Shown: positions 1 through 33,129 of the stretch, in pieces
Numbering within the stretch: position 1 is the first letter of the stretch
Layout of the letters: every line of letters starts with the position of its first letter
Virus record (IMG/VR): IMGVR_UViG_3300014325_000010
Coordinates: 1-33,129 of that record
DNA from: a virus
Direction: 5' to 3' (one strand)
DNA: 33,129 nt
Notes under the pieces: generated by a model
The model's database searches: none
Told to the model about the DNA's origin: nothing
The model's input: the letters and a program-made list of their open reading frames with translations, nothing else
Program-made: the position numbers and the translations under genes

Positions 1-1
1 A

Positions 2-307
2 AATATACATAATAATCATTCTGAAAAATGGAAAAGAAATCTAAGTAAAGGTAAGATAGGGAATAAAAATTCGTTTGGAAATATCCAATCTGATGAATCA
101 CGAGAAAGAAAGCGAATAGCTGCTAGCAACAAAACACATTCGTTAGAAACCCGCCAAAGAATAAGTCAATCTCAAGAACTTCGTTGGAATCCTACCCGTG
201 AGTATTTAGAAAATCAAATTACTAAAACACAAACCAAACTTGACAAAATTATCAAATTTCCAGATCCAAAACCTGAACGAAAGAATATAGAATTTCAAAA
301 ACCATAG
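2..307 (+). CDS. 3' end of an upstream gene (partial, runs off the window start). Carries NUMOD3-like DNA-binding repeats of the kind found in homing endonucleases.
   Basis: Open frame from the window edge to TAG at 305-307. Translation ...HSEKWKRNLSKGKIG...SDESRERKRIAASNKTHSLETRQRISQS contains repeated (S/T)xExRxKIS motifs, as in NUMOD3 repeats of GIY-YIG/HNH homing endonucleases. Confidence 0.4.
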   Translation, partial: NIHNNHSEKWKRNLSKGKIGNKNSFGNIQSDESRERKRIAASNKTHSLETRQRISQSQELRWNPTREYLENQITKTQTKLDKIIKFPDPKPERKNIEFQKP

Positions 308-373
308 ACAAACTAGATAACTTGATATCAAAATTAACTGCAATGTTTAACATTGAGTTAGAAAGTAACTAAA

Positions 374-970
374 ATGCAGATTGGAAATTTGCGTGGAACC
401 AGTGGCACCGGAAAGAGTACAATTATTCGTAATTTGATGGCTAAATATTCAAAACGTGAACCTCAATTTATTACTGGACGAAAACAACCAATATCGTATA
501 AATTATACAGAGATGATGGTGGTTCACCATTATTTGTTTTAGGACACTATGAAATGCCAACCGGAGGCGTCGACACCATCAGTGGTATGGAACTCATATA
601 TAAAATGATAAATGAAGCAGCTGATTCAGGATTTGATGTAGCATATGAGGGACTTGTTGTAAGTTCAGATTGTGTTCGTTGCATCGATTTAAAAAATCGC
701 CATTCATTACTTGTTATTGAACTAACTACCCCAATTGAGGTTTGCCTTGAAGGAATTCGCGCTCGGCGAGCTGCTAGTGCAGCAGCTAAATCGGCGAAAA
801 AGGGCATTGAAATAATACCAAAAGAAGTTGACCCCAAGAATACCGTGGCTAAACAGAAACAAATTGTGCCCCAACGGAAAAGGTTCAAAGCCGCGGGTGT
901 TGATTTTAGAATGCTTAATCGAGAAGAAGCCATGCAAGCGATATTAACCCATTTTGGGTGGCCTTCATGA
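374..970 (+). CDS. P-loop nucleotide or DNA kinase. Candidate 5-hydroxymethyl-dU DNA kinase (5-HMUDK-like), judged from context.
   Basis: Walker A GTSGTGKST at the N-terminus, about 200 aa. Lies immediately upstream of the candidate aGPT-pyrophosphorylase and close to a thymidylate-synthase-family hydroxymethylase. Confidence 0.5.
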   Translation: MQIGNLRGTSGTGKSTIIRNLMAKYSKREPQFITGRKQPISYKLYRDDGGSPLFVLGHYEMPTGGVDTISGMELIYKMINEAADSGFDVAYEGLVVSSDCVRCIDLKNRHSLLVIELTTPIEVCLEGIRARRAASAAAKSAKKGIEIIPKEVDPKNTVAKQKQIVPQRKRFKAAGVDFRMLNREEAMQAILTHFGWPS

Positions 971-1107
971 AGAGTGATCATTTTATTGAACGGTGTAAAA
1001 ACTGTGGAACTGTAATTTCACAATGTCGTTGTGTTGATCCCAACAAGAAATTGCTTTGGGGTATTTGCGATAAATGTAAAGGTAAAGATGCAACTACTAC
1101 AAGCTAA
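967..1107 (+). CDS. Small Cys-rich zinc-ribbon protein (46 aa)
   Basis: ATGA overlap with the kinase stop. Translation MKSDHFIERCKNCGTVISQCRCVDPNKKLLWGICDKCKGKDATTTS contains CxxC...CxC...CxxC. Overlaps the 5' extension of the next ORF, so either this ORF or the GTG-1031 extension is real. Confidence 0.25.
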   Translation: MKSDHFIERCKNCGTVISQCRCVDPNKKLLWGICDKCKGKDATTTS

Positions 1108-1954
1108 CGAATTCTTTGCCTTTGAGCGCGAACGATACAATATCTATCTGCGCCGGCAAGCAGGTCAAAAATGGCCCTGGACTGATGATCCTATCCTTCG
1201 AGAGTATCGCTTCACTAACACGTTTCGAGAGTTAGATCGGACTACGACCTGGTTTCGGGAAAATATCCGTGGTCCACTTTCACTCAAAGCTACAAACGAC
1301 GAAGGTCGTTTGAAACTTGTTAATTCAACACTAATCTTTCGATGGTTCAATCGTATATCCTCGATGGAATTGATTAAAGAACAACTTCTTAATACGTGGG
1401 ATTCAAAAGAAGTTCATCGAATACTTAAGGATGTGAAGCCACTGGTATCTGGTGCCTTCATGATCAAAACCTTATCTGGTTTGAATAAGCTTGATGGTCT
1501 AATGGAATCCATTGATCTTGCTTTATTGATGACACCAAATATGGTACCAGGTTGGGGTGCTACGCTCGAAGGAGCATGGAGGGATATTCAAAGCATTCCG
1601 TTCCTCGGAGCGTTTATGGCGCACGAGATCGTGCAAGATTTGTATTACACACCAATCTTATGTGATGCAACCGATGCAATGACTTGGTCGAGCTTTGGCC
1701 CAGGTGGTACTCACGGGATGAGTAGAATCGTCTCGGGTCACGCCAAAATGTTCAATCGAGGTTCGGCCACTGACCAAGCTACTATGCGTGAAGCGATGAT
1801 CCAACTACTCGAAATGAGTAATAAGGAGGAATATTGGCCGCAGGAATGGCCGACGTGGAACGCCCATACAGTCGAATTTGGATGTTGCGAATATGATAAA
1901 TATTGCCGAGGTATGGTTGGTGAACGATTGAAACGCAGGTACAGTCCTACATAG
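1088..1954 (+). CDS. Candidate alpha-glutamyl/putrescinyl-thymine pyrophosphorylase (aGPT-Pplase-like). The track ORF starts at GTG 1031; an ATG at 1088 is the alternative start.
   Basis: Long ORF directly after the P-loop kinase. I recalled the family only from the conserved kinase-then-pyrophosphorylase gene order of thymidine hypermodification clusters; no direct motif check was possible. Confidence 0.4.
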   Translation: MQLLQANEFFAFERERYNIYLRRQAGQKWPWTDDPILREYRFTNTFRELDRTTTWFRENIRGPLSLKATNDEGRLKLVNSTLIFRWFNRISSMELIKEQLLNTWDSKEVHRILKDVKPLVSGAFMIKTLSGLNKLDGLMESIDLALLMTPNMVPGWGATLEGAWRDIQSIPFLGAFMAHEIVQDLYYTPILCDATDAMTWSSFGPGGTHGMSRIVSGHAKMFNRGSATDQATMREAMIQLLEMSNKEEYWPQEWPTWNAHTVEFGCCEYDKYCRGMVGERLKRRYSPT

Positions 1955-1964
1955 GAGAATAGCA

Positions 1965-2933
1965 ATGGACACTTATGATTTTGAATCAAAACATCTCTAT
2001 CGTAAACGTCGGGAATTATGTATAGATCGTTTTGCGGTTGGAAGTTTTCGAGATCGTAAAGTAGCCTATCTTGATACTCGAGAAGCTTTAGATACTATTT
2101 CGTATCTGAAAAGAGGATACAGACCAAAGAATTTATGGGCTATTAATCGAGATCCCGTAGAGGTGGCTTTACTAACACAGAAATTAGATAAACTAGGATT
2201 ACCCAGAATTAATACATGTGGTCTGGAATTTGAAGAAGCACTTGAAAAACGTGTACCAGAAGTCAACATCATTGATTTTGATGGAATGTCTTGTATACAC
2301 CAAAAATTACTAGACATGTTACACCGTATTGTTAATAAAAGACCAAATGTATTGTATGGATTAACACTCTTAGGTGGAAGAGAACAATCCAAAAATGACA
2401 CAAGATTTGCTTTTTCTGAAAAAGCCCAGTATAACAAAGTTAGAAATTACTTTCCAGAAGAACTATTTGTAGGTACAGATACAGAGGGTGTAATTGTTGT
2501 ACAAAAGAATCTTTTAGATGAATTTGCACATTTAGTAACTCACGCACAAACTCGTGAAACATCTTTTGGTACAATAGTTAATGCATCACACCATGATCGT
2601 CTTAGTGTTGTATTTGAAGCATTTAACGATCCAAGTAAAGCGGGGACTAAATATGTGGATGCTAGTAAATGTAAAATTCATGTTATCGAAGTACGTTGGG
2701 ATGTGTATGTGTCAATTTCTAATCAACCCATGATTTGGGCAATTTTTAGAACAGAACCTCATCGATCATTACAACTGTCAGATATTCCAAATTACATTAA
2801 AAGAACAGATTGCTTGGCAACACCAGAATGCCGAGTAGAAGATTACGTAAAAAGTGTTAATGTGGAAACAAAGAAAAACAAATTTTTAGAAAATGCATTA
2901 CACAGTCACTTTCTAAGTTGGACACGCATATGA
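1965..2933 (+). CDS. Hypothetical protein (322 aa) embedded in the thymidine-modification cluster
   Basis: Clean ORF, tightly spaced 10 nt after the previous stop. I recognised no motifs. Confidence 0.55.
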   Translation: MDTYDFESKHLYRKRRELCIDRFAVGSFRDRKVAYLDTREALDTISYLKRGYRPKNLWAINRDPVEVALLTQKLDKLGLPRINTCGLEFEEALEKRVPEVNIIDFDGMSCIHQKLLDMLHRIVNKRPNVLYGLTLLGGREQSKNDTRFAFSEKAQYNKVRNYFPEELFVGTDTEGVIVVQKNLLDEFAHLVTHAQTRETSFGTIVNASHHDRLSVVFEAFNDPSKAGTKYVDASKCKIHVIEVRWDVYVSISNQPMIWAIFRTEPHRSLQLSDIPNYIKRTDCLATPECRVEDYVKSVNVETKKNKFLENALHSHFLSWTRI

Positions 2934-3169
2934 TCCATGTAATCACTAATCAACCAACTTACGATGAGTCGGAAGAAAAATCCTGGCCCGAGCGAGCTAT
3001 TAAAAGTCATGAAATGGTGCAAAATCGATATGACTTTAATGCTCGTACTGCTATTCGAGTGATTCTCGAATGTGGTCATTCTTGTGTGCTTACAGGTGAA
3101 GCAATATTCGAAGAGGGAACTTCTATTCGGTGTAAGCTTTGTGCCGATCAGTTGAATCAGATGCGTTAA
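2918..3169 (+). CDS. Small Cys/His-rich protein. An alternative start at ATG 2930 would overlap the upstream stop as ATGA.
   Basis: ECGHSCVL...CKLCAD pairs suggest a zinc-binding fold. Confidence 0.4.
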   Translation: MDTHMIHVITNQPTYDESEEKSWPERAIKSHEMVQNRYDFNARTAIRVILECGHSCVLTGEAIFEEGTSIRCKLCADQLNQMR

Positions 3170-3286
3170 AAGTATCAAGATGTTCGAATGACTATCCAAA
3201 AAGTCTGCTAGTTACAGTTCCTTTGAGTGAATCAGATAGACGTCAGTAACATATTACGTGAGTTGATGGATTAACTTTCAAGTACT

Positions 3287-3826
3287 ATGCTAATGAAACA
3301 TTATTTACAAGAAATAGAAATTTCTAAACTTCAACAGCAACTCACAGCTAAGAAAGGGATAGTTTCTGGAAATTGTGCTCGTTGTGGAATATATCGTTGG
3401 TCTTTAGATAGAGATCATAAAACTTGTAAATGGAAATGTAAACAATTAGGATGGACTGTAGAACAAATAGAAGATTACACCAATATACAATATCTATGCC
3501 AAAATTGCCATCACGATAAGACTCATAAAGAAGATCTTATTGGAAGAAAATTATCTGCTGAACACGTTGAAAAAATTATTCAAGCAAATACTGGAAGAAA
3601 ATACTCAGAAGAGACTAGAGCTAGAATGAGTGCTGCCCAAATTGGGCATACACACTCAGAAGAATCAAAATTACGAATGAGCCAAGCAAGACGAGGACGT
3701 CCTCCTGGTAATTTTGGAACCACAACAAAAGATTTGTTAGAAACAATAGAAAAAGAAAAACGAAAACTAGATAAATACACTAAGAAATTAGAGGAGCAAT
3801 CAAATAATGAAAGTTCTAGTAGTTAA
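3287..3826 (+). CDS. HNH homing endonuclease with NUMOD3 repeats
   Basis: CARCG...CQNCHHDKTHKED matches the HNH/zinc-finger core. Two NUMOD3-like repeats: GRKYSEETRARMSAAQIG and HSEESKLRMSQARRG. Confidence 0.7.
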   Translation: MLMKHYLQEIEISKLQQQLTAKKGIVSGNCARCGIYRWSLDRDHKTCKWKCKQLGWTVEQIEDYTNIQYLCQNCHHDKTHKEDLIGRKLSAEHVEKIIQANTGRKYSEETRARMSAAQIGHTHSEESKLRMSQARRGRPPGNFGTTTKDLLETIEKEKRKLDKYTKKLEEQSNNESSSS

Positions 3827-4877
3827 AAATAATCAAGAAGGTCTGTCAAAAGCTTTATCCCTTCTATATAAAGAAGGCGAACAACGAAATTCTAGAAATG
3901 GTCCAGTATTAACCACACCATATCCAGTAACAACTGTTTTTGAAAAACCGCTAGAGCGTATCATTTTTAATCCAGAGAGAGATTACAATTGCGCATTTAT
4001 TTTATATGAAGCAATGTGGATGCTTGCAGGACGTAATGATGTTGCACCAATTGCACGATATGCTAAAAATATGATGAATTATTCTGTTGATAAAACTAAT
4101 CTTCATGCAGCATATGGCCATCGTTGGCGTAAACAGTTTGGAATAGATCAATTAGAAATAATTGCTCAACGACTTCAAAATAATAAAGAAGACCGTAGAT
4201 CAGTATTACAAATGTGGGATTCCAGACTTGATCTTCATCGTGATGATAAAGCTTTGGATCTTCCATGTAATGACACGTGCACTTTCCAAATTGGAGCTGA
4301 TGGAAAATTATATTTAGTGGTTTTTTGTAGATCTAATGATGTTGTTTGGGGTACATTTTTTGCAAATCAGGGACATTTTAGTACACTTCTCGAGTACATG
4401 AGTTTATATATTGGTGTTCCAATCGGAACTTATACACAAATAAGTGTTAATTTTCATGGATATCTAAATGTATTAGATACTGTTAAAGAATTACAATACG
4501 CTGATTTTAAAAATCCATACGAACATGGTATTAGTACACTTCCAATGACAGAATCTCGTCATGGCGAATCCCCAAACGACACGATCAAACGCCTTGATAA
4601 ATCTATAAAAGAATTATTGTTACATGCTGATACAAATTTCAAACTCCCTCGATTAGAAAATGATAACGAAACATGGGTAGACGTAGCATACGCAGTTTTA
4701 AAAGCACACGAATTATGGCGGACACTTGCGGCTCCAGAGCGATTCGAGGAACCTCTTAAGGTATTAGCAGCTCAACCTAAAAATGTAGATTGGATTGTAG
4801 CTATGCGAGAGTGGATAGAACGTCGTCAAGCTATTTGGGAACAGAAGCAAATTGCTGGAGGGAAAATTCAAGAATGA
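3807..4877 (+). CDS. Thymidylate-synthase-family pyrimidine hydroxymethylase (probable dUMP hydroxymethylase)
   Basis: Translation aligns with the ThyA core: HRWRKQFG, DQLEIIAQRLQNNKEDRRSVLQMWD, LPCNDTCTFQIGADGKLYLVVFCRSNDVVWG. The catalytic Cys lies in a PCx context, as in ThyA's PCH. Kinase and pyrophosphorylase neighbours favour a hydroxymethylase over a true thymidylate synthase. Confidence 0.8.
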   Translation: MKVLVVKNNQEGLSKALSLLYKEGEQRNSRNGPVLTTPYPVTTVFEKPLERIIFNPERDYNCAFILYEAMWMLAGRNDVAPIARYAKNMMNYSVDKTNLHAAYGHRWRKQFGIDQLEIIAQRLQNNKEDRRSVLQMWDSRLDLHRDDKALDLPCNDTCTFQIGADGKLYLVVFCRSNDVVWGTFFANQGHFSTLLEYMSLYIGVPIGTYTQISVNFHGYLNVLDTVKELQYADFKNPYEHGISTLPMTESRHGESPNDTIKRLDKSIKELLLHADTNFKLPRLENDNETWVDVAYAVLKAHELWRTLAAPERFEEPLKVLAAQPKNVDWIVAMREWIERRQAIWEQKQIAGGKIQE

Positions 4878-5215
4878 TACCTCTATCATTACTAGCTGTT
4901 CATACATTTGCTGATTTTGTTTGTCAGACAAATTGGATGGCAACCAATAAGTCCAAGAATTGGCTTGCTCTTTATGTCCATGTCATAGTGTACAGTCTAT
5001 GTTTTTCTTATTGGGGGTTGTCATTTGTGGCATTTACATTTGGTACACATCTTATCACAGATGCTGTTACCAGTAGAATGACTGCTTATCTATACAAGAA
5101 TTTTGATGATCAGCATTTCTATCAACCAAATTCTCATTGGTTTTTTGTGGTGATAGGATTTGATCAATTAATACATTTTGCTACTCTCGCTTACACGTAT
5201 CAGAGGTTTATATGA
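4874..5215 (+). CDS. Small polytopic membrane protein
   Basis: ATG at 4874 overlaps the upstream TGA. MIPLSLLAVHTFADF...WLALYVHVIVYSLCFSYWGLSFVAFTFG gives 3-4 predicted TM helices. Confidence 0.5.
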   Translation: MIPLSLLAVHTFADFVCQTNWMATNKSKNWLALYVHVIVYSLCFSYWGLSFVAFTFGTHLITDAVTSRMTAYLYKNFDDQHFYQPNSHWFFVVIGFDQLIHFATLAYTYQRFI

Positions 5216-5412
5216 AACTACAATACAAGAAATTTGAAAGTGGTACCAAATCATGGAAAACTATGTGTGATGAGGTTGTTACCTTCGTGAATGGGTTGGT
5301 TCGGGTGAACGGCATACCACCAGCACAGATCATGAACATCTCAATTGGTGAAAATGGACCTCCAATAGGTGCTAATGGAATTATTGTCGTGTGGTATTGG
5401 GTGGAGGATTAG
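5212..5412 (+). CDS. Small protein, tandem paralog A (C-terminal IIVVWYWVED)
   Basis: Shares the pattern ...FVN.L....P....NIS......G....VVVW(Y/F)W with the next ORF. Confidence 0.45.
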   Translation: MKLQYKKFESGTKSWKTMCDEVVTFVNGLVRVNGIPPAQIMNISIGENGPPIGANGIIVVWYWVED

Positions 5413-5414
5413 TC

Positions 5415-5648
5415 ATGAAGAAATTACATTTCAAAGCTTTTGACACAAACGAATATACTCACAGATTACAAATGGTAGCAGCTGCAACTAAGTTTGTCAA
5501 CAAACTAATCACCGATTTACAAATATCACCAATTGATGTTTTTAACATTTCTATGGATTCGTCTCCAGCAGAAAAAGGAGCTTATTCTGTTGTTGTCGTA
5601 TGGTTTTGGGCTGACGAAGAGTATGGATCAGAATTGTTAAAGGACTAA
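5415..5648 (+). CDS. Small protein, tandem paralog B (C-terminal SVVVVWFWADEEYG)
   Basis: ATG at 5415 preceded by GGAGG. Paralogous to 5212..5412. Confidence 0.45.
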   Translation: MKKLHFKAFDTNEYTHRLQMVAAATKFVNKLITDLQISPIDVFNISMDSSPAEKGAYSVVVVWFWADEEYGSELLKD

Positions 5649-5650
5649 AG

Positions 5651-5824
5651 ATGCTGCCACCTTTGTGCGTTCCAACATGTGTTTTTCCAGATAGTAAACC
5701 ACCAGAAAGAATGGTATCAAAGAAAGAGTTATGTCCGCGTTGTGAATCCGAGAATTTGGCAAAGATTAAAGGTTGTATCCACTGTTTGGATTGTCATTTC
5801 AAACAAGATTGTAATGGGTGGTAG
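5651..5824 (+). CDS. Zinc-ribbon protein (57 aa)
   Basis: MLPPLCVPTCVFPD...CPRCESENLAKIKGCIHCLDCHFKQDCNGW carries four CxxC-type pairs. Packed exactly between the neighbouring stop (5648) and start (5825). Preferred over the overlapping GTG-start track ORF 5679..5861. Confidence 0.45.
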   Translation: MLPPLCVPTCVFPDSKPPERMVSKKELCPRCESENLAKIKGCIHCLDCHFKQDCNGW

Positions 5825-6121
5825 ATGCATAAATTTGAAGCACACATTACTTGTCATGTAAATCAAGCTGATGAAGTCAAAATTATTGGAGTTGAATTTG
5901 GTTGGAAATTTAGTTGCATTGAGGGCGATGCACTAATGGGTCCTAAACCCTATTGCTATCTTACTGGGTACTCTACAGACAAACACGAGTTGTACTTTAA
6001 TGTACAAAGACTCACAGTGACCTTACAAAGACGAGGAGTAGAGGTACTGAGATCTAAAATAGAACAGATTATCTTCGATACAAAAACTGGAATTGATGAA
6101 TTAGCAATTGGTGAACAATGA
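5825..6121 (+). CDS. Hypothetical protein
   Basis: ORF with ATGA overlap to the next gene. Confidence 0.4.
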   Translation: MHKFEAHITCHVNQADEVKIIGVEFGWKFSCIEGDALMGPKPYCYLTGYSTDKHELYFNVQRLTVTLQRRGVEVLRSKIEQIIFDTKTGIDELAIGEQ

Positions 6122-6357
6122 AAGTACGAGTAAATTTTAGACAGAAAAGATTCTTTGGATCAGTATACAAAGAAATTGAATTAGCAATAGATCCACAAAT
6201 TGGAATGCATTTCGAATATGAAAAAGACTGGGCGTTAGCAACTGTAACCAGTATTTCTGTTGGTAAAGATTGGATTGAGATCGATCAGTATTATCCACTG
6301 TTTGATGAAGAAGAATTAGAGCAATTACAAAAGTTGGGTTGGACCGTTCGACGGTAA
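6118..6357 (+). CDS. Hypothetical protein
   Basis: ORF, acidic C-terminus. Confidence 0.4.
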   Translation: MKVRVNFRQKRFFGSVYKEIELAIDPQIGMHFEYEKDWALATVTSISVGKDWIEIDQYYPLFDEEELEQLQKLGWTVRR

Positions 6358-6427
6358 TCTAATGTTGGGAAAGTTTCATTGTAGTGAATGAACCATATCA
6401 CTAGACTGTAACATAACAATTGAGTAG

Positions 6428-6985
6428 TTGATGAAAATCATCAGTAAAAAACAATTTTTCGATATGTGGCGAGCAGGTGTTTTAGGTAATCGGACAAGAC
6501 TCTGGAACGATCCAGTTAAATGTTTCGAAGAATCAACTGACTTGAATATTAAAACAATAGGTTTTCGAGAGGTTGGTAAAACGGGTGGTGGTGCGTGGGA
6601 AAAAGTCCCTCTCGAAAAGATGTTAATTACAGCGCGAAAATGGAAAGATGCTGGAAGAACGTTCATTTTAGACGATGGTTGTCCTGATGAGAAAAGGACG
6701 ATTCAAGGTGAAATTTGCCGTACAGAATTGGGTCTGTATGGCTATCTTGATACGAAGAGTATTCTTCCAATGCGTCCAGCGATTGCAGCGGGACATATGC
6801 GATCTTGTTCTTATGCGACGTGCATTGCACTTCTGGATCGTTATATGGATGCTAGCAGCCGGGACGATCTAGAGATGTTGTTAGAATTGTATCCCGACCA
6901 TGTTATCGAGTTCACAAGCTTCTCAGTTGATGTAGGAGTGTTTCCAAATAGAAACACGCTTTTTTGGGAGACAAGGTTATTCTAA
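6428..6985 (+). CDS. Hypothetical protein with possible divergent Walker A and B motifs
   Basis: IGFREVGKTGG fits GxxxxGKT after a hydrophobic strand. RTFILDDG fits hhhhDD. The pairing is suggestive only. Confidence 0.45.
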   Translation: MMKIISKKQFFDMWRAGVLGNRTRLWNDPVKCFEESTDLNIKTIGFREVGKTGGGAWEKVPLEKMLITARKWKDAGRTFILDDGCPDEKRTIQGEICRTELGLYGYLDTKSILPMRPAIAAGHMRSCSYATCIALLDRYMDASSRDDLEMLLELYPDHVIEFTSFSVDVGVFPNRNTLFWETRLF

Positions 6986-7263
6986 TGGCTATCAGTACTG
7001 ATTGGGTAAAAGATGCAGCAACAGAAATTGCTGTCTCACAAAATGCAGAACAATTCATAGGTTATTTCTATGCAATCATAGATAAACATTGTCCTTTCGA
7101 GTACGACACTGCATACGAACCCTACAGTGCAGAAAGGGCAGATGCAATTAAGAATCTCAAAGCAGCTCTTGCTAAATTTGATAAAGCTCGAGAAGAACGT
7201 AAATTTATCAATCTAGTAGATCTGGTTGAAGCAGCTAGAGTAGTAGTTAATTATGGCAACTGA
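6985..7263 (+). CDS. Hypothetical protein
   Basis: ATG at 6985 in a TAATG overlap with the upstream stop. Confidence 0.4.
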   Translation: MAISTDWVKDAATEIAVSQNAEQFIGYFYAIIDKHCPFEYDTAYEPYSAERADAIKNLKAALAKFDKAREERKFINLVDLVEAARVVVNYGN

Positions 7264-7432
7264 ACCAACCTATACTTGCACTAAATGTGGGTTTGTGAAA
7301 ATTATCAAGAAAAGCCCTGAAGCTACAGAAAGATGGTTTAAGAAATATCACAAATGCAATGCACCTATCAAATATCTTGCAGGGTTTGATGTAAGTGACT
7401 GGTATAGAAGAAAACAAGGTGAGAAAGAATAA
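7253..7432 (+). CDS. Small zinc-finger-like protein (59 aa)
   Basis: MATEPTYTCTKCGFVKII...KYHKCNAP. TAATG overlap with the next start. Confidence 0.35.
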   Translation: MATEPTYTCTKCGFVKIIKKSPEATERWFKKYHKCNAPIKYLAGFDVSDWYRRKQGEKE

Positions 7433-7626
7433 TGGATACATATGAGATTTCCGAATTAAAAGCACTTCTCAAAGAATGTTATTCACGAGTTCCCGAGGCT
7501 CGCAAAGGTCGAGAACGAGTCATCGACTACGATCCAGCAGGGAGTACATACGAATTTACAGAATATGAATGGTCGAAGCGAGCACGAGAAATTCTAGGTA
7601 TTACTTGGGAACCAAATGGTATCTAA
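7432..7626 (+). CDS. Hypothetical small protein
   Basis: ORF. Confidence 0.35.
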   Translation: MDTYEISELKALLKECYSRVPEARKGRERVIDYDPAGSTYEFTEYEWSKRAREILGITWEPNGI

Positions 7627-7628
7627 TC

Positions 7629-7838
7629 ATGACTGTTAGAGAATTAATACAAGCTCTTAGCAAATTTCCGCCAGAAGCCCATGTATATCTGAATGAAGAT
7701 GTAGATACGAATTGCATGACGGAAGACTATGTCCCTGAATCATTACAAATCGATGAATTTATGTTACGAACATACAACTGGAATAACAGATTTGTTCGTC
7801 ACAAACCAATAGTGGGTGAACAGGTTGTTATACTTTGA
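7629..7838 (+). CDS. Small protein with an ELIQALSKFPPE motif. Paralog of 11487..11651.
   Basis: MTVRELIQALSKFPPEAHVYL... aligns with MTAKQMIELLSKFPPEMSDEVLVRL. Confidence 0.4.
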   Translation: MTVRELIQALSKFPPEAHVYLNEDVDTNCMTEDYVPESLQIDEFMLRTYNWNNRFVRHKPIVGEQVVIL

Positions 7839-8617
7839 TCACAGATCTCATCTCTCTCGATCGTCCGTTGATCGCTCTGGATGTTGAAACCACGGGGCTC
7901 TCACATAGACAAGACAGGATAGTTCAACTTGGTCTAGTTAAGGTGTACCCCGATGGCAAGATGACAGAGTTTGAAACACTTCTTAACCCAGGAATACCAA
8001 TCTCAGAAGAAGTATCTGCCATTCATCACATCACAGATGAACTTGTTCGAGATGAACCCTCTTTTGCTGATGTAGCACCAGTATTGTTTGCTGGACTTAA
8101 AGAGTGCGATTTGGTCGGATATAACATCTTTGGATTCGATATTAAATTCTTAGTCAGCGAATTTCTTCGTTGCCACATAAGATATGTAGTTCCACGCATT
8201 ATCGATTCCTTTAAGATCTTTACCAAACACCACCCTCGAAACCTACAAAGTGCTGTACAACAGTATCTAAACGAGGATTTACTAGATGCACATAGTGCTC
8301 TAGCCGATGCTCGTGCTACGATGCGTGTATTCGAGGCACAACTAATTCGACATCCAGAACTCCCTCGAACTATACAAGAATTGCATGACCATTACTTTCC
8401 AAGAAATAAAGACAGTGTTGATCCAGATAACAAAGTTATCTTCATCAATGACGAAGCCTGTATCAACTTTGGAAAACACAAAGGCATCGCACTTCGACTC
8501 ATTCCAAAAAATTACCGTCAGTGGCTTGCAAACGATCGAGAAAGTACAGATGAACTTAAGTTCATCATGAAAGAAAGTCTCGCTGGTCGTTATCCCACGA
8601 GAGAGGCACAAAAGTAA
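7835..8617 (+). CDS. DnaQ-like (DEDDh) 3'-5' exonuclease with a C-terminal extension
   Basis: Exo I motif LDVETTGL. Also ...[11 protein letters not shown]... and ...[14 protein letters not shown].... ATGA overlap with the upstream gene. Confidence 0.7.
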
Positions 8618-8618
8618 C

Positions 8619-9170
8619 ATGTTGAAAAATGATCGTTGGATTTACGAAATGTCAGTGAAACATCAAATGATCTCACCATTTGTTGATCGACAACAAAGCG
8701 ATGGAAAGATCTCCTATGGATTATCATCGTATGGTTATGATCTACGGGTTGGGTCTCATTTCAAAATACTCACTAACACTTACAATTCGATTATAGATCC
8801 TAAAAAGATTGACCCACAATCACTTATAGATATCTATGCAGATGAATTTTGTATAATTCCACCAAACTCATTTGCATTAGCTAGCTCTATCGAGTACTTC
8901 AAGATCCCTCGAAATATCCTAACTATCTGTCTTGGTAAATCGACATATGCTCGATGTGGTATCATCGTGAATGTTACTCCCTTCGAGCCGGAATGGGAAG
9001 GTAACGTTACATTAGAAATTTCCAATACAACGCCGTTGCCGGCTAAAATCTACGCGAACGAAGGTCTTGCACAAGTGCTATTCTTGGAAAGCGATGAACC
9101 TTGTTTAATATCCTACAAGGATCGCAAAGGTAAATATCAAGGACAAACTCAGATTACTCTTCCTAGGTGA
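8619..9170 (+). CDS. dcd: dCTP deaminase (Dcd / dUTPase-fold)
   Basis: [10 protein letters not shown] signature, ...[20 protein letters not shown]..., ...[11 protein letters not shown].... About 183 aa. Confidence 0.8.
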
Positions 9171-9173
9171 TTT

Positions 9174-9329
9174 ATGTTACGATTTTTTAAAATTTGTAGA
9201 CACCCATTGCGTTGGATGATGGGTTCTTGTTTTATTTGTGGTGAGTTAATGCTGTTCGAGCCTCCTGTTCCCATTATCGGTAACAAACGTGGATTTTGCT
9301 ATACTCATGGTACATCTGGGAGTTTGTAA
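9174..9329 (+). CDS. Questionable small Cys/His ORF (51 aa) overlapping the candidate terminator
   Basis: MLRFFKICRHPLRWMMGSCFICGELM...CYTHG. Coding status is uncertain because of the terminator-like element inside it. Confidence 0.2.
   Translation: MLRFFKICRHPLRWMMGSCFICGELMLFEPPVPIIGNKRGFCYTHGTSGSL
9192..9225 (+). terminator. Candidate intrinsic terminator after dcd
   Basis: ACCCAT/ATGGGT stem followed by TCTTGTTTTATTTGT. Resembles the stronger terminator at 15254. Confidence 0.3.
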
Positions 9330-9333
9330 GTAG

Positions 9334-11058
9334 ATGACTGATTTGATTGACTTGTCCGAAGCTGTAGACATTCTTGATGAAGTTGACGTTCCAAAGAAAA
9401 TAGTCGAGGATCCACCTCGAATAGCCGAACTTCGAAAAGAACTTGGACTTGATCCATGTCCTATTAAACCATATATACATCAAGTAGTTGGTATCGAGGC
9501 ACTTGTGAATAATCCTGTCTTCGCCCTTATGGATGAGATGGGAATCGGAAAATCGCTGCAAATTATTGTTTCGTCTATGATATTATTTAAACGTGGTCTT
9601 ATCGATCACGTGCTGATTATTGCACCAGCTTCTGTTATTCGTGGCGTTTGGTTTGACCCAGAACTTGGCGAACTTGCTAAACATCTATGGAAGGAAGTTC
9701 CTTGCGAAGTGAATCTTTATCGAGGGAGGGGACATACTTGGTTATGGCCTGATCAAAAACCAAATGTCCGTCGATTAAAATTTACGATCGCAAACTACGA
9801 GTATCTACGAACAAAAGAACGATTGAAGCCGTTACTCAAAGCGGTCAACAGAAAGACCTTTCTCATACTCGAAGAATCAACTGCTGTCAAAAGTCGTAAA
9901 GCACAACAAACCAAAGCATGTGTTAAATTACGAAAAAAAGTTGGACGAATTTGCTTACTCAATGGTACACCAATCGCTAACTCTCCTGTAGACATGTTAA
10001 GTCAAGGGAATATCATGTCACCTGATATTCTCGAGTGTGATTCAAAAGCACATTTTCTTGAACGATATGCACTAACAACCAAGAAGTTCGGCTTCGAGAA
10101 GGTTGTTGAATGGGTTAATATTGATGATTTACAAAGACGATTCGCGCCATATATTCTGCGACGTCTAAAGAAGGATTGCCTCGATCTACCTCCGAAACTT
10201 CCGCCAGTTACGTTAACAGCTACGTTGACACCAGAAACTTGGGCCATCTATAAAGAGATGAAAGAGAATATGGTGGCGTGGCTTAAGAATCCAGATGGAC
10301 TAGTCACGGCTAGTCAAATTATTGTTCGAGCGATACGTCTGTCCCAAATTACGTCTGGTTTTATTGGTGGTCTCGAAGAAGTTCCAAATTTTGCCAAAAC
10401 AGTAACGAACGAAATAATTGAAAAACCACAAAGACCTGATCGTCCTTCGTTTATTGTTCGTCCAGGATTTACAGAATTACCAACTAGACAAGAAGTTGTT
10501 GGTACAGAAGTCGAGGGATTTGATAGAGTACGCGAAATAGGAAAAGAAAAGTTAGACGTCTTCCTCGAGACTTACGCTAAGTTCTTAGAAGAAGATGCTG
10601 CGTTAAAATTGCTCACGTGGTGTCGGTTTCGTCCCGAACTCGGACGACTTATTAAAGCGCTCCGAATGCAGTACCCTACATTAGCTCTCGGCGAAATCCG
10701 CGGCGGTCAAAAGAAAGAAGAACGACAAGACGCGATACGTCTACTCGACCCACGGACTATGTCTCAAACCGAACCTGCAACGGTGGTATGCACGGATGCC
10801 GGCAGTTTAGGGTTGAATCTTACAGGAGCTCATACCGTTATTCGAGTGAGTCAGGGGTATTCACTGTATAAATCACTCCAGGGTGAGGATAGAATACATC
10901 GGCCAGGACAGATCCATCCTTGCTCCTATTTCGATATTATTGCGGAAGGTCCAAAGGGGCAAAAGACTATAGACCATAGTGTGGCTAAGGTGTTACGGCA
11001 AAAGCTTGATATCGCCACGTTTACAACAAGTGCTTGGGTAAATGCCCTCGAAGAATAA
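9334..11058 (+). CDS. SNF2-family DNA-dependent ATPase/helicase
   Basis: Motif I DEMGIGKSLQ, motif II ILEEST, SNF2 motif III LLNGTPIANSP. The C-terminal helicase domain has LGLNLTGAHTVI and RIHRPGQ. Confidence 0.8.
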   Translation: MTDLIDLSEAVDILDEVDVPKKIVEDPPRIAELRKELGLDPCPIKPYIHQVVGIEALVNNPVFALMDEMGIGKSLQIIVSSMILFKRGLIDHVLIIAPASVIRGVWFDPELGELAKHLWKEVPCEVNLYRGRGHTWLWPDQKPNVRRLKFTIANYEYLRTKERLKPLLKAVNRKTFLILEESTAVKSRKAQQTKACVKLRKKVGRICLLNGTPIANSPVDMLSQGNIMSPDILECDSKAHFLERYALTTKKFGFEKVVEWVNIDDLQRRFAPYILRRLKKDCLDLPPKLPPVTLTATLTPETWAIYKEMKENMVAWLKNPDGLVTASQIIVRAIRLSQITSGFIGGLEEVPNFAKTVTNEIIEKPQRPDRPSFIVRPGFTELPTRQEVVGTEVEGFDRVREIGKEKLDVFLETYAKFLEEDAALKLLTWCRFRPELGRLIKALRMQYPTLALGEIRGGQKKEERQDAIRLLDPRTMSQTEPATVVCTDAGSLGLNLTGAHTVIRVSQGYSLYKSLQGEDRIHRPGQIHPCSYFDIIAEGPKGQKTIDHSVAKVLRQKLDIATFTTSAWVNALEE

Positions 11059-11061
11059 TGT

Positions 11062-11229
11062 ATGAAGTGCGAAGAGTGCGGAAAAGCAGAAGCAACTAAG
11101 AAAAAGATTTGGCCTGGGTGTGGATTTTGCGGAGGAACAGAATGTAATGATTATGACGAAATTACATATCTCTGTGATTCCTGTGCTGTACAGTATCCTA
11201 ATGCAGTACCTATTGATGAGGAAAAATAA
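11062..11229 (+). CDS. Zinc-ribbon protein (55 aa)
   Basis: MKCEECGKAEATKKKIWPGCGFCGG...YLCDSCAV. Confidence 0.4.
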   Translation: MKCEECGKAEATKKKIWPGCGFCGGTECNDYDEITYLCDSCAVQYPNAVPIDEEK

Positions 11230-11232
11230 TAC

Positions 11233-11370
11233 ATGAAATGTATTATTTGTCTAAAAGAAATTCTTGATCCTCAGAAATCAACCATTAGCACAGCTGGCCC
11301 AATGCACATAGAATGCATTGGAAAACCACTAGTTACGAGAACTTTTGGTATAACAACTACAGGTTCCTAA
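11233..11370 (+). CDS. Small zinc-finger-like protein (45 aa)
   Basis: MKCIICLKEILDP...HIECIG. The TAA stop abuts the next ATG. Confidence 0.35.
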   Translation: MKCIICLKEILDPQKSTISTAGPMHIECIGKPLVTRTFGITTTGS

Positions 11371-11490
11371 ATGATAGGTACAATAATCGACTGGATGCAA
11401 GCACACGAACTATTATGGGCGCCACCATGGGTTATGCTAATGTTGTGGCTGAAATGGAAAGCCCATCGATCAGGAGCATTTCGGTTATGA
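11371..11490 (+). CDS. Tiny hydrophobic protein (39 aa)
   Basis: MIGTIIDWMQAHELLWAPPWVMLMLWLKWKAH. ATGA overlap with the next ORF. Confidence 0.3.
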   Translation: MIGTIIDWMQAHELLWAPPWVMLMLWLKWKAHRSGAFRL

Positions 11491-11651
11491 CGGCAAAACA
11501 GATGATAGAACTATTATCAAAGTTTCCTCCAGAAATGTCAGATGAAGTTTTGGTACGACTTCCCGATGGACAACGAGTTGCCGTCAGTAATGTTGCTCAA
11601 GATGCTTTTGGTGGACCAATTATCTGTGTCGAGATGGAGGATGATGAGTAG
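11487..11651 (+). CDS. Small protein with an LSKFPPE motif. Paralog of 7629..7838. The track extends it upstream to 11313.
   Basis: MTAKQMIELLSKFPPEMSDEVLVRLPDGQ... Confidence 0.4.
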   Translation: MTAKQMIELLSKFPPEMSDEVLVRLPDGQRVAVSNVAQDAFGGPIICVEMEDDE

Positions 11652-11653
11652 GG

Positions 11654-11905
11654 ATGAAAACGCAACGCACCGTTTATACCAATGAAGCAGAAGCAGCTGC
11701 TGCAAGACGTGCTGCTCAACGAAAGAAATTTGTACCATTTTCCGCTGCGAATTTACCATGGCGTGTTGTAGTGAGTGGTAAAATCGTAGCCTGTTTTGAC
11801 AGCGAACTAGATGCTAAAGGTTTTAGCAAAGCTCGGTATGGTGAAAAAGGTTCCGTTGAACCACGAACCAAGGCACGTCCTTATAAGGAGAAAGTAGCCA
11901 ACTGA
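11654..11905 (+). CDS. Hypothetical protein
   Basis: ORF. The stop codon lies inside a perfect 13-bp hairpin. Confidence 0.4.
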   Translation: MKTQRTVYTNEAEAAAARRAAQRKKFVPFSAANLPWRVVVSGKIVACFDSELDAKGFSKARYGEKGSVEPRTKARPYKEKVAN

Positions 11906-11931
11906 ATTGATAGACTCATCAATTCAGTTGG
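11898..11931 (+). promoter_or_regulatory. Perfect 13-bp stem-loop spanning the stop codon and ending 7 nt before the endonuclease start
   Basis: CCAACTGAATTGA tagactca TCAATTCAGTTGG. Confidence 0.4.
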
Positions 11932-11938
11932 AAACGTA

Positions 11939-12241
11939 ATGAAACGAAAATGGCCTTCGGATATCATGTTAGATTTCGCTCGAATACTGATTCCAGCGGG
12001 TTATGTAATGGACACGATAAAGATTCCATTTAAACATCGTCATGGAATTGGTCATTACACGTTGGACTTCGCTCATCCTGAGGCCAAGGTAGATATTGAA
12101 ATCGACGAGACTTATCACCGCAGAGGCAAACAGCCTCTGCGTGATAAGCGTAGAGATGACTGTGTTCGAGAGGCAGGTTGGAAAGTTATCCGTATACCTG
12201 TGAACAAGATTGACAGAATACTTCTAGATAAAAGAAGATGA
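11939..12241 (+). CDS. DUF559/Vsr-like (PD-(D/E)xK-type) endonuclease-domain protein. Paralog of the C-terminus of 14499..14909.
   Basis: IMLDFARILIPAGYVMD...LDFAHPEAKVDIEIDETYH aligns with ...IMLDFAKVLCPAGYLMD...LDFAHPEAKVNIEIDGEIH. Confidence 0.5.
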   Translation: MKRKWPSDIMLDFARILIPAGYVMDTIKIPFKHRHGIGHYTLDFAHPEAKVDIEIDETYHRRGKQPLRDKRRDDCVREAGWKVIRIPVNKIDRILLDKRR

Positions 12242-12259
12242 AATCACTCAATTAGATCC

Positions 12260-12288
12260 TTTACTTCTGGACTCATTTAAGTTATAGT
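12260..12288 (+). promoter_or_regulatory. Sigma70-like promoter candidate: TTTACT, 17-nt spacer, TATAGT
   Basis: The -35-like TTTACTTC octamer recurs in three intergenic regions. Confidence 0.35.
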
Positions 12289-12303
12289 GGTAAGTATCAG
12301 TTT

Positions 12304-12322
12304 ACGCGTGAAGATCACGCGT
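12304..12322 (+). promoter_or_regulatory. Perfect palindrome ACGCGTGA-aga-TCACGCGT (operator or hairpin)
   Basis: Seen directly in sequence, about 15 nt downstream of the -10 element. Confidence 0.35.
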
Positions 12323-12338
12323 CTGATAAATACCGACA

Positions 12339-12893
12339 ATGAGTTCGGTAGGGAGGAAAGAATTGGGTAAGTACGCGCATCTCAACCTGCCTCGGATCGT
12401 ATCTACGGAACCCAGTCGTCAAGACAAAGTCGACCTCAAGAAGCTCCAAATCCTCGAAAAGCTCCCACTCAATCAGCAAGAATCGGCATCTATCTTTGCT
12501 AGCTACTATGCCGGAGTTCGCCGCGAGAAGGACGAACTTAAACAGCAACTTGCTGAGCTCAATCTTGAAGTTGAAGCGGCCAAACAACTTCTAGTTGAGC
12601 AATACGAAGCTCACGACATCGAGTCGTTGAAGCTGAGTAACGGTGATACTGTTCGAATCCAAATCGAACCGTATCTCGTTGTCGAAATGCCCGGTAAATT
12701 TAGACTATGGTGTGTAAGAAACGGATACGAACAATCTTTACAGCTGCCTTGGAGCACAGCAAACTCAGTCGTCAAAGCTTTATTGCTAAAGGGAAAGCCG
12801 GAACCAGATGGCACACGGGCGTATATGCTATCTAAAGCTGTCTTTTCTGCTGGTGATAAAGATCATGCCGAAAGCGAAGGTGATGACGAATGA
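12339..12893 (+). CDS. Hypothetical coiled-coil protein. Start is more likely TTG at about 12363, downstream of GGGAGG.
   Basis: ORF with a Gln/Glu-rich coiled-coil N-terminal half and an acidic C-terminus. Possibly Gp157-like, but I am not confident. Confidence 0.45.
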   Translation: MSSVGRKELGKYAHLNLPRIVSTEPSRQDKVDLKKLQILEKLPLNQQESASIFASYYAGVRREKDELKQQLAELNLEVEAAKQLLVEQYEAHDIESLKLSNGDTVRIQIEPYLVVEMPGKFRLWCVRNGYEQSLQLPWSTANSVVKALLLKGKPEPDGTRAYMLSKAVFSAGDKDHAESEGDDE

Positions 12894-13135
12894 CGTTTCT
12901 ATGCCTTCCAGTAAGTTCTCGTCCACGAGAAAATATTGGAACTGCCGTTACAAGAGCTTGTAAAGAAATTTCCGTTTCACACCCAGAGTATGAGTTTATG
13001 GCAGTGGTCCCTCGAATCTACACATATTTTGGTACTTCGCCAGAAAGGTTCGAAACCACTGAAGTAGACTTGTTATTTAAATTTGACGAGCAGAAAAAGG
13101 GAGTATCACATGGCCGATCTACAGAAAACCGCTGA
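12890..13135 (+). CDS. Hypothetical small protein. Overlaps the next gene's start region.
   Basis: ORF, ATGA overlap upstream. Confidence 0.3.
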   Translation: MTFLCLPVSSRPRENIGTAVTRACKEISVSHPEYEFMAVVPRIYTYFGTSPERFETTEVDLLFKFDEQKKGVSHGRSTENR

Positions 13136-13898
13136 CGGAACTCTTGTTAAAAGAATGTCGTTTGTTCCGACCAATGACACTACTGGTACGGACGATATTG
13201 CTGAAAATGAAGTACGACTCCCTCGATTAGCAATTGCACAAGGTCTATCGTCACAAATCACTCCAGATAGTTCAGACTACATTAAAGGACTATCTTTGTT
13301 TGAATTGTTTAACGACCTTACAGGCACGATTTACCATCGTGGCCCACTCAAGTTTGTACCTATCAAACGTGTTGTTCGTCGTATCGAATTTGATCCTGAT
13401 AATCGAGGAGTTCCAATTGACATGGATGTACCATTCAATGACCCTCGTTGTCAATGGACTGAGAACGAACAAACCGGTGAACGAGAAGCGCCTCGAGCTA
13501 CCAAGTTCACGGAATTTGTGATTTTTCTAATCTTTGACGACAAGAAACCCGAACCAATCGTCTTGTCTATCAAAGACACAAACAAGTGGAACCGCAAAGC
13601 AGCAGAACGCTTGACGGCTCTAATCAAGATTCGCCCTCCAATCTACTCGACCTATTTCACTGTTGAAAGCAAAAGCGAGAAAAACGATTCCGGTACGTTT
13701 GGAGTCTATGCAATTAAACAGCTCATGGCTTTAGATGATCCGGAACAAACCGACGCAGAATGGGAACGTTCATCCAATATCTACGCGCTTGCGAAACAAT
13801 TTCGTGAGTCCCTCGAAGGGAAGAACATCGTTGTTGAGCGTGAAGCACCTAAGGAAGACGATGCAGATAGCTTTGACGTTGATGATCTGGAGAAGTAA
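13110..13898 (+). CDS. Hypothetical protein with a strongly acidic C-terminal tail. Start taken at ATG 13110, after GGGAG.
   Basis: Ends ...EDDADSFDVDDLEK, reminiscent of SSB-type acidic tails. Otherwise no recognised domain. Confidence 0.5.
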   Translation: MADLQKTADGTLVKRMSFVPTNDTTGTDDIAENEVRLPRLAIAQGLSSQITPDSSDYIKGLSLFELFNDLTGTIYHRGPLKFVPIKRVVRRIEFDPDNRGVPIDMDVPFNDPRCQWTENEQTGEREAPRATKFTEFVIFLIFDDKKPEPIVLSIKDTNKWNRKAAERLTALIKIRPPIYSTYFTVESKSEKNDSGTFGVYAIKQLMALDDPEQTDAEWERSSNIYALAKQFRESLEGKNIVVEREAPKEDDADSFDVDDLEK

Positions 13899-13932
13899 AC
13901 TGACGTAAAATACCACTTTACTTCTAATAGGT

Positions 13933-13969
13933 TCCGTAGTAAACTACCTTTACCGGGGTTTACTACGGA
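13933..13969 (+). terminator. 12-bp AT-rich perfect stem-loop followed by an A/T stretch. Terminator or regulatory hairpin.
   Basis: TCCGTAGTAAAC tacctttaccggg GTTTACTACGGA aatttat. Confidence 0.35.
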
Positions 13970-14017
13970 AATTTATACCGGTGTTAACCAATTTCGTGAG
14001 TCCTAGAAAGGACGAAT

Positions 14018-14293
14018 ATGGCTTATCGACGACCGCGTTCTCAGCCTCGCTACGGTTCTCCAAGACTGGCTGTTGGTAGTTCGTTTATTCCTGATCTTGA
14101 AAAGGCTGTTAAACGTGAAATGCTGAAGCACAATGTGTCACGATCATTCGTGATTGCAACTGCTGTGGCATTCGCTCTCGGTATTGATGAGCAACCGGAC
14201 TATCGCAAATCCACCACAAAGAAAATCAAGCCTTCGGATTTTCGTGGGAATAAAGCACTAAGGTTGGTCGAGAAGAAAGAACGCGCCAGCTAA
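14018..14293 (+). CDS. Small DNA-binding protein, possibly ribbon-helix-helix
   Basis: Basic N-terminus. The segment SFIPDLEKAVKREMLKHNVSRSFVIATAVAFAL fits an RHH beta-strand plus helix pattern. Confidence 0.4.
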   Translation: MAYRRPRSQPRYGSPRLAVGSSFIPDLEKAVKREMLKHNVSRSFVIATAVAFALGIDEQPDYRKSTTKKIKPSDFRGNKALRLVEKKERAS

Positions 14294-14294
14294 T

Positions 14295-14498
14295 ATGAAT
14301 TTGTTTGATATTATCGAGGAGGCTGAGAACAAAGAATTAGCGGAATTGATGGTAAACGACGATCAATTTCGAAAGAACTTACAAGAGAAATGCCCGCACC
14401 TCACCGAGGAAATGACAGAGACCGATTGGGGTCCACCCTGGGGTTTACGTCTTACTTGGACATGTAAAAGATGTAAACGTGTAAGAGGTAGGTGCTAG
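14295..14498 (+). CDS. Small Cys/His protein. In the same frame as 14499..14909, separated only by a TAG. Possible N-terminal part of a split homing endonuclease.
   Basis: ...CPHLTEEM...WTCKRCKRVRGRC, then TAG at 14496-98. Confidence 0.35.
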   Translation: MNLFDIIEEAENKELAELMVNDDQFRKNLQEKCPHLTEEMTETDWGPPWGLRLTWTCKRCKRVRGRC

Positions 14499-14909
14499 TT
14501 GAGTTGGCCTGTCGGAAAAAGACACACACCAGAAGCTAGAGCAAAAATTTCAAATGCGGCACGGCAACAGTGGCAAGATCCAGTAATAAGAAAGAAACAT
14601 GTAGATGGACTGTCATACGCAATGATGAACGAGACACGTCCAGGTGCTATTGGTCAGCCACAAACACAAATAATGTTAGATTTTGCTAAAGTTCTTTGTC
14701 CTGCTGGTTATCTAATGGATGAAATTAGAATACCATTACAAAATAAAGTGGGAGGTTGTTACAGATTAGACTTTGCTCATCCAGAAGCAAAAGTCAATAT
14801 AGAGATTGATGGTGAAATACACACGCGTCCTTATCGGCGCAGAAATGATGAACTTCGTGATGAGCATTTACGAAGTCTCGGGTGGAAAGTTATTCGGATA
14901 AGAATGTAG
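14499..14909 (+). CDS. NUMOD3-like plus DUF559/Vsr-like endonuclease-domain protein. TTG start directly after an in-frame TAG.
   Basis: GKRHTPEARAKISNAARQQW is NUMOD3-like. LDFAHPEAKVNIEIDGEIH is the nuclease core. Confidence 0.5.
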   Translation: MSWPVGKRHTPEARAKISNAARQQWQDPVIRKKHVDGLSYAMMNETRPGAIGQPQTQIMLDFAKVLCPAGYLMDEIRIPLQNKVGGCYRLDFAHPEAKVNIEIDGEIHTRPYRRRNDELRDEHLRSLGWKVIRIRM

Positions 14910-14913
14910 AGGA

Positions 14914-15237
14914 GTGTTAGAGGAGTACGTCGTGAAGATCATTATTAAGCCGTACACGGGATCACGAACAGGTCGACTCGCAGATGCTTCACTCCAATTT
15001 ACTGAGGGATTTCTCAGTGGATTCGAACTTATTGGTTTTGCGATTAACGACCGCGGAGAAGGTCTCTACGTAGATTTCCCCGCCTATGTTCGTCAAGGCC
15101 AACCACCCTTTTTCTATCTGCGACCAGATCCTACCAATGCCGACAAATTAATCGAGGCAGTTGAATCTGCCATTCTCGATTGTTACGAAAAGAGTGCTCG
15201 CGTAGTAACACACGAGAAAGAATTTGTTCTCGACTAA
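14914..15237 (+). CDS. spoVG: SpoVG-like protein
   Basis: About 107 aa. RLADASLQFTEGFLSGFELIGFAINDRGEGLYVDFPAY...NADKLIEAVESAILDCYEK parallels SpoVG ([32 protein letters not shown]...I.DAVL.EY). Confidence 0.5.
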   Translation: MLEEYVVKIIIKPYTGSRTGRLADASLQFTEGFLSGFELIGFAINDRGEGLYVDFPAYVRQGQPPFFYLRPDPTNADKLIEAVESAILDCYEKSARVVTHEKEFVLD

Positions 15238-15253
15238 TTATTCTAATTGATGG

Positions 15254-15290
15254 ATTGACAAGTGGGTGATCCCTGCAAAGGGATCACCCA
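15254..15290 (+). terminator. Rho-independent terminator
   Basis: GGGTGATCCC tgcaaa GGGATCACCC followed by ATTCTTGTTAT. Sits 17 nt after the spoVG-like stop. Confidence 0.6.
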
Positions 15291-15313
15291 TTCTTGTTAT
15301 AGGATGGTTCTAC

Positions 15314-15892
15314 ATGGAATGGAAATCAGTTAAACGCCCTGGATTCTTTGGGCGAAATCGTGATATCATCGTTGACCAATACAATATAAGCTATGGCGTG
15401 GATAAGTGGCGTCTTGTGTGGGTTACACTCACACAAACACTTACCTTCAAAGAAGCCTGCATTCAATTCTATGAACAATCCTATTTAGAATATCTTAGAG
15501 ACAATCAGGATATTTTGAATTGGATTTGTTCATTTGGCGAAGTTATTGATAATGCGCCGAGCAATATTTCGAGTGGATTCGATTACGAGAAACAAGAATC
15601 CTACTCGACACATATACAGGATATTGCTATTCGAAATGTGCTTCGTATCTTGGGTCGGAAATTTAACGGAGGTCCAAATTACATCCTAACTGTTCGTGGA
15701 TTAAATTCCAATGGCCATCACTTAAATCCTGGTCAAATACCATTCTACGACCACAATCTTATTACACAACCCTCCAAAGCACCTTATTGGGCTTTAAAAA
15801 ATTCTGTAGAAGATTTTTGGCAATCTAATAAGTGGCTCCAAGTGTTGGAAGATTCATCCCAGAAAAATCTTCCATATACGGACGGTAAATAG
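15314..15892 (+). CDS. Hypothetical protein. Start moved to ATG 15314 after AGGA; the track's GTG 15266 start lies inside the terminator hairpin.
   Basis: MEWKSVKRPGFFGRNRDIIVDQYNISYG... No recognised domain. Confidence 0.5.
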   Translation: MEWKSVKRPGFFGRNRDIIVDQYNISYGVDKWRLVWVTLTQTLTFKEACIQFYEQSYLEYLRDNQDILNWICSFGEVIDNAPSNISSGFDYEKQESYSTHIQDIAIRNVLRILGRKFNGGPNYILTVRGLNSNGHHLNPGQIPFYDHNLITQPSKAPYWALKNSVEDFWQSNKWLQVLEDSSQKNLPYTDGK

Positions 15893-15906
15893 ATTTACGT
15901 TTGACG

Positions 15907-15935
15907 TTTACTTCCAAAGCGGTACGCGGTAAAAT
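15907..15935 (+). promoter_or_regulatory. Sigma70-like promoter candidate: TTTACT, 17-nt spacer, TAAAAT
   Basis: Third copy of the TTTACTTC -35-like octamer. Nearby direct repeats: ACGTTT at 15897, 15904 and 15951; GTACGCGGTA twice at 15922 and 15942. Confidence 0.3.
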
Positions 15936-15992
15936 AAAAGTACGCGGTAGTACGTTTAGCCGCTTACGGTATTTTCACAATCAAGTTTCGCC

Positions 15993-16071
15993 GGCTGCAC
16001 CCTTTTTCATACGGGTCCTGTTGCGGATCATTCGAACGTGCGGGTGCAGCTTCTGCTTGCAGCACGTTCGA
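15993..16071 (+). ncRNA. GC-rich structured leader element with two interleaved perfect stems (pseudoknot-capable)
   Basis: Stem A: GCTGCACCC (15994-16002) pairs with GGGTGCAGC (16042-16050). Stem B: TCGAACGTGC (16032-41) pairs with GCACGTTCGA (16062-71). The order A5'-B5'-A3'-B3' gives H-type pseudoknot topology. Confidence 0.35.
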
Positions 16072-16176
16072 GCCACCTGAGTCGGGGCACCAGTCAGCAG
16101 CAACATGTGATGGACTTCATTAAGTTGGAAAGAGTGACTGGTCGGTAGCACGTGGTGGGGCGATGTTACCTAGGAG

Positions 16177-16206
16177 CCGATGGAAGCGTTCATTTGCTTC
16201 CATCGG
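16177..16206 (+). promoter_or_regulatory. Perfect 11-bp hairpin sequestering the ATG (16180) of the small ORF. The SD AGGAG lies just upstream.
   Basis: CCGATGGAAGC gttcattt GCTTCCATCGG. AGGAG at 16172-76. Confidence 0.4.
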
Positions 16207-16407
16207 AAACTTACTATGTTAATGAGAATTCGGTTTCAAAAACTTGGTGGGCATTACCATTGCCGAGTCTTCACTCGAAAATTGCCGCATACTACTTGGG
16301 AAAAATGTGGTGATCTAACATTTCGTGAAAACGAGTGGAGAGACGTTCTATCACTAATGTCTCACTTAGATATAGAGTTTCTTGAAGAAGACACAGAAAA
16401 CAGCTAG
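16180..16407 (+). CDS. Small Cys/His-containing protein (75 aa). Its start codon is embedded in the hairpin.
   Basis: Good SD spacing. ...GGHYHCRVF...WEKCGD. Confidence 0.3.
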   Translation: MEAFICFHRKLTMLMRIRFQKLGGHYHCRVFTRKLPHTTWEKCGDLTFRENEWRDVLSLMSHLDIEFLEEDTENS

Positions 16408-16434
16408 ACACCATGAATCTTAATCTTACGAAGG

Positions 16435-17943
16435 TTGTCAATGGCTCAAATTTCAGGGGTCTGTGATTTTTGTAACGACCCAAATCCAATTAAACACATA
16501 CGAGTTCCAGTTTTTGATGGTGCAGATTTTGCAGCACTCTTTAGCAATACCAGCCCCACGGCTTGGGCAGCATGTAAAACTTGTCACGCCATGTTTATGG
16601 CTACTGACAAGGATGGCTTGCTACAACGTGCAATTGAAGCAGCACGAGGCACTGCTAACTTTGCTGTACAGCCAATTATTGATCTTCACTACGAATTCTG
16701 GAGAACGATTAATTCGGTAGCAGAAGCTGGTGGTATTGCTAGTGCGCTAATCGATTTTATCGACGGCAAAATCAATAAGAAAGGTTACACTGCACGAGCT
16801 GCTTCTCGCGAAGAACGCATTCTCTCTGTAAGACAGCTTACTGGATTGGATGATAAAGAATTCCTTCGTATGATGAAGGGAGATCTTTATTACGGAAAGA
16901 TTGTCCAAAAACTGGTTGATTGGCACAAAAAGTTTGGTACAAACTACGACGCTCTACAATTTAATCTTCCTCAAAATCCACTGCTGAAAAGCCACGTCCC
17001 ACACTGGCAGACTGCCCTCGAAAAGAAATTTGAACTACTAAAGTTTCTAACAAAGATTACATCTTCAGATGCTAAAAATCGCCCACATGGTGATTACGCA
17101 GATGTCTTCATATCATATCAATATGATGTGCAAGTATTGAAATTGGCCGAAGTGTACAGTTTTAATCTCGAAACCATTACAGCCATTACCGAATCAGGAA
17201 AAAGATTACCTCATGACAGTCCGCTGACCTCCGTAGATATTCCAGGAAATGGCCAAGGTTGGTTTTGGTTCGAGAAGCCTCTTCCTATTCAAACGAACAA
17301 ATATTCTGATACAGTATCAGGACTATTGTGGGGTTTGATTGGAACCGCTGAAGCAAAAAATCTTGCTGTACGATTTACAGCATTTGCTTGTGTACAAAGT
17401 GATAATCAAATATGGCCGTCAACTGAATGGCATTGGCCAGTACATTATTCATTTCATGACATGATTACTTATTCGAGGATTAGGCATGATGAAATGTACG
17501 GTCCCGGTGGCAAATATGAAAAAGTTGATAAGTTTGACACAGAAGGAACATTGCGAGCGATTGCCGAATTAAGCCAGTTCTTTCTTATGTCTTGTGTTTG
17601 GTTCAAACAAGAAATTATCCTCAAAGAACCTACTAATGTTGAACGAGCTGCTCGTCGGCGAATTCAACATGAAAATAAACTCAGTGAACCACCAACAGTT
17701 CGAGTGATTGCTTTGCGTAAGAGTCATCGAGATGTTGAGATGAAAGATAGCTCCAAGGAACAGACAGAGTCTGAAAAGACTCGGGTCTATAGTTGCCGTT
17801 GGAGAGTAATCGGCCACCCTCGACTCCAACCGTGTGGCCCACAAAATAAAGAGAGAAAATTGATTTGGATTTCGGAATACGAAGCTGGACCACCCGATAA
17901 ACCTCTGCGTGAAAAACAACGTGTCTACGCAGTTGTGAGGTAA
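16435..17943 (+). CDS. Large hypothetical protein (502 aa) with an N-terminal Cys4 zinc finger
   Basis: CDFCNDP...CKTCH. No other recognised motifs. Confidence 0.6.
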   Translation: MSMAQISGVCDFCNDPNPIKHIRVPVFDGADFAALFSNTSPTAWAACKTCHAMFMATDKDGLLQRAIEAARGTANFAVQPIIDLHYEFWRTINSVAEAGGIASALIDFIDGKINKKGYTARAASREERILSVRQLTGLDDKEFLRMMKGDLYYGKIVQKLVDWHKKFGTNYDALQFNLPQNPLLKSHVPHWQTALEKKFELLKFLTKITSSDAKNRPHGDYADVFISYQYDVQVLKLAEVYSFNLETITAITESGKRLPHDSPLTSVDIPGNGQGWFWFEKPLPIQTNKYSDTVSGLLWGLIGTAEAKNLAVRFTAFACVQSDNQIWPSTEWHWPVHYSFHDMITYSRIRHDEMYGPGGKYEKVDKFDTEGTLRAIAELSQFFLMSCVWFKQEIILKEPTNVERAARRRIQHENKLSEPPTVRVIALRKSHRDVEMKDSSKEQTESEKTRVYSCRWRVIGHPRLQPCGPQNKERKLIWISEYEAGPPDKPLREKQRVYAVVR

Positions 17944-17946
17944 TCT

Positions 17947-18144
17947 ATGGAGCTAACACCAGAGCAATGGCTAATTTGTTGGGCGGTGCTCGAAATAAAA
18001 GCAATCGATGCTGAGTCTGGCGATGATGATCAAGGCCTCATCGAATTTGAACTCTTAACCAAAATGCCAACTGCAGAGCAACTTCGAGCGATTGCTAACG
18101 AAGCGAAGAAACACTTGACACCGGAACAAGGTAGCATCCTGTAA
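17947..18144 (+). CDS. Small acidic hypothetical protein
   Basis: ORF. Confidence 0.4.
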   Translation: MELTPEQWLICWAVLEIKAIDAESGDDDQGLIEFELLTKMPTAEQLRAIANEAKKHLTPEQGSIL

Positions 18145-18162
18145 CAAGAATTAAACCAAATC

Positions 18163-18312
18163 ATGAAGATAACTAATTCACCAACATTTTCATGGGGAGA
18201 ACTCATATTAATAGGTATTGGTGCATTTGCTATTGGTATCTTCATCCCAATAATTTTTGTAACCGTCTGGAATTTTATTGAACTTATCGTCTATGTGAGC
18301 CAATTACCATGA
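18163..18312 (+). CDS. Small membrane protein (49 aa)
   Basis: MKITNSPTFSWGELILIGIGAFAIGIFIPIIFVTVW... ATGA overlap with the next ORF. Confidence 0.35.
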   Translation: MKITNSPTFSWGELILIGIGAFAIGIFIPIIFVTVWNFIELIVYVSQLP

Positions 18313-18518
18313 AACTTAGAGATCAAATGGATGCACTACGAATTCATCATATTGTGGTACATCGACTAGAACTCGAAAATGGAACACTGGGTATCGATAT
18401 TAGTTATTTTTTCGATGACAATCCTAAACTTTCTTATTCAGTCCGCGAATTTAATAGGAACAGTAAAATACGAAGGGCTCTCGAATTAATCGAAACGCAC
18501 CTTCGAAAGGACGTATAA
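18309..18518 (+). CDS. Hypothetical small protein
   Basis: ORF, ATGA overlaps on both sides. Confidence 0.4.
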   Translation: MKLRDQMDALRIHHIVVHRLELENGTLGIDISYFFDDNPKLSYSVREFNRNSKIRRALELIETHLRKDV

Positions 18519-19471
18519 TGGCTAAGACGACTGTTGGCGCGGTAGTAGGTCGGTTCCAAGTGCCCGAACTTACACAAGGACATCGCGATCTACTCAACGC
18601 GGTCATGGAACGATCAGATCGTTTAGTCATCCTTTTGGGTGTGTCGCCACTCGACGGAAAAGTAAAAGAAAATCCACTGACATTTGATCAACGAACTTCG
18701 TTGTTCCGTGATTACGGACACGCAACAATTCTTCCCGTGTTTGACCAGCCAAATGACAAACTGTGGTCTACCGCTCTTGATAGACTACTCAACGATTTGT
18801 TTCTTGGTTCGGAAATCACATTATTTGGTGGGCGTGATTCCTTTACAACTTCGTACATGGGCCAATTTGGTACGGAGATACTATCATTTCATGCGAGTGC
18901 AACGGTGCAAGGCACAAAGATGAGAAACGCGATTAAGGAATCTCGCGAACCGGAATTTCTTCGAGGGCAAATCTACAGTCTGGTAAACCAATACCCAAAA
19001 ACTTTTCCAACCGTTGATATTGTCGTAATCAAAGACACAGAGTTACTACTTATTCAACGAGCCGATACAAGCGAATGGACCCTACCAGGTGGCTTTGTAG
19101 ATCCAACCGATAGATCGCTTGAACTTGCTGCCAAACGCGAATTATATGAAGAACTTGGTATCTTGAGCGACGAAAATATGGTGTATGTTGGTTCGACGGT
19201 AATCAATGATTGGCGTTATCGATCATGTCGTGATAAAATCATGACGTCGTTGTTCGTTATTGAACCAACAATTGAATCTATTACTCCAAATCCGCTCGAA
19301 GTACAAGATTACAAATGGGTGAAATTGCTTGTGGCATTAGAGGTAATTGCGCCACACCATATACCCTTGATTCGTATGCTTATCACTAGGCACCTGAAAC
19401 TATTTGTCAGGGAAAACGAACTTGACCAAACTGGGAAGATTACTTCGGACACACGTATTCTTCGAGGGTAA
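18518..19471 (+). CDS. nadM: Bifunctional NMN adenylyltransferase (NadM-type) / Nudix hydrolase
   Basis: N-terminal GRFQVPELTQGH carries the (H/T)xGH nucleotidyltransferase motif. C-terminal Nudix box LPGGFVDPTDRSLELAAKRELYEELGI. Confidence 0.75.
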   Translation: MAKTTVGAVVGRFQVPELTQGHRDLLNAVMERSDRLVILLGVSPLDGKVKENPLTFDQRTSLFRDYGHATILPVFDQPNDKLWSTALDRLLNDLFLGSEITLFGGRDSFTTSYMGQFGTEILSFHASATVQGTKMRNAIKESREPEFLRGQIYSLVNQYPKTFPTVDIVVIKDTELLLIQRADTSEWTLPGGFVDPTDRSLELAAKRELYEELGILSDENMVYVGSTVINDWRYRSCRDKIMTSLFVIEPTIESITPNPLEVQDYKWVKLLVALEVIAPHHIPLIRMLITRHLKLFVRENELDQTGKITSDTRILRG

Positions 19472-20901
19472 TGATGCGAAATATTGCGAAACGAACTGAC
19501 GGATACAAACCAAGTCACTGGCTTTTCATGGAGCCAGGTATTCAAGACACATGGGATTACCTTGAAAGTCGTGGCGGCGTTTACGGTGACATGACCGTTT
19601 TCGGCTTGCAAGGTCACGCCTACAAATATCTGTGTGGTCGAGTGATTACACCCGAACAGGTGGAGCAAGCCAATCGATTCTATGCTCGTTACTATGGGAT
19701 GACGGGTGTGTTCAATTACCACGGGTGGATGCGAATAGCTACGACTCTCGAAGGTCGACTTCCTCTCGAATTGTACGCATTACCAGAAGGTCTGCAAGTA
19801 CCAGTACGAACGCCATTGTATCAATACCACGTCACTGACCCCGATTCATGGTGGTTACCAGGCTATTCCGAACCGTTGATGTTCAAACCGTGGTATCCAT
19901 CTACGACTTCAACCATCAGTCAGCACTGTAAGCGGGTGTTGTGGGACGGTCTCAAAGAAAGTGGTACTGAGGCTGACATCGCCTGGAAATTGCATGACTT
20001 CGGTTATCGAGGAGTGTCTTCAGAAGAATCTGCCGAAATTGGTGGAGCGGCGCATCTTGTTCACTTCAAAGGAACCGACACCATACCCGCTATCGACTAC
20101 ATTAACGAATTCTATGGTGATGGGCAAGTGGACGCCTATGGCGACCCAACCTATATGCCAGGATTTAGCGTTCGAGCAACCGAACACAGCGTGATGACTC
20201 ACCGTGGTCGGAAATTGGAGCTCGAAGTCGTTCGACGAATTTTGCAAGTTTGTCCTACCGGAATCATCGCTATGGTAGGCGATTCGTACGACATCTTTAA
20301 TTTTGCCGATCAAATTTTGGGCGTTGATCTGCACGCCGAAGTAGTTGGACGTGATGGACTCGTGGTTGTCAGACCAGATTCTGGTGACCCAGTTCCAACC
20401 ATGATGAAACTACTTTGGATTCTAGGCGAACGGTTTGGTTGGACAATGAATTCCAAGAAATTCAAAGTTCTCAACCATGTCCGTACGCTCCAAGGCGACA
20501 AGAACAATTACGACGCCATTTACAAGATGGTTCGAGCAGTTATCGGTGCTGGCTGGAGTCTCGATAACATTGCTACTTTCGGTATGGGTGGTGGATTACT
20601 CCAGGATTCTGATCGGGACACACAGAAAATGAAAATCGCATTGTCGTCACTCACGGACAAAGATGGTAATTGGCGCGACGTGAACAAAGACCCAATCACC
20701 GATCCTGGTAAGTTCAGCCGTCCTGGGCGATTCGCGGTGGTCTTCGAAGATGGCAGAATCGTTACAAAAGCACTGAAGCAGGGTGAGCCTCGACCGGCTG
20801 GTGATATGTTCGAACTGGTATATCGTAACGGCGAATGGCTCAAGCATACGACATTTGAAACAATTCGTGAACGGGCTGACCGTTGGATGAAGTTAGCATA
20901 A
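19471..20901 (+). CDS. nadV: Nicotinamide phosphoribosyltransferase (Nampt/NadV)
   Basis: 476 aa. ...DFGYRGVSS...GGAAHLVHFKGTDT...RATEHSVMT...GDSYDI... is typical of the Nampt family. ATGA overlap with nadM. Confidence 0.85.
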   Translation: MMRNIAKRTDGYKPSHWLFMEPGIQDTWDYLESRGGVYGDMTVFGLQGHAYKYLCGRVITPEQVEQANRFYARYYGMTGVFNYHGWMRIATTLEGRLPLELYALPEGLQVPVRTPLYQYHVTDPDSWWLPGYSEPLMFKPWYPSTTSTISQHCKRVLWDGLKESGTEADIAWKLHDFGYRGVSSEESAEIGGAAHLVHFKGTDTIPAIDYINEFYGDGQVDAYGDPTYMPGFSVRATEHSVMTHRGRKLELEVVRRILQVCPTGIIAMVGDSYDIFNFADQILGVDLHAEVVGRDGLVVVRPDSGDPVPTMMKLLWILGERFGWTMNSKKFKVLNHVRTLQGDKNNYDAIYKMVRAVIGAGWSLDNIATFGMGGGLLQDSDRDTQKMKIALSSLTDKDGNWRDVNKDPITDPGKFSRPGRFAVVFEDGRIVTKALKQGEPRPAGDMFELVYRNGEWLKHTTFETIRERADRWMKLA

Positions 20902-21071
20902 TGGCACTCATAGTTGTCTTCCATAACGACAGTACTGGAACAGATGACGTTGGAAATTACAACGTCTCTGTCTATGTTAATCAACGACTGATTGATACAG
21001 CGCGAGTCGAAGGGCACAAGCGAAAGGACGATTGGCGGAAATTGATCGTCAAACTTGCCGAGAAAGAATAA
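20883..21071 (+). CDS. Hypothetical small protein. In the same frame as the next HNH ORF, separated by TAA.
   Basis: ORF. Confidence 0.3.
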   Translation: MDEVSIMALIVVFHNDSTGTDDVGNYNVSVYVNQRLIDTARVEGHKRKDDWRKLIVKLAEKE

Positions 21072-21470
21072 ATGGTTCCGTACGAGGGCGGAAAGGTGTA
21101 TGGGCCTTACATAAGGCTGGAAGATGATAGAAGTCATGTTGTCATTGTCTTTCCAGATAAGACACGACGAACTGTGTCTTACCCAAAATACCTTATGGAA
21201 ATCAAATTAGGTCAATATCTAGAACGAAATGAAGAAGTACACCATAAAGATGAAGATGTAACAAATGAAGATCCAGATAATTTGGTAGTAATAAATGGAA
21301 CAACTCACAGAAAGTTACACAACCCTGTAGATCCGCCAACCATCTTAATTTGTGCTTGGTGTGGAATAGAATTTGAAGTTGATAAGAATCATTACCGTAA
21401 TCGACAAAGAAATCATATAAGTTCAGGACCATTTTGTTCAAAACAATGTAGTGGATTCGTTAATAATTAA
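21072..21470 (+). CDS. HNH endonuclease
   Basis: ...EEVHHKDEDVTNEDPDNLVVINGTTHRKLHN... plus a C-terminal Cys4 (CAWCG...CSKQC). Confidence 0.65.
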   Translation: MVPYEGGKVYGPYIRLEDDRSHVVIVFPDKTRRTVSYPKYLMEIKLGQYLERNEEVHHKDEDVTNEDPDNLVVINGTTHRKLHNPVDPPTILICAWCGIEFEVDKNHYRNRQRNHISSGPFCSKQCSGFVNN

Positions 21471-21473
21471 ATT

Positions 21474-21560
21474 GCCGGGGTGGCGTAATTGGCAGCCGCA
21501 CTGGGCTTAAGACTCAGTGACCTACGGGTCGTGCGGGTTCGACTCCCGCTCCCGGCACCA
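21474..21560 (+). tRNA. tRNA-Leu (anticodon UAA), type II with a long variable arm. CCA is encoded.
   Basis: Folded by eye. Acceptor GCCGGGG/TCCCGGC. Anticodon stem CTGGG/CTCAG with loop CTTAAGA. Variable-arm stem GACC/GGTC. T-arm GCGGG-TTCGACT-CCCGC. 87 nt. Confidence 0.8.
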
Positions 21561-21642
21561 TTTATAAAGGAGGTGACTCATGAAGTAGTGTCCACTTCGT
21601 ATGTCCTCTGAATCACTGTGAGTTTATTTCTGGAGAATTGAA

Positions 21643-22107
21643 ATGACAAGTGCAGCCGCCAATATGACACGTATCAACAGCAAGCAGTTCAACGTCGCCT
21701 TCGTGTTCTGCCCGTCGCCGATTACCATCGACAAGCGGAAGGATTGGGCCGGCGCGGATGGCCAACAAGACGAGAGCAACCTGCAGAAAGCGCCAAACGG
21801 CGCGTTCCTCAAGATGAGCTCGCCGACAGAGGTCTCGCACCTTGTGCAGCCCAACGCGGACCGAACCGCGCCCGAAGGTTGGGTACCCGGTGACGGCCCT
21901 GGGTTATTCACAAAGAGCCCGATTTGGGTGACTGGCGTCGAAATCCCAGCAGGAACACCGACTGAGGTCTACACGCTGGATGGAGGGATAACGTACACCT
22001 TCGACGAACCGGCCATGTTGTGCTACAACGGCGATGAGAACGGCCCCAACTACAACGACGGTTGGGTCCAAACGATGAAAAATCTCCGAAAGAACTACCA
22101 CATCTAG
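21643..22107 (+). CDS. Hypothetical protein (154 aa) in a GC-rich island, likely horizontally acquired
   Basis: GGAG RBS. GC3-rich codon usage (AGC, TTC, AAC, GTC, GCC, CCG) unlike the rest of the window. No recognised domain. Confidence 0.55.
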   Translation: MTSAAANMTRINSKQFNVAFVFCPSPITIDKRKDWAGADGQQDESNLQKAPNGAFLKMSSPTEVSHLVQPNADRTAPEGWVPGDGPGLFTKSPIWVTGVEIPAGTPTEVYTLDGGITYTFDEPAMLCYNGDENGPNYNDGWVQTMKNLRKNYHI

Positions 22108-22123
22108 GACGATAGGAGCGATT

Positions 22124-22204
22124 ATGAAGTACCTCGTAGCATGCAGTTTCATTGCGGCGATGATCGTTGCGGGCTTCGTACTCGCATACCTCGAAGTCAG
22201 GTAG
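22124..22204 (+). CDS. Possible 26-aa hydrophobic mini-peptide (MKYLVACSFIAAMIVAGFVLAYLEVR)
   Basis: GGAG upstream, GC-rich, single TM-like segment. Could be spurious. Confidence 0.2.
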   Translation: MKYLVACSFIAAMIVAGFVLAYLEVR

Positions 22205-22210
22205 CGTCTA

Positions 22211-22242
22211 GGACCCTGGTCGCGGGCGGCGCGACCGGGTCC
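22211..22242 (+). promoter_or_regulatory. GC-rich 13-bp hairpin with one bulge
   Basis: GGACCCTGGTCGCG ggcg GCGCGACCGGGTCC. More GC-rich palindromic segments follow at 22329-22379 (CCTTTAGCC...GGCTAAAGG). Confidence 0.4.
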
Positions 22243-22395
22243 AACCGTTAGACCGGCGATTCCGGCCGATAGGTTTATTTACGGGCCACCAGTCGAGGCT
22301 GGGGCTGGATAAAAGTTTAAGGTAATACTAGCGCCTTTAGCCTAGATAGACCGCCTTGGCGGGCGCTGGTGGCTAAAGGACTCCAAATCGTGAAA

Positions 22396-22545
22396 ATGTC
22401 GTTTCAGGACAGAGCTTGTATTAAATGTGGGACTATCGTTCGTTCTTATCATGGTTTTGCTTTCTGTAAACGATGCAATCGTTGGGTGTGTGTTTCTAGA
22501 CGAGCTTTACGAAAACAAAAACAGTCATCAACAAAGATAAAATAA
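22396..22545 (+). CDS. Zinc-ribbon protein (49 aa)
   Basis: MSFQDRACIKCGTIVRSYHGFAFCKRCNRWVC... TAATG overlap with the next ORF. Confidence 0.35.
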   Translation: MSFQDRACIKCGTIVRSYHGFAFCKRCNRWVCVSRRALRKQKQSSTKIK

Positions 22546-22997
22546 TGACTCCACTACCCTGGACAAATGCAAAAACTGCCAATGGAATGCTTAATGCGGT
22601 CATGCGAGTAATCAAAGAAGATTACCGACGTATAAGTATGAATTTTGTTTGTGTTCGAATTGGATCAATACCTCGTTATAGAAATCTAATTAACACTCTT
22701 ATATCACCACCATGTGGTGCAGTTGGTTGCGTAGCTGGTTGGGTTCTTATACTGACAAATCGCACAAGTGAGAATGAATATAATTTAGGAGACACATCCA
22801 CAGCAGGCCGAATTTTAGGACTTAGTTATGAACAGGAGCGAGAGTTGTTTTATCCTCAATACTTAGTTGAAGCTCGTAGTGAGTTCCAAACAGCGAGACA
22901 TGCCAATGAAGTGATCCGTCATATCCGAGCTTTTCAAAACAAATACCGAAAGCAACTTCTCGCTACAAAATTGGATAATTATGCCTCGCAACGTTAA
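22545..22997 (+). CDS. Hypothetical protein
   Basis: ORF. Confidence 0.45.
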   Translation: MTPLPWTNAKTANGMLNAVMRVIKEDYRRISMNFVCVRIGSIPRYRNLINTLISPPCGAVGCVAGWVLILTNRTSENEYNLGDTSTAGRILGLSYEQERELFYPQYLVEARSEFQTARHANEVIRHIRAFQNKYRKQLLATKLDNYASQR

Positions 22998-23472
22998 ACA
23001 AAGACCTGGCTGGTCAGAAGAGAGACGCGCAAAAGTCGCCGAAACTTGGCGACTACGTAAAGAACAGCAACATGCTCTCGATGAAGTAAGCAAAATCAAT
23101 ACTAAACGCCAAGGTAGAATCTGTGTATACTGCGGCGAAAAGTATGATATACGCGAGCACGTACCAATTCTTCGAGCACGTATCACACTACCAGTCAGTG
23201 GACCTAAAATCAAATTCGTAATAGTTCCGGCCTGTAAAGAATGTCATCGCCACCTCGAATATGATGAGAGTTTGACTGTCACACAACGACGAGCTATCAT
23301 CAAAAATATTCTTCGCGACAAATACACAGCTTTCCTTGATTGGAAAGAATACACACCAAATAATTACGAACTTCGACAAACACTCAGCAGACATCACCTC
23401 GAATTACTCGATGGAATGAACCGCGCAAAAACAATTATACTACGACGTCTTAAATACAAGGAAGGCGAATGA
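22981..23472 (+). CDS. HNH endonuclease
   Basis: CVYCGEKYDIREHVPI...VPACKECHRHLE. Confidence 0.55.
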   Translation: MPRNVKQRPGWSEERRAKVAETWRLRKEQQHALDEVSKINTKRQGRICVYCGEKYDIREHVPILRARITLPVSGPKIKFVIVPACKECHRHLEYDESLTVTQRRAIIKNILRDKYTAFLDWKEYTPNNYELRQTLSRHHLELLDGMNRAKTIILRRLKYKEGE

Positions 23473-23687
23473 AAGCCAACTGTCAAGTGACATTTGAATT
23501 TAATGTGAGCCCACCAAGAACTTGGATGGGCGAAATCGAGGGATCATCTCCTTCTACATTAGCTCGAAAAGCTATGTCGCATGCAAACAAGAAATTGCGT
23601 CCACGAAAGTGGATTTCATTTACTTGTGTTATCTTAGACCGCACTATGGGTGACAGTAATGGAACGAATGAAAGTAAAGATGTTTGA
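23469..23687 (+). CDS. Hypothetical small protein
   Basis: ORF, ATGA overlap. Confidence 0.3.
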   Translation: MKANCQVTFEFNVSPPRTWMGEIEGSSPSTLARKAMSHANKKLRPRKWISFTCVILDRTMGDSNGTNESKDV

Positions 23688-23862
23688 TAAACCAATCGTT
23701 GGTTATCAAGTTAATGTCACCGGAATTGGTGGAGGTGCTGCACATATTGTGGTGACCACACCAGAAGAATTGTGGTTAGCAGTGAAAACAGCATTAAATC
23801 TTGCTGATGTGCATATTCTCACAATTGACCGAGTAATCGAGATAAAGAATTTACCAACGTAG
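23650..23862 (+). CDS. Hypothetical small protein
   Basis: ORF. Confidence 0.3.
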   Translation: MTVMERMKVKMFDKPIVGYQVNVTGIGGGAAHIVVTTPEELWLAVKTALNLADVHILTIDRVIEIKNLPT

Positions 23863-23881
23863 AAAGACTACGGTTTTCCGG

Positions 23882-23909
23882 TTGGAAATTTACCGTCCTA
23901 AGCTATAAT
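23882..23909 (+). promoter_or_regulatory. Near-consensus sigma70-type promoter: TTGGAA, 16-nt spacer, TATAAT
   Basis: Seen directly in sequence, about 30 nt upstream of the 23941 operon. Confidence 0.45.
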
Positions 23910-23940
23910 AGGCGTAGCCGCCCGCGTAGTAAAGGAATTT

Positions 23941-24267
23941 ATGATCAATAGAATCAAATACGAAATCAGCCGTGGACTAATTGGAATTAGTCTTGGTGCC
24001 AATTTAGCAATGGTCACAATTAATCTTTGGACTAAAGATTATAGCAAAGCTTCGATTCACATATCCGCCTTTGCTCTCTTGTTTGTTTTGGATTTGCTCA
24101 TAGTCAAAGCCTATGAAACTTTTTTAATGCGATTTGAGGAGGCCAAACATAAAAGCTTATTTGCCGAAGTAATGGTTCAAAAATTGATCGCTGGCAACAT
24201 AGATATTCAAGTCACACATTTCGCTCAGGCGGAACAAGAAGGAGCAAACAATGAGACTGTCAATTGA
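23941..24267 (+). CDS. Small membrane protein
   Basis: Two hydrophobic helices (LIGISLGANLAMVTINLW, ISAFALLFVLDLLIV). Confidence 0.45.
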   Translation: MINRIKYEISRGLIGISLGANLAMVTINLWTKDYSKASIHISAFALLFVLDLLIVKAYETFLMRFEEAKHKSLFAEVMVQKLIAGNIDIQVTHFAQAEQEGANNETVN

Positions 24268-24718
24268 AGATCAAACCTATTTTGTAATGTTCGAAATTCA
24301 AAATCACCAACCACCGATCACAATCGATGCGTTGTATTCTTACGCGCACGGTAAGCGAAAGGGACAACCGAAAAAACTGTTGGTGACTCACACGACGCTG
24401 TGTATCATCAAACAAACGCCGACAACCGAAAAGCCCGATTCGAAAATTGCAAAGAATATCGCTTCAGGCGAAGCGTGGTGCTCGGCAAAGGACTGGTTCG
24501 ACATCCACGAGGGTCGTCGAGAGGCACTCCGTCGCGCTCTCGAAGAGCTGAAAGAAAAAACGGAATTCTACAATTTTCCAGTTGAACTAGTCTGGAAAGC
24601 ATTCGTGAAAACCCTACCAAAGACACCACCGTCTGCGAAACAACTTCGACGCGAAATTCGACTGTTGAACGCGCAAATTGCCGAATTAACAAAGAAGGCC
24701 GAACAAGCTCTGGTGTAA
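24251..24718 (+). CDS. Hypothetical protein
   Basis: ORF. Confidence 0.45.
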   Translation: MRLSIEDQTYFVMFEIQNHQPPITIDALYSYAHGKRKGQPKKLLVTHTTLCIIKQTPTTEKPDSKIAKNIASGEAWCSAKDWFDIHEGRREALRRALEELKEKTEFYNFPVELVWKAFVKTLPKTPPSAKQLRREIRLLNAQIAELTKKAEQALV

Positions 24719-24721
24719 ATC

Positions 24722-24949
24722 ATGGAATGGTATAGTATTTGCTGGTCACTAGTGTTACTTCCTTGGTGTTTCGGAGGATGGCGGCCACGTTGTTCAGCCA
24801 CGTTGTGGCTAACAATCCATGAAGACGTGTTTAGGACACGTAAAATAAACCAATCTGGTGAACGTGTCGTTGTCTGGAATTGTTCGAGATGCCAAAAAGA
24901 AATAGGCGAAACAACTTCCCAACTCTCTTTACACAAGAATCTGCGATGA
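24722..24949 (+). CDS. Small Cys-rich protein. ATGA-coupled to the SLOG gene.
   Basis: ...CWSLVLLPWC...WNCSRCQKE.... Confidence 0.35.
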   Translation: MEWYSICWSLVLLPWCFGGWRPRCSATLWLTIHEDVFRTRKINQSGERVVVWNCSRCQKEIGETTSQLSLHKNLR

Positions 24950-25389
24950 AGTTTGTCTCCGGAGGTCAAACCGGAGCAGACCGTGGTGGACTTGAAGCCG
25001 GCAAGATTCTTGGATTCGAAACTGGAGGTTGGGTTCCTAAAGGTTGGCGAACAGAAAACGGACCCGATCCAACACTAGCAACTTTTGGTTGTAAAGAGCA
25101 TTTGTCATCAGATTATCCACCTCGAACCCGAGTCAATGTTGCCTACGCGGATGGAACAATATGGTTCGGACGAACTGGATCTCCTGGTTATAAATGCACA
25201 TACAATGCAACAGTCGAGTTTGATAGTCTATTTATCGTGAATCCCACTTCACAAGAATTACTCGATTTGGTAAAAGAGCGCAAGATAAGAATTTGTAACA
25301 TTTCTGGCAATCGAGAATCGAAAAATCCTGGAATTCAACGACGAACAAAAGACTTTTTAATTCAAACCTTTTCACAATCAGTAAAATGA
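24946..25389 (+). CDS. SLOG-superfamily protein (YpsA / putative MoCo-carrier-like). Start taken at the internal ATG 24946.
   Basis: MKFVSGGQTGADRGGLEAGKILGFETGGWVPKGWRTENG matches the SGGQTGADR...GG(W/C)xPKGR signature. Confidence 0.55.
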   Translation: MKFVSGGQTGADRGGLEAGKILGFETGGWVPKGWRTENGPDPTLATFGCKEHLSSDYPPRTRVNVAYADGTIWFGRTGSPGYKCTYNATVEFDSLFIVNPTSQELLDLVKERKIRICNISGNRESKNPGIQRRTKDFLIQTFSQSVK

Positions 25390-26411
25390 AACAATTTCTT
25401 TATCCATCCAGTAGTGATGTGAAAGTCAACCACACTGTTACTGTCTATCCAGACAATCGTATCACGTGTAGTTGTCGAGGGTATCGATCACCAAATAAGT
25501 GTTGGCATTTTCGCGACACAGCAAAGAAACTTGGAATTGATATTAACGAAGCGAGTAAAGAAGGACAGATAATACCAGTAGCGACACAAGGTTCACTTCT
25601 CGAAAGTGAACGAGAAATTCCTTTTAAACCAATGTTAGCACGTGGGTTAAAAGACGAAGAAACTATCCACGATTATCCTGGTGATATTTATGTACTAGAA
25701 GAAAAATACAATGGACATCGAATGCTTATCGAGACAGGACCAGTAGTTACTGCTTGGTCTCGAGCCGGTAATATTCGTATGCTTCCATCCCATCTGATCA
25801 AAGAATTAAATAAGATGCCAAAAGCTCTTATTGATTCTGAACTCTACATACCGGGTGGTCAAAGCACGGATGTCACTGCTTTACATTTACAAGATCAACT
25901 GGTGATTGCTATTTTCGATATCATGAACATCGAAGGTGAGTCAATCATTAATGATCCATTGTACAAACGTCGTAAAGCATTGGATGAAGCAGCTTCCCAT
26001 CTACAGGGTCCAGTAAATATATCAGACCAATTTGAACCAAACCAAACCAAGCTAGATGAAATTTGGAATCGTGGTGGTGAAGGAGCAATTCTTAAACGTA
26101 GGGATTCGCCGTACGAAGTTGGATATCGATCTAAAGCTTGGATCAAGTTTAAAAAAGAAGAAACAGAAATTGCTAAAATCGTAAGTTTCGAGATGGGACT
26201 TCTTGGTCCTTACTCGAGAGTTGTTGCAATTGATAAATTTGGTGTCGAAATTAGCGTTAAGATGTTAAACGATGAATGGCGAGCAACACTCGAACGCGAG
26301 GGAGGAGCAAAATATCTTGGCTGGATTTTGAGATTTAAACATCGAGGGAGAACTCGCGACAAGAAGAAGTATATTTCGCCAATGATGGATCACATTTACG
26401 AGGACAATTAA
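25386..26411 (+). CDS. ATP-dependent polynucleotide ligase (nucleotidyltransferase superfamily; DNA or RNA ligase) with an N-terminal zinc finger
   Basis: Motif I EEKYNGHR (KxNGxR), motif III IDSELYIP, motif IV GEGAILKR, motif V KAWIKFKK. N-terminal CSCRGY...CWHF. Confidence 0.6.
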   Translation: MKQFLYPSSSDVKVNHTVTVYPDNRITCSCRGYRSPNKCWHFRDTAKKLGIDINEASKEGQIIPVATQGSLLESEREIPFKPMLARGLKDEETIHDYPGDIYVLEEKYNGHRMLIETGPVVTAWSRAGNIRMLPSHLIKELNKMPKALIDSELYIPGGQSTDVTALHLQDQLVIAIFDIMNIEGESIINDPLYKRRKALDEAASHLQGPVNISDQFEPNQTKLDEIWNRGGEGAILKRRDSPYEVGYRSKAWIKFKKEETEIAKIVSFEMGLLGPYSRVVAIDKFGVEISVKMLNDEWRATLEREGGAKYLGWILRFKHRGRTRDKKKYISPMMDHIYEDN

Positions 26412-26642
26412 ATGCCCAGAATCCCTAAGACTGACATGCTCATCGTTTCCGTAGAACAGAATCACATGCACGCAGATAGTCAAGCAATAAACCTCGCGCG
26501 TGATGTGGAATTGGCGAAACTTCGTGCACTTGATTCTACCATCACACGCCTTACGTCACAACTGGAGGAGGCACGGCGCGAACGCAAAATCACCGAAGCT
26601 AACATCACGGGCATGACAAACGTCTTAGCCAAACGTTACTAA
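26412..26642 (+). CDS. Small coiled-coil protein
   Basis: ORF. Confidence 0.4.
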   Translation: MPRIPKTDMLIVSVEQNHMHADSQAINLARDVELAKLRALDSTITRLTSQLEEARRERKITEANITGMTNVLAKRY

Positions 26643-26646
26643 AACC

Positions 26647-26835
26647 ATGAAGGACAACCTCATATTCCATCTTGCTGTTGTCTTCGTTCTGGGAATAGTA
26701 ACCTATCTCTTGTGTGCAAAAGCACTTCCACTTTTGAATCAAGCAGCTGATCGTTCTTTTATCGAGGGTGCAGTTCTCATGATAGTAGCAGCTGCAATGT
26801 GGTTGTTAACAATTATTATCGTAAGGAAACCATGA
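26647..26835 (+). CDS. Small two-TM membrane protein (holin-like or SPFH partner)
   Basis: MKDNLIFHLAVVFVLGIVTYLL...GAVLMIVAAAMWLLTIIIV. Confidence 0.4.
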   Translation: MKDNLIFHLAVVFVLGIVTYLLCAKALPLLNQAADRSFIEGAVLMIVAAAMWLLTIIIVRKP

Positions 26836-27788
26836 TGATCAATCTACAGAAAAAAGTATTGATGATTGCATTTGTCGCGATCACTCAAACAGCTTGTATT
26901 GGTTGCACCCGAATTGGTCCCGGCTATGTTGGCATCGTTGTCAATCTCGCAGGCAGTGATCGTGGAGTTCAAGAATATCCAGCCAAGACCGGGTGGGTAT
27001 TCTATAATGTGTTTAGTGAAGAAGTGAAGGAATATCCAACCTTTGTTCAGTCCGTAGTCTGGACACAAAATAAAGAAGAGGGTCGTCCAGCGAACGAAGA
27101 AATTACGTTTACCAACAAAGATCAAATGCAAATCAGAGTCGATGTGGCACTTTCGTATCATATCGAACCCGACAAAGTTCCATCATTCTATGTGAAGTTT
27201 CGAAGTGACGATTTAAACACTTTCACTTATGGATATCTTCATTCACTAGCACGTGACAAATTCAACGATATTGGTGGACTGTATGATATTACCCAAATTA
27301 TGGGTAACAATGGTCCATTTCTGAAAGAAGTAAAAGATGCTCTTCAAAGAGATTTGAGACCTATCGGTGTCGAATTAGAAGCCCAATTTGGTATTATTGG
27401 TGCTCCACGACCACCTGATGCAGTAGTGAAAGCAATTAACGATAAAGTTCAAGCTAATCAATTAGCTCAGCAGAAACAGAATGAGCTAGCCCAATCAACA
27501 GCGGATGCAAATAAAGAAGTAGCGAAAACAGAAGGATATGCGCGATCATTAATGATTCGCGCAGAAGCCGAAGCAGCTTCCAATAGAAAGATTGCGGATT
27601 CTATTACCCCAAATCTCATTCAACTTCGTATGCTCGAGAAATGGAATGGTGTAATGCCCACCGTGCAAAGTGGTGGAAGTGGTGGGTTAATTCTCCAATT
27701 ACCAAATAAACAATCAGATGCTGATCCTGGGCAAAAACCTCAATCCGGGCTTAATAGCCGAGCGGAACTGGATAGACTGTTGAAATGA
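26832..27788 (+). CDS. SPFH/band-7 (HflK/C, stomatin-like) domain lipoprotein. Start at ATG 26832, overlapping the upstream TGA.
   Basis: Signal peptide plus Cys (MMINLQKKVLMIAFVAITQTACIGC). GYVGIVVNLAG and ...VDVALSYHI... match the SPFH core. C-terminal coiled coil LAQQKQNELAQSTADANKEVAKTEGYARSLMIRAEAEAA. Confidence 0.7.
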   Translation: MMINLQKKVLMIAFVAITQTACIGCTRIGPGYVGIVVNLAGSDRGVQEYPAKTGWVFYNVFSEEVKEYPTFVQSVVWTQNKEEGRPANEEITFTNKDQMQIRVDVALSYHIEPDKVPSFYVKFRSDDLNTFTYGYLHSLARDKFNDIGGLYDITQIMGNNGPFLKEVKDALQRDLRPIGVELEAQFGIIGAPRPPDAVVKAINDKVQANQLAQQKQNELAQSTADANKEVAKTEGYARSLMIRAEAEAASNRKIADSITPNLIQLRMLEKWNGVMPTVQSGGSGGLILQLPNKQSDADPGQKPQSGLNSRAELDRLLK

Positions 27789-28198
27789 TTACCTTTCTTC
27801 CGTGGGCCGATTACGTCGATAGTGCTAAAGCATTAGACTATCGACGTCTCGGTAAACAACGTGTAGAAGCGTACCAACTTCTGCGAGGACTTCTCGGTAT
27901 CTCCACCGGCTGGATTCATCACCCAGCCTCGAAAATGTGGAAAGGATACGAACCAGCCCTCGCCTCATACACTGTTGATATTTGTGATGAATGGATTTAT
28001 CGCGGGTATCGAGATACGATTTTAGATAAAGTGTTAGAGCTTATTGATGCACATAAATTAGCACTTGTCAAGCATCCAAGTTGGCTTGGTAATGAAGATT
28101 TTCATCGTTCACATCGGGCCAACTTGGTAAGAAAAAATCCAAAATACTACGTTCCTCTTTTTGGAGATTTACCTCCAGAACCATACATTTGGCCATGA
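27785..28198 (+). CDS. Hypothetical protein, possibly T4 endonuclease V / pyrimidine-dimer glycosylase-like fold
   Basis: 137 aa. Loose resemblance to DenV: ...LDYRRLGKQRVE... versus ...AEYRELPRV..., and ...CDEWIYRGY... versus ...AECLKRGF.... A catalytic Glu is not evident. Confidence 0.3.
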   Translation: MITFLPWADYVDSAKALDYRRLGKQRVEAYQLLRGLLGISTGWIHHPASKMWKGYEPALASYTVDICDEWIYRGYRDTILDKVLELIDAHKLALVKHPSWLGNEDFHRSHRANLVRKNPKYYVPLFGDLPPEPYIWP

Positions 28199-28347
28199 CA
28201 AAAATCGTTTTGTACTTTGTAACGGGAATGCTAAGTATGTTAGCATATTTTCTGCTAAACTATTACGATGTACTGTGGATTTTCACGACACCCTTTCTAA
28301 TGATTGCTATGGCAGCAACTGTGCTGTTATTGCTAACCAAAGCTTAA
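28195..28347 (+). CDS. Small membrane protein (50 aa)
   Basis: MTKIVLYFVTGMLSMLAYFLL...FLMIAMAATVLLLL. ATGA overlap. Confidence 0.35.
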   Translation: MTKIVLYFVTGMLSMLAYFLLNYYDVLWIFTTPFLMIAMAATVLLLLTKA

Positions 28348-28350
28348 TCT

Positions 28351-28824
28351 ATGAAAATAGAACTCAAGAAAATCGAACGAACGTGTGGTGATTGCACTCT
28401 GTGTTGTAAAGTTCTTGGTATCAAGGAACTTGACAAACCACCACTAGTATATTGCACACATGCAATCAAAGATCACGGGTGTGCAATATATGCTACACGC
28501 CCCGAAAGTTGTCAGACATTTGTATGTCAATGGTTAATTTCTTCCTGGTTACCAGAATGGGCAAAACCCAATAAAATCCACGGTGTTATTGGAACGACTG
28601 ATAATGATGAGAATCTCATTCTATGGGAAGACCCAGGTTATCCAGGTGTTGCTTCAACTAAATTGAAAGATATCTTACGTATCATAGTAGCTGCCGGCCA
28701 ACTGATTATCGTAGCATGTGGTAAAAAACGAACACTACTTGGTAATCGAGAGGCTGTTCTAGAAGAAATAGGTATGTGGGACGAACATGTCAAACAAAAA
28801 CAATCAATCATACACAATCCGTGA
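28351..28824 (+). CDS. YkgJ-family zinc/iron-chelating (CxxCxxCC) protein
   Basis: CGDCTLCC plus further Cys residues (...CTHAIKDHGCAIYATRPESCQTFVCQ). Confidence 0.5.
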   Translation: MKIELKKIERTCGDCTLCCKVLGIKELDKPPLVYCTHAIKDHGCAIYATRPESCQTFVCQWLISSWLPEWAKPNKIHGVIGTTDNDENLILWEDPGYPGVASTKLKDILRIIVAAGQLIIVACGKKRTLLGNREAVLEEIGMWDEHVKQKQSIIHNP

Positions 28825-29107
28825 ATTAGCAATTGCTGCTTTCGAGCAGATTAACGAACTTTGTCTGCGTCAAGAATGGCTCTCATCTCGAAAAAAGATT
28901 TTAGATCTTTCACACGAGATGGTACAAAGGTTAGAAGTACAAGAAGATGATACAGTTGAAATCTCTGATAAGGAACTACTTGATATCCGTAACGCAATAA
29001 GATACATCCAATTTTCTGCAGATGCAAACACTGCATATTGGGAACCATTAGCAAAACGATTTAAAGACATAGTAGAAATGAGAGAGTCCAGAAAGGATCA
29101 ACAATGA
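28787..29107 (+). CDS. Hypothetical protein
   Basis: ORF. Confidence 0.4.
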   Translation: MSNKNNQSYTIRELAIAAFEQINELCLRQEWLSSRKKILDLSHEMVQRLEVQEDDTVEISDKELLDIRNAIRYIQFSADANTAYWEPLAKRFKDIVEMRESRKDQQ

Positions 29108-29997
29108 GAAGGCTATTACTTTTGTGCAGCGTACTGGTCATTGGTGCTGTATCAATCAAACCAACTGGGATGATCACAGACACAGTACCTATACTTTCGA
29201 TTAACGAACGAAATCAAATTGAAGTGTTGTTAAACAACTACAAGAATCGAACCACTAACGAAATAGCTGTTTTGATCGTACCAACCCTTGGATCAGAAGA
29301 TCTAAAGGAATACGCAAATAAGATATTCCACGAATGGGGTATTGGACAAAAAGGAAAGAACAACGGAATATTATTTCTGTGGTCAACAGGTGACCGAAAA
29401 ATGCGGTTCGAGGTTGGATACGGATTAGAAGGAGTTTTACCAGATGGTCGAGCCGGTCAAATTATTCGTGAAGAAATTACGCCGGCATTTCGAACGCAAA
29501 AGTGGATGGAAGGACTTCAAAACGGATTAAATGCTGTTATTAAACAAATAGATTCTCAGTCCGTAATTCCTGCTGTAGAATCAACTCGCCAAGCTAGTTC
29601 TTACTCGGCCTTAGATACTATGTTAGTAATTTCGGCAGGTGTTGTAGCATTACTAGCAATTATCATATTCTTTAAGAGACAGAAAGATAAGGAAGATGCA
29701 ATTTTAGCTAGAGATAATTTTGATAGATCAGTAAAAGAAGGAACTGGTCTTATTGGCGACTATGCTTCGCACAAAGCATCACATAGAGTGTACAGTCAAG
29801 AAAAACCACGTAGAAAATCAAATTATGTATCTAGTGGGCACTACAGTAGTGATAGGAGTTCTAGTTCTGACAGCTACAGTGGTTCTAGCTCTGACAGTTC
29901 CAGTAGTTCTAGCAGTTCCAGCAGTTCTAGCTCCGGTGATTTTGGCGGATTTAGTGGTGGGGACTCTGGTGGTGGTGGAGCTGATGGATCTTATTGA
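29104..29997 (+). CDS. TPM-domain (YgcG/TLP18.3-like) protein with a TM segment and a Ser/Gly-rich C-terminal tail
   Basis: Signal/TM N-terminus. ...NEIAVLIVPTLGSEDLKEYANKIFHEWGIGQKGKNNGILFLWSTGDRKMRFEVGYGLEGVLPD... matches the TPM domain. Tail SSSDSSSSSSSSSSSSSGDFGGFSGGDSGGGG. Confidence 0.65.
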   Translation: MRRLLLLCSVLVIGAVSIKPTGMITDTVPILSINERNQIEVLLNNYKNRTTNEIAVLIVPTLGSEDLKEYANKIFHEWGIGQKGKNNGILFLWSTGDRKMRFEVGYGLEGVLPDGRAGQIIREEITPAFRTQKWMEGLQNGLNAVIKQIDSQSVIPAVESTRQASSYSALDTMLVISAGVVALLAIIIFFKRQKDKEDAILARDNFDRSVKEGTGLIGDYASHKASHRVYSQEKPRRKSNYVSSGHYSSDRSSSSDSYSGSSSDSSSSSSSSSSSSSGDFGGFSGGDSGGGGADGSY

Positions 29998-30320
29998 AAC
30001 ACTAATCCTGACTTAGTTACCAAAAGAGTGGCTTTAACCTCTGGAGTTTGCCCAAAAATTTTGAGACTTAAATCATGACGACCAAGGGATAAAGGAGGTA
30101 AAGTTGTTTCACAAGATGATGTAGTATCATCAATAGCCTTACACAAAGTTTGAAGTATTCTAAATTGACTCCCATCAATTGATACTTCAAACGTGTATGT
30201 TGAGACTCTTTCTATTGGATCTGGTTGTACCCACCCAAGCTTTCCAACCGTTTTAATTGGATTACTTGCACAGGAAGACACACCAATTAAAACACACAGA
30301 GCAATAAACGCTTTAATCAT
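29991..30320 (-). CDS. Small lipoprotein
   Basis: MIKAFIALCVLIGVSSC is a lipobox-like signal peptide. Confidence 0.5.
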   Translation of the reverse strand: MIKAFIALCVLIGVSSCASNPIKTVGKLGWVQPDPIERVSTYTFEVSIDGSQFRILQTLCKAIDDTTSSCETTLPPLSLGRHDLSLKIFGQTPEVKATLLVTKSGLVFQ

Positions 30321-31621
30321 GGTATCACATGTAATCCAGTTGGTGTAGAGGGTGGCCCAATCGGACTTCCAGCAACAAACTCATAAGCACCAATATCAAA
30401 AACACTTTCTTGCGGACGTGGAATACTGACAAGATCAGTAGTTACCGTCGATACAGTTATTCCAGTATTTCGAGCGGGACTACCAGATTGTAGTTTAAAA
30501 TTAGCACTACCAGTACTTACAAAAAGGGGATTGATGCCAAAGAGATTATGGTCTTGAATTGTACCAATACCCCCATCCCCATAATATGCAGGCGTCCCAG
30601 TAATATATACAATATTGTTACGAATTTCATTATTAGTCGCGGGATTGCCCCCCGCGTCCAACGAAACCGTGATACCTGCATTAGCGACGTTGTAAATCGT
30701 ATTATTCCAGATTTTGTTGCCTGTATTGGTCAGTGCGATAGCGGCATCACCCACATATTGTTGTCCATATTTCGTGATATTGTAAATCAAGTTGTTGTAT
30801 ATAATGTTGTTCGCCCCAGTGATAACAATACCCCAGACCTCCGATGGATCACCAGTCCTCGACAAATCATGCATTCTATTATTTCGCACGATATTGCCAT
30901 TCGCCTCTCCCAACTTGCTATAAATCTGGACGAACGCCCCGCTAGTGTCATATAATTCACAGTTTTCAATAAGATTGTTTGGACTGTTGACATAAATCGC
31001 ATACGACGCGCACCCGAACCCGCACTCACCAGGACGCCCTCCACCATGGATGTATAGATTTTGGAATTCACTTGACCCAATTTGTCCAGGAAAACTATGT
31101 GATCCAGTCAAAACCCCATTCTGCGAACCGACGTTGATCACTTCTGCATTCTTGAACCGAACGTGGTGTGGTTGGTTCCCATTATTTGTGGAAATCCATA
31201 GAGCGCCTTGACCTTCAGGGCAGTTGACCATACACGCGCGCCCGTCCATATTGATTCCGTCGATCTCAATGTACGAACAGTTACAGTCAAGCCAGATGAT
31301 ATGTGTTCCGTCATTACCGGTCACCGGTGCCATCCAGACGGTTTCGCCTGGGTAATTAGCTATTCGAACTTTATTATTCCACGAAGTACCAGATGGAATA
31401 TAAGTAAGATTTTCATTGTAGGTGCCGCCGCGCACAATGAGTGTGTCGCCGGCTGACAGACAACTTACCCCGCTGTTGATAGTGGCCTTTGGGGTTGCCA
31501 AGGTCTGTGCAGTAGCACACGATCGGTTATTGTCACCACCGCTTTGTGCTACATAGAAAGTTGTTGCTAACACTGGTACAGCAAAGAGTTGAATGAAGAA
31601 AAGAAAAATTAGTTTTTTCAT
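30317..31621 (-). CDS. Secreted right-handed parallel beta-helix protein (pectate-lyase/glycosidase-like; possible depolymerase)
   Basis: Sec signal MKKLIFLFFIQLFAVPVLATT. Repeated Asn-rich beta-helix coils: NNRMHD, NNLIYN, NNTIYN, RNNIVY. Confidence 0.65.
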   Translation of the reverse strand: MKKLIFLFFIQLFAVPVLATTFYVAQSGGDNNRSCATAQTLATPKATINSGVSCLSAGDTLIVRGGTYNENLTYIPSGTSWNNKVRIANYPGETVWMAPVTGNDGTHIIWLDCNCSYIEIDGINMDGRACMVNCPEGQGALWISTNNGNQPHHVRFKNAEVINVGSQNGVLTGSHSFPGQIGSSEFQNLYIHGGGRPGECGFGCASYAIYVNSPNNLIENCELYDTSGAFVQIYSKLGEANGNIVRNNRMHDLSRTGDPSEVWGIVITGANNIIYNNLIYNITKYGQQYVGDAAIALTNTGNKIWNNTIYNVANAGITVSLDAGGNPATNNEIRNNIVYITGTPAYYGDGGIGTIQDHNLFGINPLFVSTGSANFKLQSGSPARNTGITVSTVTTDLVSIPRPQESVFDIGAYEFVAGSPIGPPSTPTGLHVIP

Positions 31622-33129
31622 GGTGTTGCTACAGCTACTCCAGAAACTTCGGTTGCGTCTCCACTATACCCAACAGCATTATATGCTTGAATAGAAATAT
31701 AATAGGTTAACCCAACCACAAGACCAGTAATCACATAGGTTGTTGTATCACCCGCATCTCGAGCATTTGTGTAGACCCCACTTACGGTCCCCCACTGAAC
31801 AACATACCCTTCAATAGCTTCTTCTTCCGGATTTGGATCCCATCCAATAGTTATTTGCCCAGATTCTCCAACAAGGTCAACATAATGAGCAACTAATGTT
31901 GTATCAACGGAAATGCTGATAGTTGTTGTTGGACTTGACGAATCTGCAACAGCACCACCAGTCCAAGTCGAAAACATTTGACCAGGTGGTGGTGGATCTG
32001 CACTAACACTAATTACATCTGTCGAGAGGTAGTCACCATCACCAGATCCATTCGTTACAGTAAGGTGATGAGTAGAAACTGTGGAATTAACCGTAACTGT
32101 AAAGCTACACGAAACTGTTTGTCCGTCGGCTGAAACAGCAGTATATGTGACTCCTGTTATTCCAACTTCAAATTCACTTCCAGAAGGAATATCATAAGAT
32201 CCAGTAATTGGCGAACGCCCACCAGTAACAACCGGATCAGAATAGGTGACAACAACTGGATCACCATCAGAAGAAGTTCGAACAAGATTACCAGGACACA
32301 CTATTCGAAGCGTTGTGTATTGCGAGATAAGATCTTGAACATCAATCGCCTCAAAAGTCACTGAACAATTTGGCTGATTTATCCTTTGGGATATTATCCA
32401 ACAGGCATTGTCTTGCCAACCATTTGAACCACGACCATTAAAATGTGTGATAGACAATCCATCTAAAACATCTCGTTTCAATCCACACAAAGATTGTGCA
32501 TAAGTTGCCGACAGTCGAACTTGAGATCTAAAATCTAATTGTTGACCAGCTATAGTATCTGCAGTTGCTTCATCACGAACCATAGGATACGTGATAGACT
32601 TCGTAATTACACCATACTTGACTTTAGACGGTGCATTTCCAATGATGTTAAAACCGTTCCAAGATCCGGTATTGTCATTTCTATAATTTGGTGCATACTG
32701 ATAACCAAAATCATTACACAGCCAATCACGTTTTTTCTGAATACTGAATCTTGGCTCCGCAAGAATATCACGTCGATCATTAATTGTAGTTGATGAACCA
32801 ATAAATTTTTCTCTACGTCTATCGAGCATCACAACTTTGAGTTGCTGATACTGCGATTGACAAAACATCAAATTGAAGGATTGAAGTATGTCCGCCCAAA
32901 CTTGCCTTACAGATTGTCGTTGACCACCTGCACCAATTACAAATCCTCCGATAAATCCACCAACCAAATATGAAGAAGCTACTTCTGAAGCGATATCAAA
33001 ACTCGCTGTATCCACTCGACAAATAAAGTCACCATTACCAGGATATGATTCAAATTTAGGCGATGCTAACCAACTCCCAGTTTTGAATGATTGCAACAAC
33101 CAATTGATCAATATGTATTTAGCTTGAAT
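31618..33129 (-). CDS. Large FN3/Ig-like-domain protein. Partial: the 5' end runs off the window.
   Basis: The C-terminal FN3-like module (...YVVQWGTVSGVYTNARDAGDTTTYVITGLVVGLTYYISIQAYN...) is on the 31618 side. No stop is seen upstream of the track's TTG start at 33111, so the ORF continues to the window edge. Confidence 0.6.
   Translation of the reverse strand: MQAKYILINWLLQSFKTGSWLASPKFESYPGNGDFICRVDTASFDIASEVASSYLVGGFIGGFVIGAGGQRQSVRQVWADILQSFNLMFCQSQYQQLKVVMLDRRREKFIGSSTTINDRRDILAEPRFSIQKKRDWLCNDFGYQYAPNYRNDNTGSWNGFNIIGNAPSKVKYGVITKSITYPMVRDEATADTIAGQQLDFRSQVRLSATYAQSLCGLKRDVLDGLSITHFNGRGSNGWQDNACWIISQRINQPNCSVTFEAIDVQDLISQYTTLRIVCPGNLVRTSSDGDPVVVTYSDPVVTGGRSPITGSYDIPSGSEFEVGITGVTYTAVSADGQTVSCSFTVTVNSTVSTHHLTVTNGSGDGDYLSTDVISVSADPPPPGQMFSTWTGGAVADSSSPTTTISISVDTTLVAHYVDLVGESGQITIGWDPNPEEEAIEGYVVQWGTVSGVYTNARDAGDTTTYVITGLVVGLTYYISIQAYNAVGYSGDATEVSGVAVATP

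Follow-up and report, generated by a model that had tools for sequence, protein, structure and literature searches.

An Incomplete Thymidine-Hypermodification Gene Cluster in a Large-Phage Contig

Introduction

Does the gene array at positions 374-5215 of a phage contig specify thymidine hypermodification, a type of pathway in which chemically decorated derivatives take the place of thymine, and how much of that pathway does it hold? The array was analyzed within a stretch of 33,129 nt (the window). The cluster is a real but incomplete case of the known phage thymidine-hypermodification pathway. We somewhat favor the reading that the window carries the supply-and-activation core of this pathway, without the enzyme that sets the final chemistry.

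Gene order of the cluster

The ORFs named in the first-pass annotation are all present in the 33,129-nt window on the plus strand (Table 1). The cluster ORFs form a tightly packed same-strand array in which some overlap. ORFs 2-307, 967-1107, 2930-3169 and 3287-3826 were absent from that annotation.

Table 1. ORFs of the cluster and its surroundings in the window
Feature	Coordinates	Strand	Basis or remark
NUMOD3-type homing endonuclease, 3' end	2-307	+	cut by window start; frame-2 translation
P-loop kinase, 5-HMUDK homolog	374-970	+	PaMx11 gp49 match
Zinc-ribbon ORF, 46 aa, CxxC...CxxC	967-1107	+	read from sequence
PF18723 protein (former aGPT-Pplase clade 1)	1088-1954	+	Pfam
Methyltransferase-fold protein, 322 aa	1965-2933	+	class-I SAM-methyltransferase-like fold
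Cys/His-containing ORF, 79 aa	2930-3169	+	conserved in closest relatives
HNH/NUMOD3 homing endonuclease	3287-3826	+	Pfam, PHROG
TS-superfamily enzyme, predicted dUMP 5-hydroxymethylase	3807-4877	+	Pfam, phrog_5131
DUF3307 membrane protein	4874-5215	+	Pfam, PHROG 'membrane protein'
Small paralogs	5212-5412 and 5415-5648	+	30% identity, E 2e-12
dCTP deaminase	8619-9170	+	NCBIfam, Pfam DCD, PHROG

The kinase, PF18723 and TS-like genes are homologous to and collinear with PaMx11 gp49-gp50-gp51 (tblastn E-values 1.7e-38, 1.8e-61 and 1.4e-75, respectively), and E-values of 1e-38 to 1e-75 exclude chance similarity. The same trio is found in the M6-like phage MP1412. The kinase gene lies directly 5' of the PF18723 gene, as it does in most of 23 kinase-bearing related loci. 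The gene-order signature claimed in the first-pass annotation is thus borne out for the trio of the PaMx11/M6-type phages. It does not extend to the displacement step, which has no known catalyst inside 374-5215 because the window contains no AADT-like (amino-acid:DNA transferase-like) ORF. The closest relatives are two uncultured large-phage contigs, L010 (JGI Ga0643299_0000012, 138 kb) and L011 (Logan SRR29078260_11774), with 81-82% identity in the PF18723 protein, 65-70% in the kinase and 57-60% in the TS-like enzyme.

The endonuclease fragment at 2-307 (Pfam NUMOD3, 24 bits vs cutoff 20.4) was also called as a gene on the Logan contig L003. It lies outside the pathway and marks the left limit of the visible sequence; no more than 373 bp precede the kinase gene in the window.

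The TS-like enzyme and nucleotide supply

The product of 3807-4877 matches Pfam Thymidylat_synt (E 5.7e-19) and, over its full length, phrog_5131 (E 8.5e-96). It is 40-42% identical to PaMx11 gp51 and Sonora gp44 by tblastn. P153-C154-N155 aligned to E. coli P145-C146-H147, in agreement with the PCx active-site context noted earlier. Equivalents of R21, E58, Y94, R126/127, C146, R166, S167, D169, N177, H207 and Y209 are retained; among them are the nucleophile, the residues that bind phosphate and the Asn that specifies uracil. The Thymidylat_synt match and this intact catalytic core would also fit ordinary nucleotide metabolism, i.e., a plain thymidylate synthase, a nucleotide kinase and canonical T in the DNA. 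Two further observations would suit that reading: the top generic Pfam matches of the kinase are AAA and P-loop families, and PHROGs labels the kinase family 'terminase small subunit'. However, M90 and S93 replace W80 and W83, two Trp of the folate site. The nearest solved structure is the MilA CMP hydroxymethylase (E 3e-16), followed by ThyA (1e-10), and the protein stays far below each of the ThyA equivalog cutoffs of NCBIfam (best 80.7 vs 174.6 bits). Because W80/W83 are absent, MilA is nearest and the ThyA cutoffs are missed, the protein reads as a hydroxymethylase, and the hydroxymethylase-type TS homolog proposed in the first-pass annotation stands. It is also 40% identical, over its full length, to TS-like genes of phages with 5-hmdU-derived hypermodification, and the TS-like gene is linked to the PF18723 gene in all 37 loci of the census described below. 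The kinase, for its part, resembles PaMx11 gp49 in an identical gene order. Ordinary nucleotide metabolism is therefore very improbable. We predict from the sequence that 3807-4877 encodes an enzyme of the phage hydroxymethylase type (dUMP to 5-hmdUMP), not a plain ThyA.

ORF 8619-9170 scored 167 bits against NCBIfam TIGR02274, the dCTP deaminase equivalog (cutoff 92.8), and matched Pfam DCD (E 1.5e-33) and phrog_1663 (E 6.5e-57). By these profiles it is a bona fide dCTP deaminase, as had been proposed. The dUMP supply once ascribed to it could only be indirect, since the product is dUTP. The characterized hypermodification systems use a dCMP deaminase.

The kinase and the PF18723 protein

The kinase at 374-970 has the Walker-A motif GTSGTGKST and shares 41% identity with PaMx11 gp49, which bears out the P-loop kinase call. 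PaMx11 gp49 is a 5-hydroxymethyluracil DNA kinase (5-HMUDK) by its listing in Table 1 of PMC8989533 only, without a described assay. Identity to MP1412 gp13, an M6 gp54-type kinase, is 23% over 199 aa (E 1e-6). In the HMM check suggested earlier, the Pfam HMUDK_HMUD1 score of 374-970 was 15.4 bits, below the cutoff of 27, and 1088-1954 scored 125.7 bits vs a cutoff of 25 (E 3e-36) for PF18723. On sequence grounds, 374-970 is a homolog of the phage 5-HMUDK.

PF18723, which Pfam lists as 'HMUDK_hel', was formerly aGPT-Pplase clade 1. The first-pass call of 1088-1954 as an aGPT-type pyrophosphorylase needs correction: the protein belongs to this clade and not to the transferase clade 2 (PF18724, AADT), and we rejected it as the proven group-transfer enzyme. 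Its fold resembles that of HhH glycosylases, it is paralogous to the amino-acid:DNA transferases, and the family motif that corresponds to the AADT catalytic Cys holds an invariant Cys-Glu. Because of this AADT/HhH-glycosylase fold, the Cys-Glu pair and the constant hydroxymethylase partner, it is probably a DNA-pyrimidine enzyme.

The missing transferase

No AADT-like ORF was found in the 33-kb window by tblastn or by two HMMs run over all six-frame ORFs of at least 60 aa. Pfam likewise detected no AADT among the annotated genes and the other ORFs of at least 90 aa (mere shadows excluded). A census covered 37 non-redundant IMG/VR loci in which the PF18723 gene is flanked by at least 8 kb on its upstream side and at least 4 kb on its downstream side. 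An AADT-like gene was present in 23/23 kinase-bearing loci, 1.0-7.1 kb away, and in 0/14 kinase-less loci; 12 of these 14 carry a TET-associated-glycosyltransferase-like gene. In L010 and L011 divergent AADT-like genes lie 8.4-9.3 kb upstream of the kinase. Their products score 20-21 bits, under the PF18724 gathering score of 26.2, and in their alignment with PaMx11 gp46 no column other than that of the catalytic Cys is invariant. As the kinase always occurs with an AADT-like gene in these loci and the window shows so little upstream of its kinase, the AADT-type transferase of this phage is most likely encoded off-window.

The phage may instead lack an AADT altogether, in which case the pathway would stop at 5-hmdU or 5-PmdU in DNA, or PF18723 itself would act on 5-PmdU, e.g., by nucleophile transfer or reduction to thymine. 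The empty search of the window would fit, as would the Cys-Glu pair of PF18723. SP10 carries its clade-1 domain as a fusion with the kinase, and a second Pplase paralog went undetected in SP10 in the gene table of 2018 (PMC5889632 Table 3). The upstream synteny with L010 is also imperfect: L010 has a Band_7 gene 5' of the kinase, the ortholog of which lies at 26.8 kb in the window, and the window lacks counterparts of RlaP and Metallophos_2, two further L010 genes. On the other hand, the 23/23 loci and both nearest relatives carry an AADT-like gene, and an apparent AADT-less class in the first census vanished after the divergent AADT family was modeled. The clade-1 counterpart M6 gp55 was dispensable in vitro and not needed for transfer (PMC8989533), and the hhalign comparison of PF18723 with PF18724 was not significant (E 0.38). 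We consider a phage without AADT unlikely and retain the off-window transferase.

Other ORFs in the cluster

The zinc-ribbon ORF overlaps both of its neighbors, the kinase gene at its stop and the PF18723 gene at its start. It has no match in Pfam or NCBIfam, and L011 has a 64% identical ORF at the same position. The 79-aa ORF, with only a sub-threshold zinc-finger match, is kept upstream of the TS-like gene in L010 (11809-12012) and L011 (11390-11599) at 44-54% identity (E 3e-16 and 2e-21). ORF 3287-3826 (Pfam NUMOD3 E 3.9e-11; PHROG homing and HNH endonuclease families) is inserted between the 79-aa ORF and the TS-like gene and is absent there in L010 and L011; in phage RaNi the corresponding site is occupied by a GIY-YIG nuclease. 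It is a mobile element outside the pathway. The start of 4874-5215 overlaps the stop of the TS-like gene. Its matches to DUF3307 (E 3.1e-8) and phrog_2470 (E 1.2e-16) agree with the membrane protein proposed earlier, as does Table 1 with the proposed tandem small paralogs; tblastn gave no match to 4874-5215 in L010 or L011.

Between the PF18723 gene and ORF 1965-2933 lie 10 nt, and the stop of 1965-2933 overlaps the ORF that follows. Such a position inside the cluster could indicate a dedicated tailoring enzyme, e.g., one that methylates an appended group to give an uncharacterized modification; acetyltransferase, rSAM, PLP and FAD tailoring enzymes are typical of such clusters (PMC8989533). 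But in three other phage contigs the neighbors of its homologs are NAMPT, helicase or structural genes; neither a kinase nor a PF18723 gene is close by, and the sole TS-type gene seen (284 aa, contig L005) is about 7.6 kb off. The L010 copy (P0009) lies beside NAMPT, and the equivalent position holds an unrelated ORF in L010 and small ORFs only in L011. The family is in neither Pfam nor PHROGs, and no glycine-rich SAM motif is evident in its alignment. A tailoring role is quite improbable. Because the homologs occur in unrelated phage contexts, 1965-2933 is probably an unrelated insertion and not a pathway-specific enzyme. We regard this ORF, DUF3307 and the homing endonucleases as probable passengers.

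Proposed pathway

We infer all enzymatic activities below, the transferase beyond the window and the very presence of a modified base from what the sequences show: homology, gene order, fold, conserved residues and statistics of co-occurrence. The dCTP deaminase would raise the deoxyuridine nucleotide pool. The TS-like enzyme would hydroxymethylate dUMP to 5-hmdUMP, with no methylation, and 5-hmdU, once phosphorylated, would enter phage DNA in place of T. Within DNA, the kinase would then convert this base to 5-PmdU by phosphorylating its 5-hydroxymethyl group. Finally an AADT (PF18724)-type transferase, most likely off-window, would swap the phosphate for a nucleophile via a Cys-C6 covalent intermediate. 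For the PF18724 family, replacement of the phosphate by glycine, serine, putrescine or 1,3-diaminopropane has been demonstrated (PMC8989533, PMC13458397). The activated intermediate is the monophosphate 5-PmdU (PMC8989533), so the pyrophosphate displacement in the first-pass annotation has to be dropped. That annotation was right to caution that sequence alone does not reveal the base: the enzyme attaching the final group is absent from the window, and the final base therefore cannot be named.

Comparison with known systems

The pathway functions of PaMx11 and M6 are established by biochemistry (PMC8989533) and structures (PMC11472151). The PaMx11 cluster gp46-gp51 makes 5-AcNmdU (PMC8989533, PMC11472151). 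It shares with the window the kinase, PF18723 and TS-like genes in equal order and strand (39-41% identity), and dUMP hydroxymethylation followed by 5-hmdU phosphorylation in DNA is presumably common to both. In PaMx11 the kinase is directly preceded by gp46 (glycine:DNA transferase), gp47 (FAD lyase) and gp48 (acetyltransferase), and an HD-domain protein is encoded downstream; tblastn found no counterparts of these four in the window. The window adds the zinc-ribbon ORF, the methyltransferase-fold ORF, a homing endonuclease and DUF3307. Its phage is much larger (161-kb contig vs 60 kb) and has a dCTP deaminase where PaMx11 has a dCMP deaminase.

In M6/YuA-like phages (5-NedU), ViI, PhiW-14 and SP10, a TS-like dUMP hydroxymethylase and a 5-HMUDK occur together with a clade-1 Pplase paralog (M6 gp55, ViI gp160, PhiW-14 gp72, SP10 gp186 C-terminal domain) (PMC5889632, PMC8989533). 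Their transferases and tailoring enzymes are known, and none was seen in the window. Identity to MP1412 is lower (PF18723 30%, kinase 23%). The ViI pathway genes are dispersed through a large genome, and the same is likely for the window's phage.

From kinase to ligase, L010 (continued in L004) has the gene order of the window, and L011 matches it over the 7.4 kb covered. Both carry one or two divergent AADT-like genes before the kinase, in L011 beside a GFO/IDH/MocA oxidoreductase, and both lack the window's homing endonucleases and, at that site, the methyltransferase-fold ORF. The Alphaproteobacteria phage PhiJL001 and pelagiphage-type contigs (PMC9599517) share the PF18723 and TS-like pair with the window, but their loci have a TAGT glycosyltransferase and no kinase or AADT-like gene. 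The window belongs to the kinase branch, not to the PF18723, TS-like and TAGT branch.

Gene array and closest relatives

All ORFs of the first-pass annotation were found on the + strand with their coordinates unchanged. The cluster ORFs form a compact array in which neighbors partly overlap (see the table below), with a GC content of 35 to 43%. Only 373 bp of sequence is visible 5' of the kinase gene. A 44-mer taken from the start of the window has no exact match in IMG/VR, and the Logan contigs that share two window proteins are short and either end at the window start or cover the right part of the window. A megablast search with positions 1–9200 found no DNA-level relative among 50,697 deposited phage records. 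The closest relatives are JGI Ga0643299_0000012 (138 kb, locus L010, with its continuation L004), which is collinear with the window over the stretch bounded by the kinase and ligase genes, and Logan SRR29078260_11774 (locus L011), which matches the window across the 7.4 kb covered. Upstream of the kinase the synteny with L010 is imperfect: RlaP and Metallophos_2 genes of L010 are not in the window, and the Band_7 gene is located 5' of the kinase in L010 and elsewhere in the window, which indicates a rearrangement.

Homologs of gp34 and, more weakly, gp33 of cyanophage Pam3 are encoded in the window, and by tblastn the kinase is weakly similar (26% identity) to a P-loop NTPase of Pam3. Taken together, these similarities hint at the phage lineage. 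Homing-endonuclease-type genes are plentiful in the window and are of the NUMOD3/HNH, HNH_3 and DUF559/MTES_1575-like types, the last with two genes, of which one carries a NUMOD3 motif. The NAD-salvage gene pair of the window is kept in L004.

Features of the window and of related loci (positions in nucleotides of the named contig)
Feature	Position	Remark
Second NUMOD3 endonuclease gene, 3' end	2-307	Within the first 307 bases; at window and contig edge
P-loop kinase	374-970	198 aa
Zinc-ribbon ORF, Cys-rich, 46 aa	967-1107	Overlaps kinase stop and start of PF18723 gene
PF18723 protein	1088-1954
Methyltransferase-fold ORF	1965-2933	10 nt after PF18723 gene; stop overlaps 79-aa ORF
Cys-rich ORF, 79 aa	2930-3169
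HNH/NUMOD3 homing endonuclease	3287-3826	Overlaps start of TS-like gene
TS-like gene	3807-4877
DUF3307	4874-5215	Overlapped by TS-like stop
Tandem small paralogs	5212-5412; 5415-5648
dCTP deaminase	8619-9170
Other homing-endonuclease-type genes	11939-12241; 14499-14909; 21072-21470
Pam3 gp33 homolog	12339-12893
Pam3 gp34 homolog	13083-13898
Cytidylyltransferase-like N-terminus fused to Nudix domain	18518-19471	NAD-salvage pair
Nicotinamide phosphoribosyltransferase (NAMPT)	19471-20901	NAD-salvage pair; phrog_448, E 2e-122
cpYpsA SLOG-family protein	24880-25389
ATP-dependent DNA ligase	25386-26411
SPFH/Band_7 protein	26799-27788	L010 ortholog upstream of kinase
Pyrimidine-dimer DNA glycosylase (denV-like)	27785-28198
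TPM-domain protein	29104-29997
Divergent AADT-like genes, L010	3-704; 708-1604	Tandem pair
Divergent AADT-like gene, L011	285-1238
Divergent AADT-like genes, other loci		L012, L014, L021, L029, L048, others
Glycosyltransferase architecture (PF18723 + TS-like, no kinase/AADT)		L015, L025, L030, L033, L059, L068, L073 (PhiJL001), L075, L081-L088
Family-A DNA polymerase with N-terminal uracil-DNA-glycosylase domain, L052	6852-9512

Probable hydroxymethylase, dCTP deaminase and P-loop kinase

The thymidylate synthase (TS)-like protein shows 40 to 42% identity over the full length to the TS-like proteins of phages PaMx11 and Sonora, and it falls into phrog_5131 (E 8.5e-96), a PHROG family apart from ordinary TS. 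Its closest solved structure is the CMP hydroxymethylase MilA (E 3e-16), every ThyA being at 1e-10 or weaker. The E. coli ThyA residues R21, E58, Y94, R126/R127, C146, R166-S167-x-D169, H207 and Y209 are kept; in the numbering of the phage protein they include R30, R130/R131, C154 (ThyA C146) and R175-S176-x-D178. Both folate-site tryptophans are absent (W80 replaced by M90, W83 by S93), the same local pattern as in MilA. In TS, loss of the W80 equivalent lets solvent or thiols trap the exocyclic methylene intermediate. The base-specifying position is Asn (N187), as in ThyA (N177), and not the Asp of MilA, which suggests uracil rather than cytosine as the substrate. The protein reaches none of the eight NCBIfam equivalog cutoffs for ThyA (best score 80.7 vs 174.6 bits). 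A TS-like gene also accompanies the PF18723 gene in 37/37 related loci (spacing in the window, 1.85 kb). The nearness to MilA, the lost tryptophans, the kept catalytic core, the failed ThyA cutoffs and this linkage together favor a dUMP hydroxymethylase over a plain TS; the hydroxymethylase called in the first-pass annotation is thus upheld as the most likely activity. The dCTP deaminase is also confirmed, passing the equivalog cutoff of TIGR02274 (167 vs 92.8 bits).

The kinase had been proposed for comparison with the 5-hmdU DNA kinase (5-HMUDK) family, and the outcome was divided. It carries the Walker A motif GTSGTGKST at residues 8–16, and its length is within the range of about 190 to 210 aa taken for these P-loop kinases. 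By tblastn it shows 41% identity (E 1.7e-38) to PaMx11 gp49; it also matches MP1412 gp13, an M6 gp54-type kinase, over the full length (199 aa, 23% identity, E 1e-6) and the Sonora kinase (E 8.5e-9). Against the Pfam model of the family (PF18748) it scores 15.4 bits, below the gathering threshold of 27 bits. The Sonora kinase itself passes PF18748. PaMx11 gp49 did not match PF18748 with an E-value of 0.001 or below, and therefore the model leaves out the PaMx11-type kinase subgroup. PaMx11 gp49 is a 5-hmdU DNA kinase by its listing in Table 1 of the published work, the main text of which was not found to contain an assay of gp49 itself (PMC8989533). Membership of the window kinase in the 5-HMUDK family is supported by these similarities and it is predicted to be a 5-hmdU DNA kinase.

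Search for the transferase and census of related loci

The amino-acid/amine:DNA transferase (AADT; clade 2 of the aGPT-Pplase superfamily, PF18724) was searched for in the window in three ways. None was found by tblastn with PaMx11 gp46 and Sonora gp39, by HMMs of both AADT types (canonical and divergent) run on every six-frame ORF of at least 60 aa, or by Pfam scans that covered the annotated genes and every other sizeable ORF, in which the protein of 1088-1954 matched PF18723 only.

Around PF18723 homologs, 80 loci were gathered from IMG/VR, and the contigs of the closest homologs were examined as well; 37 non-redundant, well-flanked IMG/VR loci entered the census. In a first count, with an AADT HMM trained on PaMx11-like sequences only, 7/37 loci appeared to carry kinase, PF18723 and TS-like genes and no AADT, and the window and L010/L011 seemed to be of the same class. 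This class proved to be an artefact, as clustering of neighboring ORFs exposed a divergent AADT-like family in all of those loci and also in L010 and L011, and it was given up. All members are homologous to one another (E 1e-48 to 1e-168 with the HMM of the family) and their PF18724 matches range from weak to clear: several score above the Pfam threshold (L034, 70.7; L037, 52.5; L012, 34.7; L014, 32.6; L021, 28.6 bits), and those of L010 and L011 fall under it at 20 to 21 bits. In an alignment with PaMx11 gp46 the sole invariant column is the catalytic cysteine. In the revised census an AADT-like gene is present in 23/23 kinase loci, 1.0 to 7.1 kb from the PF18723 gene, and in none of the 14 kinase-less loci, 12 of which have a TET-associated-glycosyltransferase-like gene instead. 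Phage PhiJL001, the genome of which is complete, belongs to this second type, an architecture which suggests glycosylated 5-hmdU. As an annotation rule for this sample, a 5-HMUDK-type kinase always has an AADT-like gene no more than about 10 kb away (25/25 loci). In one locus (L052) a family-A DNA polymerase with an N-terminal uracil-DNA-glycosylase domain adjoins the PF18723 and TS-like pair; such UDG-PolA fusions have been described (bioRxiv 10.1101/2025.03.26.645540).

The divergent AADT-like genes, two in L010 and at least one in L011, are located 8.4 to 9.3 kb upstream of the kinase, and in L011 the gene adjoins a GFO/IDH/MocA oxidoreductase gene. On the most economical reading, the phage of the window would also encode a transferase of the divergent type, outside the window, as predicted from these relatives. 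A tblastn search with the L010 protein gave no match among the 50,697 phage records.

The PF18723 protein

The first-pass annotation had named the gene at 1088-1954 a candidate aGPT-type pyrophosphorylase. The superfamily was right. The protein belongs to clade 1 (PF18723, named HMUDK_hel), not to the clade of proven transferase activity: it matches PF18723 with 125.7 bits (threshold 25, E 3e-36; residues 7–277 on profile positions 5–276 of 281) and shows 39% identity to PaMx11 gp50. This clade assignment follows from a Pfam scan of the known proteins, in which PF18724 (named ADDT) takes in PaMx11 gp46 and Sonora gp39, and PF18723 takes in PaMx11 gp50 and Sonora gp42. The window protein has a confident AlphaFold model (pLDDT 96) with an all-helical HhH DNA-glycosylase-like fold; phmmer against PDB sequences gave spurious mitoribosomal matches only. 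Within the motif V-E-x-x-x-C-E-x-x-K, C267-E268 and K271 are the same in all 55 homologs, and E263 in nearly all. The corresponding AADT motif is E241-V-E243-x-x-L-C247-K-W-K250, in which C247 is the catalytic nucleophile (PMC11472151). The two motifs are paired by hhalign, in which the overall PF18723-PF18724 comparison is not significant (probability 0.15%, E 0.38). A statistical link was therefore dropped, and kinship of the two families is proposed because of the fold and the common E-V-E-x-x-L-C-x-x-K motif.

In phage M6 the clade-1 protein gp55 is dispensable in vitro for formation of N-alpha-glycinylthymidine (PMC8989533), and in SP10 a clade-1 domain and the kinase form one fusion protein (PMC5889632). 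An alternative to a transferase encoded outside the window is that the PF18723 protein could be the sole transferase of this phage. We prefer the reading with a separate, divergent AADT-like gene. The PF18723 gene alone goes with the phage dUMP hydroxymethylase throughout, both in the branch with kinase and AADT and in the one that has a glycosyltransferase and no kinase, and its presence with TS-like and glycosyltransferase genes in loci without a kinase indicates that it is more than a kinase accessory. It is unlikely, and offered here as speculation, that the protein is an active Cys-dependent DNA-pyrimidine enzyme and not a passive "helical domain" that belongs to the kinase. The enzyme that converts residual 5-hmdU or its phosphorylated form (5-PmdU) in DNA to thymine "is still unknown" (PMC5889632). 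Since the PF18723 gene tracks the hydroxymethylase in both branches and the protein has a putative catalytic Cys-Glu pair, it is a speculative candidate that could be this converter. The annotation rule that the clade-1 "Pplase" tracks the hydroxymethylase and not the kinase makes its function a well-defined experimental target.

Other genes in the cluster

The ORF that follows the PF18723 gene is modeled with a Rossmann-like seven-strand methyltransferase fold. It has no Pfam, NCBIfam or PHROG match and no tblastn match among the phage records. Its family, at least 32 proteins, keeps YLDT, FDG and RE motifs rather than the GxGxG SAM-binding motif I. In three other phage contigs, homologs have NAMPT, helicase or structural genes as neighbors and neither a kinase nor a PF18723 gene close by. 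The L010 copy adjoins NAMPT, and at the position equivalent to that in the window there is an unrelated ORF in L010 and there are only small ORFs in L011. The gene is therefore treated as a probable passenger in the cluster. Assignment as a divergent AADT or as Nmad5 was rejected, the only lead being a tblastn match to Sonora Nmad5 (E 1.5), set against the methyltransferase-fold model and the silent Pfam and PHROG searches.

Two Cys-rich ORFs are kept in the relatives: the 79-aa ORF beside the TS-like gene in L010 and L011 (44 to 54% identity), and the 46-aa zinc-ribbon ORF in L011 (64% identity). The homing endonuclease gene next to the TS-like gene is an insertion that interrupts the modification cluster and is not found in L010 or L011; phage RaNi has a GIY-YIG nuclease gene at the equivalent site. 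The DUF3307 gene is not conserved in L010 or L011. The tandem small paralogs share 30% identity (E 2e-12), have no family match and correspond to a single homolog in L011.

Proposed pathway and comparison with known systems

In the proposed pathway the TS-like enzyme would make 5-hmdUMP before replication. After replication the kinase would phosphorylate 5-hmdU in DNA to 5-PmdU, from which an AADT would then displace the monophosphate. The first-pass annotation had pyrophosphate as the displaced group, which is corrected here to monophosphate (PMC8989533). Its caution that the final base cannot be read from sequence is well placed, as the base is not predictable and the window has no AADT. Family memberships are supported by the searches for the kinase, the PF18723 protein, the hydroxymethylase-type TS and the dCTP deaminase, and no window ORF qualifies as an AADT.

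The AADT-like proteins of the relatives have no homolog in the 50,697 phage records, so that a donor other than glycine, serine, putrescine or 1,3-diaminopropane may be used. Since they also score below the Pfam threshold and lack a cultured-phage homolog, the appended group may be new. The divergent family may make an uncharacterised thymidine modification. If the proposed pathway holds, a large uncultured phage (161-kb contig) swaps part of its thymine for a 5-hmdU-derived base, and such a base would alter the restriction and sequencing behavior of the phage DNA.

The locus is a real, incomplete case of a known kind of system; its carrier is a new large uncultured phage, and the three core genes are unsurprising. 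As read here from the genes alone, the window corresponds to the first half of the pathways of phages PaMx11, M6, ViI and PhiW-14.

What the first reader, a model, noticed from the sequence alone, without database searches (positions are those of the whole stretch)
15893..16434. Long GC-rich structured leader with pseudoknot-capable stems and a hairpin-sequestered start codon
Between the gene ending at 15892 and the 502-aa gene at 16435 lies about 540 nt with almost no convincing coding capacity, but dense structure. There is a promoter-like TTTACT-N17-TAAAAT (15907-15935). Direct repeats follow (ACGTTT three times; GTACGCGGTA twice). Two perfect interleaved stems of 9 and 10 bp (15994-16002 with 16042-16050; 16032-16041 with 16062-16071) have H-type pseudoknot topology, and another 8-bp stem (CCAGTCA/TGACTGG) follows. 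Finally a perfect 11-bp hairpin (16177-16206) buries the ATG of a 75-aa ORF whose SD (AGGAG) sits just upstream. This looks like a cis-regulatory RNA (riboswitch, thermosensor or protein-binding leader) or a stand-alone structured ncRNA, in a genome whose other intergenic regions are short and AT-rich.
Basis: seen in the sequence. Interest (0 to 1): 0.65.

Follow-up and report, generated by a model that had tools for sequence, protein, structure and literature searches.

The report
New pseudoknotted leader RNA in phages
The GC-rich stretch is a real, previously uncatalogued folded RNA of about 180 nt, conserved with many compensatory base changes in five related uncultured phages. It always sits directly in front of the same small gene, so it is most likely a regulatory leader, but what it senses or binds is unknown.

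Summary
Window 15993-16170 (+ strand) encodes a structured RNA core. It has an H-type pseudoknot (S1 10 bp, S2 10 bp, no linker between them), a small hairpin S1b in loop 1, a hairpin S3 capped by S3a, and a hairpin S4 with an almost invariant 13-nt loop, CGUGGUGGGGCGA.

I found four further copies in related uncultured phages: L003, L240, L241 and L004. Across the five sequences, 96.7% of pair cells are standard pairs, and 24 of 43 pairs show compensatory double changes, against 1-4 in slid controls.

No Rfam family, tRNA or tmRNA matches.

In all five phages the RNA is followed on the same strand by a conserved small ORF of about 60 aa (KLGGHxHCR motif; window 16216-16407). This link holds even in L004, where the module sits 2 kb away. 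The small-protein family is large (880 cluster representatives), and no RNA was found at any of the seven other homolog loci I examined.

The 11-bp hairpin S5 (16177-16206) is real and covaries, but it is optional: two of five members lack it. The ATG it buries (16180) is not a conserved start codon. The conserved start is ATG 16216.

Best reading: a new cis-acting 5' leader or translational operator, possibly a riboswitch. The ligand and mechanism are unknown.

The parts
15907..15935 (+). Promoter-like site: TTTACT, 17-nt spacer, TAAAAT. Probable start of the leader transcript.
   Evidence: Found by the consensus scan, but not above chance on its own. The -10 box (TAAAAT or TATAAT) and the spacer motif TTCCAA..GCGG are conserved at the same distance, about 57 nt before S1, in L003, L240 and L241 but not in L004 (alignment A8).
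15944..15963 (+). S0: a small GC-rich hairpin (GCGGU / GCCGC) between the promoter and the core. Tentative.
   Evidence: Present in the MFE fold. Relatives have a GC hairpin with a UA(C/A)UA-type loop at the same place but with different stem sequences (read by eye from A8). I did not test this formally.
15993..16051 (+). S1: a 10-bp helix, 15993-16002 with 16042-16051. It is the first stem of the H-type pseudoknot and encloses S1b.
   Evidence: 98% of cells paired across five sequences, and 5 of 10 pairs show compensatory changes (helix 1). RNAalifold recovers it independently.
16014..16029 (+). S1b: a 5-bp hairpin (GGUCC / GGAUC) with loop UGUUGC, lying in pseudoknot loop 1.
   Evidence: 100% of cells paired, and 4 of 5 pairs have compensatory changes (helix 2).
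16032..16071 (+). S2: a 10-bp helix, 16032-16041 with 16062-16071. It is the second pseudoknot stem. Its 5' arm abuts the 3' arm of S1 with no linker.
   Evidence: A perfect inverted repeat (I5). 89.6% of cells paired, with 2 compensatory pairs and G.U variants in L004. In L003 the lower half is shifted by one register, which I read by eye as preserving pairing. By my reading of the L241 sequence, S2 is 11 bp there.
16052..16061 (+). L3: pseudoknot loop 3, a variable site.
   Evidence: 10 nt in the window, about 8 nt in L241 and 10-11 nt in L004. It is replaced by an inserted hairpin domain of about 54 nt in L003 and about 70 nt in L240.
16072..16088 (+). J2/3: the conserved single-stranded junction, with ACCU .. 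CGGGGC invariant.
   Evidence: Invariant columns in the 5-sequence alignments.
16089..16142 (+). S3: an 8-bp helix (16089-16096 with 16135-16142) capped by S3a (16097-16099 with 16106-16108, loop GCAACA). It has a 3' internal loop containing GAUGG and AAAGAG.
   Evidence: S3 has 7 of 8 pairs with compensatory changes. S3a has 2 of 3 (helices 4 and 5).
16144..16170 (+). S4: a 7-bp hairpin (GGUAGCA / UGUUACC) with the 13-nt loop CGUGGUGGGGCGA. The loop may itself form 3 more pairs, presenting GGUGG(G).
   Evidence: 100% of cells paired and 4 of 7 pairs compensatory (helix 6). The loop is identical in 3 of 5 members and one G shorter in 2. The 3-bp extension is predicted by RNAalifold, but those positions never vary, so it is untested.
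16171..16176 (+). UAGGAG(C): a Shine-Dalgarno-like linker between S4 and S5.
   Evidence: Conserved as CUAGGRGCC in the three S5-bearing members (window, L003, L240). Absent in L241 and L004.
16177..16206 (+). S5: a perfect 11-bp accessory hairpin (CCGAUGGAAGC / GCUUCCAUCGG).
   Evidence: I4. All 11 aligned pairs are kept in L003 (14 bp) and L240 (15 bp), with compensatory changes at 5 positions. Absent in L241 and L004, where the sequence reads ...ACC|AUCG.... There is no U-tract, so it is not an intrinsic terminator.
16216..16407 (+). Conserved small ORF of 63 aa (MLMRIRFQKLGGHYHCRVF...), the gene always linked to the RNA.
   Evidence: Homologs lie directly downstream of the RNA in L003 (4750-4956), L240 (8257-8436), L241 (from ATG 2356) and L004 (3275-3490). 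The AlphaFold2 model has pLDDT 88.

Best explanation
Window 15993-16170 is the conserved, ligand- or factor-binding domain of a new cis-acting 5' leader RNA. Transcription probably starts just after the TAAAAT box (15930-15935). The transcript folds into a compact pseudoknotted core (S1/S2 stacked coaxially, then S3 and S4) that ends 11-15 nt, in folded distance, before the start codon of the first downstream ORF. The core therefore sits on the ribosome landing site of the small KLGGHxHCR gene and controls its translation initiation, and by coupling or read-through that of the genes behind it, here the AcrVA2-like gene. S5 with its UAGGAG is an optional insert that adds a Shine-Dalgarno-like element next to the start codon. 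It is not the switch.

Shown: the fold, its conservation, its strand, and its fixed position before the ORF. Inferred: that it acts in cis on translation. Unknown: what binds it (metabolite, protein, ribosome or tRNA).
For: 1. Structure under selection. 43 pairs, 96.7% of cells paired, 24 pairs with compensatory changes, 0 of 500 shuffles as good, and slid controls give 1-4. RNAalifold recovers five of the helices independently.

2. Strand. There are 15 G.U cells. Pairing is 96.7% on the + strand and 91.5% if read as the - strand. The + strand is also the strand of all flanking genes.

3. Position. In 5 of 5 phages an ORF begins right after the RNA. In L241 and L004, S4 is followed by exactly 11 nt (AUCGAAAAACU / AUCGUUUACCU) and then AUG. 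In the window, L003 and L240, S4 is followed by UAGGRG, then S5, then 6-10 nt ((GG)AAACUUA..), then AUG.

4. Linkage survives rearrangement. In L004 the RNA plus small-ORF module lies upstream of the 190-aa gene rather than downstream of it, yet the two stay together.

5. Asymmetry typical of cis-regulators. The small-protein family has 880 representatives. No RNA was found at any of the seven other homolog loci examined: the covariance model gave no hit and the genes are tightly packed. The RNA, in contrast, was never found without the gene.

6. A conserved core with variable periphery (the L3 insert, the distal part of S3, an optional S5) and invariant junctions and loops is the usual anatomy of aptamer or operator domains.

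7. A conserved -10 box lies upstream in 4 of 5 members, and there is no terminator between the RNA and the ORF.
Against: - No conserved alternative pairing (anti-sequestrator or anti-terminator) was found, so there is no evidence that it switches.
- There are no transcript or ligand data.
- The regulated gene has no known function, so no ligand can be guessed.
- In L004 the ORF that directly follows the RNA is a different, unannotated 81-aa ORF. The small ORF comes 220 nt later with its own GGAG.
- L004 has no recognisable promoter. The RNA starts 5 nt after the upstream stop codon.
- There are only five sequences, all from one narrow phage clade.
- The single-sequence fold of L241 is not better than shuffles (z = -0.61).
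Confidence: 0.5

Rival explanations
1. It is a stand-alone, trans-acting ncRNA gene with its own promoter, with S5 or S4 as the 3'-terminal protective hairpin. Its neighbour is the small ORF. It could be a partner of that small protein (an RNP), or an RNA decoy or inhibitor of a host factor, within what looks like an anti-defence gene cluster (AcrVA2-like, NAMPT, NUDIX).
For: It is GC-rich (0.55-0.63) in a phage of about 40% GC. The loops are near-invariant between phages whose proteins are only 47-59% identical. There is a conserved -10 box upstream. Type A members have a very stable terminal hairpin, S5. It lies next to an AcrVA2-like gene in the window and L003, and near NAD-salvage genes in all loci.
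Against: S5 has no U-tract and is missing in 2 of 5 members. In those two, the RNA runs straight into a start codon 11 nt later. The small protein occurs widely without the RNA, so an obligate RNP is unlikely. The AcrVA2-like gene is absent next to the RNA in L240 and is 2 kb away in L004.
Confidence: 0.25
2. It is an RNA stability or processing element. It could be a compact 5' structure that protects the downstream mRNA from 5'-end-dependent RNases, or a self-cleaving ribozyme that creates the mRNA 5' end just before the ORF.
For: It lies at the 5' end of the message, as a tight pseudoknot plus hairpins ending just before the ORF. Phages are rich in small ribozymes and 5' stabilisers (general knowledge). 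The spacing to the AUG is fixed.
Against: No ribozyme family matches, even at E <= 5-10, for three members. The helix order (S1 5' arm, S1b, S2 5' arm, S1 3' arm, L3, S2 3' arm) differs from the HDV-like nested double pseudoknot. A simple stabiliser would not need about 40 invariant unpaired nucleotides.
Confidence: 0.12
3. It is a DNA-level element (an origin, a packaging or recombination site, or a single-stranded DNA structure) rather than an RNA.
For: Inverted repeats and GC enrichment can also mark DNA sites. The module has moved within the genome in L004.
Against: Compensatory changes preserve pairing rather than sequence. The 15 G.U cells favour one strand. A pseudoknot with invariant loops is not a known feature of double-stranded DNA sites. 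Orientation and distance to the ORF are fixed.
Confidence: 0.03
4. It is protein-coding sequence (for example the 59-aa ORF at 15901-16080 or the 53-aa ORF at 16152-16313), or the stems are chance.
For: Short ORFs exist in the region.
Against: These ORFs are not conserved. Relatives differ by indels that are not multiples of 3 (43-nt and 11-nt differences). Substitutions are paired across stems. The small ORFs have no Pfam or PHROG hits. Shuffle and slide controls exclude chance.
Confidence: 0.01

Closest known systems
Riboswitch aptamer domains built on an H-type pseudoknot (for example SAM-II/V, preQ1-II/III, c-di-GMP-II) with variable expression platforms
   Same: A 5'-leader position on the gene's strand. 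A conserved pseudoknotted core with invariant junction and loop nucleotides. Variable peripheral stems. An accessory hairpin next to the ribosome-binding site that differs between members.
   Different: No Rfam riboswitch model matches. The core is larger (about 180 nt, six helices). No ligand-related gene lies downstream. No alternative pairing has been detected. It is confined to one phage clade.
Protein-binding translational operators with pseudoknots (phage T4 gene 32 leader; E. coli rpsO/S15 and alpha-operon/S4 leaders)
   Same: A pseudoknot placed immediately 5' of a start codon, in phage or bacterial mRNAs. It would act by occluding or trapping the 30S subunit. This comparison rests on general knowledge, not on a test here.
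   Different: Those operators are bound by the product of the regulated gene. Here the small protein is widespread without the RNA, which argues against obligate autoregulation. There is no sequence similarity.
Split ribosome-binding sites of phage T4 genes 38 and 25, where a hairpin brings a distant Shine-Dalgarno element close to the AUG
   Same: In the window, L003 and L240 the order is UAGGRG, then a stable covarying hairpin S5, then 6-10 nt, then AUG. This is the same layout.
   Different: It applies only to the optional S5 module, not to the conserved core. L241 and L004 have neither a Shine-Dalgarno element nor a hairpin.
Group I intron P3-P7 pseudoknot core, and the GIR1 lariat-capping ribozyme
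   Same: The strand order (S1 5' arm, hairpin, S2 5' arm, S1 3' arm, optional hairpin, S2 3' arm) mimics P3-[P4-P6]-P7-P3'-P8-P7'. It lies just upstream of an ORF, and a homing-endonuclease-like gene is nearby (14499-14909).
   Different: No Intron_gpI hit at E <= 10. The 'P4-P6' equivalent is a 5-bp hairpin. The 'P8' equivalent is missing in 3 of 5 members. The flanking genes are complete, with no interrupted gene.
Orphan phage- or metagenome-associated structured RNA motifs catalogued in Rfam (manA, wcaG, PhotoRC, GOLLD, ROOL and others)
   Same: A GC-rich, covariation-supported RNA of unknown function in uncultured phage genomes.
   Different: None of these models matches. This one is tied to a specific downstream small gene.

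Membership tests
Any Rfam 15 family (4227 covariance models) | A score at or above the gathering threshold, or at least a suggestive E-value, for the region | tested here: not met
   In the window at gathering threshold, only the tRNA at 21474-21557 matched. For 15700-16600 at E <= 10, the only match was a spurious lncRNA hit outside the core. L003 and L004 at E <= 5 gave nothing at the RNA.
tRNA / tmRNA / tRNA-like | A cloverleaf or tRNA-like domain detectable by ARAGORN | tested here: not met
   ARAGORN finds only tRNA-Leu(TAA) at 21474-21560. The GUUCGAA in S2 is base-paired in a helix and does not form a T-loop.
Group I intron / GIR1-like ribozyme | A P3-P7 pseudoknot with P4-P6 and P8 domains, insertion in a host gene, and a match to the Intron_gpI model | tested here: not met
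   No model hit. The reduced domains are described above. The upstream 192/208-aa gene and the downstream genes are intact in all relatives.
HDV-like self-cleaving ribozyme | A nested double pseudoknot with strand order P1-P2-P3-P3'-P1'-P4-P2' | tested here: not met
   The observed order is S1, S1b hairpin, S2, S1', L3, S2'. No Rfam HDV-type hit. Cleavage itself cannot be tested with these tools.
Intrinsic-terminator attenuator or riboswitch with a terminator platform | A GC-rich hairpin followed by a U-tract between the aptamer and the ORF | tested here: not met
   S5 is followed by AAACUUACU. The terminator scan finds nothing at 16177-16215. S5 is absent in L241 and L004.
Riboswitch (generic definition) | A conserved aptamer in a 5' UTR | tested here: met
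   A conserved core immediately upstream of an ORF in 5 of 5 members.
Riboswitch (generic definition) | Direct binding of a small ligand, with a ligand-dependent structural change | not testable with these tools
   This needs in-line probing or ITC. No conserved alternative pairing was seen by inspection.
Type III toxin-antitoxin (RNA antitoxin followed by a protein toxin) | Tandem direct repeats of the antitoxin RNA, a terminator, and then an endoribonuclease toxin gene | tested here: not met
   No tandem repeats in the core. No terminator. The small protein has no ToxN or AbiE-type match.
AcrVA2-like protein family (PF26125), for the neighbouring 500-aa gene | Sequence homology to proteins carrying PF26125 | tested here: inconclusive
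   Homologs P0003, P0007, P0013 and others carry a precomputed PF26125 annotation. The window protein itself gave no Pfam hit at E <= 0.01. It is 48% identical to P0003.

The most novel reading that the evidence does not exclude
The core is the aptamer of a new riboswitch class, or a new RNA that binds the ribosome or another host factor directly. A clade of uncultured phages would use it to gate translation of an early or anti-defence gene cassette (the small KLGGHxHCR protein, followed in some members by an AcrVA2-like gene) in response to the state of the infected cell.
Probability: 0.3. Interest if true: 0.8.

Novelty: new variant of a known kind. Interest (0 to 1): 0.62.

Why it matters
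Structured RNAs with this much covariation from so few sequences are rare, and they have usually turned out to be riboswitches, ribozymes or RNP scaffolds.

This one is phage-specific and sits at the head of a small-gene cassette. That cassette lies beside an AcrVA2-like gene and NAD+-salvage genes (NAMPT, NUDIX), so it may reveal how phages time or condition expression of counter-defence genes at the RNA level.

It also supplies a defined, compact fold of about 180 nt (an H-type pseudoknot plus three hairpins with invariant loops). That fold is immediately usable for ligand screening, structure determination and wider homology searches. It gives a first functional handle on a widespread small phage protein family of unknown function (880 clusters).

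Tried and rejected
- **Rfam scans.** Run at gathering and at permissive thresholds on three members: no family.
- **ARAGORN.** No tRNA or tmRNA in the region.
- **Cultured phages.** blastn of the locus and tblastn of the 192-aa protein found no relative. tblastn of the helicase found only distant matches, at most about 28% identity.
- **Exact-pattern scans.** Patterns were CCTNAGTCGGGGCAC, AGTCGGGGCAC..CGTGGTGGG, CGGGGCAC..CGTGGTGGG(N)CGA and CGGGGCNC..GCGTGGTGGG(N)CGAC. They were run on IMG/VR (three scans), JGI metagenomes (one) and GTDB genomes (one). Every locus I could test gave only chance hits, mostly in high-GC bacteria. None passed the covariance models or an S4-stem filter.
- **Leader of the AcrVA2-like gene.** Rejected. 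L240 has the RNA without that gene, and L004 has it 2 kb away.
- **3' element of the upstream 208-aa gene.** Rejected. In L004 the RNA follows a different gene.
- **Hairpin-buried ATG 16180 as the regulated start.** Rejected. See the observation check.
- **Function of the small protein.**
  - Pfam and PHROGs gave no hit, and Pfam on 10 longer fusion proteins found no domains.
- **Tertiary contacts.** I looked by eye for J2/3 ACC(U) pairing with the S4 loop GGU, L1 UCAU pairing with GAUGG, and alternative partners for the S5 arms. Nothing is conserved across all five, or the positions are invariant and so untestable.
- **Recurrence of the promoter motif in the window.** None found.
- **Last contig look-up (P0035).** It returned no DNA.
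Full report
**1. What is in the window**

The window is part of an uncultured phage genome.
- The genes have phage-type annotations: Pam3_Gp34-like, an SNF2 helicase, NUDIX, NAMPT and a DUF559/NUMOD3 endonuclease.
- blastn of the locus and tblastn of the 192-aa protein find no cultured relative. tblastn of the helicase finds only distant matches, at most about 28% identity.
- The same phage was found on a 161-kb contig.

The finding lies between two genes. The upstream gene encodes a conserved 192/208-aa protein and ends at 15892. The downstream gene encodes a 500-aa protein (ATG 16441-17943) whose homologs carry the Pfam annotation PF26125, AcrVA2-like.

GC content is 0.52 at 15901-16200, against about 0.40 for the surroundings.

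The 231-nt core plus S5 folds better than all 200 dinucleotide shuffles, with z = -3.85. Rfam has nothing here even at E <= 10, and ARAGORN finds only a tRNA-Leu 5 kb away.

**2. Relatives and covariation**

I found the relatives through the flanking proteins.

- L003 carries a 70%-identical copy of the AcrVA2-like protein and has a syntenic intergenic region that aligns at 78%. Seven helices drawn on the window sequence already showed 12 compensatory double substitutions in this single pairwise comparison, against 0-1 when the 3' partners were slid by 1-3 columns.
- A covariance model from these two sequences found a third copy in L004, at 83 bits and E = 4e-21.
- A model from three sequences found two more copies, in contigs reached through the 192-aa protein family. 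These are L240 (147 bits) and L241 (127 bits).

On the five-sequence alignment, with the pseudoknot written explicitly, there are 43 pairs:
- 96.7% of cells are standard pairs.
- 24 pairs show compensatory changes, against 1-4 in slid controls.
- 0 of 500 shuffles reach the observed values.

RNAalifold independently recovers S1, S1b, S3, S3a and S4. There are fifteen G.U cells. Pairing is 96.7% on the + strand and 91.5% if read as the - strand, which puts the RNA on the + strand, the strand of all neighbouring genes.

**3. Anatomy, in window coordinates**

| Element | Coordinates | Description |
|---|---|---|
| S1 | 15993-16002 with 16042-16051 | 10-bp helix |
| S1b | 16014-16018 with 16025-16029 | 5-bp hairpin inside the first pseudoknot loop |
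| S2 | 16032-16041 with 16062-16071 | 10-bp helix; its 5' arm directly abuts the 3' arm of S1 (no linker) |
| L3 | 16052-16061 | 8-11 nt in three members; an inserted hairpin domain of 54-70 nt in L003 and L240 |
| J2/3 | 16072-16088 | conserved junction, ACCU..CGGGGC |
| S3 | 16089-16096 with 16135-16142 | 8-bp helix |
| S3a | 16097-16099 with 16106-16108 | 3-bp cap on S3, loop GCAACA |
| linker | 16143 | a single C |
| S4 | 16144-16150 with 16164-16170 | 7-bp hairpin |

- S1 and S2 together form a classical H-type pseudoknot that can stack coaxially.
- The 13-nt loop of S4, CGUGGUGGGGCGA, is identical in three members and one G shorter in two. It may form 3 more pairs, leaving GGUGG(G) exposed. 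Those positions never vary, so this is untested.
- Upstream, a TAWAAT -10 box sits about 57 nt before S1 in four of the five members, followed by a small GC hairpin, S0. The promoter match in the window is not significant on its own.

**4. What lies downstream**

In all five phages the RNA is followed, on the same strand, by a homolog of one small protein of about 60 aa, with the motif (I/M)RIR..KLGGH(Y/I/F)HCR(V/L)F...G.L.F.E.EW. There are two architectures.

- **Type A (window, L003, L240):** S4, then CUAGGRGCC, then hairpin S5 (11, 14 and 15 bp), then (GG)AAACUUA.., then the AUG of the small ORF. S5 covaries at five positions.
- **Type B (L241, L004):** no Shine-Dalgarno element and no S5. 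S4 is followed by exactly 11 nt (AUCGAAAAACU or AUCGUUUACCU) and then an AUG. In L241 this AUG starts the small ORF itself. In L004 it starts an unannotated 81-aa ORF that overlaps the start of the small ORF by 23 nt.

Type B reads like type A with the segment from UAGGAG to ...UUCC deleted, leaving the junction ACC|AUCG. S5 is therefore an optional insert.

This disposes of the buried start codon:
- ATG 16180 is in frame only in the window.
- In L003 it opens a 15-codon out-of-frame ORF.
- In L240 the hairpin contains no ATG.
- The conserved start in the window is ATG 16216.

**5. The module is a unit**

In the window, L003, L240 and L241 the RNA and small ORF lie just downstream of the 192-aa gene. 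In L004 they lie about 1 kb upstream of it, between different genes, and two unrelated small genes occupy the old site.

The AcrVA2-like gene follows the module in the window and L003. It is 2 kb away in L004 and absent from that position in L240. In L241 only a 98-aa N-terminal-like ORF is present. The RNA is therefore not the leader of the AcrVA2-like gene, and it is not a 3' element of the 192-aa gene.

The small protein is widespread:
- A profile search finds 880 cluster representatives.
- No RNA was found at the seven homolog loci I examined in other phages. The genes there are tightly packed and the model gives no hit.
- More distant relatives of the 192-aa gene (50-59% identity: L237-L239, L242, L243) also lack the RNA.

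So the RNA was always found with the gene, but the gene is usually found without the RNA. That is the usual signature of a lineage-specific cis-regulatory element.

**6. Mechanism**

*Shown:*
- a conserved pseudoknotted fold on the + strand
- invariant junctions and loops
- a variable periphery
- a fixed position ending 11 nt before a start codon, or a 6-nt Shine-Dalgarno element plus S5 plus 6-10 nt
- no terminator between the RNA and the ORF

*Inferred:* the RNA is the 5' leader of the small-ORF message and acts on translation initiation. The folded core sits within the 30S footprint. Binding of some factor, or the fold itself, would occlude or present the start region.

In type A members the UAGGAG-hairpin-AUG layout resembles the split ribosome-binding sites of T4 genes 38 and 25. 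That comparison rests on general knowledge.

Shine-Dalgarno usage is weak across this phage. In a permissive motif scan, 19 of 41 ORF starts have an SD-like motif. A start without one, as in type B, is therefore not unusual.

I could not find conserved alternative pairings. The switch idea, and the nature of any ligand, remain open.

My estimated probabilities are:

| Explanation | Probability |
|---|---|
| cis-acting leader | 0.50 |
| stand-alone ncRNA or RNP partner | 0.25 |
| stabiliser or ribozyme | 0.12 |
| DNA-level element | 0.03 |
| coding sequence or chance | 0.01 |

**7. Comparison with known systems**

No Rfam family matches. It is not a tRNA or tmRNA.

It is not a group I intron or GIR1-type ribozyme, although the strand order resembles P3-P7. 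There is no model hit, the P4-P6 and P8 equivalents are vestigial or absent, and the flanking genes are intact.

It is not HDV-like, because the helix order differs. It is not a terminator attenuator, because there is no U-tract. It is not a type III toxin-antitoxin, because there are no repeats.

By analogy it works most like a pseudoknot-based riboswitch aptamer or a protein-binding translational operator. It cannot be filed under any named family.

**8. Limits**

- There are five sequences, all from one clade.
- There are no expression data.
- The small protein has a confident AlphaFold2 model (pLDDT 88), but no informative structural or family match.

**9. Verdict**

This is a real and well-supported new structured RNA family in phages. 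It is most likely a cis-acting leader of a conserved small gene.

Its headline mechanism, the hairpin-sequestered start codon, is not supported.

Noticed in passing
window 16441-17943 (+): The 500-aa protein downstream of the module belongs to a family whose members carry Pfam PF26125, AcrVA2-like. AcrVA2 is an anti-CRISPR reported to trigger translation-dependent destruction of Cas12a mRNA (bioRxiv 10.1101/2022.11.29.518452). More distant homologs have an N-terminal extension of 45-200 aa that the window protein lacks.
   Followed up: partly
window 18518-19471 and 19471-20901 (+): Adjacent genes encode a cytidylyltransferase-like plus NUDIX protein and a nicotinamide phosphoribosyltransferase (NAMPT). 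Together they form an NAD+ salvage pair conserved in all related loci. With the AcrVA2-like gene this suggests a counter-defence region.
   Followed up: no
window 14499-14909 (+): A NUMOD3 plus DUF559/Vsr-like homing-endonuclease-type gene. Its homolog sits at a different position in L003 (246-548), L240 has two such genes, and L004 has none in the stretch examined. It looks like a mobile endonuclease gene in a region that also shows gene rearrangement.
   Followed up: partly
window 15261-15292 (+): A perfect 14-bp GC-rich hairpin (AGTGGGTGATCCCT GCAA AGGGATCACCCATT) in the short gap before the probable start (ATG 15314) of the 192-aa gene. The scan flagged it as terminator-like, but its tail is only moderately T-rich.
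   Followed up: no
window 21474-21560 (+); L003 10400-10482; L004 10200-10283: A tRNA-Leu(TAA) with a long variable arm in the window. A tRNA gene is also present downstream of the NAMPT gene in both related phages.
   Followed up: no
window 16216-16407; family-wide: The 63-aa protein (KLGGHYHCRVF motif, predicted beta-beta-beta-alpha-beta fold, pLDDT 88) belongs to a large uncharacterised family (880 representatives at E <= 1e-3). It sometimes occurs as a domain of longer proteins (up to 376 aa). It has no Pfam or PHROG annotation.
   Followed up: partly
window 16150-16159 and 16242-16251: The S4 loop sequence ACGTGGTGGG recurs as ACTTGGTGGG inside the small ORF, where it encodes K-L-G-G. The UGGUGG string is kept at that site in some relatives, because of the Gly-Gly codons. 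It may be coincidence.
   Followed up: no
L241 2784-3080 and 2483-2492: L241 has a 98-aa ORF that matches only the N-terminal part of the AcrVA2-like protein. Its copy of the small ORF is interrupted by a run of 10 N, an assembly gap.
   Followed up: no
L004 3052-3297: An 81-aa ORF (MDKTLEEFKDFLLNNPKW...) that the source gene caller did not call. It starts 11 nt after the RNA and overlaps the start of the small ORF. It has no homolog among the proteins compared from the window or L003.
   Followed up: partly
window 21600-22500: A second locally GC-rich stretch (0.52-0.57, against about 0.40) just downstream of the tRNA gene. I did not examine it.
   Followed up: no

Follow-up and report, generated by a model that had tools for sequence, protein, structure and literature searches.

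Two adjacent genes of an uncultivated phage raise the question of whether they rebuild NAD+ together during infection and, if so, what the phage gains from it. The window analysed here is the whole stretch of 33,129 nucleotides (33 kb) of IMG/VR record IMGVR_UViG_3300014325_000010, which belongs to a contig of about 161 kb. The initial annotation described the genes as a nicotinamide phosphoribosyltransferase (Nampt) preceded by a fusion of an NMN adenylyltransferase (NMNAT) with a Nudix hydrolase, and proposed that they counteract NAD+-depleting defences. It is likely that the two enzymes make up a NARP2-type cassette for NAD+ salvage by the phage, which would be beneficial mainly against NADase defences; for this pair, both the enzyme activities and an effect on defence are predictions from homology.

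Organization of the gene pair

Both ORFs of the initial annotation, 317 and 476 aa long and each starting with ATG, were recovered on the plus strand with the boundaries that it had drawn (Table 1). Both yield highly significant homology matches, and hence neither is a chance ORF.

Table 1. Coordinates of the nadM-like and nadV genes and of their features in the window
Feature	Position	Strand	Basis
nadM-like gene, predicted bifunctional NMN adenylyltransferase/Nudix hydrolase, divergent subfamily	18518..19471	+	family profile and AF2 model
NMNAT (HIGH-superfamily nucleotidyltransferase) domain, about aa 4–147	18527..18958	+	profile alignment
ATP-binding signature GRFQVPELTQGH, aa 11–22	18548..18583	+	alignment to 2qjt
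Nudix hydrolase domain, about aa 157–292	18986..19393	+	Pfam NUDIX match, aa 164–285
Nudix box GFVDPTDRSLELAAKRELYEELG, aa 192–214, G-x5-D-x8-REUxEExG	19091..19159	+	alignment to X29 1u20
nadM/nadV junction TAATGATG	19469..19476	+	read directly from the sequence
nadV, nicotinamide phosphoribosyltransferase (Nampt)	19471..20901	+	Pfam, NCBIfam, PHROG and PDB matches
His239 codon (human NAMPT His247)	20185..20187	+	mapping through the 2gvg alignment

The genes had been described as coupled through ATGA, but the junction in fact reads TAATG, the stop codon TAA of nadM (19469–19471) and the ATG of nadV (19471–19473) sharing one nucleotide. A second in-frame ATG of nadV is situated at 19474, 6 nt past GAGG (19464–19467). 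The sequence GAGGG at 19464–19468 could be a Shine-Dalgarno site, and its spacing is better for the ATG at 19474 than for the one at 19471. The gene caller applied to the public contig also starts nadV at 19474; the product is then 475 aa long, and the overlap with nadM is replaced by a 2-nt gap. TAATG junctions are also seen between the upstream 69-aa ORF and nadM (18516–18520) and between nadV and the downstream 56-aa ORF (20899–20903).

The GC content of the pair is 44–48%, compared to about 42% in the window, and hence nothing points to a recent acquisition from a foreign source. Consensus scans for promoters and terminators near the pair remained at the chance level and were uninformative (14 matches with 11.5 expected and 8 with 6.1 expected). 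When the entire window was compared with Rfam, only a tRNA was found, with no NAD+ riboswitch or any other riboswitch. Four antisense ORFs (19309–19722, 20020–20334, 20520–21137 and 18451–18630) have no family matches and were taken as shadow ORFs.

The nicotinamide phosphoribosyltransferase

The nadV product has the NAMPT_N plus NAPRTase architecture, with scores above the curated family cutoffs: NAMPT_N matches aa 4–100 (3e-21, 76 bits, cutoff 25), NAPRTase matches aa 173–420 (7e-41, 140.9 bits, cutoff 20.8), and the NCBIfam model NF006629 scores 434.6 bits with the cutoff of 405 (the Pfam models being PF18127 and PF04095). Further matches are PHROG 448 (2.2e-122), the Xanthomonas Nampt 7yqo (E 5e-100) and human NAMPT (3.4e-88), and the alignment with cellular Nampts spans the full length. 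In the numbering of the human enzyme, transferred through the 2gvg alignment, the protein retains D16, Y18, R40, F193, R196, D219, H247, D279, R311, D313, G353, D354, G383–385, R392, K415 and K423. Y18 and F193 stack, D219 provides nicotinamide specificity, and H247 is the phospho-histidine, which is autophosphorylated and couples ATP hydrolysis in the human enzyme. These four residues, as well as R196, R311, D313, G353-D354, G383–385 and R392, are identical in all 63 related sequences, among them the equivalent of His239. Thus the alignment of catalytic residues, suggested in the initial annotation as a check, agrees with its Nampt assignment at every position considered, as do the NF006629 score and the similarity to 7yqo. 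Position K400 is occupied by Ala, with Lys two residues earlier, at the position of S398, a pattern shared by five of the 63 relatives.

The residues do not separate Nampt from Namat, a homologous transferase, as the Namat of Felix O1 retains nearly all of them; hence the partner gene and the phylogenetic tree were used. The possibility to be weighed is that the transferase is a Namat using ADPR-pyrophosphate (ADPR-PP), as in NARP1. It gains from the common catalytic residues and from the minor activity on ADPR-PP known for the Nampt of phage KVP40, although that enzyme favours PRPP when the two substrates compete (Osterman et al., bioRxiv 10.1101/2024.02.11.579819). However, in the neighbor-joining (NJ) tree, which carries no bootstrap values, five Adps-linked Namats (Felix O1, Whirlwind, PHB05, Staphylococcus LSA2302, JSF1) form a clade of their own, and the window transferase falls outside it, among NadM-linked Nampts. 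Its identity is 37–40% to the proteins of Tunturi_5, VspSw_1, D481 and Mucilaginibacter and 29–31% to the Namats. Adps directly precedes each of the five Namats examined, except in Felix O1, where one gene lies between them, whereas no Prs- or Adps-like gene (Pribosyltran, Pribosyl_synth, Prs-like) was found beside the transferase or in any other ORF of the 33-kb window of the contig. Together with the full-length alignment to cellular Nampts and the operon shared with an NMNAT, not needed in NARP1, this makes the Namat assignment extremely unlikely. NARP1 itself (Adps plus Namat; Felix O1, Bas63, SPbetaL1) resembles the present pair in having a homologous phosphoribosyltransferase and in the net outcome, NAD+ rebuilt from the products of NADases. 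It differs in pairing the transferase with the Prs-like Adps and dispensing with NMNAT.

The NadM-like protein

The evidence provided by the single sequence for the identity of the upstream gene product as NadM is weak, and the family profile and the AlphaFold model carry the assignment. The protein matches Pfam NUDIX (1.2e-18), PHROG 1198, Nudix (1.8e-16), and PHROG 395, cytidyltransferase (1.3e-10). Pfam CTP_transf_like was not detected in it, and the cutoff of the NCBIfam equivalog PRK05379 was not reached (best score 55.4 bits versus 449, mostly from the Nudix half). By its sequence, the protein falls outside the PRK05379 equivalogs. It represents a subfamily of its own, with about 25% identity to canonical phage NadM. 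The family profile of 44 members, on the other hand, matches both domains of the solved NadM-Nudix structures from Francisella (2qjt, E 3.6e-26; domain values 1.5e-11 for NMNAT, positions 4–140, and 2.9e-11) and Synechocystis (2qjo, 1.8e-20), as well as the archaeal NMNATs 1f9a (1.1e-9) and 1ej2/4yp7. The six top Foldseek matches of the AF2 model (pLDDT 87.7, pTM 0.59) are entries 2r5w, 2qjo and 2qjt, aligned at full length (340–356 columns, E from about 1e-16 to 4e-17), the mutual orientation of the domains being different from that in the solved structures or uncertain (TM about 0.4, with the same pTM). Hence the NMNAT–Nudix fusion of the initial annotation agrees with the profile and with the predicted fold, an N-terminal Rossmann nucleotidyltransferase followed by a C-terminal Nudix domain, the same as in Francisella (2qjt/2r5w) and Synechocystis.

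The motifs GxFxPx(H/T)xGH and SxTxxR correspond to GRFQVPELTQGH and QGTKMR. The former is a TxGH variant of HxGH with a two-residue insertion relative to GRFQPFHxGH. The initial annotation named HxGH as the motif to be checked: its second His, H22, is invariant, but the first one is replaced by Thr. The family consensus is nevertheless HxGH, column 19 containing H in 36, T in four and S in four of the 44 members. R12, F13, H22 and R136 are invariant in all 44, and T133 of the second motif is found in 38. The pattern (H/T)xGH is an accepted signature of the superfamily, with Thr present in PPAT and human NMNAT1.

The Nudix box deviates from the canonical Gx5Ex7REUxEExGU by one extra residue and by the replacement of the first E with D, a form known from the X29/Nudt16 hydrolases. 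With these it shares the unusual spacing GGFVDxxDxSLExxxxRELxEE and a Pfam Nudt16-like match, which is below the threshold here (23.8 bits, cutoff 27) and is present in many members of the family. However, Nudt16 proteins are stand-alone eukaryotic enzymes, and the Nudix domain as a whole is closer to those of NadM and NrtR, the closest solved structures being NadM-Nudix and the NrtR–ADPR complex 3gz8. No family member deviates at G191, G192, F193, D195, R207, E208, E211 or E212. REUxEExG is intact, X29 and Nudt16 with their similar box are active enzymes, and the protein is probably active too. It is conceivable, judging from the motifs, that TxGH and the altered Nudix box mean changed kinetics or a changed substrate range.

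An alternative is that the Nudix half is the important one, destroying ADPR-derived immune signals, such as the cyclic-ADPR isomers of Thoeris, or NAD caps, and that the adenylyltransferase half, with its TxGH, has little or no activity. The replacement of the first His, the G-x5-D-x8-REUxEE box instead of the canonical NadM form, and the Nudt16-like matches across the family would all be consistent with that. On the other hand, T or S at this position is seen in eight of the 44 diverged members, with R12, F13, H22 and R136 unchanged, the Thr variant is textbook for the superfamily, and the most similar solved Nudix domains are those of NadM and NrtR. Moreover, this NadM family is linked to Nampt in a conserved order in phages and to NrtR and nadV in bacteria, and such tight linkage is only sensible if NMN is adenylated. 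We consider this combined description very unlikely. Slightly less improbable, though still doubtful, is that the substrate range of an otherwise functional Nudix domain has been widened or shifted towards cyclic-ADPR isomers, ADPR-PP or NAD-capped RNA, producing a dual-action counter-defence. If so, a single protein would shut down signalling by NAD derivatives and at the same time return ribose-5-phosphate to NAD+ synthesis.

Genomic context and the predicted role

The window clearly belongs to a phage and represents its replication and nucleotide-metabolism region. It contains genes for a 5-hmdU DNA kinase, a thymidylate-synthase-like protein, an exonuclease, an SNF2 helicase, a DNA ligase, homing endonucleases and a tRNA; the PHROG matches comprise thymidylate synthase, DNA polymerase exonuclease, helicase, ligase and also a tail-like protein. 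Megablast of positions 16000–23000 against 50,697 phage records yielded no match, and hence this phage has no close sequenced relative there. Relatives of the NadM-like protein are encoded on 237 IMG/VR stretches, the closest ones on viral contigs of 30–170 kb.

Among 80 related viral loci from IMG/VR, a Nampt-type gene lies within 6 kb of this NadM family in 75, and downstream on the same strand in 74. In phages, NadM is always accompanied by NadV (PMC9503650). Pfam analysis of 150 ORFs flanking or interrupting the pair in the related loci revealed no third conserved partner, no family occurring in more than four; Prs, NADAR and NAD synthase were observed once each. The flanking orf65 (17947–18144), orf69 (18309–18518) and orf56 (20901–21071), as well as the upstream 502-aa ORF, the HNH gene and orf154, are absent from all 80 viral loci and hence are not parts of the module. 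The module consists of two genes only.

The same NadM subfamily occurs with nadV on chromosomes of the Bacteroidota and other phyla. Out of 80 bacterial loci, nadV is directly downstream of nadM in 65, and an NrtR-like gene is directly upstream in 55, whereas among the 80 viral loci an NrtR-like gene is nearby in only one. The bacterial nrtR-nadM-nadV arrangement (e.g. Mucilaginibacter gotjawali AP017313, Chryseolinea, Arcicella, Chitinophaga) is a classic NAD-salvage regulon. It shares with the phage pair the NadM subfamily (36–41% identity), the order of nadM and nadV and the close spacing, but the phage copy lacks the ADPR-responsive NrtR and is embedded in replication genes. This comparison suggests a host operon that has been taken over, with its regulator dropped. 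The chromosomal occurrence might also mean that the contig comes from a bacterium or a prophage and that we are dealing with a bacterial housekeeping operon rather than with a phage counter-measure. This is hardly credible, given the absence of NrtR, the viral contigs of the nearest relatives, and the window packed with phage genes, including the 5-hmdU DNA kinase, the homing endonucleases and the tail-like protein.

NARP2, as described by Osterman et al. (2024), comprises a phage transferase of the Nampt clade and an Nmnat homologue. Both are found here in adjacent genes, the clade being assigned by the NJ tree. Vibrio phage KVP40 encodes NadV (Nampt) and NatV (NMNAT-Nudix), reportedly described by Lee et al. 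in J Bacteriol in 2017. The window, with Nampt and NMNAT-Nudix and with no Adps or Prs, matches this pair, and hence the present pair is a divergent member of the known NARP2 pathway and not a new kind of system.

The proposed biochemistry is very likely, as far as can be predicted from the sequences. The two genes would be translated as one coupled unit within the replication block. During infection, Nampt would convert nicotinamide and host PRPP to NMN, from which the N-terminal domain of the NadM-like protein would form NAD+ with ATP, as predicted for NARP2. The C-terminal Nudix domain would most likely cleave ADP-ribose, its presumed substrate, to AMP and ribose-5-phosphate. The latter may be turned into PRPP by the host Prs, so that both nicotinamide and ADPR released by NADase defences could be recycled. 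The phage pair is free of the ADPR-sensing repressor that controls its bacterial counterpart.

The likely main benefit is that NAD+ would be kept available against depletion by Thoeris, DSR, SIR2-type or similar systems. With Nampt and Nmnat of KVP40, defence by Thoeris and by DSR2 is lost and the NAD+ level rises, and NARP2 raises NAD+ also in cells without any defence system (bioRxiv 10.1101/2024.02.11.579819). An anti-defence interpretation of the present pair would be exactly the published NARP2 pathway, and the idea is not new (bioRxiv 10.1101/2024.02.11.579819; also PMC9503650). The increase of NAD+ without a defence system makes the anti-defence effect inseparable from a general metabolic boost. 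Hence the same reactions could serve an auxiliary metabolic function independent of NADase defences, as a larger supply of NAD(H) would benefit nucleotide synthesis and redox reactions while a large genome is being replicated. The pair indeed lies among nucleotide-metabolism and replication genes, in no obvious anti-defence island, and the KVP40 genes and similar phage genes were originally interpreted as metabolic. However, the ligase of this phage is ATP-dependent (PF01068) and so creates no special need for NAD+, the defeat of Thoeris and DSR2 by NARP2 comes from direct experiments, and the loss of NrtR control fits NAD+ production whatever the state of the cell. A purely metabolic benefit is therefore possible but rather unlikely, and our analysis favours anti-defence as the probable main selective role. 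The metabolic and anti-defence roles are not mutually exclusive.

The uncultivated phage of about 161 kb joins the set carrying the NARP2 pathway of NAD+ rebuilding, and this NadM subfamily emerges as the usual partner of Nampt in many large environmental phages. The current understanding of the mechanism of the pathway is left unchanged. Standard tools label the subfamily merely as "NUDIX" or "cytidyltransferase", and its recognition would improve the anti-defence annotation of metagenomic phages.

Two other arrangements may be compared. NARP3, a PnuC-like transporter with a NadR-like RNK-NMNAT (PMC13464706), shares the final adenylation of NMN and the anti-depletion purpose, but starts from imported nicotinamide riboside; neither PnuC nor a ribosylnicotinamide kinase domain was found in the 33-kb window of the contig. 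The canonical NARP2 of KVP40 consists of the same two phage-encoded enzyme families, with the NMNAT-Nudix fusion and no Adps partner. The window proteins differ from it in sequence, Nampt being about 37% identical to that of the KVP40-like phage D481 and the NadM subfamily having GRFQVPEL(H/T/S)xGH and the Nudt16-like box. The genes abut here, whereas the annotation of D481 shows no NadM at 8 kb or less from Nampt.

Gene pair and the nadM-like protein

The nadM-like gene (ORF1) and nadV (ORF2), both on the + strand, have exactly the coordinates of the initial annotation, but not the ATGA coupling described there: the TAA stop of nadM (19469–19471) and the nadV ATG (19471–19473) share one base, forming TAATG. 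Another ATG in the same frame, at 19474 and 6 nt past GAGG (19464–19467), has a better Shine-Dalgarno spacing and is the start chosen by the gene caller of the public contig, yielding 475 aa; the two genes abut whichever nadV start is used. The ORF1 start is preceded at 6 nt by AGGA (18508–18511). The TAATG overlap occurs three times in succession (18516–18520, 19469–19473, 20899–20903), chaining orf69 (69 aa, upstream), nadM, nadV and orf56 (56 aa, downstream), and the HNH gene starts at the base right after the orf56 stop; this arrangement suggests translational coupling along the whole run. Consensus scans produced no promoter or terminator signals for the pair above chance, the Rfam scan of the whole window found no riboswitch, and the ORFs antisense to the pair have no family matches.

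Features of the window discussed in the text
Feature	Position	Strand	Remarks
5-hmdU DNA kinase helical domain	1031–1954		PF18723, 3.8e-36
Homing-endonuclease-like ORF, NUMOD3	3287–3826		
Thymidylate-synthase-like gene	3807–4877		phrog_5131, 8.5e-96
dCTP-deaminase-like/dUTPase gene	8619–9170		
Homing-endonuclease-like ORF, DUF559/MTES_1575	11939–12241		
Homing-endonuclease-like ORF, DUF559/MTES_1575	14499–14909		
502-aa ORF	16435–17943		Cys-rich N-terminus; C-terminal match to PHROG 15934 (unknown function), 7.7e-19
nadM-like ORF1	18518–19471	+	317 aa
nadV ORF2	19471–20901	+	476 aa
Homing-endonuclease-like ORF, HNH	21072–21470		directly after nadV and orf56
tRNA-Leu(taa)	21474–21560		directly after the HNH ORF
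Circularly permuted YpsA SLOG-domain protein	24880–25389		PF12694, 1.2e-27
ATP-dependent DNA ligase	25386–26411		start overlapped by the end of the YpsA SLOG gene

As a single sequence, ORF1 matches only NUDIX in Pfam (1.2e-18), with no match to CTP_transf_like, and scores 55 bits against the PRK05379 equivalog, below the cutoff of 449. Both halves are recovered by PHROGs (cytidyltransferase, 1.3e-10, aa 2–147; Nudix, 1.8e-16). The family is large, with 841 matches, and the sequence of ORF1 itself is recorded on a 161,202-bp contig. The profile of 44 family members matches both domains of the Francisella NadM-Nudix protein 2qjt (3.6e-26; domains 1.5e-11 and 2.9e-11) and of Synechocystis 2qjo (1.8e-20), as well as the archaeal NMNATs 1f9a and 1ej2. 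The top six PDB matches of the AlphaFold model (pLDDT 87.7) are 2r5w, 2qjo and 2qjt, all full-length with E about 4e-17, followed by the NrtR Nudix domain with bound ADP-ribose. The TM-score of about 0.4 reflects a domain–domain orientation that is different or uncertain. By family profile and predicted fold, ORF1 is the NMNAT-Nudix fusion proposed initially, of a divergent NadM type.

The family consensus, GRFQVPELHxGH, corresponds to the canonical GRFQPFHxGH lengthened by two residues. The initial annotation named loss of the HxGH motif as evidence against the assignment. The first His is indeed Thr in ORF1, but GH is retained, and the 44-member family shows no variation at H22, R12, F13 or R136, the last being the Arg of SxTxxR. 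The first-His column contains 36 H, 4 T and 4 S, the T and S variants being scattered over diverged members, the closest relative among them. As the accepted signature in the nucleotidyltransferase superfamily is (H/T)xGH, with Thr in PPAT and human NMNAT1, the motif cannot meaningfully be called lost.

The Nudix box has the form G-x5-D-x8-REUxEExG, with invariant R207, E208, E211 and E212. Its extra residue and D-for-E replacement match active X29/Nudt16 enzymes, which explains the sub-threshold Nudt16-like match in Pfam. In the canonical NadM of Vibrio phage VspSw_1 (L091:2410-3408), the stretch facing this box in the pairwise alignment, LEPN-----LTEAQNVYKE--VLEETGLEI, is poorly conserved; phage NadM proteins may differ in Nudix activity. 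The distinctive element of the window is its divergent NadM subfamily, marked by an (H/T/S)xGH motif, an insertion and a Nudt16-like Nudix box. This subfamily is under-annotated by standard tools, yet is the common partner of Nampt in large environmental phages. A shift of the Nudix substrate range, e.g. to immune signals or NAD caps, seems improbable.

Nampt rather than Namat

ORF2 matches Pfam NAMPT_N (3e-21) and NAPRTase (7e-41), NCBIfam NF006629 (434.6 bits, cutoff 405) and PHROG 448, "nicotinamide phosphoribosyl transferase" (2e-122), and aligns end-to-end with the solved Nampts of Xanthomonas (7yqo, 5e-100) and human (3.4e-88). In the alignment with 2gvg, ORF2 is identical to the human enzyme at D16, Y18, R40, F193, R196, D219, H247, D279, R311, D313, G353, D354, G383–385, R392, K415 and K423, and all these residues are kept in 63/63 related sequences. 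By its family matches ORF2 is clearly a Nampt, and the alignment check proposed for catalytic residues finds those listed intact. The sole deviation (20632–20640, aa 388–390) affects two 5'-phosphate-binding positions, with Lys at human S398 and Ala at K400 instead of the usual order Ala/Lys. It looks like a compensated variant, as five of the 63 relatives share this arrangement.

Phage proteins called NadV form two groups, true Nampts (NARP2) and Namats (NARP1), the latter using ADPR-pyrophosphate and paired with a Prs-like Adps (bioRxiv 10.1101/2024.02.11.579819). We compared ORF2 with five Namats whose genes adjoin an annotated ribose-phosphate pyrophosphokinase (Felix O1, Whirlwind, PHB05, Staphylococcus LSA2302, JSF1) and with NadM-linked Nampts (Tunturi_5, VspSw_1, Mucilaginibacter), adding the KVP40-like phage D481. 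In the neighbour-joining tree, constructed without support values, the five Adps-linked proteins form a separate clade and ORF2 is placed among the NadM-linked Nampts; it is 37–40% identical to the Nampt set and 29–31% to the Namats. None of the proteins encoded in the 33-kb window is Prs/Adps-like. In L005, L007, L046 and L079, four of the related viral loci, the gene after that of the NadM family encodes a phosphoribosyltransferase with only 25–27% identity to Nampt; in the same tree these transferases make up a deep outlying clade that belongs to neither group.

Linkage in viruses and bacteria

Scanning IMG/VR with the ORF1 family alignment identified 237 stretches encoding a relative, and 80 loci were retained from these. 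In 75 of the 80, a Nampt-type gene is at most 6 kb away from the NadM-family gene; in four of these 75 it encodes a much more divergent transferase. The Nampt-type gene follows on the same strand in 74 loci, with a gap of at most 100 nt in about half. The closest phage NadM-like genes are those of Tunturiibacter phage Tunturi_5 (36%) and metagenomic megaphages (28–35%); in Tunturi_5 and megaphage LR756502 the Nampt gene is immediately downstream, as in the window. No third neighbour is conserved: among 150 flanking or intervening ORFs no Pfam family occurred more than four times, and the small ORFs flanking the pair in the window are absent from all 80 loci. Exceptions to this otherwise strict pairing are L010, L025, L028 and L029, where no Nampt gene is seen within the available flanks of approximately 1.7–6 kb on either side; the partner may be elsewhere in the genome, or the NadM-family protein may act alone.

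In 80 bacterial loci, mostly from the Bacteroidota (Chryseolinea, Arcicella, Chitinophaga) with Ignavibacteria, Kapaibacteria and candidate-phyla MAGs, nadV is directly downstream in 65 and an NrtR-like regulator directly upstream in 55; the Mucilaginibacter gotjawali chromosome has the explicit order nrtR-nadM-nadV. In contrast, an NrtR-like gene is nearby in only one of the 80 viral loci. Thus the phage cassette corresponds to the bacterial NAD-salvage operon minus its ADPR-sensing repressor.

In four viral loci (L055:7093-9451, L058:7065-9460, L070:7095-9495, L080:8647-11050) an insert of about 0.9–1.0 kb with its own ORF divides the Nampt gene into two ORFs, an N-terminal piece of 110–142 aa and the rest, which looks like insertion of a mobile element or homing endonuclease.

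Predicted pathway and phage context

The identities and motifs established for the two proteins predict their activities. Nampt would convert nicotinamide and host PRPP to NMN, and the NMNAT domain would adenylate NMN to NAD+. The Nudix domain would most likely split ADP-ribose into AMP and ribose-5-phosphate, to be returned to PRPP by the host Prs, so that both NADase products would be recycled. The pair is the published NARP2 pathway, and the NAD+ salvage and plausible anti-defence role proposed initially is supported as a NARP2-type prediction, the idea being already known in kind. The Nampt and Nmnat of KVP40 raise NAD+ and abolish defence by type I Thoeris and DSR2; in the survey of the same study, Nmnat is also encoded by 94% of the phages that have a KVP40-type Nampt, and about 1.1% of sequenced phages carry NARP2 (bioRxiv 10.1101/2024.02.11.579819). 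NadV with NadM-Nudix has been described as a phage response to effectors of the NADase kind, NadV being present in every phage with NadM (Iyer et al. 2022, PMC9503650). NARP3 (PnuC and NadR; PMC13464706) is a different route, absent from the window.

By its gene content the window is phage DNA; no sequenced phage matches it closely at the DNA level. It encodes a DNA polymerase exonuclease subunit, an SNF2 helicase, a Pam3 gp34-like gene, SPFH and TPM domains, a pyrimidine-dimer glycosylase and a tail-like fn3 protein. The 502-aa ORF has no Pfam match and is not conserved beside nadM-nadV in related loci. The kinase, thymidylate-synthase-like and dCTP-deaminase-like/dUTPase genes look like a thymidine-hypermodification set, hence the phage DNA may contain modified thymidine. 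Viral YpsA-like SLOG domains have been proposed to degrade cADPR-type immune signals (Iyer et al. 2022, PMC9503650); the YpsA SLOG gene of the window lies about 4 kb from nadV and could provide a second counter-defence function linked to NAD/ADPR.
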